A stretch of 64,000 nt of DNA from Chiloscyllium plagiosum. Its lineage: Eukaryota. Where the stretch lies: positions 4,064,962 to 4,128,961 of the forward strand of contig NC_057758.1 of the NCBI RefSeq assembly GCF_004010195.1, given 5' to 3'. This document shows, piece by piece, positions 1 through 64,000 of the stretch. Positions within the stretch are counted from its first letter, which is position 1; every line of letters begins with the position of its first letter. The position numbers were made by a program, and so were the translations under genes. The notes under the pieces are model-generated. The model saw nothing but the letters and a program-made list of their open reading frames with translations, was not told the DNA's origin and ran no database searches.

Positions 1-19
1 TATAAAGACACAAATTGTG

Positions 20-1230
20 CTCTGGGTGGCTATTTCAATTTCCACCACCAAGGGTGTCACGGTAGCATTACGACTGATCGAGCGAGTCTGGTACAAATGA
101 ACATATGGTAGATGGCAACTGAACCAATCATGGGAAGAAAAGACGTTATCTTATCCTTACCAATCTAACAGGTGCAGATGCATCTGTCCATGGCAGTATC
201 GGTAAGAGCAGCGTCCCTATAGTCCTTGTGGAGACTGTGCCCTGCCTTCGCTTTGAATATAACCTCTATTGTGCTGTTTGCCACTGTCACCGTACTGTAT
301 GGGAAAGACTAAAGAAAGATCTGGCAATACAAGACTCGGTATCTACGAAGCGCTGGAGGCCAACAACAGCACAACAATTGTCCTCCAGCAGAAGCTGTAA
401 ACTCATGGCCCATCATATCCCCCAGTCAACCATTACCATTAAAGACTGGGTAAGCATCCTGGATCAATGAAGATTTCAGGCGTGCATTTCAGGAGGAGAA
501 GGGGGCACACCTGAAGGTGAGGTGTCAACCTTATGAAACCAACAAATAAGACGACGTGCACGTCAAGCAAAATAAGCAACTATTGATAGACATAGCCAAA
601 CGATCCCACCACTAATGGATAAGGTTGAAACTCTGCAGTCCTCCATATCCAGTGGTAAGAAATTAAGCTTCTTACTGGAGAAGGAAGCTCTACCGATATC
701 CCCGTCCTCAATAATGGAATAGTTCAGTTCATCAGTGCAAAAGGTAAGGATGAATCTTTCACAGCAAACGTTACCCAGAAGTGCAGAGTGGATGATTCAT
801 CTACGGCTCCTCCGGTGGTCGTCATCATTATACAAAATAAAATCTTCCGTCAATCATATTCATTCCACGTGATTTCAAAAATATTTGCAGGTACTGGATG
901 CTGCAAAGTCTATGGACCCGGGTAAAATTACGGCAATAATACTGAAGGTTTGTGCTCCTGAATGTCCAGCGTTCCTCGCCAAGCTGTTCCAGTGCATTAT
1001 AATACAGGCATCCATTTGTCAATGTGGACTCTCTGCCCTGGACATAAAAGCAGGACAAACCCATTACGGCCAAAAACAGCACGACGCTTTTCCTCTGCTT
1101 TTGATCACTTCCAGCACTTTTTGTAGCAAGTTCGAGTATATGCCATCTGGCCGGGGACTTATCTGTCAACATGCTTTTCAAAGTTTCAAGCTCATCCTCC
1201 ATAACATCAAACTCTTCAAGCATATCAGCC
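20..1230 (+). mobile_element. Decayed CR1/L2-group LINE ORF2 fragment
   Basis: LDAAKSMDPGKITAIILKVCAPECPAFLAKLFQ resembles the pre-RT motif KAxGPDxIP...LKxCAPELA.PLAKLFQ. Confidence 0.7.
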
Positions 1231-1239
1231 TGTTTCTCG

Positions 1240-2870
1240 CTGTCCTTACACGCAACGAGTGCCTCTCAGTAGTGAATACTGAAGCAAAGAATTCATTAAA
1301 AATCTCTCCTACTCCTCCAACTCCAGGCACAAGTTCCATTAGTTATCCCTGATCGGCCATACAACCACTCTGGATATCCTTTTGTTCCTCACATAAGTGT
1401 AGAGCACCTTAGGTCTTTCCTTAATTCTACCCATCTATTTTGTTTCATGAAACATTTCCTGAGTCTATTCTTCAGTTCTTTCCTCGATAGCTTTTGACCT
1501 TCTAGAGCTTGCTGAACCTTAAGCAAGCTTCCATCTTCCTCTTTACTACATGTTCCATATCTCTTGTCATCAATGGTGTCTTCATCCCACCATCCTTTCC
1601 TTCTCTCAGTGGGACAACCAATTTAGCACTCGCAGCAAGTGCTCTCTAAACAAATTCCATCTCTGAGTGCACCCGTTCGGGGAGTTGTGATGCTTATCAC
1701 TGAAATCCTCCCCTATCAATCGATCTGACACATGATCTGGTTCTTTGCCATGCACCAAATCCCATACTGCCTCCCCTCTAGTCTATTTATCTACACACTG
1801 TGCCAGGAATGTTTCCTGGACAGACTTGACCAAATTTGTTCATTCCAATCTATTTGCAGTAACAAAGATACAATCAATATTAGAGAAGTTGAAGTCACTC
1901 ATAACAACAACTGTGTTACTTCTACGTCATTAAAAATTCTGCCTTGCAATCTGCTCCTCCGTGTCTCTGTTATTATTGGAAGGTTTACAGAAAGCTTCCA
2001 ATAAAGTGACTGTGACTTTCTTGTTTTTGAATTCCACCCATACTGACTCAATGGACAAAACGTGATCAACAAACAGGAAGGCTACTTTCTGCAGCTGTGA
2101 TATTCTCCATGATCAGCAATGCCATTCCCCCATCTCATTTACCCCCTCTATGTTCCTTTTGATAAATCAACCCGGAACATTGAAAAATCATTACCACCAA
2201 TGATATCTCAGTCTAAGTAAAGGCCACAAAACCGTAGGTTCAAGTAATAATCCGTGCTTTAATTTCATCACATTCGTTCTGACTCGACTCGTGTTACAAT
2301 AGACACTACAATCCATCACACTGACTGTAACATTGCCCTAACAATTGTCTATACTTCTGCACAGACTCTCCGCACTCTGTTCTGCAGTATCCAGAGTTAC
2401 CCCATCATCTAATCCGTTGATCCGTTTCACAACCCCGGCAAACGAATTTAAACCCTTCCGAAGAGCTCTTGCAAATCTCCTGTCAAGGATATTGGTGCCC
2501 TTCCAGTTCAGATGCAACCGCACCTCCTTTTACAAGTGTACACTTCCCCAGATGATCTCACAATGATTCATTATTCCAAAACTCTCCCTCTCACATCAGC
2601 TTTGCAGCCACGTGTTCAGCCGCACTTGTGTTCTGTTCCTAACCTCCCTAGCCCATAGCACTGATAGCAAACCTGAGTTTAGAACACTACTCGTCCTACC
2701 TTTACGCTTCCAACCTAACACTCTATGTTGACTTTCCTGATCCTCATCACTTTCTTTGAACTAGACTTGGGCGCAATTCTCGCAGGTGAAGTCAGCAGGG
2801 ACAACCGTGGTGACCCTTACCTCACATATTATGCAACAAGAGCAAACAACTGCACTCAGCCACATCTCCT
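1240..2870 (-). mobile_element. Decayed CR1 LINE fragment (ORF1 esterase to endonuclease)
   Basis: LHLNWKGTNILDRRFARALRKGLN is the ORF1 C-terminus. VVVMSDFNFSNIDC is an APE-like motif near 1870-1915. Confidence 0.75.
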
Positions 2871-3139
2871 CTGCTCTAAGTTGCGAAAAGAGATGAATAA
2901 AATGCTACCTTATCTCAACAAAATTCCTCATTGCATCTTCATTTGTTAATTAGGAGAGGGCGACGTGTGGTCGACATCAAACATGCAAGAGTGTGGATTT
3001 AAGTGCTGCCCGAATATATTAATTCACTTTCCCAGCAGTCGCCATGTTCGCTTCCACACCTCTTCATCCTTTGCTCCTACAATTCACGAGGTAATTATTT
3101 TACATTCAATCTTACTTTCCTGATTGCTTGGCTGGTGCA

Positions 3140-3420
3140 TTCTCGATTCCTGCTCCTGAAACATTCTGAACTAATCTATTCCCCTTTGCCAGGACATAAA
3201 CCCTATCGCTCTAAACGCTTTCTATTCATATATTCATCCAAGTATGTTTCAAATGTTATAATCGGAACAGTTTCATCCAGTTCTTCCGGCAGCTGATTCC
3301 ATGCACGCACCATATTTTTGTGTGAAACATCTTCCCGTCCGTCCCTTTTAAATCTTTCCACTCTCATGCCAAACTTTTGCCCTCGAGGACTGGACGCCAC
3401 AACTCAGCGGAAAGGCCTTG
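3140..3420 (-). mobile_element. CR1 LINE 3' end
   Basis: VRAWNQLPEELDETVPIITFETYLDEYMN is a typical CR1 ORF2 C-terminus. Confidence 0.75.
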
Positions 3421-3423
3421 CCT

Positions 3424-3660
3424 CCTTCTCCTGTGTCTGCGTGGGTGTCCTCAAGGTGCTCTGCTTTCCTCTCACATTCTAAGGAGGTGCAGGTTAGGTC
3501 AATTGTCCATGGTAAATTGCCCATAGTTTTCAGGGATGTGCAGATTAGTTAGAGTAGTCAGGGATAGTTACAGGATAATAGGGTTGTGGAATGGGTTTGA
3601 CTGGGTCATGCTTCAGAGGGTCGGTGGGGACTTCTTGGGCTGATGTTTCTTTTCTGTTGG
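3424..3660 (+). mobile_element. HE1/V-SINE-like element fragment
   Basis: ttctcctgtgtctgcgtgggtgtcctcaaggtgctctgctttcctc...gtgcaggttaggtcaattgtccatggtaaattgccc matches the V-SINE core pattern. Confidence 0.75.
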
Positions 3661-4217
3661 GATTCAATTACTCCATGATCCTATGCCCATAATGAATGTT
3701 CAAACCTTTGTAAGTTGACAACTCAACATCTGTCTCTTCAGGAAAACATATCGCAGCCTATTCAGCCTCTCTCTACAGCATAAACGCTCTAACCCTTGGA
3801 AATGAAAAATGTCACGTGTTCCCGCATTCTGCACCAGTTGCCATTTCTCTACCCCCACCTCCGCACCATTTACTGATCTGCCAATTTCTCTGTCCAACCT
3901 TGTATCCCTACGTCGCCTGCACGTTTGGCGATAGAACGTTCAGGTCCTTCCAACAACTCAGCAATAAAGCACAATTCGACATCTACAAGTTATCCTGTAT
4001 CCTGGACAGTGGTGACAGTGGTATATTCATCGTGAATCAACAGTTTTCTCACTTCCTGTTTTGCTGCAAGCCATGGTTATGGCAAAAGTTATATGGGCCT
4101 TTATTGGAGGAGGGCTGGAATTCAGGCGGAGTGATTACTCATGAACGTTTTGCAAGGAAGACCACACCTGGAGAATGATCTGTACTCTCAAATACGAACT
4201 CATCACCACAGGCTCAC

Positions 4218-4386
4218 AGGAGAAAGTGAGGACTGCAGATGCTGGAGATCAGAGCTGCAAATGTGTTGCTGGAAAAGCGCAGGAGGTCAGGCAGCATCCA
4301 AGGAACAGGAGAATCAACGTTTCGAGCATGAGACATTCTTCAGGAATCACATTCCTGAAGAAGGGCTCATGCCTGAAACGTCGATC
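4218..4386. mobile_element. Truncated copy of the palindromic hammerhead-bearing mini-element
   Basis: ggagaaagtgaggactgcagatgctggagatcagagc...ttcttcaggaat followed by CCTGAAGAAGGGCTCATGCCTGAAACGTCGA (plus-strand hammerhead motif, about 4354-4384). Confidence 0.8.
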
Positions 4387-5999
4387 ACGTAGACAAACCT
4401 TTCAGACGCAGATCCCAAAGTACCAGAGAACAGACACATATAAATATCAGGCAGGAAAAAAGCATGACGACGTGACGAAACGTCAACAGAGAAACACATA
4501 AACAAATAAATTAATGATCTCAGAATTTTGAAGGTTTCGGGGTGACATAACGGAAGACTTATCGGTAGTAACAGGGAGAGATACGATCGATAAACTGAAA
4601 GTATTTCCTTAGATTGAAACTGAAGTCAATGATGAGCTGTGACAAAATCTCGGAATTCTCTCGTCAGGAACATTATCGGTTTACGTGCAGCATGTGAATT
4701 ACTTCTGTTCAAGAAGGTGGTTCGCCACTAACTTCTGAAGGGCAACTAGGGACAAGAAAAAGCTATTGGTTTCAGCCAGTGACGTCCACATCAAATTCTA
4801 AGAATGAAGGCCATTTTAACAATTAAGGAATTCAGGACAGATGATAGAAAGAACTTCTATACACAAATAATATTTTAGGTTCAAACTCCCTTACTCAAAT
4901 GGCATTCAATTGTTGCATTTAAATTGGACAGACTTATTCTTGTTTTGGCAGGACATCGATTATGTGGGTCCAAACCAAGCATGTAGAGAAAACCCACAGA
5001 TGAGCCATGTCTTTATAAAGGAACTGAGCAGGCTCGAGGGGTTGAATAGCCTCCTCTGTTCAAATGAAGATTTGATTGTGTTCTTCATTCATTCAATCTT
5101 TACTAGGGCCAGTATCTATGTTCAGTTTCTGATGTAAATTTCTGCCAAACACATCTAATCTTTGATTCCAGTTGTCTACCTCAGTTATGATTCCACATCT
5201 TAATAGATATCAAAGTGGAGAAGACAGCGCTGTTTTCAATGGTTAATACAACCAGCATAATCCGTGAGCATATTAAAAGAGGGTCTGTGTTCTCATATTT
5301 TTGTTCCCCCTTATAAAAGCAGAGTGGCGATGTGGGAGATGCTGCTGAGAGTTCTGATATTAATGAAAGCCGCTACAGTTAATACGTTCATCTGTTCGTG
5401 TTACCTACAGAGATTTGTACATCTCCCCATTGGCAAACAGCGGAAGGATCGTTTGGAGCATTAGTCACTCTCGTCGTTAAGTGTCCGCTGGTGTGCAGGT
5501 GTGTGCTTCTGCCATCCGCCCAACTGAACATTTTTTATGTAATGTGGTTAGATATCGTTCGTTGGGAGAATCGGATAAACGGGTTTTGGATGAGAAAGTG
5601 GGAACAGAAGATTCAGCCATGGTTATGTTGAAATCTGAAATAGTCTAGAAGATTTAATTGACCGTGTCTTGCCAGAGGTTTCTTTGCTTTGAAATTTCTG
5701 GTGACTGGTATGGGGTATGGGGCGAGGTGACTGGACTCCATCAACCGTGAAAATATTGTTTCAAACTCAAGTCAGTGAAATGTCTGTCCTCGTTTTGCAA
5801 TGACTGGCAATGTGAGTAGGTTACGTCCTTTAGTCAGGGGTAAATGTTGACTAATTGACTTGGAGAATATGCCTGCGTGGGTTAGGCTTCATGTAGACTT
5901 TACGGACTGTAGGGCCTGGTTGCACAGTGCAGGGATTCTATGATGTTAATTATTCCTCACGTCACTCTGAGACACACGCAGAGCTTCCATCAAAAGCCT

Positions 6000-6790
6000 T
6001 CATCTCCGCTTACTTCCCATTCATGAATTTGTCTGGAAACATCTTAACTAAAGTTTTCGTGCCCACGTCTGCCACCTCCACTCGCTGGGTAAACAACTTC
6101 CACATATATTTCCCTTACACAGTTCCCTATCACCTTTAATCATGACATCTCTGAATAAGGCCCCCACTCTGAGAAAATCCTTCTTGCTATCCACTCTCTG
6201 TATATCACTCATGATTGCATATGCCTCGATCAGGTACCGCCTAAAACTTTGTTTTCTTACTGAAACTAATCCTAATATACTATGCCGCCGTTCATAGCTA
6301 GCTCCCTATATACCAGACAATATCTTGGCGAACCTTCTCTCTATCCACTCCAAAGCAGCCATATCATTTTGGAAATGAAGCGATCAGAACAGTACGCAGT
6401 TTTGCAAATGTAGCCGACGCAAAGTCCTATTCAACTGTAACAGGACCTGGTAATGCTTGTGCTGAATATCTCGTCCAGTGAAGGAAACTATGTTGTATGC
6501 CTGTTTGGCCACTCTATCAAGCTGTGTTGCCACCTTCAGAATAAAATGGACCTGAACACCCATCTCTCTGTTAAAGAATTTCCCACATGGCTTTTCTTTT
6601 CTTTTAAAGTACAGTTCACTCCAGAACTAGACATTCCACAATATAGCATCTCACATTTATCCAGTGAATTCCATTTGCCATTACTCCTCCCGAACCTCCG
6701 ATGAATCCATGTTCTAATGCAATCTCTGGCAGTTCCCTTCATTATCTACTGTTCCACTAGTTTTAGTTTCATCTGGGAACTTACTAATCA
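6000..6790 (-). mobile_element. Decayed CR1 LINE 3' fragment
   Basis: DKCEMLYCGMSSSGVNCTLK is a CR1 post-RT motif, followed by a 3' tail. Confidence 0.65.
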
Positions 6791-7076
6791 AATACCCTAT
6801 ACCTTCCTCAATATCATTTAAAATTTTTATAGACGTTATTATTATTGTTTACAATTCAGCGCGTGGAAATTCCATCTGAGTTAACAGTTATTGGAAGCCT
6901 CCCGAGATCTGATTGTATCACTGGTGCATTCGCTGTTTCTCTTAATAAGGACCAACTTTCATAGTTTCAGGGAGAACGGTGTGTCAGATTGTAAGTTGAT
7001 AGTATCCTGCATCTTACGACAGGGAATGGATCAGAAGTTGGGATAATCACTTCACAGTGTTCCAACATTGGAAAAA

Positions 7077-7206
7077 ATGTTTTCCTATGAGATTAATTAT
7101 ATTTATGACAATCATAAATTGATGAATGTGGTATCTTGGATCTATTGGTCGGTTCGGATTATAGAACATTTTTACTATCCTATTCTGGCTATTGTTGGCG
7201 TCCCAG
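7077..7206 (+). CDS. Exon 1 of a GPR139/GPR142-like orphan GPCR (N-terminus and start of TM1)
   Basis: ATG at 7077 reads MFSYEINYIYDNHKLMNVVSWIYWSVRIIEHFYYPILAIVGVP+G and ends at a CCAG|GTGAGT donor (GT at 7207). YYPILAIVGVP is the typical TM1 start of this family. Phase 1 matches the acceptor at 12519/12520. Confidence 0.85.
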
Positions 7207-9289
7207 GTGAGTGTCTCTAGTCAGCATTTGATTCTAGAAAGCAAGCTCCACCGCAAGAATGTATTTGTCATTTACTGCAATCTACTACTGGGGTTAAAGT
7301 TCATGGGAAGCATCTGTGTCAAGCCGTGAAATGTAGTTGCACAGATAACCGTGTTACTATTCTTCAAATGTACAGTCTCACACATTCTTAAAACAGGATA
7401 GCTAATATACTAAATTCAACACTCTGTACCTCGATACGTGATATATTAAATTTAAAATGTTCAACGACGCTCAGGATTTCCCAACTGTTTCAAAACAGGG
7501 TGTTGAATAATTGAATTTGGGCACTAAATTTATAACTTACACCAACATTCCAATTTATTATTAATGCCTGACCTTTTGCAGGGCAATGGTAAAGAGCGTG
7601 ATAATCTAATTCACGATAATTAATTAATCACCATTAATTGCAAAATCCCTTCATCGAGATATCCTCTCATGCACAGACAGACAGCTAGCATGGAGTGAAG
7701 ATTTGCAAAGCAAACTAAAGAATTGTAATCCGCAAGTTCGATTCATCAGGTTCAAATGATGAATGCCAAGTCTTCTTTGTAGAATAGATTATTCAGAAAA
7801 AATCAAAGCTGCATCCATAATTTGTAAGTCTCCGGTGAATGCAAACTTTTTCAGGATAATTCGCGAATATTTTCCTCTTTCTTTTGTTAGTGGATGCCAC
7901 TTTGTCGAACTGGACAGAAACCTAGACAGACTAGAACCAAATTCAGCCAGTCCCAATCATTCCAAAAATCACTTCGATCCTGCAAAAAACAGCCAGAAGC
8001 CCTTTTCTCTTTTTATTTTAATCAATATTATCTGTATTAGCAGGTTAGCATTTATCCTCAATTGATCAGCAAAATCAGCATGTAACTAACTAACGAAGCA
8101 TGGCATAGAAAAACCGGATGTTCTATCATTCGTAGCATTCCCAAGATCTGTTAACAGTTTCCATTATCTTCCAGGTTCGTTCTCAAATATACAAATTCCT
8201 GCATCTTCTATTCGTTTTTTCTAATCACAGATTTAAAAATGTTCAAAGTTCACTTCTCACCTCACGCTTAGATCCCTCAAAAATATAGAAAATTAGAGAG
8301 GGTCTCTCCAATATTCCCTGCTCCTTCTGCTCTGAAAAATCTCAATCACTTCATATTCGATCTGAAAGCATGTGTCTGTTTGCCGCTCCAATACTTACTC
8401 AAATATTTGGAAAAAAAACGAGGCCACTTTCTTCAAACATCAGCATGCACCCTGCTCATTACCCACTGACAACATCGTTCTGAACAGGATTGTACACGAT
8501 CACATTAAAGGTGCAAGTCAAGACTACGAATTCTACCAACTCTGCCTCCAGCCATCTCTATTATTGTCTCGATCTCAAATCCTCTGCAACTCATTGCACC
8601 GTCAAATCTCATCGTTTACTTTGTTTAATCCACCCTCTGTTTGTCTATTCTTTTTCAAGGCAGAGTGCAAATATATAAGCTTACTTCAAAACTCAAAATG
8701 GTCAGTCACTCTTTAACACACATCAAGTTCTCTCCCCCATGACTCCCGTGCTCATACCGTGCTCATGAGGTCTTGAATTTAAAATTCTCGTTATTTCTTT
8801 CAACTCCCTCAATTATCGTAAAATCCACACAATCTCGGGTCCTTCACTTTTGACAAATTGCTGTTAGTTACCCATTTTCAAAACGATATAACTGTTCTTC
8901 CATCTCCCTCCTGATTCTCTTCCAGTGGCTCTCCATCTGCATTCATTGTGCCATTAGTGTCTGATCCTCTCTCATGTACCGTTTCCTCATTGTTCACAGA
9001 CGCAGGTCAGATGATGGTACTCATGTCTGCCATTCAGCTCATTAAGTAAAAGAAGGATATATTGAAATTTTCAACCGTACATTTCCATTCCCCATTGATT
9101 GGCCAAAGAAAGTCCTTAATTTCTACATTTTCATATCAAGGATTGAACATTGGTCGGGATTATCTCAATGACAATTTTAGGGAGGAAGCTCCAGAACCGG
9201 ACAACTCTCAGTTTGATACCATGTCGCATTTTCACCTTGCATCTCTGTTCATTATGCGAAACGCGCTTCCTCTCTGCATCCAACCTTTC

Positions 9290-9745
9290 ATTAACCAGCA
9301 TCAATATCATTCGATCTGAAAATATCTCCTCAAGGTCCTTAACTCCTAGGCGAGGTTTCCTCATAAAATTGGTTGGGTAGGGTGGTTTTGTCATAGATCG
9401 CATATAGATGAATGAGTGTCGACTTTATTGAATGCTCCAAGATTATGAGCTTAAATGACAGGCTAAATGTGGAGAGTTTGTGGGAGAGTCTGGGACCGGA
9501 GGGCATAGTCTCACTTGAAGGTGTAGAATGAGTCTGTAGAAATCTTCACTGCGGTGGACAGCTGGGATTGAGACATCAATTATATTCCAGGCTGGATAGA
9601 CAGACTTTTAATCAGGATAGGAGTCAGAAGTTATGGGAATAGGCAAGAAAGTGATTTTGAGGATGTTTCGATCAACCACAATCTCACTGAATCTTGGAAC
9701 AGTCTCGGTAGACAAAGTGGTCACATTCTGCTTCTACTTCCTATG
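9290..9745 (+). mobile_element. Decayed CR1 LINE 3' fragment (in the GPCR intron)
   Basis: gactttattgaatgctccaagattatgag...gggagagtctgggaccggagggcatagtctc matches the CR1 3' pattern. Confidence 0.55.
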
Positions 9746-10754
9746 GTTCGATGAAGACGGTTTGATCAAAGTGAAGGAGACTAATACATTTTGGCCACAA
9801 TACGCCCTTCATACAGATCCTGTTCTCATCAACACGAGCTGAGGTATTAGAAGCTAAATAGTCACTGTCATGACTTTCCTCCACCGATTCTCCTGACTTT
9901 TCCATTAACTTCTGCTTGCTGCAGGAATTGTCGTGTAATACCTAGCTACCCGATCTAACCAGAATTCTCGTTGAAATAAAAAAAACACATTTTATCGAAG
10001 ACTTTTGCCTTACCTCCTCAGGACATTGCGCACGAACATAATCTGAAGTGGGAATATCACGTTTATCCTGCATGAGAGAAGATAAGGGATTAGTTAGCTC
10101 ATGGTCACTGACTCGTCTTGGTGCACCTGTCGAAGAAAAAATCTATTGATGTGGAATGACAGTTAACTGTCAAGTCTGGTTATGTTTAAACAAGGAGTTA
10201 TGAAGCTCATTTGTCAGTACTTTCCCGGGGCAATGCAACCATCGATGCAGATTGTAAATTAAAAATCAGGCTTATTGTTCTTAAACTGGGTAATGCGAAT
10301 CTGACACGTCAGGGCATTCTGTTGACAATAAATTCATTGATGCACATTGTCAGTTAGTTTCCAGGCTTTTTTCCAAAAATTAAATCAATCTGTGTGAATC
10401 TGTTGTGCAGGGGCATTCGGTAAGGAAATACACCCATTGATGCTGGCGCACAATCAACTGCAAGGATTGGTGAAATTGAAACCGAACAACAGTAACTTGG
10501 TTGGTCTGACATATAGACCATGGATTGGCCATCGCTGATTTTGTTGATATGGATTAGGAGCCTGAAAATAGGAACTATTCTGGTCAATTCTCCCACAGGC
10601 GCGGAGGCGAGTTAAATACATTATTAATCACATTTCGATTCTCCACATGTGATATTCCTTCTGAATACCGAGTTGTTTTTAACGATATTTCCCATGTCAG
10701 CACCTGTTCCTCAGAGTCATCGGAGTTACTTCACGAAAATGTTTATGCAACAGC

Positions 10755-10756
<2 letters not shown>

Positions 10757-10793
<37 letters not shown>
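10757..10793. repeat. (CT)n microsatellite
   Basis: About 18 perfect CT units. Confidence 0.95.
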
Positions 10794-10798
<5 letters not shown>

Positions 10799-11419
10799 CC
10801 GTAAAAATAGCCGTCAGGGAATGGTGTGGTAAATGTAGAAATGGCACCCAAACTTAATCAAACTACGAGGAAATATGATTTATGTTTCCTCAATCCAATC
10901 CTCAACGATTTGTGTCTCTTCAGAGAGGGTGCATTGTGAACACAGTACGTTAGAATTTCGACATTTAAGAATATCTACATCGATTGTGACAAATGGTTAT
11001 AGGTATACACTGATTATTTTAAGCATTGCTTTCGTTCTTAGTTCGTAAGTGGTTCACTAAACTCTAGAGTCCTGAGAGTGCATAAACAGGTCAGTCAACC
11101 AACTCTCTGCAGAGCAACCCACCCACCCAATCTATCCTCGCATTTATCATATTTTCTTACGTTAAGCGATCTAACCTGCAGATTTCTTGACAGTGGGAGG
11201 AAACCAGTACATTCAGTTGAAACCCTATGACATAGTGGTATTGTACAAAGAATTTATTAGATAGTTGTTTGTGAAAGCATGGATTTATCGTGGATTTAAG
11301 CATTATTTTAAGTCACCTTTATTCCATCCACGCCTTTTATTGAGAATCTGATGTCCCTGCTGGGTTTTGGTCACAAAGACACAAAACGGTTAAGTTAGAG
11401 GAGATCGTTAATCTATTAG

Positions 11420-11960
11420 TGTTAAGTGTTCGGAAAACATTTACAATGATTTTGGCTAGTTTGGACGAATGGAGCTATTGGGAGCGGCTGGGAGTTTTCT
11501 CCCTGCATCATTGCAGGCTGAGGAGGACGGTATCGAGCTGTACAAGAACATAAGAGTCATTGATAATGGGAACAGACAATGTCCTTTTCCAAGTTATTGC
11601 GAGGGCAAACTTATGAGATTCCAGGTGATGTGGAACAGCCAAGTTCTTTTTCCAAGTGATGGAAGTTGTAAAAGAGAGCGCATCGGTTTAAAGTGAGAGA
11701 GGAAATATTTAAAAGGAACATAAGGGTCATTTTTGTCACGCATGCTGTGGTGCATGTCCAGAATAAACTTCCAGATGAAGTATTAGAGACTGGTACAACT
11801 GCAGTATTTAAAATGCATGTGCATGTGCACGTAAATGCAAAGGATTTAGAGGGATAGTGTTCAAATGCTGGCAAATGGGACTACATTCAATTGCGTTATC
11901 TCTTGACACAGCCAAATTGGACTGATGGATATGATTATGAGATGCACGCATCTATGACTC
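11420..11960 (+). mobile_element. Decayed CR1 LINE 3' end (in the GPCR intron)
   Basis: gggcatcggtttaaagtgagagaggaaatatttaaaagg-like, gaataaacttccagatgaagtattagagactggtacaact, and an atgactcta tail. Confidence 0.7.
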
Positions 11961-12519
11961 TAATGGCTCTAAATGTGATCGCTTTCTGATTCCGATATCT
12001 GTTTTTCATTCCGCAAAAAGAAACACTTCATTTCATGGACAGGTGGTCATATTGTGTTTAGCCAAGAAATTACAATTTATGCACACTTCTCTAAACTGTG
12101 CTGTTGAGTCCTGACATTTCAGGGTCTCACAGGAAAGCAGGTATTTCACTTACCCTCACCTTCACTTTGCAAAGCAGAATTTGAACGCCTGATTGTGAAT
12201 TAATTGCAGACCCCAAAAGACGTCAAAGTTCAGAATCTCAAACAGTGACGAGAATACTGCATGACCGGATGCACTTTTATCAACTCTTATTGAAACTGCA
12301 ATCATCAGGAGTAAGAATGTGTACGAATTGGAAGACAACTACCATCTATCTCCTGGGAGAAGTTATGAATCTATATTGATTTCAGAACAGGAAACCAATG
12401 TCTGCTAGGCATTATACTATCTGCTGGGCCAATATTTCTGCTCCTTGCAATATAAGGTAAATGATCATCTTTACATTCAAATTTCCGTGAGATTAATCAC
12501 GTGCCTCTCATCCTCACAG

Positions 12520-13418
12520 CTTACATAATGGCTTTCATCATCCTTTTTCGTAGAATATGCGGTCTCTCTGGATCTGTCAGTCGTTACCTGGATGCAATGG
12601 CAGTGGCAGGTGTACGAGTCATTGTCCTCGATGTGATATTGAGACTTATGCCAATTGTTTATAGGGAGCATTTTTATTTCCTCTATTGCCTCCCCGTGTG
12701 TAATATCCACGCCATCCTGCTTTATGCAGCTACTGACTATTCTGTCTGTTTCACCGTCACTTTCACCTTTGATCGATTTGTGGCCATTTGTTGCCAGAAA
12801 CTGAATCGTAAATATTGCAGTGAGAAAACAGCCTCTTTGGTTTTGGGAATAGTGACTGCACTGAGCTGCTTAAAGAACATTGTCTGGTACTTCATGTATG
12901 AAAGCACGTATACTCTTCAGAGGGCTCGCTGGTTTTGTTATATGGAAGCTACCACTGCCACGACATTGCTCTGGAAAATAATCGATTTTCTGCATTACAT
13001 TCTGACCCCATGTGTCCCATTTGTCTTGATTCTGCTTCTGAACGCTTTAACCATCAGACACATTTTAATTGCAAGTGGAGCTCGCAGGCGACTCCAGGCC
13101 TACAGAAGGGAGGAGAGTCACACCGATCAAGAAATAGAGAATCGAAGAAAATCTGTCCTTTTACTATTTGTACTCTCTGCTAATTTTACATTGTTATGGT
13201 CAACTTTAGTTGTATATTCTCTGTGGGAGCGAACGTGTGTATTCAGCGATGTACCATTTTGGATACCTGGCCTTGTGCATGAAATAGGTTTCATGCTGCA
13301 GCTCATGAGTTGCTGCACAAACACTCTTATTTATGTTGTGACAGAGTCTATGTTCCGAAATCAGTTGAAACATATGTTGAAATATCCCTTCACTCTTGTC
13401 ATAAAATATGTTCGATAA
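12520..13418 (+). CDS. Exon 2 of the GPR139/GPR142-like GPCR (TM1 end to TM7 and C-tail); spliced product about 342 aa
   Basis: Acceptor cctctcatcctcacag|CT restores the GCT codon with exon 1. The frame is open and contains CGLS..SRYL.AMA, TVTFTFDRFVAICCQKL..KYC (DRF motif), LTPCVPFVLILLLNALT, ENRRKSVLLLF and GFMLQLMSCCTNTLIY. Stop TAA at 13416-13418. Confidence 0.9.
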
Positions 13419-14469
13419 GGATATGAGTGAGAAAAGGCAGAAATGAATTGCACTAAGTCTCACTTGATCTTTATGAATGAACACATCTGCTGCGTAAAAC
13501 AGATTTGGAATTTTCAAAGACAGAATTCAATCATCTCTCCACGACACTCAATTGCGCTTCTATGCTGTCCAGAAAATGAAGAGGTTATCATTGCTCCGAC
13601 GTGAGACTGAATCGATACTGTTCATGTTTGGGCTGCACATGTTGTTAAGAGTTCCAAACAATTCTTCAACGTGTCACTCACCTCCCTGCGACCTGATTTC
13701 TGGCCGCTCAATTCAATGCATTAGACTCGCATGGATGAGTGCATCTTCAGTAACAACATGGAAGTTCAAAACCAATAGCTTGAAGCATCTGTTGTGGGCA
13801 GAAATATCAAGCAGGAGTCAGAAATCTGGTATTTCTTCGTTCCTTCACTGCTCTATTAGGACATGTGCGAGAGGCCAGAGATTGCTGCAAAACTGGCATT
13901 TGCGGGGTGCATTTTGCCTCTTACTTGCAGCTCGCTTCACAAGGTCAAAAATACTCTGAGTTCCCCATTGAAATGCAACATTTTATTTCCATCCACGCTA
14001 CAGTAATTGTATGTAGCATTGATATACTCGATTTGCATATTCCCCTAATGTAGGCATACAAAGCAATAAACATCAACAAATGATGAGCGTCTCTATGGAT
14101 AGTCCCAGGTGCAACCATATCTATTGATGCCTGCCAGACAACTCCATCATCGGTGTTTGGGGCTGACAATGCATCTGCATCTGACTCCTTTAGTTCTCCC
14201 CAGCTGCATTGGAATATTTACCAATAAAGTAAATTCCTGTTTTTTGACGACGAACCCTTCCAAATTCTGTGCTAATTTTGGAATGACCGAATGGAGAGGA
14301 TATTAATTTTTCAAAAAGTTCTAAAATCTTTCAAAACAACATTAATATAATGTTACTGTGGCACAGCTGTTAAATTGAGAAGAACCTCTCTCTCTCTTCA
14401 GGCTGAGCGATCAAACAACAATCACTCTCACTTGCAACAGCAGTTTACGACCACTGCTATTTAGTGTCA

Positions 14470-14665
14470 TTGAGTCATAGAATGACCATAGCGTGGAAAT
14501 TGGCCATTTGCCCCAACAGGTCTCCACCAACATATCCAAGAGTGTCCCGCCCAGATATATTCGGCTACCCTAAATTTACTCCTGATTACTGCACCTAACC
14601 TACACATCCCTGACAGCTGTGGACAACTTAGCATGGCGAATTCACCTCACCTGCACATCTTTGGA
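14470..14665 (-). mobile_element. HE1-like SINE fragment
   Basis: cttagcatggcgaattcacctcacctgcacatctttgga is the reverse complement of the HE1-like core. Confidence 0.65.
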
Positions 14666-14837
14666 TTATTATAGAGTCTATGAAATACTGCAATGCCCTA
14701 TGTTTTTAAATAAAGATTAGAAACCGTTTTCTCATGACATGTGGGAGAATGAATTGAGATCAATTATTTCCACATTTAGATTATGGATTACTGGATACGT
14801 AATAAGCCCATATCTAGCACTAAAGTTGTTATCACAA

Positions 14838-17800
14838 AGGTTGTGAGAAGATTTGTAGCTCGGGTGCTCGTTGCTGTGGTTCTGTTCGCGAACTGGAGGC
14901 TTTTGTTGCAAACGTTTCGTCCCCTGTCCAGGTGACATCCTCGGTGCTTGGGAGCCTCCTGTGAAGCGCTTCTGTGGTGTTTCCTCAGGCATTTATAGTG
15001 GCCTGTCCCTGCCGCTTCCGGTTGTCAGTTTCAGCTGTCCCCTGTAGTGGCCGATATATTGGGACCAGGTCTATGTGTTTGTTGATGGAGTTTGTGGATG
15101 AGTGCCATGCTTCTCTGGAATTCCCTGGCTGTTCTTTGTTTCGCTTGCCCGATAATGGTAGTGTTGCCCCAGTCAAATACATATTGCTTGTCGTCTGCGT
15201 GTGTGGCTACTCGGGATAGCTGGTCGTGTCGTTTCGTGGCTAGTTGATGTTCGCGGATGTGGATGGCATGTTGTCTTCCTATTTGTCCTATACAGTGTTT
15301 TGTGTAGTCCTTGCATGGGATTTTGTACACTACATCAGTTTTGCTCATGCTGGGTATCGGGTCCTTCGTTTTGGTGAGTTGTTGTCTGAGAGTGGCTGTT
15401 GGTTTGTGTGCTGTGAAAAGTCCTCGTGTTCGCAGTAGTCTGGCTGTCATTTCAGAGATGTTCTTGATGTATGGCAGTGTGGCTAGTCCTTTGGGTTGCG
15501 GCATGTCCTCGTTCTGTTGTCTTTCCCTTAGGCATCTGTTGATGAAATTGCGAGGGTATCCGTTTTTTGCGAATACCTTATATAGGTCTTCCTCTTCCTC
15601 TTTTTGCAGTTCTGGTGTACTGTAGTGTGTTGTGGCCCTTTTGAATAGTGTCTTGATGCAACTTCGATTATGTGTATTGGGGTGATTGCTTTCATAGTTC
15701 AGAACTTGGACTGTGTGTGTGGCTTTCCTGTGTACCTTAATGGTGAATTCTCCGTTTGGTGTTCTCTGTACCTTCACGCCCAGGAATGGGAGTTGGTTGT
15801 CCTTTTCTTCCTCTCTCGTGAATCGGATTCCTCAAGGTGTCATCAACGTATCTGACCCAGAGTTTGGGTGGAATTTGTGGTAAGACTGTTTGTTCTAACC
15901 TTTGCATTACTGCTTCTGCTATGAGTCCCGAGACTGGTGAGCCCATGGGTGTTCCGTTGATTTGTTAGTATATCTGGTTGTTGAATGTGAAGTGTGTTTT
16001 GAGGCCCAAATCCAGTAGTTTAAGAATGCCGTCTTTGTTGATGGGTTCAACGTCTGTTATGTCTGTTCAGCAGGTTGGCTATTGTTTCTCTGGCTAGGGC
16101 TTTGTCAATAGAGGTGAACAGTGCCGTTAAGTCGAATGAGACCATGGTTTCTTCCTTGTCTAAGTGTATATTTCTGATGATGTCCAAGAATTCCTGTGTT
16201 GATTGTATAGAGTGTCTGGATCCGCTGATCAAGTGTTTCAGTTTCTGCTGTAGTTCTTTCGCCATTTTGTGTGATGGTGTCCCTGGTAGTGATATTATGG
16301 GTCTGAGTGGGATTTCTGGTTTGTGCACTTTAGGTAGTCCACAGAAACTGGGGGTGTTGTTGCTTTGATGTTTCATTCTTTGTAGGTCCGACCTGATTAT
16401 CTGTCCGTTTTTTTTGTAGGTTCCTCAGTGGGTTGTTTATCCGATTGGTGAGCTGTGGGGTGGGGTCAAACTCCTGTTTTTGGTAGGTGTTGCTATCTGC
16501 AAGCAGTTGTTGTGCTTTTTGGATGTACTCTGCTTTGTCCAGGATGACCGTCATTCTGCCTTTGTCTGCTGGTAGTATGATTATGTTCTTATCGTTTCTT
16601 AGTGATTTTAGTGCTTCCCTCTCCTTGGTGTTGAGGTTATGTGTTTGTCTTTTCCTTGTTATCAGGGGTACGATACTTTGTCTCACTGTTTGTTGTGTCT
16701 CTTCTGTCAGTCCATTGTTCCTGAGTCTGCATTCTAGTTCTGCTAGGAAGTCTGCTGTCTTGGCGTCCCTGTGGTTGTAGTTGAGTCACTTGGCCCGTAT
16801 TGTTCTTTCCGTGTCTGTGAGCTGTCTGTGGGAGAGGTTTTCAACCCAGGTGTGTGTTGTGGTGTCCTCTTTGTTGTGTGTTAGTTTGGCCATTTTTTCT
16901 TTTTGTGCCTTTTTTTGCGGTGTGTCGTCCTGTTCTGTCCTATGGTGACAGCCTGTTCTATGGTCCGGGTCCATTCCAAAATTGTGCTTTGGGTTGCGGC
17001 ATGTCCTCGTTCATTAATGATATTAATGATTTAATGATCATTAAAACACGGAAATAGAGAATACACACCGAATCATCAACTCCACACTCACAGGAATCGA
17101 TTCACGAGAGAGGAAGAAAAGGACAACCAACTCCCATTCCTAGACGTGAGGGTACAGAGAACACCGAATGGAGAATTCACCACAAAGGTACACAGGAAAG
17201 CCACACACACAGACCTAGTCCTGAACTATGAAAGCAACCACCCCAATACACACAAACAAAGTTGCATCAAGACACTATTCAAAAGGGCCACAACATTCTG
17301 CAGCACACCAGAACTGCTAAAAGAGGAAGAGGAACACCCATACAAGTTATTCGCAAAAAACGGATTCCCTCACATTTTCATCATCAGATGCCGAAGGGAA
17401 AGAGAACAGAACGAGGACATGCCGCAACCCAAAGAACTAGCCACACTACCATACACCAAGAACATGTCTGAAATGATAGCCAGACTACTGCGACCACCAG
17501 GAGTTATAACAGCACACAAACCAACAGCCACTCTCAGACAACAACTCACCAAAACGCAGGACCCGATACCCAGCATGAGCAAAACTAATGTAGTGTGCAA
17601 AATCCCATGCAAGGACTGCACAAAACGCTATAGAGGACAAACAGGAAGACAGCTAACGATCCGCATCCACGAACATCAACTAGCCACGAAACGACACGAC
17701 CAGCTATCCCTAGTAGTCACACACGCAGACGACAAGCAACATGAATTTGACTGGGACAACACTACCATTATAGGGCAAGCGAAACAAAGAACAGCCAGGG

Positions 17801-18722
17801 AATTCCTAGAAGCATGGCACTCATCAACAAACTCCATCAACAAACACATAGACCTGGACCCAATATACCGACCACACACACAGACCATGTCCAGAACTAT
17901 GAAAGCATCCACCCCAATACACACAAACGAAGTTGCATCAAGACACTGTTCAAAAGGGCCACAACACACTGCAGCACACCAGATCGGCAAAAGGAGGAAG
18001 ATGAACACCTATACAAGGTATTCGCAAAAAACGGTTACCCTCGCAATTTCATCAACTGATGCCTAAGGGAAAGACAACAGAACGAGGACATGCCGCAACC
18101 CAAAGGACTAGCCACACTACCATACATCAAGAACGTCTCTGAAATGACAGCCAGACTACTGCGAACACTAGGACTTATAACAGCACACAAATCAACAGCC
18201 ACTCTCGGACAACAACTCATCAAAACGAAGGACCCGATACCCAGCATGAGCAAAACTAATGTAGTGTCCATAATCCCATGGAAGGACTGCACAAAACACT
18301 ACATAGGACAAACAGGAAGACAGCTAACGATCCGCATCCACAAACATCAACTAGCCACGAAACGACACGATCAGCTATCCCTAGTAGCCACACACGCAGA
18401 CGACAAGCAACATGAATTTGACTGGGACAACACTACCGTTATATGCCAAGCGAAACAAAGAACAGTCAGGGAATTCCTAGAAGCTTGGCACTTATCCACA
18501 AACTCCATCAACAAACACACAGACCTGGACCCAAAAAACCGGCCACTACAGAGGACAGCTGAAACTGACAACTGGAAGCGGCAGGAACAGGCCGCTATAA
18601 ATGCCGGAGGGAACACCACAGAAGCGCTTCACAGGAGGCTCCCAAGCACTGAGAATTTCACCGAGATAGGGGACGAAACGTTTGCAACAAAAACCTCCAG
18701 CTTGGCGAACAGAACCACAGCA
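14838..18722. mobile_element. Penelope-like retroelement (Poseidon type), internally inverted, with 12-bp TSD; decayed
   Basis: Minus arm 14838 to about 16985 encodes RT pieces (IIILPADKGRMTVILDK, GLPKVHKP..PLRPII, MVSFDLTALFTSI, MGSPVSGLIAE, RYVDDT) and thumb/GIY-YIG pieces (VHRKATHT..LNYESNHP, VVYKIPCKD..CIGQ). Plus arm about 17040-18722 repeats the C-terminal part. TTGTTATCACAA occurs at 14826-14837 and 18723-18734. Confidence 0.93.
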
Positions 18723-18943
18723 TTGTTATCACAACTTGCCTCTGAAGATTTACCCTGTCCTGTCGTGTGCTGTTAGCTATTTACCATTTCGATGTGCACC
18801 ATTTGTCAGATTTCTGTTCAATGTTTTGCATTTGTAACTTCAGAATCCAAATTATCAACCTTGTGATTGGTGGTGAATGACAAGCTGTTTGAATACATTG
18901 CCCATTTCTCTGCCGGAACTAAGTGCAATTTATTTAAATATTA

Positions 18944-19166
18944 GCTGAAAAATGTTTTGCTGGAAAAGTGCAGCAGGTCAGGCAGCATTCCAAGAGCAGG
19001 AGAATCGACATTTCGGGCGTAAGCCTTTCTTCAGGTATTCGTGAAGAAGGGCTTATGTCCGAAAGGTCGATTCTCCTGCTCCTTGAATACTGCCTGTCCT
19101 GCTGCGCTTTTCCCGCAACACATTTTTCAGCTGTGATCTCCAGCATCTGCAGTCCTCACTTTCTCC
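18944..19166. mobile_element. Palindromic PLE-derived mini-element (same family as 42843-43063) with 14-bp TSD
   Basis: Inverted arms around about 19037. TTATTTAAATATTA (18930-18943) versus TTATTAAAATATTA (19167-19180). Hammerhead-like motifs on both strands, partly mutated. Confidence 0.88.
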
Positions 19167-20149
19167 TTATTAAAATATTACATGATTGTGACTGCACTCA
19201 ATGAAATAGAATCTGTTTACAAACCGATACTTGTATGAAAATCTTAAACTGTTATACATAATCCTTATTGAAATTGTGCTAATTGTCGAGTTGTCTGTTG
19301 ATCAGGTTTTGTAAAAAATTTCTTCCTTCATTTCCACACTGAATCATACAGATGTGGTTTGGTGGTGAGAGAGTGGAAGGGATAATCTGTTCGATCCATC
19401 TCACAGACTGAGAGTTGCCAGTGAGATAAAACGTTGCTCAGAGCAACAACACATAGATTTAGCACATCTATCTGAAAATCATGGTAAGTTGCTTTGCATT
19501 TACCTGCTCATAAACTTAATTGCATGAACTGTGATTTCTGCAAGTTCAGTGGACTGAGGGGACATAATGAAGAAAGATATGATGTTGAACATGCATTTCC
19601 TGAATATCTTGAAGGGGAATGACTGTCCTGTCGAACTGTTGTCTAACATGAATTACACTGAATACAATAGTCAAGCTGTCAAAAACACATGCACGAGTCC
19701 TATTTAATTTCTCACGCAGGAGGGAATTGAGTGAAATAGTCAACAGAATGAAATCTTGCCCACCGGTACAGAAAACATCAATAATAAACTTACCCCACAG
19801 CTCAGACAGAATCTCGTATGGAAGGAGTAATTCTCTCAATTGATGAGATGAATGGAAGTAACATGTTTCATATGATTTGTAGATATTTTCTATTTATATC
19901 AGGACAATTCATGAATTCATACACCTTTTCTTCTGCATGCCTATGATCTGTGCATGCATAGTCTAATAAATCTTGAGAGATATGACGGGTTTTCCACATG
20001 TTAACCTTTGAAGATGCCATTCCTAGCAAATCCACATTTATCTACGATTGACATGGAAGAACGTGCTTGCTTGGAGACCTGTTAGATCAGTTCAAACAAT
20101 GCAGTAAATACAGTGATGGTATATTTATATTTTTGATCGTAATGGTGAT

Positions 20150-23100
20150 GTACAGCACGGAAACAGACCAGATATCTCAAAATAATCTAGTCGCATTTGC
20201 CAGCACATGGCCCACATCCCTCTAAACCTTTCCTATTCACTTACCCATCCAGATGCCTTTTAAATGTTGCAAGTATACGTGCTTCCATCACTTCCTCTGG
20301 AGCTCATTCCTGGAGCTTAGCGTGTAAAGGTCGTTCTTTAGGTGGCTTAGGGTATCTGTACCCTCTCACCCTAAAACTATGCCTTTCGTTCTGGACTACT
20401 CCCACCCCATGGAAAATAATTAGTCTGTTTCACCTATCCATATGTCTCTTGGTTTTGTATGCCACTATGAGGTGACCCCTCAGCCTTCGACGCGAAAGGG
20501 ACGGCTGTCTCAGCTTATTCAGTCTCTCCTTCTCGCTCAAACCCTCCAACTCTTTCAGGTTTCACAACATCCTTCTGATAGGACGGAGACGAAAGTTGAA
20601 GACGCAATATGCCAAATGTGGCTTAACTGACATCCTGTACAGCTGCAACATGACTTTCTAACTCCTATACTCACTGCTCTACCCAATTAAGGAAGGCATT
20701 CAAATGCTTTCTTCACCATCCTGTCTACATGCAACTCCATTATCAATGAGCTATGAACCTGCATTTCAATGCTTCTTCGTTCAGCAACACCTCCTCGGAC
20801 CTTACCATTAAGTGTATAAGTCCTACTAAGATTTTCTTTCCCCAAATGTATCACATCTCATCTCTATAAATTAAATTCTCAGCGCATTGGCACATCTGAT
20901 CAAGATCACGGTGTAATCCGAGGTAGCCATCTTCGCTGTCCATTACATTCCCAATTCTGGTGTCATTGTCAAACTTGCTAGATATATCTCCGATGTTCAT
21001 ATACAAATAATTTATATAAATTATGAAACGTAGTGGGCCCCACACTGATACTTATGGCACACCACTGGTCACAGGCTTCCACTCCAAAAAACAACTCTTC
21101 ACCATCACGTCTGTCTTCCACTTTCGAGCCAGGAATGGCTAGTTCTCCCTTTATACCATGAGATCTAACCTTGCTAACCAGTCTCCCATAGGGAACATTA
21201 TCGAATGCCTTTTTGAATTGCAGAGATCACATTCAACTCTACGCCCTCATCAAGCCTCTTCATTACTTCTTCCAAAATCACAATCAAGTACATCACTCAT
21301 GTTTTCCCAAGGACAAAGCCATGTTTATTATTCCAAACCAATCCTTGCCCTACCATGTGTGCTCATCCTGTCCCTCAGGGCCCCCTCCATCAACTTAAGC
21401 ACCAGTAGTGTCAGACTCCCGGGTCTATAATTCCCTCGCTTGTCCTTAACACCTTTAATAGAAACAGGTGCCATGTCAGCCAACCTCCAGCCATCTGGCA
21501 CCTTACCTATGACTATCGATGAGACAAATATCTCAGTAAGGGGCCCAGTAGTCACTTCCCTCGCTTCCCACAGATGTGTAGTGTACACCTCATCAGGTGC
21601 AGGGGATTTATCTAACTTGATGCATTTCAAGACACCCAGCACCTCGTCCTCTGTAAGATGGCCATTTGTCAAGATCTCACCGTTTATTTCCCCCACTCTA
21701 TGTCTTCCTGTCCTTCTCCGCAGTAAACACTTCTGCAAAATACCGTTCAGTACCCTTTGGCTCCACAATAAGGTTGCCTTGCTGATCCTTGTGGGGCCAA
21801 GTTCCCACCATAGTTACCGTTTTGTCATGAATGCATTTACAAAACACTTTTGGATTCTCCTCAACACGAAATACAAAAGATATCTCATGTTCCCTTTTGC
21901 CATCCTGATTTCCCACTTAAATATTCTCCTACTGCCTTTATACTGTTCTAAGGATTCACTCTATCTCTCCAGTCTATAACTGATGCATGCGTCCTTCTTT
22001 TTCTGAACCATACGCTCAGTTTCTCTGGTCAAACAGCTTTCCCGACACCGACAAGACTATTCTTTCCCCTTAATAGAAATATACTGTATCTGGATTGTCA
22101 TTACCTCATCCCTGAAGGCTTTCCATTTTCCAGCTATTCATTTACCTGTGAACATCTGCCCCAATCAGCTTTTGAAAGTTCTTCCCTAATGCCGGTAAAA
22201 ATAGCCTTCCTCTATTTCAGAACTTCAAACGTTCGATCTGGTATTTCTTTTTCCATCAGTGTGTTAAAACTAACAGGATTATGGTCGCTGGCCCCGAAGT
22301 GCTCCCCTGATTTCTCAAGAGTAGGTGCATCCATATGCAAATTCAGAAAATTCTCTTCTCCACTCTTAACAAATCCATCACCATCTAAACTCCTAAAACT
22401 ATGGCAGTGCCAATATATTATTGGAAAGCCAAGAATCCCAGCCATAACCACTATGTTATTCTCGCAGATAACCTAAATCTCATTAAACGCTTGTTTCTCA
22501 ATTTCCCCGGACTATTATGGCGTCTATAATACAATCCAAATGAGCTGACCATCCCTTTCTTATTTGTCAGTTTCCATCCAAATAACTTCACTGGTAGTAA
22601 TTCCGGGAATACCTTTCCTGAGTACAGCTGTAACGCTATTCCTTATCAAAAATAAACTTGCCCTCCTCTCTTGATTCCCTTTCTATCCTCCCTGTAACAT
22701 GTGTTTTCTACAGCATTAAGTTGCCAGTCCTGAACATCCTTGAGCCAAGTTTCTATAATTGCTATGATATCCGAGTCTCAAGTACGTAACCATGCTCTGA
22801 GTTCATCTGCCTTCCTTGATAGGCCTCTTGCAATGAAATAAATGCAGTTTAATTCATCAGTCCTACGTTGTTCTCTGCTTTGTTCCTGACTGTCGTGACT
22901 TTCTGACTGACTTATTTTCTGCACGGTCCCAGTCTCAGACTTTCTGACTGACTTATTTTCTGCACGGTTCCTCAAACTTTCCCTGGGTCCCACTTTGAAT
23001 AGTTTGAATCCTCCGGAGCTGCTGTAGAAATCTCCCTGTCAGTATTTTAAGAGACCATCCAATTCAAATGCAATACATCGTTCTTGTCCAGGTTTCTTCT

Positions 23101-24480
23101 ACCCCAGACGAGATTACAATGATGCAAAAATTTGAATCCTTCGCCCATGCATCAGCTTCTTCGCCACGCATTAGTATGTTCTACTCTACTATTCCTGTGC
23201 TCTCCAGCTCATCACGCTGGAAGTAATACAGACATATCTGGCGTAGAGGACATCATTTTTAATTTCCGGGCTATTTCTCAATATTCTGCCTTCAGATTCT
23301 CATTATTTTCCCTTCCTAAGCCGTTGGTAACAATGTGTACAGTGACGTTCTGCTGGTCCCTCTCTCCTTTGAGAATATTTTGCACGCTGTCAGTGACACC
23401 CTTGATCCAGGCACCAGGGAGGTAACACACCATTCTGCTTTTTCGCTGCTGGCTGCAGAAACATCTATCTGTGCTTGTGACTGGTGAGTCCCCTAACACG
23501 ATCGATCACTTGGAACTCGACGAACTCATCGTTGCATTATAGACTGCCTTGATACCAGAAATCTGGCTGTTCGTGCTACATTCCCAAGAAAGTCCATCAC
23601 CCCCTATATTTTCCAAGACAACATACTTGTTTGAAATTGGGGTGATCACAGAAGATTACCTGCCTATCCCTCCTACCTTTGTTGGAGTTAACCCATCTTA
23701 CTGACTGTATCTTCCTGTAACTGTCATCCCTCAGACTTCTGAGCTCTTGTACTTTGTTCATTGCCTGTAACTGTTCATTCCTTAAGACAGGGTTTGCAAC
23801 CAATGAATTGTATTGTAGATAAAATCCTCAATAACCCGTAGAGTCTCTAGAAACTCCCAAATCCGACAAGAATCATTTTTCACTCTACCAAAGGCCATGT
23901 TGCTCTTTCCAATTTACAGACATAGAAAACAGAACCGTCTTATTGCTCTCCAAAACACTGTGCCAGGCTGACTTCATACTCATGTCTTATACTTCTCAAA
24001 TTTAATCAAGAGACAAATCCCAATAAAATCAAATAATCAAGAAAGAACCCGCCCTACTCACCATTATATATTTGAACTAAGGTATACTGAAAAATATTCA
24101 CATACCTGTTTCCATGCTGTGACCGCTCCCAAATAGGTCCATCCAACATCACTTACGAATTTTTCTGTTTGCCAACATTCATAGACGCAATCCAATGTCC
24201 AGCAATACATGAATTCAAACAGAAAAGGCAGTAACTGTGCAGAGTCACTGCTGTGTCAGTTAGAAGTGCCGGTTTCTTTCTCTCTCTCCCTTGCTGACCA
24301 TGTGCTCGCTGCCTTTGTCTGTCTTTCTCCATTTGAAAAATGTCTTTGTTTTGACGTTTGTTGTCCACCAAGGTTCCAAAACTATTGCAACAGCAGATAA
24401 AACGTTAATTGCTGCTCGTGGAATTCGAGAAAATCACCTCCAGCTTAGAAAATATCTCAAAAAAGTCCAGCTGTTATATT
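20150..24480 (-). mobile_element. CR1 LINE, near full length but decayed and internally deleted
   Basis: ORF1 SGNH-esterase remnant (LGDSPVTSTDRCFC..SRMVCYLPGA, 23278-23499), APE start (LNCIYFIARGLSRKADEL), RT region (KSPAPDEVY..WRLADMAP..KRGNYRP; GPLRFIIYIN..SKFDNDT), and a 3' tail near 20150-20420. The 5' boundary is approximate. Confidence 0.85.
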
Positions 24481-26224
24481 TAAAACCTTTTTTCCCTATC
24501 GTACATATTGGATTACCCAGAATGCTCACAAGATGTAATTGGAATTTAATCTGAAGTTCCACCTTACAATAAATCTTATGTTTTTCCACTTCAAATACTA
24601 TTTATTACTGATTACATTTTAGTAATTCAAGCACTTTACAACTTATATAGCTATGAATGGAACTTATTTAGATTTCAGAAACAACGAGAGAACAACAACA
24701 TGTCATGCTGTACTTTATAATTTATCCTTGTCATGTTCCATTGATTCTTTGGATGTAAGAATTTGTCCGAAATGTCTACATATGTATTTAAGATTCAACT
24801 GTTAATCTTTTCCTTGTCATCACTTCTTCTCTTCCTTTCCTGTGCCAATGTTTTGTTTTCAGAGTTTGGAATTCTGCCATTCATTATTTTATATTTTCCA
24901 GCAATGCCATTTCCTTAATGAATGCAACGCCCTTTTTCACACGAATTTACTGTTTGCATTTCTGATTCTGCAATTACTTTCATAATTCTAAATACTGTAG
25001 GAATGTACTTTTTCCTTCTACTTTGTTTTACGAAATATCTAACTTGGGACAGTGGTTAAACTAGGCCTCATTCACAGAGAGCTGAATAACTTCCCGAATG
25101 TTTCATTCTGCGGATAATCTCAATCCGTATACCCAGTTGAAGACAACAAGTTCAGCTGTGACCATCTGCTGTCCGTAACTGTCAGACCCTTTTAGCTATC
25201 TTGTATTAGCTTAAAAAGACAAATCTATCATCTTGTCTATTTTAGTCCCGGTTTGTTACAACAGTACCTCATGTACATTACGTTACGCAATTGGCCTTGA
25301 ACTGTACAGAATATTCAGGCAGAAGCGAGCTACTATTGATTGATAAGAAGCTTTTGCTCACCACTAACAAGGGAAAGGGATGGATATCAATGAACGATAA
25401 TGATCTCAAGTTCCTTTCAAACAGCACACTTCTTTTGATGTGGAGCGCAATAACCACCCTCTCCCGACGATTGAATGCAATTCTTGGAACAGGACTGCTA
25501 ACAGCATCGCGGGTGTTCCAATAGAGATGGGGACCTGTCGTCAAGGAGTTTCAAATTCACTTTCAAAGACAGGGAGATTCTCTCTGTGTGCAAACATATC
25601 CATGATTGACAATACATTCACAAACATCCACTTCCCCTACACAGATGCTGAGTCGCAGCAGTGTGGACCATCGACCAAGAGTGTGGGATTTTAGAAGGAA
25701 GGAAAGATCGGAGAAATTGGCCTTTTACTGCTCGGAAGAGAGAAGTGATGACTTATTCAGTTGTTCAAAAATATGGACCTCAGAGAGATCCATGGATTCA
25801 TCAAGTCACAGACTGCCTTAGCTCCCTTCACCCTGTCTGGTCTCTGCTATCACCGATGCACTAAAACTACATGCGTCCACTTCCCCACATCGTCCTCAAA
25901 GCCTGCAAGTGCGTTTTAATGGTTATGGCGATTCCACCTTAGCGACTCTCCCAGACACAGCATTCCACACCCCATTCTCTGCGTGAAAACGTAATCCTTC
26001 AAAACCTGTCGATCACCTTTCTCTTCAGCATAAAACAATATCCTACTTTTCTTGACAAAGATTGAGTGGAGCAGTTGCATTGTATCCCCTCTGCCCGTGA
26101 CACTCATAATCGTAAGCACACCGATTGGGCAAATCTGCAACTGTCTCTTCCCCAAAGACAATAAAGTGAGCTTGACAAGTCTTTCAACACAGATAAACTT
26201 CTGCAAACAATTTTCATTTGCGCA

Positions 26225-26830
26225 TCTACTTCTGTGCGTGTCTGTGTGCATGTGTGTGTGTGTGCGCAAGTGTGCGCATGTCTGTGTATTTGTGTGTATG
26301 TTTGTGTGTATATGTATGTGTGAGAGACAGAGAAAAAAGAGAACCAGAAATTGAGAGTGTGATTTTGTGTTTCATCAGCTCTGCGTGAAATGAAGCACAC
26401 TTTGGATAAATGAATTAAACATGATTTATCAAAAGCTCTTTCTCTACGTATCTGAGATTCAAGTGATGACCCAGATCGATAATGAAAATTAGTGCATATT
26501 GTTTTAATATGCAAATGAACTTGAGTTTGTTAAAGCAATTTGCGTTTCCCCGAAGGCATGTGGAATGTCTGCTTGTGTATCTGTATATGCAAGGCTGTTT
26601 GTGTGTGTGTGTGTGTGTGTGTTCGTTTTTATGGATATGCGTGTACATATGTGTTTTTTCTGTGTCTGGGTATGTGCGTGTTTCTGTGGCTACGAATTTC
26701 TCTCTCTCTCTTTCTGTGTGTGTGTGTGAATATGTGAGAAAGGGTCTTAATATATGTTGTGTGTGTGTGTGTGTGTGTGTCTGTTTGTTTGTCTGTCTGT
26801 CTGTCTGTCTGTTGTGTGTCTGTATGACGA
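26225..26830. repeat. (TG)n/(TC)n/(TCTG)n low-complexity cluster (paralog at 35720-36310)
   Basis: Multiple TG, TC and TCTG tracts. These explain the spurious VCVC/THTH ORFs. Confidence 0.9.
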
Positions 26831-27111
26831 TACCTGCTTGCAATAGGATACAATTTGAATGAATGAATTAAACTGCGATGAATCTCTGTGTTTTTCTCTC
26901 GTTTTTCAAGTGATAGAATGCCATCTTCTGATGACTGCACAACGTAACTGCGGAGCAACAGATTCTTCTTTTCTGAGAAAATGACAATACCTGTTGATTT
27001 TCAAGGTTGTACATGTGTTATGTGTTTTTAGGAAAGTGTTTGGAGACTCTCAGAAACTTTTTGCTTTCCCTGCTGATGTTGTTCCAACGATCTGAGTGGA
27101 AGGAGAAGAAC

Positions 27112-27355
27112 GTGGAAAATCAAAGTAAATCAATCGGTTTACTATTTGCTATCTCAGTGAATTTTAGCTTAATACGGACAATGATGATGGTTTATCCGAT
27201 TCATGAATTTCTTTAGTTACAATCCCATATGGATGTCTCACGTAGCACATGAAAGAGACTTCATGCTGCAGCTGCTGAGTTGCTGTGAAAACCACTTGTC
27301 ATTATGACGTGATCTGAATGAAGTTTTGAGAGCATTTGAAAAGTGTTGAACTGTG
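27112..27355 (+). pseudogene. GPR139-like pseudogene fragment (TM6-TM7), duplication copy 1
   Basis: Reads VENQSKSIGLLFAISVNF, then after a frameshift WMSHVAHERDFMLQLLSCCEN, then TCHYDVI*MKF*EHLKSV. This aligns by eye with the intact gene's ENRRKSVLLLFVLSANF / HEIGFMLQLMSCCTNTLIYVVTESMFRNQLK. Stops and frameshifts present. Confidence 0.85.
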
Positions 27356-28869
27356 ATTTGATCGAATTATTATATGTATTAAACGACGATTTAAAAACTA
27401 AAAAAAATTCTGTCTCTAAAATCTGTTCATTAAAGTTTAATTCACCTTATTTTGTTACCAAATGAAACAACTCACATAAATCACCAGTACGGAATCCGTG
27501 GCTCTACACCCGATTCTGTATCAAATGGTCCCTTGTATCTGTGCGACATCACATTCAATAAGGTGTCAGCATGTGTCCCAAATGTCCTTCTTCATTGTAC
27601 TTTTCTGTGACAGTGATTGTTTATTATTGAGTATGATGCTTTGCCCAAAGAAACATATAATGCTCACACGAATGAGTTTCCTCACTGAGTCACTGGAGCC
27701 CGTGCTGTGGTCAGCACCTGCAGCAGTGCACCCAGGAAGCTCTGTCCAGAGATTTTTTCCCATCATTTCGAAGGAAGGTTGATGAAGGCCTCAGACTTGA
27801 CATGTTGTGAATTGAAAATGCTAATCAATTTAGCACAGCGTCCACGGTGTCTTTTATTATGTTTTTACTGATCACAGCTACAGAACGTGCAGACAAATGG
27901 ATTCCTGTGAGCAGCATCAACGTATCTTCGATATGATGCACATGATGTTCCTGTGTGGGGAAAGTGGAGAGTCAATGTTTTAGTGGTCGATGCGCTACTA
28001 ATCAAATGACCTACCGTGTCAAACATAAAGCATGGGTTGATTCCATTGAATTTCCAGACTTTGACCTGCTGATGGAATACCAGGATGCATGCTGTTGTTC
28101 AGGTGCAGATCGAAATGAATGGCCCATCACAGGCTGTGAATTGTGTGCGATGTCGTGACGGGAATATCATTGAACATGAAGGCTGGTGTGGTGCGGAGTA
28201 GTTTGATTCAATTTTGTGGAAATTACGATTTTGCTGAAGACTATGTGACACTTTGTGACATTAAAGCCCGTTGTCATTTGTCAGTACAAGCCTGACTATC
28301 CTCTGTATCATCATGCAATTGGAAGTAGAGTGGCGCAGTACAAATGCATCTGATCAAATCTTTTTGCAGTACTTCCAGTTGTGATTGTAGACTGAAAATT
28401 GGACAGTTGTAGGAACAGGTACATTACCGGTACCTCTGAAATTATCCCAAGTCTGAAACATTTGCACTCCTTTTCAATGATGTGATCCATTAGTTGTAGG
28501 ATCGCTTCACACTCTCTGTCGCATTCAGAAGGCATAAAATGGTGAGTTTATATTATAAATAATTGCTTCATAAGTTGATAATGAAATGCCTCACAAACCA
28601 TTACCTTTCATCCTGTCAATCACATGATTTGCCTTTGTGCACGGAAAACGCTTTGAAGAATACCAGAAATGGTTACAAAACGAATAGCCCAGTGTAAAAT
28701 TTACAAAGAGTTGCAAATGTGAATACCATAGCCGTCAAAGGGATCAAGTAACATGAAAACCAGAGATATTTGGAAAAATGGTCATAGTCCACATTACTCA
28801 ATGTGACCAAATAATGTTTCGTTTAGACTATCCCGAGTCATAGTTTTTTGGAGATGGAAATTAATTCAG

Positions 28870-29180
28870 ATTATCTACAGTATTGAAATAGTCTCTTTAG
28901 CCCAACAAGTCCACACAGACCCCCCCACCTCCCCAAGAAGTAAGCCATCCAGACTCCATTCCCCTACCATATATTTATCCCTGACTAACGCACCTAAAAT
29001 AATGGGTAACTCAGCATGACCAATTCACCTGACCTGCACATCATTCGATTGTGGGAGGAAACCAGAACGAACCCTCACAGACACGGGGAGACTGTCAAAC
29101 TTCATACAAGCAGTCGCACGAGACGGGAATCGACTCCGTGTCCCTGGTGCTGTGAGACTAACCACTGAGCCACCGCGTTG
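28870..29180 (-). mobile_element. HE1-like SINE (paralog at about 38360-38670)
   Basis: caattcacctgacctgcacatc...gtgggaggaaaccaga...acagacacggggaga...gtccctggtgctgtgag...ctaaccactgagccacc, including the tRNA-derived head. Confidence 0.8.
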
Positions 29181-32100
29181 CTACCATTCGAAACTCTGTT
29201 TGACCAGCTCTGCCTCCCGTGTGACCCACTTATTTGGAGGCAAATGATGTAAATATAGTGTGTTTTGTTTTCTCAGTTTTTGTGTCTGTTTCTGAGTCTG
29301 TGTCTCAGTCTATCATGCCCATTAACAGCCATGCATTTCTGCTCCTCTCTGTCACCCGATTCCTCGATTATTTCGTCTTGAACTATCTTGCGTTCTGCTT
29401 CATCACGAGTTGTCCCCTTGCCCTTTCTCCTGCCGTCTCACAGGCTACCTATCAATCTTTTTGCTTGTGTTACTGTGTGTGCCGATGTGTGTACCTTTGC
29501 TTTTGTTCGTGTCTGTCTTGGGTTCAGTTCTGTCTGCAATGGAACACTGACATGAATGAATGAATTAGAAAGTGATAAAGCAAAGTCGCAGAGTCTCTTG
29601 CTGCCTGCCCCTCTTTTCTTTAAAGTGATATCATGCCAGCCTCCTGGTTTAATTACGTCACGACACAAACACAAACTTTGTTTTGTTTGAAGATTTTATC
29701 AATGCCTCTGAATATCCCAGATCAACTCTATAGTGTAACCAGTTTTCGAGGGCGTTTGGTCAATTGCATCGATTATCCAGTCCTGAAGATGTGAGGATTA
29801 ATTGCTCATGACATCGAACTCACAGTCAGCCGAGGGGGGCATTAATCCCCCATTACGTTAATGCTCAATCCTCCCATAGTGAGGGGTTGGTCAATCCTTA
29901 ATTACATTGCTCATTCAGTCTTCCAGGAAATGTTTCAATCTCTGATCAAATATTTATCATTCTCCCTGTTTTATAAAATCTGTTTTTCTCTCTGATATTT
30001 TCTCTGTCACACATGTACTCACTTGCACGTTTCTTTCTGTGCCCACTTCATTTCCTCGATGACCATGTCATTACACACACTCACCACATCTCAATTTACC
30101 TCGCTCATTAACAACCTTGCCCTCTTCTCCTCACTTACTCCTTATTGCTCAGATATTACCGTCTCTCTTTGTTTCACGTTCTCTTTTTTTACGACTTGTC
30201 TCTTTGCCCCTTCCTCCCATTATCTCCGAGGTCACCTCTCCCTGGGTCTTCCTTCTTCCCACAAGGATAAAATATTTCTGGTATTCTATCATTGCCAGAT
30301 TGGTAAAACTTTTCTCCTGAAGTGGAACTGATTTACGACCAGTCGCCATCGAATATGAAACACATCAACAAAGTTGCAATGAATGAGCAGTCCCTGATAA
30401 TCTAGCAGCTCTTTATCTATCTGGAGATAGTGGAGAATAGTCCTTAACCGACGACAGTTCAAATATCACTCGTTGTCGAAAGTAAAACTGTTGAAATGTT
30501 TAGATCTTATTTAAGAATTATATATATTTTCGCTGTCCACATCTATTGGGGATGTAGCATTAGAAGTAGACTGATACAAGCATCACTTGCAGGCAAGAAT
30601 TCGTTGTTCATTCCTAATGACTAGCCTTGGTCATTAGCCTTAATTTAATGGCAGATTTAGATCAAACTTTCACAAATTATAGGAGGTGAAATTAACTGGC
30701 TTTCACAGCAAGACAGTACCTAAATGATTTTATAATCCAGGACACAAAGCCAATCTAGAGTGAAGGGACTGTGAGTGACGAACGTCCTTGAGTTTGAGTC
30801 ATGCTTACCTCTAATAACGATGCTAATGGCTCTTGGAAGTTGTTGTTACAGTCTCAGGATATCGAAGCTTAATTTCCTCTGGAACATATACCAATGATGA
30901 GGTGCAATACATGAGTTCAGAAACAACGGACACATCTAAAAAATAAGGGGCCACCCTGATGTAGCTTTCCTGATGAAATAGCAAAGTAGCAGAGAGAGCA
31001 TGCAATAGTCATAGCTCTGTGATCCCACAACCAAGGGGTCAGATATAACTTCCGAAGCCTGACTGTCCGTTGTGATGGTGTTCAGGTGAATATAAAGTAA
31101 AAAGGAAGAGCTTCAACGACTCTCCCCATCCTAAAGGATAAAGGAGCCCTGTCTGTTATGATAAAGTTGAGGCTGAAGCATTCCGAAGAGGTCCTCATAT
31201 AGGAACATTATTCAGATGATCCATTGCACCTCATGAACAGAATAAATTAGTAAATGCTATCTGATAAATCTAGATTGAGATTATGCATTTTTGTATGTTT
31301 AGACACCTAGTTGCCCGACAAATTGCTGCACATCATTTCCCTTCATTTTATAAATTAAACAAAAGGTAGTTTGAAAGACAATGGTTAAGCTGCAGTGTCA
31401 TTTTCAGTGACAGCTCATTCCTTGCAAACTTGTTCACGTGTCTCAGATTCGAAAGTAAATGTTTGGAGAGGAGAAGATGTAGAATTAGATTAGTATTCAG
31501 AGAAACAGAAATGGGAGAAAAGGAGAGAATGGCTGAGATGGACGTAATTTTTAAAGAAGGGGTGAGCGTGAGAATCAATGAAACAAAGTATCATCAATTT
31601 TCTAAAAGGCTATTTAGTTTATACGTCTTTGCTGCCAAAACTATGGAGACACAGAGAAGGACACAGCAAGTCAGAGTGAAAGAGAAAGATCGTCGGAATT
31701 ACGCTAAAAGAAAAACTTTCCACTTCATCTATTCCATTCACAGGGTGTTCCACGTTCTATGCAGTCTGCGAGTTCAAAGCGAATGTTGCCAGTTTTTGAA
31801 CTCCCGGAAAAAATGCCCAACTCTCTCTCTTTCTCTGCACCCCACTCACCCAACCTTCTCCTTCAAGATAGGGATTTAAAGAGAAGACATGGTGCAAATT
31901 CCTCCTCTCCTGCGTTACGCTGGGGCTCGCTGTACATTTACTTCAGCTATTTGGCACCTTGTGCTATTTAGTTTTGTGGTCAACATCGTTCAAATTTACT
32001 TCAGAACCAAAGGAACAGTTCCATGCCTGGGTGTCAATGAGACATTGTGGACCATGAGCAGGTTAATTGAGAACGGTAATGATTCAATAGTAGAATCTAT

Positions 32101-34521
32101 GCAAGCTGAAGTGCAGGCGTAAGGTGCATGACTTAAACGGTTTGCAACAGTCTAAGCTTTGTCACACACACGTATTAAATTGAAGAACACCAAACCAGTG
32201 GTTTTATATTTTATAAAACTGGGCAGAGGAGGATGTTTCTCCTATTTCCACGTTCCTAAACACTGGGTGATGCCAGACCGTTAAGAATAAAGAGAGTGCT
32301 GAATGATTTCTGAATGCATGTTCTATCAGAAGTGTTTCCACGATCAGCCTCTTGCTCCCATACGCTATCTCTCCATCCCCGATGACGGAGGCAAGGCAAA
32401 TTTTGATGGAAGTAGATAGGAGCTTGCAGGCTATGCTGGCAGAGTCATCTCCGGGAAGTATGAAAAGTTTGAAGTGAGATAACTAGATTTTACAGAGCAT
32501 ATATTTCCGTGAAAGTAAAATGCAGGATTGACAGCAATAGGGAACCCAGCATGACGAGATATTGAGGCTTTTTACGAGAGAAAAGAACAAATTTTGGCAC
32601 TGCTGTCGGCAGCTGGATGAAGGGAACACCAGAGACTTTGCATTTGCAGAATTATATTTGCAGATCAACATTGTTTTGCACAAAAAATGAATAACTTGTA
32701 GGGAGTCAATGAAGACAATCATTCCATATGATATTTAATAAATTCTGCTTTGGAAATAAACCCAGTCTGTCTCAAAATTGGGTACAGACAGATTCTGACC
32801 TCACTGCTTCAGTGCATTGTCTGAGCTGAGATGACGCCTTCTTCTATGCATCCTTAAGTTACGTTGACAATGGGAATTAAAAGAAGTTCTAGAATTTACA
32901 TATTAAGATCTGCAAACCTGTTTTGAAAGATGAAAGACGCAACAGCAATCTGTGTTCGTTAAAGACATTTTACTTGCATGTCATTAAATTTTTGCGATAA
33001 ATTCTTTGTTTTATGTTCATGATTCACAGCCACCTGAATAAGGAGCAGTGCTCTAAAATGTCGCGCTTCAAAATAACAATGTTGGGCTGTACCCTGGTGT
33101 TGTGCGATTTTTAACTTTGGCTTCTCTGAATAACAACTAAGTTTCTCTTGTGCCAGGTGACGCTCGAACAAGCAGATTGAACATCTGTCACTCCACCCAC
33201 TCTATTCTCATTGAATTTGGATCGGCAAGGGCTCATTGATGCCACTCGACGTCAAATCCAACGTTGATCATAAGGGCAGTCACTCTCACCTCACCTTTGA
33301 AATTCATTTCTTTTATCTCGTGTTTACATTGACTCATGTCATATTTGGTGAAGTTGGCATATTTGTTGCCTGTCCCAGCTGCCTATTCACAAGATGGTGG
33401 CGAGACATCTTTTTGAACCATTGCAGTAAATTGTGGGCGAATTGATCAATGTCTGTGCATGGTGATTGGAACTCCAAAAAAACTACTCCTTCGTGTTCAG
33501 AGATATCCCGTCTCTTATAACTTTGATCAGGAAAATCAGATTGGATAGTGCATTGAGGCAAGTCTTCGAGGGAAATATTGAGCAATCCAAAATTGTTTAA
33601 ACTCAGAAACATTTAACATTCTGTAACGCCAGGAGAGAAAGAGGAGGAAAGAGAGAATGAGGGAAAGCTGGATAGAAATGGAAGGACTAGTGAGAAATTG
33701 AAAATATTTGGGGAATAGAACTGAAAGAGACAGTGGTCCATGCCTGTTTACCTGTTTAACTCCAGCCTTGGCTTTATCCTGTCCTAATGGGAGGTTACAC
33801 ACATGCGACTGATTCGTTTTACCCAGCCGGGATACGATTTGGCCGTGGGAGATCTCAATGTTGAAGACAGACTTTGCGATGGCTCATTAAATGAGGAATG
33901 ACACAGGAAAGCATCCTGCTACTGGCTCTCCCACAGCACCCGCTGTTATCTGACATATCTGTCATTTCTGCAAGATAAATTCCACTCGGAGGATTCTCTG
34001 AGGAGACCAAATGATACAGAATAGATTCTTGCCTGTCGACCTAGAGGCATCGTCGGTAAAGAAGGAACTCATCACAACTGAACTGGTTGATCACGTGTTA
34101 TGAGATCACAAATCATGTGGTGAAATACCGAGAGGGAAACATCCACTTGGTTTTAGTCCCATCGACGTCCCCGTCACAGATACACATGTACCGATTGCGT
34201 TAAAGGTGAGGAGAGGTCACACTGTTGGGAGTTTTCTATAGGCCTCTGCAAAGTCCCAGAAATGTAGAGAAAAGGATTTCGAAGATTATTCTGGATAGGA
34301 GCGAAAGTAACAAGGTACTTGTAAGACTTTAATATCTGAATATTGATCGGAAACACGAGAGTAGGAGTACATGAGTTTTGTCAGCTTTTGTCCAATGTGT
34401 GCAGGAGGGTTTCCGGACTCAGGAGGTACATGGGCCAACAAGAGCTGAGGCCACAATGCATTTAATACTTGGTACTGAACCATAACAAGTGTTACATTTG
34501 GTGGTAGTTGAGCACTTTGTT

Positions 34522-35021
34522 NNNNNNNNNNNNNNNNNNNNNNNNNNNNNNNNNNNNNNNNNNNNNNNNNNNNNNNNNNNNNNNNNNNNNNNNNNNNNNN
34601 NNNNNNNNNNNNNNNNNNNNNNNNNNNNNNNNNNNNNNNNNNNNNNNNNNNNNNNNNNNNNNNNNNNNNNNNNNNNNNNNNNNNNNNNNNNNNNNNNNNN
34701 NNNNNNNNNNNNNNNNNNNNNNNNNNNNNNNNNNNNNNNNNNNNNNNNNNNNNNNNNNNNNNNNNNNNNNNNNNNNNNNNNNNNNNNNNNNNNNNNNNNN
34801 NNNNNNNNNNNNNNNNNNNNNNNNNNNNNNNNNNNNNNNNNNNNNNNNNNNNNNNNNNNNNNNNNNNNNNNNNNNNNNNNNNNNNNNNNNNNNNNNNNNN
34901 NNNNNNNNNNNNNNNNNNNNNNNNNNNNNNNNNNNNNNNNNNNNNNNNNNNNNNNNNNNNNNNNNNNNNNNNNNNNNNNNNNNNNNNNNNNNNNNNNNNN
35001 NNNNNNNNNNNNNNNNNNNNN
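34522..35021. other. Assembly gap (500 N)
   Basis: Run of N between the two duplication copies. Confidence 1.
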
Positions 35022-36597
35022 TGTTAGCAAGGAGTTTCAAATTCACACTTTCAAAGACAGGGAGCTTCTTTCTGTGTGCAAACTTATCCATGTTTGACAA
35101 TACATTCACAAACATCCACTTCCCCTACACAGATGCTGAGTCACAGCAGTGTGTACCATCGGCCAAGAGTATGGGATTTTAGAAGGAAAGAAAGATCGGA
35201 GAAATTGGCCTTTTACTCCTCGGAAGAGAGAAGTGGTGACTTATTCAGTTGTTCAAAAATATGGACCTCAGAGAAATCCATGGATTCATCAAGTCACAGA
35301 CTGCCTTAGCTTCCTTCACCCTGTCCGGTCTCTGCTGCCAACGATGCAATAAAACTACATGAGTCCACTTCCCCACATCGTCCTCAAAGCCTGCAAGTGC
35401 GTTTTAATGGTTATGGCGATTCCACCTCAGCGACTCTCCCAGACACAGCATTCCACACCCCATTCTCTGCGTGAAAACGTAATCCTTCATAACCTGTCGA
35501 TCACCTTTCTCTTCAGCATAAAACAATATCCTACTTTTTCTTGACAAAGATTGAGTGAAGCAGTTGCATTGTATCCCCTCTGCCCGTGACACTCATAATC
35601 GTAAGCACACCGAACAGTGCAAATCTGCAACTTTCTCTTCCCCAAAGACAATAAAGTGAGCTTGACAAGTCTCTCAACACAGATAAACTTCTGTAAACAA
35701 TTTTCATTTGCGCATCTACTTCTGTGCGTGTCTGTGTCCACGTATGTGTTTGTGCGTGAGAGTGCGCATGTCTGTGTATTTGTGTCTGTGTTTGTGTGTA
35801 TCTGTATGTGTGTGAGAGACAGAGAAAAGACAGAATCAGAAATAAAGAGTGATTATGTCTTTCATCAGCTCTGCGTGAAATGGAGCACACTTTGGGTAAA
35901 TGAATTAAACATGATTTATCAAAAGCTCTTTCTCTACCTGTCTGAGATTTAAGTGATGACCCAGATCGATAATGAAAATTAGTGCGAAGTATTTGTATAT
36001 GCAAATGAATATTAGTTTGTTAAAGCAATCGGCGTCTCCGCGAAGGCATGTGGAATGTCTGCTTGTGTGTCTGTATATGCAAGGCTGTTTGTGTGTGTGT
36101 GTGTGTGTTCGTTTTTATGGATGTGCGTGTACATATGTGTTTTTTTCTGTGTCTGGGTATGTGCGTGTTTCTGTGGCTACTAATTTCTCTCTCTCTCTCT
36201 ATCTCTGTCTCTTTCTGTGTGTGTGTGAATATGTAAGAAAGGGTCTTAATCTGTGTGTGTGTGTGTGTGTGTGTGTGTCTGCCTGTCTGTCTGTCTGTTG
36301 TGTGTCTGTATGATGATACCTGCTTGCAATAGGATACAATTTGAATGAATGAATTAAACCGCGATGAATCTCTGTGTTTTTCTCTCGTGTTTCAAGTGAT
36401 AGAATGCCATCTTCTGATGACTGCACAACGTAACTGCGTAGCAACATATTTTTGTTTTCTGAGAAAATGACAATACCTGTTGATTTTCAAGGTTGTACAT
36501 GTGTTATGTGTTTTTAGGAAAGTGTTTGGAGACTCTCAGCAACTTTTTGCTTTCCCCGGTGATGTTGTTCCGACGATCTGAGTAGAAGGAGAAGAAC

Positions 36598-36840
36598 GTG
36601 AAAAATCGACGTAAATCAATCGGTTTACTGTTTGCTATCTCTGTGAATTTTAGCTTAATACGGACAATGATGATGGTTTATCCGAGACATGACTTTCTTT
36701 AGTTACAATCCGATATGGATGTCTCACATAGCACATGAAAGAGACTTCATGCTGCAGCTGCTGAGTTGCTGTGAAAACCACTTGTCATTATGACGTGATC
36801 GGAAAGAAGTTTTGAGAGCATTTGAAAAGTATTGAACTGT
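36598..36840 (+). pseudogene. GPR139-like pseudogene fragment (TM6-TM7), duplication copy 2
   Basis: VKNRRKSIGLLFAISVNF...FMLQLLSCC, with the same frameshift pattern as 27112-27355. Confidence 0.85.
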
Positions 36841-39320
36841 GATTTGATCGGATTATTATATGTATTAAACGACGATTAAAAAACTAAAAATACTTTACTG
36901 TCTCTAAAATCTGTTCATTAAAGTTTAATTCACCTTATTTTGTTACCAAATGAAACAACTCACGTAAATCACCAGTACGGAATCCGTGGCTCTACACCCG
37001 ATTCTGTATCAAGTCTTCCCTTGTATCGATGCGACATCACATTCAATAAGGTGTCAGCATGTGTCCCAAATGTCCTTCTTCATTGTACTTTTCTGTGACA
37101 GTGATTGTTTATTATTGAGTATGATGCTTTGCCCAACGAAACATATAGTGCTCACACGAATGATTTTCCTCACTGAGTCACTGGAGCCCGTGCTGTGGTC
37201 AGCACCTGCAGCAGTGCACTCAGGAAGCACTGTCCAGAGATTATTTTCCCATCATTTCGAAGGAAGGTTGATGAAGGCCTCAGACTTGACATGTTGTGAA
37301 TTGGAAATGCTAATCAATTTATCACAGCGTCCACGGTGTCTTTTATTATGTTTTTACTGATCACGGCTACAGAACGTGCAGACAAATGGATTCCTGTGAG
37401 CAGCATCAACGTATCTTCGATATGATGCACACTGATGCTCCTGTGTGGGGATAGTGGAGAGTCAATGTTTCAGTGGTCGATGCGCTACTAATCAAATGAC
37501 CTACCGTGTCAGACATAAAGCAAGGGTTGATTTCATGGAATTTCCAGACTTTGACCTGCTGTTGGAATACCAGGATGCATGTTGTTGTTCAGGTGCAGAT
37601 CGAAATGAATGGCCCATCACAGGCTGTGAATTGTGTGCGATGTCGTGACGGGAATGTCATTGAACATGAAGGCTGGTGTGGTGCGGAGTAGTTTGATTTA
37701 ATTTTGTGGAAATTAGGATTTTGCTGAAGACTATGTGACACTATGTGACACTACAGCCCGTTGCTATTTGTCAGTACAAACCTGACTATCCTCTGTATCA
37801 TCATGCAGTTGGATGTAGAGTGGCGCATTACAAATGCATCTGATCAAATCTTTTTGCAGTACTTCCAGTTGTGATTGTAGACTGAAAATTGGACAGTTGT
37901 AGGAAGAGGGACATTACCGGTACCTCTGAAATTAACCCAAGTCTGAAACATTTGCACTCCTTTTCAATGATGTGATACATTAGTTGGAGGATCGCTTCAC
38001 ACTCTCTGTCGCATTCAGAAGGCATAAAATGCTGAGTTTATATTATAAATAATTGCTTCATAAGTTGGTAATGAAATGCCTCACAAACCATTACCTTTCA
38101 TCCTGTCAATCACATGATTTGCCTTTGTGCACGGAAAACGCTTTGAAGAATACCAGAAATGGTTACAAAACGAATAGCCCAGTGTCAAATTTACAAAGAG
38201 TTGCAAATGTGAATACCATAGCCGTAAAAGGGATCAATTAACATGAGAACCAGAGATATTTGGAAAAATGGTCATAGTCCAGATTACTCAATGTGACCAA
38301 ATAATGTTTCGCTTAGACTATCCCGAGTTATAGCTTTTGGAGATGGAAATTAGTTTAGATTATCTACAGGATTGAAATAGGCTCTTTAGCCCAACAAGTC
38401 CACACCGACACCCCCCCCCCCCACCAAGAAGTAACCCATCCAGACCCCATCCCCTACCATATATTTATCCCTGACTAACGCACCTAAAACAATGGGTAAC
38501 ATGGCATGACCAATTCACCTGACCTGCACATCATTGGATTGTGGGAGGAAACCTGAGCGAACCCTCACAGACACGGGGAGACTGTCAAACTTCATACAGG
38601 CAGTCGCACGAGATCGGAATCGACCTCGTGTCCCTGGTGCTGTGAGACTAACCACAGAGCTACCGTGTTGCTACGATTCGAAACTCTGTATGACCAGCTC
38701 TGCCTCCCATGTGACCCACTTATTTGGAGGTAAATGATGTAAACATAGTGTGTTTTGTTTTCTCAGTTTTTTTGTCTGTTTCTGAGTCTGTGTCTCAGTC
38801 TATCAGGCCCATTAACAGCCATGCATCTTGTGTTCAGTTCTGTCTGCAATGGAACACTGACATGAATGAATGAATTAGAAAGTGATAAAGCAAAGTCGCA
38901 GAGTCTCTTGCTGCCTGCCCCTCTTTTCTTTAAAGTGATATCATGCCAGCCTCCTGGTTTAATTACGTCACAACACAAACACAAACTTTGTTTTGTTTGA
39001 AGATTTTATCAATGCCTCTGAATATCACAGGTCAAGCGTAAAGAGTAATCAGTTTTCGAGGGCGTTTGGTCAATTGCATCGATTATCCAGTCCTGAAGAT
39101 GTGAGAATTAATTGCACATGAAATCGAACTCACAGTCAGCCGACGGGGGCATCAATTCCCCTATTACGTTAATGCTCAATCCTCCCATAGTGAGGGGTGG
39201 ATCAATCCTTCATTACATTGCTCATTCAGTCTTCCAGGAAATGTTTCAATCTCTGATCAAATATTTATCATTCTCCCTGTTTTATAAAATCTGTTTTTCT
39301 CTCTGATATTTTCTCTGTCA

Positions 39321-39777
39321 NNNNNNNNNNNNNNNNNNNNNNNNNNNNNNNNNNNNNNNNNNNNNNNNNNNNNNNNNNNNNNNNNNNNNNNNNNNNNNNN
39401 NNNNNNNNNNNNNNNNNNNNNNNNNNNNNNNNNNNNNNNNNNNNNNNNNNNNNNNNNNNNNNNNNNNNNNNNNNNNNNNNNNNNNNNNNNNNNNNNNNNN
39501 NNNNNNNNNNNNNNNNNNNNNNNNNNNNNNNNNNNNNNNNNNNNNNNNNNNNNNNNNNNNNNNNNNNNNNNNNNNNNNNNNNNNNNNNNNNNNNNNNNNN
39601 NNNNNNNNNNNNNNNNNNNNNNNNNNNNNNNNNNNNNNNNNNNNNNNNNNNNNNNNNNNNNNNNNNNNNNNNNNNNNNNNNNNNNNNNNNNNNNNNNNNN
39701 NNNNNNNNNNNNNNNNNNNNNNNNNNNNNNNNNNNNNNNNNNNNNNNNNNNNNNNNNNNNNNNNNNNNNNNNNNNNN
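39321..39777. other. Assembly gap (457 N)
   Basis: Run of N. The corresponding interval in copy 1 is only 85 bp (30010-30094). Confidence 1.
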
Positions 39778-42700
39778 TTTACCTCGCTCATTAACAACCT
39801 TGCCCTCTTCTCCTCACTTACTCCTTATTGCTCAGATATTACCGTCTATCTTTGTTTCACGTTCTCTTTTTTTACGACTTGTCTCTTTGCCCCTTCCTCC
39901 CATTATCTCCGAGGTCACCTCTCCCTGGGTCTTCCTTCTTCCCACAAGGTTAAAATATTTCTGGTATTGGATCATTGCCAGATTGGTAAAACTTTTCTGC
40001 TGAAGTGAAACTGAGTTACGACCAGTCGCCATCGAATATGAAACACAACAACAAAGTTGCAATGAATGAGCAGTCCCTGATAACCTAGCAGCTCTTTACC
40101 TATCTGGAGACAGTGGAGAAAAGTCCTTAACCGACGACTGTTCAAATATCACTCGTTGTCGAAAGTAAAAATGTTGAAATGTTTAGATCTTATTTAAGAA
40201 TTATGTATAATTTCGCTGTCCACATCTATTGGGGATGTAGCATTAGAAGTAGACTGATACAAGCATCACTTTCAGGCAAAAGTTCGTTGTTCATTCCTAA
40301 TGACTAGCCTTGGTCATTAGCCTTAACTTCATGGCAGATTTAGTTCAAACTTTCACAAATTATAGGAGGTAACATTAACTGGCTTTCACAGCAAGACAGT
40401 ACCGAAATGATTTTATAATCCAGGACACAAAGCCAATCTAGAGTGAAGGGACTGTGAGGGACGAACGTCCTTGAGTTAGAGTCATGCTTAGATCTAATAA
40501 CGATGCTAATGGCTCTTGGAAGCTATTGTTGCAGTCTCAGGATATCGAAGCTTAATTTCCTCTGGAACATATACCAATGATGAGGTGCAATACATGAGTT
40601 CAGAAACAACGGACACATCTAAAAAATAAGGGGCCACCATGATGTAGCTTTCCTGATGAAATAGCAATGTGGCAGAGAGAGCATGCAATAGTCATAGCTC
40701 TGTGATCCGACAACCAAGGAGTCAGATAAAACTTCCGAAGCCTGACTGTCCGTTGTGGTGGTGTTCAGGTTAATATAAAGTAAAAAGGAAGAGCTTCAAC
40801 GACTCTCCCCATCATAAATGATAAAGGAGCCCTGTCTGTTATGATAAAGATGAGGCTGAAGCATTCCAAAGACGTCCTCATATAGGAACATTATTCGGAT
40901 GATCCATTGCACCTCATGAACAGAATAAATTAGTAAATACTCTCTGATAAATCTAGATTGAGATTATGCATTTTTGTATGTTTAGACAACTAGTTGCCCG
41001 ACAAATCGCTGCACATCATTTCCCTTCATTTTATATATTAAACGAAAGGTAGTTTGAAAGACAATGGTTAAGCTTCAGTGTCATTTTCAGCGACAGCTCA
41101 TTCCTTGCAAATTTGTTCACGTGTCTCAGATTCGAAACTAAATGTTTGGAGAGGAGAAGGTGTAGAATTAGATTAGTATTGAGAGAAACAGAAATGGGAG
41201 AAAAGGAGAGAATGGCTGAGATGGACGTAATTCTTAAAGAAGGGGTGAGAATGAGAATCAATGAAACAAAGTATCATCCATTTTCGAAAAGGCTATTTAG
41301 TTTATCAAGTCTTTGCTTCCAAACCTATGGAGACACATAGAAGGACACAGTAAGTCAGAGTAAACGAGAAAGATCGTCGGAATTACGCTAAAAGAAAAAC
41401 TTTCCACTTCATCTATTCCATTCAGAGGGTGTTCCACGTTCTATGCAATCTGCGAGTTCAAAGCGAATGTTGCCAGTTTTTGAAGTCCCTGTACAAAATG
41501 CCCAACTCTCTCTCTTCCCCTCTTTCTCTGCACCCCACCCACCCCAACCTTCTCCTTCACGATAGGGATTTATAGAGAAGACATGGGGCAAATTCCTCCT
41601 CTCCTGCGTTACGCTAGGGCTCGGTGTACATTCACGTCAGCTATTTGGCACCTTGTGCTATTTAGTGTTGTGGTCAACATCGTTCAAATTTACTTCAGAA
41701 CCTAAGGAACAGTTCCATGCCTGGGTGTCAATGAGACATTGTGGACCATGAGCAGGTTAATTGAGAACGGTAATGATTCAATAGTAGAATCTATGCAAGC
41801 TGAAGTGCAGGAGTAAGGTGCATGACTTAAACAGTTTGCATGAGTCTAAGCTTTGTCACACACACGTATTAAATTGAAGAACACCACACCAGTGTTTTTA
41901 TACTTTATAAAACTGGGCAGTGGAGGATGTTCCTCATATTTCCACGTTCCTAAACACTGGGTGATGCCAGACCGTTAGGAATAAAGAAAGTGCTGAATGA
42001 TTTCTGAATGCATGTTCTATCAGAAGTGTTTCCACGATCAGCCTCTTGCTCCCATACGCTATCTCTCCATCCCCGATGACGGAGGCAAGGAAAATTGTGA
42101 TGAAAGTAGATAGGAGCTTGCAGGCTATGCTGGCAGAGTCACCTCCGGGAAGTATGAAAAAGTTTGAAGTGAGATAACTAGATTTTACAGAGCATATGTT
42201 TCCGTGAAAGGAAAATGCAGGATTGACAGCAATAGGGAACCCAGCATGACGAGATATTGAGGCTTTTTACTAGAGAAAAGAACAAATTTTGGCACAGCTA
42301 TGGGCAGCTGGATTAAGGGAACACCAGAGATTTTGCATGTGCAGAATTATATTTGCAGATAAACATTGTTTTGCACAAAAAATGAATAACTTGTAGAGAG
42401 TCAATGAAGGCAATCATTATGATATTTCATAAATTCTGCTTTGGAAATAAACCCAGTCTGTCTCAAATTGGGTACAGACAGATTCTGACCTCTCTGCTTC
42501 AGTGCATTGTCTGAGCTTAGATGATGCCTTCTTCTATACATCCTTCAGTTATGTTGACAATGGGAATTAAAAGAAGTTCTGGAATTTACATATTAAGACC
42601 TGCAACCCTTTTTAAAAGATGAAAGACATAACAGCAATCTATGTTCGTTAAATATATCATTTTACTTGCATGTCACTAAATATTTGCGATAAACTCTTTG

Positions 42701-42842
42701 CTTTATGTTCATGATTCACAGCCACCAGAATAAGGAGCAGTGCTCCAAAATGTCGCGCTTCAAAATAACAACGTTGGGCTGTATCCTGGTGTTGTGCGAT
42801 TTTTAATTTGGCTTCCCTGAATAACAACTAAGTTTCTCTTGT

Positions 42843-43063
42843 AGAGAAAGTAAGGGCTGCAGATGCTGGAGATCAGAGCTGAAAATGTGTTGCTGGAAAA
42901 GCGCAGCAAGTCAGGCAGCATCCAAGGAACAGGAGAATCGACGTTTCGGGCATAAGCCCTTCTTCAGGAATCAGCTGAAGAAGGGCTTATGCCCGAAACC
43001 GTGATTCTCCTGATGCTTGAATGCTGCCTGACCTGCTGGGCTTTTCCATCAACACATTTTCAG
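42843..43063. mobile_element. 221-bp palindromic PLE-derived mini-element with 15-bp TSD, present only in duplication copy 2
   Basis: Flanked by CTAAGTTTCTCTTGT (42828-42842) and CTAAGTTTCCCTTGT (43064-43078). The empty site in copy 1 is at 33137-33151. The arms are inverted around about 42970. Confidence 0.93.
42938..42968 (-). ncRNA. Minimal hammerhead ribozyme motif
   Basis: Reverse complement reads CCTGAAGAAGGGCTTATGCCCGAAACGTCGA: CUGAAGA core, stem II GGGC-UUAU-GCCC, then GAAAC-GUC. Confidence 0.72.
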
Positions 43064-43309
43064 CTAAGTTTCCCTTGTGCCAGGTGACGCTCGAACAAGC
43101 GGATTGTACATCTGTCACTCCACCCACTCTATTCCCATTGAATTTGGATCAGCAATGGCTCATTGATGCCACTCTAGGTCAAATCCAACGTTGATCATAA
43201 GGGCAGTCACTCTCTCCTCACCTATTAAATTCATTTCTTTTATCTCGTGTTTACATTGACTCATGGCATATTTGGTGAAGTTGGCAGTGCAGGATTTGTT
43301 GCCTGTCCC

Positions 43310-43519
43310 AGCTGCCTTTTCACAAGATGGTGGTGAGACATCTTATTGAACCATTGCAATAAATTGTGGGGGAATTGATCAATGTCTGTGCATGGTGATT
43401 GGAACTCCAAACAAAGCTGCCTTTTCACAAGATGGTGGTGAGACATCTTTTTGAACCATTGCAATAAATTGTGGGCGAATTGATCAATGTCTGTGCATGG
43501 TGATTGGAACTCCAAACAA
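43310..43519. repeat. 105-bp direct tandem duplication private to duplication copy 2
   Basis: agctgccttttcacaagatgg...ggaactccaaacaa occurs at 43310-43414 and 43415-43519. It occurs once in copy 1 (about 33377-33481). Confidence 0.9.
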
Positions 43520-43949
43520 CCTACTACTTCGAGTTCAGAGATATCCCATCTCTTACGACTTTGTTCAGGAAAATCAGACTGGATAGTGCATTGAGGCAAG
43601 TATTCGAGGCAAATATTGAGACATCCAAAATGGCTTAAAATCAGAAATATTTAACATTCTGTAACGCCAGGAGAGAAAGAGAAGGAAAGAGAGAATGAGG
43701 GAAAGCTGGATAGAAATGGAAGGATGAGTGAGAAATTGAAAATATTTGGGGAATAGAACTGAAAGAGACAGTGATCCATGCCTGTTTACCTGTTTAACTC
43801 CAGCCGTGGCTTTATCCTGTCCTAATGGGAGGTTACACACACCAGAAGCGACTGATTCGTTTTACCCAGCCGGGAAAGGATTTGGCCGTGGGAGTTCTCA
43901 ATGTTGAAGACAGACTTTGCAATGGCTCATTAAATGAGGCATGACACAG

Positions 43950-44301
43950 GAAAGCATCCTGCTACTGGCTCTCCCACAGCACCCGCTGTTATCTGACATA
44001 TCTGTCATTTCTGCAAGATAAACCCCACTCGGAGGATGCTCTGAGGAGACCAAATGATACAGAATAGATTCTTGCCTGTCGAATAGACGGTCAAAATCGA
44101 GGGCGTCGTAGGTAAGAAAGGAACTCATCACAACTGAACTGGTTGATCACGTGTTATGAGATCACATCTCATGTGGTGAAATACCGAGAAGGAAACATCC
44201 ACTTGGTCTTAGTCCCATCGACGTCCCCGTCACAGATACACATGTATCGATCGCATTAAAGGTGAGGAGAGGTCACACTGTTGGTAGTTTTCTATAGGCC
44301 T
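43950..44301 (-). pseudogene. Possible decayed Ig/TCR C1-set exon (paralog at about 33900-34245)
   Basis: Phase-1 acceptor (intact ctttgcag in copy 1), then KLPTV*PLL...GCFLLGISP...T*(W?)...SSFLTY...VY(x)C-like sequence over about 100 codons. Similarity is by eye only. Confidence 0.3.
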
Positions 44302-45249
44302 CCGCAAAGTCACAGAAATGTAGAGAAAAGGATTTCGAAGATTATTCTAGATAGGAACGAAAGTAACAAGGTACTTGTAAGACTTTAATATCTGAATATT
44401 GATCGGAAACACGTGAGTAGGAGTACATTAGTTTTGTCAGCTTTTGTCCAATGTGTGCAGGAGGGTTTCCCGACTCAGGAGGTACATGGGCCAACAAGAG
44501 CTGAGGCCACAATGCATTTAATACTTGGTACTGAACCATAACAGTTGTTAGATTTGGTGGCAGTTGAGCACTTTGTTGATAGTATTCAAGTTTGGTAACG
44601 TTTACTTTTGCGATGGCAAGGGACTAGTACATACTGCAGGGCAAGAGGTATGGTGGGGGTAAAGGCATTATGATGCGATGTGGCAAGACTTAGGATGCCT
44701 GGGATGTGAATGGAAACTGCAGGCGATGTGCACAATTTAAATACGTACCTGTCAGGCAGGGAGAACGAACTTTACTAAATAAGTTGACCCTCTCGTCAAT
44801 ACGAAGAATGAGGGTTTTGCAAGGATAAAACGAGAAGGCTTACTTGAGCGCTTGAGAGGTACAAGATTTCCAGGAGGGGCATACAGTGAGAGCTCCGACG
44901 AGCCAGGAGGAAACATGAGAACTATTTGGCGGGTTGGATCAACGAATGCCCTGTAGATTTCGAATGGTATGTCGAGAATAAAAATAAATTACTTGATTAA
45001 GTGTGAAGGATCGTCAAGGTGAAAATACTTCACTTCATGGTGTCTCTCCAAGTCATATACCTTTGCGTTCTCAGACACGTGAATAAAACCCGGTGATACG
45101 TACGAGAACTGATTATCGTTATTTTGTTTCCCATTCAGACCAGTGGCATAACACAGTGAAATGAAAGAAGTAGGCGATCATAAACTGGGCAAGGTACATT
45201 TAACGCCTTCTCACTGCAGAAGCTTCGTTGCTGTGCAGACATTTGATTT

Positions 45250-46060
45250 GTCCACAGCTGGAGGATTGTATACAGTTCTGGTTGGTACACAGCATTAAGT
45301 ATGTGGAGGTTTTGTCGAGGTTGTAAAATTTGTTTCGCAGGTCATTGCGTGAATCGGATCAAATTAGTTACAAAGAGAGATTGAGCAATCGTGGATTGTA
45401 TCTGTGAGAGAATTGCAGGCTGCTGAATGAATTGATGGAGGTATTTGAAATGTTAAAAGGCGTGAATGAGGCACAGTCATTCCCCAGGGCCAAATACCAG
45501 TGGGTAAAGGTTTAAAGTAAGAAAGGAAAGTTTAAATGAACTGTGCGATGGAACATTTTGCACAAAAGGTAGTAAGTGTCTGAAATACACTGCAATGAGC
45601 GGTGACTGAATTCGATACGCTGGCAAATTTGAAGATTTGCTTTTACAGGCTTGAGCAGGCAGCAATCAAACGGAATATTTGAAGGGAGAGTGGATATGCT
45701 CGGGTTGTTTTCATTAAAATAAAGATGGTAGCGGAAAAACCAACATGACGTGTATACGTTTATGAGAGCAGGAAATAGTGAACAGATAGGAACTGCTCAC
45801 TTCAATTGTCGAGTCAATTAAAAGGGGGTATAATTGAAATCGAAAGATAGATGAATTGAAGAGACGTTGAGGAGAAACATTTTCTAGCAGGCCGTGGTGT
45901 GGGGACTGGAATGCACGACCTGGGAAAGTAACTGAGACAAACAACCTTACACTTAAAGTATGCAAAAACTCAAGGAGTGTTGGTCTAATGTAGATTTCGA
46001 TGAGCAATTCGTGATGTCTACTTCAAAGGCCAAAAGGACTCTCATAGACTGTCTGGTGCT
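45250..46060 (+). mobile_element. Decayed CR1 3' fragments
   Basis: ttagttacaaagagagattgagcaatcgtggattg..., gggtaaaggtttaaagtaagaaagg..., and ggactggaatgcacgacctggg. Confidence 0.55.
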
Positions 46061-48180
46061 ATGATTATGTGCTGGAAAAGACATTGTAGCCAATGTCACT
46101 GATGCATTCTGCACTCTTCTGTTGGGGTGCTCGACACAGTGCGCAATTTGTGCATCGGATCGAGAATCTCCGTAATTACACGGTCAGGGCTCCATAATCG
46201 AAAAGGAACATGAACGCCAATGGATTGGAGCAGCAGACAAAACGAACTCTGCTTGTTGGCCGACAACCAAGAAAAATCTGACTGCATCAATTCATATCTG
46301 CATTGTTGTTATGCAACAGGAAAGACAAACAACAGAAAATGGAAATTGGAATAACAACGATTTGAAAACACGAGTGGCATAACATGCCTCACAACTTAAC
46401 AAAGATCCATTCCGATTTGCTGCAACATCCCAGAAACACACTCCTTAACAGAAAACTTTACTGCAATCACAAGTTCTTCCAGGAGAGATAGAATAGACGT
46501 GTGTTGTATCCGATCCCATTTATTCCTCTCATCATTAATACGTCACAATCATGTCCCATTTCAGTATCCTCGGTTCTGACGAAAATAACTTCAATCTGTA
46601 CAATCTATCCTCGTAACTGACACCTTTCAGCCCCGGAAATATGCTGGTCATTCTCCTCTGCACCCACCACACACTAATGCCATCACATCCCAACGTGAGT
46701 ATGGATTCACAAATATTCACAATATTCCTGCTGTGGTCTAACGAATCTTTGATATATTTCCAGAAGAACAGTTCTCAGCAGCACTACGATTAATCACTGG
46801 AACAATACAAAAACAGCCGTGCAGGAGGTCAGCGCTTGGAGACCGGGTTCTGTTACAGCCTGTGAGTCGCTGAGGGATGGAGCTTACTCCTGAATTCATC
46901 AATACATTTTAAGCCCAGTTCCCCATGTTGCTTATGTTCGGATGACGAGGATGATCCGAAGTAACATGTCTTACGAGGAGAGGTTGAGTACATTAGGCTT
47001 GCATTTATTGAGGAAAAGAATAAGGGCGAAGTTGTTTTTTTTTTGACAAACAGAGGAATCTTCGAGATTTGTCTTTGAAAGGAAGGGAATGTTGGGTAAT
47101 GTGGAAAAGACACAATAGTGGAGTTAGAAATCATCAGGTCAACCATGATCTAACGAAATGGCGAAGCAGTCTCTATTCGCGCTTGATCTATGACGAGAAC
47201 ATTATCTTTAAGATAGGGAGGACGGAACAAGTCACTACTCCGGGTGCGTTCTCACCAGAGCCCTGCAAAATCTCAGTGAGCCACCCCGACTTCTAAGCTC
47301 CACTCCTGTTGCAATTAAGGCCAAAATAACATTTGCCCTCTTCATGGACGATTGCATAGCAGGCAATGAAGGATTTGCTTGATCTGAGTGAGGGTGCAGA
47401 TTTGAAACAGACTGAGAAAGAGCTTCAGACCGGATGGCGACTGTTTTCGATTCAGAAATAAATATTGAAGAAAACAACAGCAATTTATAATAATTGTTTA
47501 AGCATTGGAAGGCAAATGGTGGAGATTTAATCTGAAGGTCACTACACCTCAGACAACATGAGAGCTTGGGACTATGTGGACTCTATGATACTAATGACTT
47601 GGAGCAAATTACTTTACGTCCTGTCGCCTAAATTGCAGATAACGACAGATGGAAAGGAAGTTGTAAGAGTGTATCAAATATTTGGCAGAGAAATGTTGAT
47701 AGATTGTGTCAACGGGAAAAAATTGCAAATGATGTATAATTTGGAAAGACATGAAATTGTTCACTTTGGAAGGGAGAACAAAATAATAAAATATCGTTTC
47801 AATGGAGAAAGCTGCAATATAAAGGAAATTCGGAAAATTTGGTGTTCATAACACAGAATGCTACCTCAAAGCAACAGAAGTTAATCAGTAATTTTAATGG
47901 AATTTGAATAGAAGCCGATGTGGTATCAGAATGTTGGACATACATGTAATGCCGAATGAGTGCTCTCATTGCTTTAATAGGGGAACACATGGCAGCCAAG
48001 TTGCACATAGTGAGCTCCCATTGTTAGCAACAAGGTAACGGCTTGTTCAATTAAGATGCAAGATCACAGGAGTAAATCTCGAGGTCTCCATCGAAAAAAT
48101 GCTTGAGGCTGATGGAGAACCAGTCACCGGTCGAATATACACCGATGTAAACTGGGGGGAGGCTGAGTTGAAGAGTCAGG

Positions 48181-51100
48181 TGGTTACAAACAATGAGTGC
48201 AGAAGCTGGAAACCAGAATCTAGATTAGAAAGGTGCTGGAAAAGCACAGCAGTTCAGGCTGTATGCAAGAAACAATAAAATCGAAGTTTCGGGCAAAAGC
48301 CCTTCATCAGGAATACAGGCAGAGAGCCTGGAGGGTGGAGAGATGAATGAGAGGAGGGTGGCAGTGGGGAGAAAGAAGCATAGATTACAAAAGGTGAGTG
48401 GGGGAGGGGATGAAGGTGAGGTTGAGTGGATAGTAGGAAAAGAAGATAGGCATGTCTGACAAGTCATGGGGACAGTGCAAAGCTGGAAGATTGGAACTGG
48501 GGTGAAGTGGGGGGAAGGGGAAATGAGGAAACTATTGAAGTCCACATTGATGCCTTGGGGTTGAAGGGTTCCGAAGTAGAAGATGAGGCGTTTTTCCTCC
48601 CGGCGTAAGGTGGTGAGAGAGCGGCGGTGAAAGAGGGCCACGACCTTCAATGTCCTCGGCAGAGTGGGAGGCAAAGTTGAAATGTTGGGCCACAGAGCGG
48701 TGTGGTTTATTGGTACGGGTGTCCCACAGATTTCCTTTAAATCACACAACTAGTAGGCGTCCAGTCTCCCCAATGGAGAAGAGACCGCATCGGGAGCAAA
48801 GGATACAATAAATGGTATTGGTGGATGTGCCGGTAAGACTTTGATGGATGTGGAAGGATCCTTTATGGACTTGGATGGAGGGGGTGTGGACGCAGTTTTT
48901 GCAATTCCTGCAGTGGCAGGGGAAGGTGCCACATTGGAGCGTGAGTTGTAGGGGGGCGTGAACCTGACCAGGTAGCCATGGAGGGAACGGTCTTTGCGGA
49001 ATGTGGAAAAGGGTGGAGAGGGAAATATATTCCTGGTCGTGGGGTCCGTTTGGATGAGGCGGAAATGTCGGTGGATGATTTGGATTGTGAGAAGGTTGGT
49101 AGGGTGGAATGTGAGCACCGGGGGCGTTCTGTGCTTGTTACGGTTGGAGGGGTGGTGTCTGAGGGCAGAGGTGCGGGATGTGGACGAGATGCGTTGGAGC
49201 GCATCTTTAATCACGTGGGAAGGGAAATTGTGGTCTCTAAAGAAGGAGGCCATCTGGTGTGTTTTGTGGTGCAAATGGTCCTCCTGGGAGCAGAAACGGC
49301 GGAGGTGCAGCAATTGGAAATACGGGATGGCATTTTGCAGGAGGTAGGGTGAGGAGAGGTGTAATCCAGGTAGCTGTGGGAGTTGGTGGGTTGGCAAAAA
49401 ATGTTGGTGTCAAGTCGTTCGTCATTAATGGAGATGGAGAGATCCAGAAAGGGGAGGGAGGTGTCCAAGATGGTCCAAGTAATGTTATGGTCATGGTGGA
49501 ATGAGTTATTGAAGTTGAGGAATTGCTGAACCTCCTCGCGGGAGCACGAGCTGGCGCCAATGCAGTCGTCAATGTGGCGGAGGAAGGGCTGAGGAGTGTT
49601 GCCGTTGTAATTACGGAGGATGCACTGTTCTACGTAGCCAACAAAGACGCAGGCATAGCTGGGGCCCATACGGGTCCCCATGGTCGGCAGGAAGTGGGAG
49701 GATTCGAACGAGAAATTGTTAAGGGTGAGGACCAGTTCTGCCAGTCGAATAAAAGTGTCGGTGGAAGGGTACTATTGCGGACGTCGGGAGACGAAGAAAC
49801 GTAGTGTTTGGAGGCCCTGGTCATGGCGGATGGAGGTTTAGAGGGATTGGATATCCATGGTGAAGATAAGGCGTTGCGGGCCGCGAAAACGGATGTCTTG
49901 GAGGAGGTGGAGGGCGCGGGTGGTGTCTCGAAAGTATGTGGGGTGTTCCTGGACTAGGCAGGAGCATGCTGAGACAATGAGTCGGCCAGGGTGGTCAGGC
50001 TTGTGGAACTTGGGAAGGAGGAAGAACCAGGCAGTGCGATGTTCCCGGATTATGAGGTTGGAAACTGTAGGTGGGAGATCTCCTGAGGCGATGAGGTTCT
50101 GTATGGTCTGGGAGATGATGGTTTGGTTATTGGGGGTGGGGTCATGGTCAAGGGAGAGGTAGGAAGAGGTGTCCTCGAGTTGACATTTGACTTCAGCGGT
50201 GTAAAGGTCAGTGCACCAGACTACCACTGTACCCCCTTTATCTGCTGGCTTGATGGTGAGGTCGGGATTGGAGCAGAGGGATTGGAGAGCTGCGCGCTGT
50301 GAGGGCGAGATGTTGGATTGGGGGAGGGGGTAGAGAGGTTAAGGCGTTTAATGACCAGATCAGGCAGCATCCGAGGAACAGGAAAATCGACGTTTCGGGC
50401 AAAAGCCCTTCATCAGGAAAGTAAGCTCGGAGGCGTAGTTGTGGAGCTGGGGGGAGGGGATGGAGACTGTAACTGGAGTGGGTGTGGTGTTAGGGGAATT
50501 GGGGTGGAGTCATGAGCAAGGGTGGTATTCCGCTCAGGGTTCTGGGGGCAGGGATTGTGACAGTGGGAACTGGGGGGGTGGGGGTGTCAGCAGAATTCAG
50601 GTGAGTGGCGTTGGTGGCGGCGGAAGTGGTGGCAAACACGGCGGCAGTATGGAGGTGGCAGTCACTGAGCGTGTGACATCAGCGATGATGTGAGGGGCGC
50701 AACGAACCACCCTCCCATCCTGGCACCTTCCCCTGCCACCGCAGGAATTGCAAAACCTGTGCCCACACCTCTTCCCTCACCTCCATCCAAGTCCCTAAAG
50801 GAGTCTTCCACATCCATCAACGTTTACCTGCACATCCACCAACATCATTTATTTTATCCATTGCTCCCTATGGGGTCCCCTCTCCACTGGGGAGACTGGA
50901 CGCCGCCTATAAGAGCACTTTAGGGAATATCTCTGCAACACCCGCACCAACAACCACACCGTGTTGTGGCCCAACATTTCAACTCTCTCTCCCACTCTGC
51001 CGTGGACATGGACGTCGTGGGCCTCCTTCACCGCCGCTCCCTCACCACCGGACGCCTGGAGGAAGAACGCCTCGTCTTCCACCTCGGAATACTTCAACCC

Positions 51101-51460
51101 CAAGGTATCAATGTGGACTTCAACATTTACTCATTTTCCATTCCCCCACCTCACCCCAGTTCCAAACTTCCAGCTCAGTACTGTCCCCATGACTTGTCCT
51201 ACCTGCCTCTCTTCTTTTCCTACTATCCACTCCAGCCACCTCCCCTCTGACCTATCACCTTCATCCGCTCCCCCACTCACCTATGTTACTCTATGCTACT
51301 TTCTGCCCACCCACACCCTTTTCTCATTTATCTCTCCGCTCTTCAGGCTCTCTGCCAGTATTCCTGTTGAAAGGCTTTAGCCCGAAACGTCAATTTCATT
51401 CCTCCTCGGATACTGCTTGAAATGCTGTGCGTTTCCAGAACCAATCTAATCTAGACTATA
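48181..51460. mobile_element. Penelope-like retroelement (Neptune type), internally inverted; decayed
   Basis: Minus arm encodes LPKFHKPDHPGRLIVSACS, IFTMDIQSL, MGTRMGPSYAC..FLRHIDDCIG, SHSYLDYTS.HP, AIPYFQLLHLRRFCS and an endonuclease region. Plus arm about 50700-51455 repeats the 3' end. Degenerate TSD: AGTTGAAGAGTCAGG (48166-48180) versus AGTTGGAGAATCAGG (51461-51475). Confidence 0.88.
50387..50419 (-). ncRNA. Minimal hammerhead ribozyme motif with canonical CUGAUGA core, internal to the Neptune-type PLE
   Basis: Reverse complement reads TTCCTGATGAAGGGCTTTTGCCCGAAACGTCGA. Confidence 0.75.
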
Positions 51461-51534
51461 AGTTGGAGAATCAGGAATATTGCTCACACGCTTGGTTAAC
51501 TGTGATCTGCTATGCCAAGGAAATTTTGAATTTA

Positions 51535-52700
51535 CTCATCAGCCAACAGGTTTAATTGGAAGCATGGGGTTTCAGAGACCTGCTCCTTCATCAGGTGGTT
51601 TTCGAGTACACAATTGTAAGACACAGAATTTATAGTAAAAGTTTAGAATGTGATGGAAGTGAAATGATACATTGAAAATTTCCTTGATTGTTTTAAGTCC
51701 CGCTTCTGTTAGACTGACCAAGTTAGCTTCACTTCTTTCAGATGTAAATCACAAAACAGATTTAAAGTTACAATCTCAGGTTGCCTTGAACAATTGCTCT
51801 CAGCCAGATAATATGTTGAAATTATTGCCCCCCTGCGTGCTGTTATCTCTGCCATAATGTTTCAACTGGTTCTAAACTTTAATAAAGTGAGTTGATAGAG
51901 TCTTACATGGATTCATGCAATTTTTGAGAAAAGTACAATATAACTCTGCAAGTACAAATTCACCCCACAAAAGTTCATGTGCATGTTTGTTTTTGCCTGT
52001 GTGCGCGCGTGTGTGTGTATGTGTGCGTCTGGGGTGGGGTTTGTGAATGTCTGTGAGCGAGTGTATATGTGTGTGTGAGTATAAAGTGGTCCATGTGTGA
52101 GGATACATGTTTGATTGTGGGAGTGTGTTTGTCTGTAGGAGTGCGTGTGTGTATGTCTGGAGTTGGGCTTGTGAGTGTCTGTGAGCGTGTATATGTTTCT
52201 GTAAGTTGAAATTGGTCTATGTGAAAGGATGCATGTGAGAGTGGGGGAGTGTGTGTGCCTGTAGGAGTGTGGGTGTGAGTGGCTGTCTGTGTGTTTGTGG
52301 TGCTTACCTGTCGTGTGACAAGAACGCAAGTTACCAGTTAGGGCCTCAGTAAGGGTACCACACTTAGCTATCAGTCCCTGCTCGGCCACCTTTCACTGCT
52401 GCCTGTCCCGAAGTCCGCCTTGGAGGATGGCCACCCGAAGGTCTGATGTCGAATGCCCTGTACCGCTGAAGTGTTCTCCAACTTGGAGGGAACACCCTTG
52501 TCTGTTTATTGTTGTGCGGTGACCTTTCATCAGTTGCCGTAGCCTGTGCTCGGTTTCACGAATGTACCATGCTTCAGGGCATCCTTGCCTGCAGCGTGTG
52601 AGATAGACAACGTTGGCTGAGTCACATGAGCAACTGCCACGTACATGGTGGGAGTTGGCACCACGCGTAATGGTGTTGTCCATGTCCACCCCAAACAAGC
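51535..52700 (-). mobile_element. 3' fragment of a second Neptune-type PLE (GIY-YIG endonuclease plus CA-rich 3' region)
   Basis: ORF 52393-52698 reads SCDSANVVYLTRCRQGCPEAWYIRETEHRLRQLMKGHR (GIY-YIG like). TG-rich tract at 51975-52300. A decayed hammerhead-like motif CTGATGAAGGAGC...GAAA lies on the minus strand near 51570-51594. Confidence 0.8.
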
Positions 52701-53789
52701 ATTCTCCAAAATATGAAAACTGGGCTTTTTTTCGACTGTGTCAGTAACTCAGAGCATCGGGGAGACTGCAAATATCACAAGAGACTGGAACTGAATACAG
52801 AATCCTGGTGCTGTCAGGCAGCATTGCCAAACGCTGGGTTAGCATATGCCCCAACATCCATAAACTTCAATAATATCACATTGTCATTTATCTAAATTAG
52901 ATAATAGTCTATGCAATGGTTAAAAAATGCGGACTGACTGCATTTGTTGTAGGATCTAACTTATTAATTGTTTCAGCGTCTGATGATTAAATGTAAGCTA
53001 TTAATATTGCTGGTCTGCTACATTATCTTGTTAATTAATCATTGCATCACATTATACTAGCAAGGGTTCTGTGATTATGACTCCATTTTTGAGTGGTGTA
53101 AGCATTTTGGGTGGAGAATTTGCTTTTCACTGATTCGCTCTTTGATGAATTGATGTGGAATTATGAATTCAGTCAGTAATTTGCTTAATAATTTGTCAGC
53201 ATTCAAATCAATGATTCTGAATTTAATTCATTCTCGGAAGAGTGAAGGTTGAAAAGTAAATTCTAAGCTGCTCCTTTTGTTAGTTATTCACTTCTGAGAC
53301 ATGAGTGTGAGAGAAGGGAAGGTTTTTCAACAATGCATGACTTTGATGAAGAAAGTGAACTTGTCCAATGTCGCCAGTGATAGCTCGTTTTATATAGGAT
53401 CTGAAAGCCAAGCTCACATCGTTGCAAAAATTGAATCAGTCTTTCATAAAAATATATGGCATCCATGCATCAACCTTTATTGGAGTCCATAATCTTAACG
53501 TTTGACCAGTTTTCTTGAACGTAGTTCAGAAATACATGGAAAACTGCAATGACAAATGGCGAGATGCAGAAACAGTAAGAAAACCTGGAAGAGGCTGAGG
53601 CAAAAAATACATAAACTGAGAACATTAGATGTTTCAACATTGCTGTGTTGCAAGGAAAGTATGAGGAAAGTTTCATTTTCATAACTTGAATGCTGACCAC
53701 AGCTCCGCATTCAGTACCATTATTATATCCAGACTGATCTCAACATTCTGTGATAATGTCTCGGCAACACCGTTAGAAACTGGATACCG

Positions 53790-54620
53790 AGCTTTCTGAC
53801 CAATAGAGTGCAATCAGTGAACATAGACAGCTGCATCTCCTCCTTCAAAGCGCTCAACATTGGAGCCACCCAACGTTGTGCTGTTAACCACCTGCTGTAC
53901 TGCCTTTACATCCACAAATGTGTTGCCGAACGGCCGCCATCTCCAGGTTTGCTGATGACACTACGGTGCTCGGAAGGAAATCAAACAAAGATGGGGGGTC
54001 AGAATAGAGACAACAGACAGAAGGGATTGGAATGTCGTGTAGTGATAACAATCTCTATCTCTATGTTTGTAAAATTAAAGAAATGGCAATTGACTTAAGA
54101 AAGAAAGAAAGAGAGCATACCCCTATCTATAACAACTGAGTGGTGCTTGAGAGGATGGAGAGCTTCAAGTTCTTGGTGTGATGATAACCAACCACCTGTC
54201 CTAGACTTCCCACCTGCATTAGACAGTCAAAAGGTGCAACAACGTTGCTTCTTTCTCAGGCGGCTTCAAGAGATTTGGCAATAACGATCCTCACCAAAGT
54301 TTACAAATGCACCATAGAGAACGTACTGTCCAGGTGCACAGCAGCCAGGTATGGAGACTGCTCTGCGCAGAACCTTATAAAATTACAGAAGTTTGTGTGC
54401 GTAGCTGAGATCATCACGGAAGCCAATCTCCCATTCGTGGGCTCTATGTAAATTTCCTGTTGCGACGGAAAGGTTGCCAACATCATCAAAGACCCATCCC
54501 AGTCGGCAATGCTCTCTGACAACCATTTCTGTCAGGAATAAGATACAAAAGGTTGAACACACGCACCAACAGATTCAAGTACAGCTTCTTCTCTGTTGTT
54601 ATTAGATCTATGAACGGAGT
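53790..54620 (+). mobile_element. Rex1/Babar-like LINE 3' fragment
   Basis: RFADDTTV (aggtttgctgatgacactacgg) and YKCTIENVLSRCTAARYGDCSAQNLIKLQKFV, resembling the Rex1/Babar C-terminus YRCTIESILSGCITAWYGNC. Confidence 0.75.
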
Positions 54621-54639
54621 CTATAACGACATTTTGTAA

Positions 54640-55150
54640 TGGATGTAAGTTTGTTCTCTGAGCTGGAAGGTTCATTTTCAGGCGTTCCATCATCATACTA
54701 GGCAACATCTTCAGTGAGGCTCTGGACGAATTACTGCTGATGTTTCCTGCTTTCTATTGACATGATTGAGTTTCTATTGGTCGCTGATGACATTTCCTGT
54801 GGTGATGTCATTTCCTACGATGATTCCATTGCCTCTTCCTTTTCTCAAGGAATGGTAAATTGAGTTCAAGTCAACGTGTTTGTCCATAGAGTTCTGGTTG
54901 GAACGTCATGCTTCTAGGAATTCTCGCGCGTTTCTGGGTTTGGCGTTTTCTCGGGTAGATATGTTGTCCCATTTGAAGTGGTCATCATCTTTATCTTTAT
55001 GTAAGGATAATAGTGAGAGAAAGTCATGTGGTTTTGTGGTTGTTGATGTTCATGTATCCTGGTGGCGAGTTTTCTGCCTGTTTGTCCAATATTGTGTTTG
55101 TTACAGCTCTTGCACGGTATTTTGTAAATGACAATAGTTTTGCTTGTTGT
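54640..55150 (-). mobile_element. Poseidon-type PLE 3' fragment
   Basis: The minus strand gives decayed AREFLEA.RSNQNSMDKHVDL, HFKWDN and GQTGRK-like motifs, homologous to the 14.8-18.7 kb element. Confidence 0.75.
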
Positions 55151-55675
55151 CTGTAAATAAATAATTCATCATCAATTTACTTGTTAAATTTACAGTAAGG
55201 GAAATTATACTGAACTTACATCACACCACAGGTTACTGAACATAGCCTCGTGAAACTTAGCAAAAGACTTACTTTAGGCCGTTTCAGAATTGCATTTATC
55301 TCAAGAGATGGAACGCAGCTTTATTTACCAAGACCTCTGCTTTCCTCCATTTTACAGTTACAATCTGCAATGGAAGAAGAGATTAAAATTGGGTAATGCA
55401 CTACGTTGATTTCTTCACCCTGAACATTTGTGCATTGCTTTTCTTTGGAATCTTGCTTCTTTGTTTTCCTGCCAATTTTTAAAAAATGCAGCAGAAATAA
55501 AACGGCGATCAATCTATCACAGTCATTTTCATTTATGTGCTGCTTCTGTTACTTTCATGTGGTAAGAACAAAACCAATGAACTGAAGTAAAGTACATAAT
55601 AGTAACAGAACTTTTGGCCCTCCAAGCAAATCAGCAAGTTGTTGTGGTTCTGATCGCCGAGCTGGGAATTTGTGT

Positions 55676-55716
55676 TGCAGACGTTTCGTCCCCTGTCCAG
55701 GTGACATCCTCAGTGC
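55676..55716 (-). ncRNA. Minimal type I hammerhead ribozyme motif
   Basis: Reverse complement reads GCACTGAGGATGTCACCTGGACAGGGGACGAAACGTCTGCA, with intact cores. Confidence 0.75.
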
Positions 55717-55778
55717 CTGGGAGCCTCCTGTGGAGCGCTTCTGTGATGTTTCCTCCGCCGCTTCACGGTGGCTCCCAA

Positions 55779-55819
55779 GCACTGAGGATGTCACCAAGAC
55801 TGGGGACGAAACGTCTGCA
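55779..55819 (+). ncRNA. Minimal type I hammerhead ribozyme motif
   Basis: GCA-CTGAGGA-tgtcaccaagactggggac-GAAAC-GTC-TGC: CUGANGA and GAAA cores, stem II, palindromic stem III, GCA/UGC stem I. Predicted cleavage after C55815. Confidence 0.75.
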
Positions 55820-58134
55820 ACACAAATTCCCAGCTCGGCGATCAGAATCACAACAACGAGCACCCGAGCTACAAATCTTCTCCCAAACTTTGAAAATAAA
55901 GCAAGTAAAATAAAAGCAACCTTTCTGCCCTATTTCGTTCCATAACCGTCTATTCTCTCCCTCGTCATGTCACCATACAGATGCTTCAGAAATGTCAACA
56001 GCCAAGAAATGCTTCCACCACTTGTTCTGGCAGAGCGTCAAGACTCCTACCACTCTCTGCGTGAGGAAAAAGACTTCCCACGCTAAACCCTCTTAGATTT
56101 GTCCACGAATGCAACTAGGGAATGAATAATCTTAATTCTGTCCAGATGCATATACTCCTTTGTATGCATTTAGAAGTGTTCCATTTCTTATGATCTTGCC
56201 CTGTTTACAGTTGCTTTCACTTTTGATAGATTTACAGCCATTTCTGTTTAGAAACTAGAATCAAGATACTGCAAGAGGAGAACGGCACGTGTGGTTATGG
56301 GTTTGTACGAGTGCTACCAGTAGTTTGCCTTCAATTCCTGGTCCTTTGTATTTGAACCTACTTTTATTTCTGAATATGTGCCGTAATTTTGAATCTTGCC
56401 AACACAGTGTTATTCCGTTTTTTGTTGGACAATCTATAATTTAATTTGACTTGATACGATTTATTGTCCCGTACAACTGGGAACAGTGAAAAAAGATTTG
56501 TTTGTGATCAGTACTAGCAGAGCATAGTAATCAAAGACATGCAAATCATAGGGTGAAAAAGAAATCTGGACAGAGGAAGCCATGCAGTTTACGACGCACA
56601 AAACTTACACGAAGCAAGATCAACATCTAAAAGCGACACACAAATAATCACAGACCAAATATAGCACGTCTTTCTGAAAGGATTGGAAGAAATCCTAACA
56701 TTCATATTGTCTTATTACATTGTACCAACCAACGGATATAATGCAGTATGAGCACTTATCAAAGAATATAACATAGATCATTATTTTTTTTACCAGGAGA
56801 AAACAAGAATATGAAATCACTTGCCCTGATGTTTATGAACTTACCCCCGATGTGTCACAGTTTCGGACCATGTAACAAAAGTTACTAAACTTTGCTGTTC
56901 GGTGTACTAAGATTTCAGTCAATCAGAACTGTGCCAAATGGAAACAAGTTTAATGGATCACCAAGACCTGAAAGTTGCATTAGTGTATGGCAATCAGGAG
57001 ACACATTAAATACGATGATCAAGAAAGAATATTCACCTCATGGTTTTGTTCACATCTAATCCTGCAGAAAATTCATAAACGCCCTCAAGGATATTTATCA
57101 AACAATTCAAGCACTTTTCTAATAATATATGGCACAGTATTTCACAAAGGAAATGATTTAGAGCAAACGTTTTATTTTTTAGAATTCCAGAACTTTCAGA
57201 TTGTTGATGAATCTGCAGTCAGATTTCTGCTGTCAGAGCAGAAGAAGAATTCCCCGTTCAGCTTCTGCGAGTAAGATTTGGCTTGGAAATTAACAAATCC
57301 TGGCAAATAAGTTACATTTCACACATGAACATTATAGTGCAGTTAAATATTATCTTATATAACAAACATTCGAGTGATAGTCTTACAAGTAACACCAAAA
57401 GCTACAAGTACAGTGCAATAAATACTCTGTAACTGGAAGATTACCAACTACTTCAATTTTACAAGTAGGCTCTGATGTTGTGGAGTCAATAAGTTTTACT
57501 TCTGAACGATAGTTCTATCTTAAATGCAAACACTTGGAAGAGGAGTCAGTGAAAAACTCGATCTCATATTAAACATTTCGTTTGCCAAATTGAGGAAGTA
57601 ATCCAGAGGCACTGGGGAAAAATAATCAGTATGGAATAGTTGGATACATTGCATGTGGTGGACAGATTAACATGAGAAAAACAAGAAGACATACAGTGGG
57701 AAAGTCATTATTAGTGTGCTGACCAGAGATGTGCACTGAATCTTGAAGATGATCTGAGTACAGGTTTATATAGAAAATTACTCCAGAAAACCAGGGATTA
57801 CATTTCAATTTCAGTAAGATTACTGGAGGGAGGATAAAAAAGCGCAGTTAAATTTCCAGTAGATAATACTTTAATGGGATACTTTGGAGACTGTTTTTCA
57901 GATGTTTAGCGTCCACCATCAGTTACTTTTTTATTGATGCTTTGGACTGATTATGAATGTAAACTTTTCCACCACAAACACCAGAACAAATAAAGTCAAT
58001 ACCACAATCCAAGATCTTCCATTCTCTCCATTGGACTGGACATAAAGATCAACCAGGTGCAAGGATAAACATTTTATTTAATGATCTTTTTTACGCTCAG
58101 TGGGAATTCAGCATTCACTGGCATGTCCATGAGT

Positions 58135-58660
58135 TCATAGAGTCACAGGGATATACCGTGCAGAAAGAGACGTTTCGGTCCAACGCATTCATGCCAACAG
58201 ATATCCTATAAAAATTTCGTCCCATTTGCCAGTATTTGCCGATATCCTTCTCAGCCCTTCCTTCTCAAATACGCACCCAAATGCCTTCTAGATGTCCCAG
58301 CATTCACCATTTAATCGAGCAGCTCATTCCATACTTGTAGCATTGTCTGCGTGCAAAGGTTTAGCACCTTGTATGCCTTAGAAATATTTCCCCATTCATT
58401 TGAAATCGATGCTCTCTCATGTTGGATTACACCACCCAGACGAAAAACAAATCGCCTCTGTTGAACTTATTCATGCTCCTCATGATATCACAATCTCTGC
58501 GTGGCCATGTCTCAGCATCCAATACTCCAGCTTCTGCCTGAAACGGTACAACACTGGCAACATCCTTGGAAGTCATTTCTGAACAATTTCAAGTTTCATA
58601 ACATCCATCCTCGTGCAGGGCGACTAGAATTTTTGCAGTATTTCATTAATGGCCGAACCA
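58135..58660 (-). mobile_element. Decayed CR1 3' end
   Basis: catagagtcacag tail; similar to the 20150-20650 CR1 3' region. Confidence 0.65.
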
Positions 58661-59299
58661 CTAGTCCTTTTCGAAACAAGAATGAATCGTGTATTAGGGT
58701 CGTGCTTGATATGTTAGCTTCAAAGATGGCGTGTTCTGAATCATTGACATATTAATATATATGTATGCCAAGGCAATAAATGGATGGAAATTAGGGATGA
58801 GTAATACATTCTTTCTGAAACAACAAGCAAATATTTCCTTATCATGGCGATTAAAAAAGCTGTTGGCAAAATTTCAGCAGGGGTCTGAAATGTACCTTCT
58901 ATAGTTTGCAGAAACTAAATTAGCTCACTATTCGCTTTGAAACATAGGCCACCGCTCCCCTTGCCTTCTCTCTTACCCGATGAACTCGGATCCTTGAACT
59001 TGAACATCACATGGAATTTTATTTTTAGTATCATTTGAAGGATGTGTAATTCACTGGCTAGACAGCATTTATTGCTGACACCTAATTCACCTTTAAATCG
59101 CGGTTATGAGCATCATTCTTCTATGGCTGCAGGCCACCTCCTGCGGGTTGACTCACAATGATATCAGGGAGGGAATTCCATGACTTTGACCCAGTGACAG
59201 TGACGGAAAAGCAATATACTTCCAAATATATTTGCTAGATATCTTCGAGAGGATTAGCCCAGCGTGGCATGGGATCAGAATCGGAACAGTAAGTGCAGG

Positions 59300-60470
59300 G
59301 AGTCGGGACAAATGTGAGACGGAGTTTGGCATGGCCTAGCGTATGAATAGGCAGAGATACGTCGCCGGGCTCAAAGGGAATGGAGGAGACAGAGGAGCAG
59401 GTGTATAGTGAGATACTGTAAACGTTTGAAGAAAACAGGGTAGATGCGATTGGTGACGTGAACCTTTCTAATGTTGATTGGGTCTCACTTAGATCCAGGC
59501 GATCTGATAGACAGCAAATTATTAGATTGATCAGGAATTTTCTTTGAGAGAGTGCGTGGTCAACGCTACCAGCAACAAGGCCATACCAGACTTGATCTTA
59601 GTGGATGTGCCAGGAAAGGAGATCAATGTTTCAGTCGGAGAGCATTTGGACTTAGTGATGAGAACTCCATAAGATTTACAGTAGTCATGGACAAGCACAA
59701 GAATGACTTTCTGGTGAGAGTGCTTAATTTGGCAAGGGCCAATTGCATTTAATTGGAAAGGAACCGGTGAATGTGGATTGGAAAGCTATTTGAGGGCAAA
59801 TCTGCGTCTGGAAATTCGGAGGCTTTTACAGAAAAGTTGATTAAACTTCAGGAGACTTTAAAAAATGAAGGTCAGTCCTGCCAAGAATCAGGAAACGTGG
59901 ATAACAAGGGTAACTGTAAGCTTAGGCAATAGAAAAAAAGAAGGGTAGAATAGATCCAGGCAGGTAAAAGCTAAAGAAGCACTTTGGGAATATAGAGAAA
60001 GTTAAGAAGGATGTTAAAAGTGGAATTAGGAAGCCTAAAGGGGGGCACGATATGTCTTTATCAAGCCACGTCGATGAGAATCCAACACGTTTCCTGCATA
60101 TGTGAGAAGAAAGAGTGCAGCAATGGAAACAGTTGTCACACGCAAGAATAAAGGACCTGGGATTAAAATTATGCATGGAGCCACGGAAAGTGGAGAGATG
60201 CTTAACGAAGACTTTTATCAGTATTCACCAATGGAAATGTGCGAGGGAAGAATTTCACAGCGATGTTGGTCGGAGCTTGAAACGGACTGCAACATGAGGT
60301 GATGGAAACAATCACGTTGTGAACATTTAAGAGGCATCTGGATGCTCACGGGGATAGAGGGATACGGACTGTTTAAGGGCAGAAGGCTTGAGTTTTAGTT
60401 TAATTAGGGCATAATTTTCAGCAAAGATTTGGAGGGCTGAGGGCCTGTTCCTGTGATACGCTTATTTTTA
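59300..60470 (+). mobile_element. Decayed, internally deleted CR1 LINE
   Basis: IGDVNLSNVDW, GEHLDLVMRTP-like APE remnant, SHVDENPTRF, and a 3' tail gggcctgttcctgtg. Confidence 0.65.
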
Positions 60471-60559
60471 TTATTTGTTCTAAGTCAGTATGCGAGTGAG
60501 TTGGATGAAATCTTGCAGCTTAAGCTTTCCCATGTAACTGCTGCCCTTTTCCTTCGAGG

Positions 60560-61690
60560 GCAAAGTGGTCTTGAGTTTTGACAATGCGATCTGAGGGAAT
60601 CTTACAGAATTTCGTCAATACGTCCTGAATAAGGTACATTGCGCTGCGCTGCTTCTGAGCGTGGGCGTTGGAGCGATTGGATCGTTGGGAATATAATGCC
60701 ATTCATGCAGTGTGTTCTTAAGACTTCTTAAGTGTTGTTGCTGCTGCACTCGTCCAGACAAGTTGGCAGTAATCCATAAAACTCATGACCTGCGTCTTTT
60801 AGATTATGTAGAGTATTTGGTCACAGCTTTCGGCACAGAATTCCAAGTCTCTGACGAGTTGCTGTATCTAATGTGTTTACCTGGTGAGTCCAGTTCAGTT
60901 CCTTGTCAAATGTAAACCCCACGATGTTGATAGTGGAGCTCATTGAAAGTAACACCATTGAATGCGAAGGGGTAATTGTTATTTTGACTCTTCTTGGTAG
61001 AGTTCATAACTTGGCAGTTGTATGACGTGGATGTGACTTGCAAGTCATCAGTGGAAAATGTGTTGCTGGAAAAGACAGCAGGTCAGGCAGCAACCGAACA
61101 GCATCAAAATCGACGTTTCCTGATGAATTGGCTTTTGTTCGAAATGTCGATTTTCCTTTTCCTCAGATGCTGTTGTGCTATTCAAGAACAACTCTATCGA
61201 CTGTATTCTCCAGCATCAGCAGTCCTCACATTAGCCCTGTCACTTGTCAGCCTAGCCTACACATCGTATAGATCTGGTTGCATTTTAAAATTGAGTGTCT
61301 CTGTACCTACGTGGATGCAAATGTGAGGAAGATTGGACAGTCAACAGCAACATCTCCACTCATGAAATTATGATAGAGTAGCTGAAGAAAATTTGGCCTT
61401 GGGCAATTCCCTGAGGAACGCATGTCTAGATGTTCTGGAACTGAGATGACTGACCTCCAACAACCTCGACATTTGGACTATCTTCTGGGTATGTTCCCAA
61501 TCACTGGTGCATTTTCCCTTGTTAACTATTGATTCCAGGTTTGCTTATGCTCGCTCGAATGCGACCTTGAAGTCAAAACCTGTTAGTGCCCTCATCTCTT
61601 AAATTCAGTTAAGTCCATGTTTGAAACAAGGCCATAATGTGGTGCGTATTTGAGTGACTATGCTCCAATCCAATCAGGCCTTTCGTTCTG
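60560..61690 (-). mobile_element. Decayed CR1/L2-group LINE fragment, interrupted by the 61051-61236 mini-element
   Basis: Reverse complement shows LDFKVAF (gcgaccttgaagtcaa) and GVPQG-like (ccctgaggaac) RT motifs. Confidence 0.55.
61051..61236. mobile_element. Decayed palindromic hammerhead-bearing mini-element nested in a LINE fragment
   Basis: aaatgtgttgctggaaaag...aatcgacgtttc, then CTGATGA...GAAATGTCGA, then ctccagcatcagcagtcctcac. Confidence 0.7.
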
Positions 61691-62585
61691 TGTCACTGGG
61701 TCTCATTCCTGACGGCCTCCAAAAACTGCACTGTGAGTCTACCGCTAGCACATGAACAGCAGCTGTTGAAGAAAGCACTCAAAGCCTCCTTGGCAATGTG
61801 GAAACTAGTGTTGGGCAATACATGCTGGACACCAGAGATGCCTACGTATCACGAGTGAATAAAAAAAGCTATATGTCTCTAACTTCTCCGTCCATTAAAA
61901 CGTATTTCTGATCGACTTATCTTAAAATGTTTGGACAGCCTTTTATTATAAACACAAACACACACAAACACACACACACACGGTTAATCACATGCATTCA
62001 AAAGCTGCGGCGTTGTGCGAGATGTACAGAGTCCTTTTCTCCTGTGGTGCAATTGCTTGCTCACTTCCCAGTCTTTCTCATAGAGGGGTACACATTTAAG
62101 GCCTACATCTCTGCCATTGGCCACGTTTGGCCAAATGCATTCTTGAGGGACAGGAATTGCTACCACCGACTGGAACCTCCTGCCAATGGGGAGCCGATTT
62201 GCAGCCCTTTCTGGAGGGATAGACCCAGTCGTCAGTTGGACATGCGGGGAGAATCGTTTGGACCTGTCATGGACAACGGTTAGGATTCTGTCCACTGAGC
62301 CTCACTGGATGAATGAATGTGTTAATTAACTTATCAGTGGGTAGTTGAGGGTAGAGAATAGCAACAGGAATAAAAGCCTCGCGATCGTGTGGTCATATTG
62401 GTGTATCTGGAAATCTTTTTGCAGAGTAACACTTCCCCAATTTCATGCTTCTGACTCTGCAATGTTTGTTCCAGACGAACTCACCTCAACTTAGCGCTCA
62501 CGTTAGATTGACTGTGTGTTAGTGCAGGATTATATCAGGACTGAGTCTGCAACAGTCTCGTGACCCAACAGATCTACCTTTCCAG

Positions 62586-63952
62586 CAGTGAGTGCATACA
62601 TCAGTGCAGCCTGTCCGAGAGAGTGCTTGCTGCTCCTTCATTACTGAGACATTGAAATTACTGTGCTCAGTGCAATGTCAGCTCTCAGCGAGTTGTCATT
62701 CCTCTTGACTCTCCATTCCACCCATGTTACACTGACACTCCGATCGAACGGCGCTCCCACTGGTTAAACCCGCTGACAGGGAGATTGTTTCTCAGTGTGA
62801 GCTCTCGGACAGTTTGGTAGTCTCTTGTTGTTCAATCTCGACTCGCGCCCTTTTATTACCATTGACATTTGACAATGTGGAGCTCCATCTGCACTGAAGA
62901 GCCGCCAATACAGGCATAACGGACTCGTATCGCGACTTGGCCATTTCAAGCCTGCTACCACATTCCACAAAATCACAAGATTGTGAAACATCGATGCAGC
63001 ATTTAACCATTTTGGTCCTACATCTTATCCAACATTCAATCAATGCTGATAGATTTCTCAACACCAGGCTTCTGCCGTCCACTTTCCCCTCCCCCGCCAC
63101 ATAACTGTTGATCGTCTTACTAACCAAGAGCCTCTATCGATTCCTGACTGAAATGCACTCATTGACCTGGCCTCCACAGCCATCTGAGGCAATGCGTTTC
63201 AAGAATCGCCATTCTCAAAATGAAGAAATTCTGAATTAAATCAGTTCAAGAGGGTTGTCGTTTTACTTTCAAGCTATGCCCTCGGATCCCAGCCTTTCCT
63301 ATTCACGGATTCATCATCGCCATGTCCATTCTATCCAGGTCTCTCTGTATTCTGTAACTTTGAATCAAATCCCCGATATTGACTGATTTCTTTCCAAAAT
63401 CGTTCCTCTACACTCGCGATTATTCTTCATCCCCTGATCTTGAACAATGTCTCTCCCTCTGTGTTTTCCCTCGCTCTGTCTGTCTCTCCATCTCTCTCCC
63501 GCTCTCTCTCGCTCACTCTTCTTCTCTCTGTCCATATTTGCTGGAAGAACAGTTGCGTTTCTCTCTGCAGAAAAGTCCAACCAGACTCGAAATGTTAACT
63601 CTGCTTACCTCTCTCTCTATGGTGCAACTGCCAGATGTCCTGACTTTTCCTGGGGGTGTCTATGTGGCAACACATGCGACATGGACAAGATGTGGTTAAC
63701 AATTCAGCCGGTTTTAATTTACATCTTTCAGGGGACAACGAGTTTTGGAGTCCGACCCCATACAGCCTTCACAATCAACGCAACCATCAAATGAAGTCAG
63801 CATCCTCATGGCTTCTCTGATCGCCGATTCTTACAACAGCGTTGTTCAAATAGGCACAACCTCACGACAGATTCCACTTGACGTGCTGTGCACACATTGA
63901 CTGAGCACATCCCAACAGCTTTTTTACAATCGTTTTTATACCCTGCAAAGAA
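62586..63952 (+). pseudogene. Possible decayed antigen-receptor-like V...J...C1 relic
   Basis: V-like VQP...ETLKLLCSVQ-x10-*(W?)LSIPP...RAANTGI; J-like DKMWLTIQP; C1-like SPTPYSL...ASLIADSY...T*RAVH between a tttcag acceptor (63731) and a gtaaga donor (63953). Many lesions. Confidence 0.3.
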
Positions 63953-64000
63953 GTAAGAACAGTTTTATATGTCTGTTCTGGTCGGTGGAAGCCTGAGGGA

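Follow-up and report, generated by a model that had tools for sequence, protein, structure and literature searches.

The 221-bp palindromic insert at 42843-43063 of the window (the whole 64,000-nucleotide stretch of Chiloscyllium plagiosum DNA analysed here, to which all coordinates refer), which we call copy A, is probably a dead, extremely 5′-truncated insertion of a Neptune-type Penelope-like element (PLE), with a hairpin that would have been made during integration by dual priming. In terms of class, copy A is an EN+ Penelope-like insertion in its extreme 5′-truncated form, which is a known kind of insertion. Its value lies in being a clean, datable case of a known PLE insertion pattern at its smallest size whose pre-insertion sequence is also preserved, which makes the 15-nt stagger, the priming overlap of 0-2 nt and the two start points directly legible. 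PMC8557442 and PMC11167929 treat the making of inverted PLE ends and the function of the minimal hammerheads as open questions. Taken alone, this locus contributes little apart from its empty site and the comparison with outgroups; the abundant family to which it belongs offers a large natural data set on dual priming versus fold-back and on the stops at the hammerhead.

The filled site, its empty counterpart and the anatomy of the insert

A global alignment of the copy A locus against 33000-33300 opens a single gap of 236 nt, equal to the 221-bp insert plus one of the 15-bp direct repeats flanking it, and thereby bears out the filled site and empty paralog described in the initial annotation. 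The parts of the locus are the following.

42828..42842, plus strand: left target-site duplication of 15 bp, with the same letters as the lone target copy of the empty paralog
42843..42878, minus strand: PLE "tail" of 36 unpaired nt, absent from the short arm and ending outward at the family's fixed 3′ end
42843..42971, minus strand: long arm, by homology the 3′ end piece of what looks like a Neptune-type PLE (hammerhead, about 60 nt and tail), sense on the minus strand
42940..42967, minus strand: intact minimal type I hammerhead, C3 at 42967 and C17 at 42940
42972..42974, no strand: a filler of three bases between the two arms, peculiar to copy A
42975..43063, plus strand: short inverted arm, 89 nt, no tail, beginning exactly at C3 of the second hammerhead copy, GUC lost
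43064..43078, plus strand: right target-site duplication, 15 bp, one mismatch
33137..33151, plus strand: empty paralogous site with a single target copy, identical to the left repeat

The inversion read at the outset from two inverted arms stands, with the qualification that the arms are unequal: copy A is a 129-nt long arm with a 36-nt tail, three filler bases and an 89-nt inverted arm without a tail. The arms at 42843-42971 and 42975-43063 lie head to head, as an inverted 5′-truncated copy placed next to the 5′ end, and there is neither an open reading frame nor internal PLE sequence. The 15-bp duplication is likewise present, although it is imperfect, since its left and right copies agree in 14 of 15 letters; a match of at least 14/15 at one fixed pair of positions has a chance of 6e-8. 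The last two possible bases of the short arm overlap the right duplication. The outer end of the tail is marked by a pile of loose ends at 42844 (383 contigs in run X1, 754 in X14 and 833 reads in X21), and the flanks beyond this pile are unlike each other (agreement 0.36-0.47).

The two paralogs, which we call the 33-kb and 43-kb copies, differ in 421 of 8828 aligned letters (4.8%) and form a 9.5-kb duplication (25542-44577) that is split by N gaps at 34522-35021 (500 N) and 39321-39777. Contigs and reads of four runs were aligned to 42300-43400 at 85% likeness, with the X1 and X5 contigs representing related organism A, the X14 contigs related organism B, and X21 RNA reads of organism A. An empty-form joint running from 42837 to 43074 (a skip of 236) was found in one contig each of X1, X5 and X14, and a second X14 contig likewise jumps the insert. 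At 43107, the depth in X1 and in X5 is that of the empty contig alone, and in X14 three contigs make up the depth, two of which are shown to be empty and the third of which has no alignment to the insert. The flank pieces of organism B differ by about 8-10% from the window. The filled form was not seen in organism A or B among the part of the pieces displayed, and contigs drop rare variants, so that its absence there is not proven. The presence of the empty form in both organisms indicates an insertion at the copy A site and not an excision at the empty one; judged from these sequences, the empty form is ancestral. The earlier proposal that the element entered one paralog after the duplication is supported by these data.

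An excision would require that the insert predate the duplication and that the empty paralog have lost the hairpin precisely, through slippage between the direct repeats, a process known from long inverted repeats. A long palindrome between short direct repeats is a classic substrate for it, and the divergence between the arms of copy A exceeds the 4.8% between the paralogs. Specifically, the inverted arms at 42877-42967 and 42975-43065 are 90% complementary and differ in 9 of 91 letters (7 events), with most changes on the short arm. Relative to the paralogs this excess gives P 0.03 by letters and 0.14 by events; it is mild and unexplained. The empty joint with the skip of 236 in X1 and X5 (organism A) and in X14 (organism B) largely refutes the excision, and we give it next to no credence.

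With respect to the nature of the duplication itself, the 33-kb and 43-kb copies might be two haplotypes scaffolded in tandem, which would make the filled and empty sites alleles as opposed to paralogs. The two copies are indeed separated by the 500-N gap, the second gap lies within the second copy, and organism A contigs show a single version near the site that has 11 of 13 listed letters in common with the 33-kb copy, no counterpart of the 43-kb copy being seen in these contigs. Set against this are the 4.8% divergence, which is high for alleles, and the right flank (about 43.1 kb), which occurs in at least three versions in organism B, compared with one in organism A contigs. The segment is thus multi-copy in the lineage of organism B, and we consider the haplotype reading very improbable. 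The insertion event stands whether the filled and empty sites are alleles or paralogs.

Several smaller features of the flanks were noted. At 43144, the window paralogs share one letter and organisms A and B another, in contrast to other positions, where organism A groups with the 33-kb copy; either gene conversion between the paralogs or repeated change could give this pattern. A 105-bp tandem duplication at 43310-43519, 98% alike, is present only in the 43-kb paralog, and the left flank holds two more repeats (42559-42669 and 42707-42817), seen as high summed contig depth.

Related Penelope-like copies and the one-sided tail

The end module of the copy A family recurs 11 times in the window, both ends of the larger element D included, and a second PLE family is represented as well. 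The copies and elements referred to below are these.

4219..4385, no strand: copy C, a long arm plus a 35-nt stub of an inverted arm; no duplication found
14838..18722, no strand: element H, a decayed 3.9-kb Poseidon-type PLE, parent family of G
18944..19166, no strand: copy B, 223 bp, built like copy A but in the opposite orientation, with a 35-nt tail, a 14-bp duplication (13/14) and a centre of its own
48181..51460, minus strand: element D, a decayed 3.3-kb Neptune-type PLE with a 750-bp inverted segment and a one-sided tail (up to 38 nt)
55638..55889, no strand: element G, a 252-bp palindrome from the second PLE family, carrying one intact minimal hammerhead on each strand
61054..61232, no strand: copy F, a diverged palindrome with a short arm that ends within the hammerhead; no clear duplication

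Element D, which has a 15-bp duplication (13/15), provides the link to a coding PLE. Its translation holds pieces of reverse transcriptase (RT) and a CxxxxCxxC linker ahead of a GIY-YIG-like motif. Among Atlas look-alikes of the D pieces, one at 0.97 carries RVT_1 on 11% and HTH_animal on 14% of its members, and a second at 0.93 carries GIY-YIG on 10% of its members; Pfam, PDB and phage-record searches of the decayed RT and endonuclease pieces returned no match. The long arm of copy A matches this PLE at both ends (84% identity over 81 nt), and it is 90-92% identical to the copies at 4220 and 19037-19165. The module that element D carries is homologous to that of copy A at 76-84% and represents an older variant of it, so the exact parent of copy A does not lie in the window. 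By way of element D, then, copy A is by sequence homologous to the end module of an element with RT and GIY-YIG. A Zn-finger-like CX2-5CxxC linker before the endonuclease is described as a feature of the Neptune clade (PMC8557442), and the linker of element D points there; carried over through the homology of the end modules, copy A looks Neptune-type too.

Two further details of element D were recorded. A 60-nt hammerhead piece lies inside it at 50360-50419, just ahead of the RT region and homologous to the copy A arm. It is 93% like that arm, and closer to it than to D's own ends; it begins 3 nt ahead of the core and lacks a tail, as either a nested stub or a template switch might leave behind. 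Upstream of the element D hammerhead by about 16 nt, a pyrimidine-rich tract ending in AG (48320-48345, minus strand) resembles a 3′ splice site. In a Drosophila element described in PMC4209133, the end of an intron is placed at the start of stem I, and splicing could be relevant to the stopping of copies close to the motif.

In the second family, element H is a textbook complex insertion with a 1-kb inverted segment, a 34-nt one-sided tail and a perfect 12-bp duplication, together with an internal 675-bp partial tandem (17201-17875 / 17872-18546). Element G has a 32-nt one-sided tail and only a doubtful duplication. Taken together, all five insertions whose ends can be defined, which belong to two families and span 0.2-3.9 kb, carry a 32-38-nt extension at a single end (A 36, B 35, D up to 38, G 32 and H 34 nt); copies C and F, having no clear duplication, are omitted from this count. 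This agrees with descriptions of typical PLE insertions as having an inverted 5′-truncated copy, a tail of 30-40 bp at one end and target duplications (PMC8557442, PMC3846280).

The tail has been ascribed to resolution by the endonuclease (PMC8557442). In vitro work on the PAc protein of an anole Poseidon element describes a predicted dimer that cuts and extends both target strands and starts reverse transcription at two sites, the interval between which is the tail; hammerhead cleavage is not needed (PMC11167929). The two start sites, the cutting and extension of both strands and the uncleaved template together predict the outer ends seen in copy A.

Compared with the complex EN+ PLE insertions described in PMC3846280 and PMC8557442, copy A shares the head-to-head end modules, the tail on one arm and the short duplication, and like them it is homologous to an RT/GIY-YIG-like PLE, here one in the same window. 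It differs in having no open reading frame or internal sequence, in that both arms are trimmed to the front edge of the hammerhead, and in a duplication of 15 bp versus the 8-10 bp of the rotifer examples in those papers. Of the initial claims, a PLE origin and a non-coding insert retrotransposed with a target-site duplication are well supported.

The copy A family is very abundant: the three contig runs contributed 51,002, 79,974 and 61,247 contigs aligned to the stretch. Over the arm, summed depth exceeds that of the unique flank by about five orders, a depth that is not a copy number. Exact-pattern scans for further copies in viral contigs, prokaryote genomes and metagenomes found none, as expected for a vertebrate repeat.

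The hammerhead motif and its predicted folding

On the minus strand (42967-42940) the long arm carries CUGAAGA, one bulged A, a 4-bp stem II, GAAAC and GUC, and so possesses all the hallmarks of a minimal hammerhead, namely the CUGANGA/GAAA/UH core, stem II, the bulge after A9 and a palindromic 15.2-16.2. Its stem I is weak (four of five pairs, with one U-U), and the predicted cut falls between 42940 and 42939. The plus-strand copy at 42975-42999 retains CUGAAGA, stem II and GAAAC but lacks the GUC (UH) triplet and falls outside the definition of a minimal hammerhead. A hammerhead had initially been assigned to each arm; only the one on the minus strand is intact. The further description as a "double hammerhead" fails, as the motifs are on opposite strands and one is broken. 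Each strand holds one motif and its antisense, which means that no transcript holds two.

A scan with a minimal-hammerhead descriptor modelled on PMC4209133 gave six matches in the window versus a mean of 0.12 (maximum 2) in 100 shuffles, and all six fall in the Penelope-like repeat copies treated here. No hammerhead family of Rfam reached its gathering score over the window, or an E of up to 10 over 42700-43200, where the only matches were sub-threshold chance matches of hairpin or miRNA type that reflect the hairpin.

The motif closely resembles the metazoan PLE minimal hammerheads of PMC4209133 in its CUGANGA, the single base between 9 and 10.1, the G-C first pair of stem II, the palindromic 15.2-16.2, the lack of a stem III loop and the short stem I. 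It departs from them in that stem II has 4 bp here, as against the 7-8 bp of the Schistosoma example. The same paper already reports PLEs with two motifs on opposite strands, at spacings of 100-700 bp, whereas those of copy A are only 7 bases apart. Low in vitro activity is also reported there for PLE minimal hammerheads.

In terms of folding, copy A is predicted to form one long hairpin (MFE -147.5 kcal/mol, z -17, with 0 of 200 shuffles as good) in which the tail stays single-stranded. The pairing probability of stem II is 0.99 in an isolated 50-mer, but 0.03 in the sense arm alone and 0.0 in the full minus-strand RNA, where forcing stem II costs 32 kcal/mol. The antisense arm is transcribed first on either strand, and the shortest transcript that reaches the cut site is already predicted to fold as a hairpin. 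Judged by these predictions the hammerhead rides along as a passenger, since any RNA read through the insert would bury the motif; a ribozyme-active unit, as first proposed, is not supported, given the stem II value of 0.0 for the full-length RNA. The arms contain the whole motif, which indicates that their templates were not cut at GUC. When two 45-nt motif pieces were cofolded, partial intermolecular pairing was predicted and no recognisable double hammerhead.

RNA run X21, a polyA single-cell library of which about 2/100 was covered, gave 3002 reads on the stretch, including 31 at 99% or more and none on 43077-43298, and among the entries listed there was no pile-up of read beginnings or ends. 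Because the library comes from organism A, whose contigs show no filled copy A, it is silent on expression or cleavage at this locus.

The closest non-coding comparison is with the non-LTR retrozymes (bioRxiv 10.64898/2026.07.22.740005), which occur in a chondrichthyan among other vertebrates and, like copy A, are non-coding, PLE-derived and equipped with a type I hammerhead. Retrozymes as described there consist of direct tandem repeats with two cleavable motifs on the same strand. Copy A is instead a single inverted pair with no tandem unit and no second complete motif, and the motif it has is predicted to be unable to fold.

How the hairpin arose

The centres of the palindromes are the most informative feature with respect to mechanism. 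They differ in all four of the window copies A, B, C and F, with 3 filler bases in A, 0-2 bases and a longer arm in C, and 20-odd bases lost on one side in F. In the wider family we obtained 281 joints and 348 filler entries, and the 15 and 12 of these that were displayed show varied breakpoints and fillers, with long-arm ends from 42901 to 42971; many joints are short-sided (18-28 letters), and copy A's own mutations may account in part for those that end at 43018-43025. Another centre, two bases shorter than that of copy A, is found in 14, 56 and 39 contigs. Variants are also shared within elements. The A-run has 4 letters in both arms of copy A and 5 in both arms of copy B (the 5-run makes up about 4-7% of the family depth), and a loop variant is common to both arms within A, within B and within C. 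Such sharing is what a single source transcript or locus per insertion would give, and it is compatible with dual priming and fold-back alike. The differing centres and the shared variants together suggest that the hairpin was most likely built anew at each insertion.

The initial annotation left two choices, a hairpin formed anew or a hairpin that is itself the mobilised RNA, and the centres favour the former. That the 221-nt hairpin should itself be a mobile RNA, non-autonomous and copied in full by the PLE enzyme, is improbable in our estimation. Copies A and B are nearly equal in length (221 and 223 bp) and in their outer ends, and the single-stranded tail could still serve as a start site. 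Nonetheless, the outer ends follow the tail rule that is also obeyed by the kb-sized elements D and H, so the match between A and B reveals no fixed unit. Moreover, A and B share no fixed differences between long and short arm, and the changes in copy A, read by eye, are mixed, without the A-to-G bias expected from dsRNA editing.

Some centre variants do occur at multi-locus depth. One joining 42908 to 42974 with a 17-letter filler reaches a depth of 533.7 in X1, versus 25-45 for single-locus contigs, which implies that some hairpins multiplied after forming. Multi-locus centre variants may make up a minority of the family. A fixed hairpin unit, recognisable from the same centre and arm-specific letters in dispersed copies, was not found, there being four copies with four centres. 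The breakpoint and duplication comparison originally suggested gives, for the window copies, differing centres and duplications of 15 (A), 14 (B), 15 (D) and 12 bp (H), and the label "non-autonomous element" is overstated unless a short dedicated template RNA exists.

For hairpins made during integration, the reading that we prefer is dual priming. The PLE RT-endonuclease would nick both target strands 15 nt apart, creating two 3′ ends, each of which would prime a cDNA on uncleaved PLE RNA. Priming at the distal start site would yield an arm with a tail, and priming at a proximal site 36 nt further in would yield an arm without one, with the help of 0-2 nt of microhomology. Both cDNAs would end on reaching the hammerhead's front edge, after which they would be joined head to head with the 3 filler bases, and gap filling by repair would then produce the target-site duplication. 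Consistent with this scheme, the short arm may share bases with the target (2 in copy A and 1 in copy B), as expected for priming by microhomology. We infer the dual priming by analogy, from the in vitro behaviour of another clade: PAc is a Poseidon protein, whereas the copy A family looks Neptune-type. PMC11167929 does not show inverted-insert formation and does not address inverted mini-inserts or cDNA stops.

Fold-back is a different route to a hairpin formed anew, in which one cDNA (or an antisense template) would prime itself and the endonuclease would trim the second arm at the tail boundary. Self-priming has been proposed for head-to-head inverted junctions (PMC3846280), the attribution of the tail to endonuclease resolution (PMC8557442) suits it, and the rare variants found in both arms of an element fit one template molecule; fold-back of one cDNA in fact accounts equally well for this sharing. 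It fits less well with the position of the short arm, which ends where a second RT start site would place it, and with the centres, which show fillers or unequal arm ends (A, C and F) and not a fold-back stem. The arm divergence in copy A is, if anything, too high for self-copying. On balance we consider fold-back unlikely.

A feature that dual priming leaves unexplained is the point at which the arms stop. Eight of the 11 arms of the copy A family in the window end 0-7 nt before C3 (6 of 9 when copy A is left out), as read by eye with the parent's upstream letters taken from the loose-end consensus at 42971. Of the remaining family arms, one stops inside the motif and the two of element D run far upstream. 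The arms of element G, from the other family, pass the motif and run about 23 and 47 nt upstream of it, which indicates that the front-edge stop is not general. A template that begins at this edge, a stop of the RT, or pairing of two hammerhead modules could each produce the pattern.

It is conceivable, if rather doubtful, that the hammerhead sets the inversion point without being cut, or that an RNA of about 130 nt is used twice as template. In the first of these readings, a PLE protein dimer would hold two RNA modules paired through the palindromic stem III and a swapped stem I; each module would be copied from one nicked target strand, and the cDNAs would meet at the motif's front edge and be joined there. 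In the second, the ~130-nt RNA, starting just before the motif, would be the template and would serve twice per insertion. Either would, if true, explain the 8 of 11 stops and would assign a structural role to the minimal hammerheads of PLEs, which are weakly active. We found no paper on the front-edge stop in the open-licence literature and bioRxiv, and the supplements of PMC4209133 and PMC11167929 may hold cases.

Elsewhere in the window, a reading-frame piece on the minus strand at 21328-21813 has no Pfam match and is, by eye, what we take to be a fragment of a LINE reverse transcriptase. At 12465-13418 lies an intact single-exon reading frame for a rhodopsin-family GPCR (7tm_1, E 6.6e-13).
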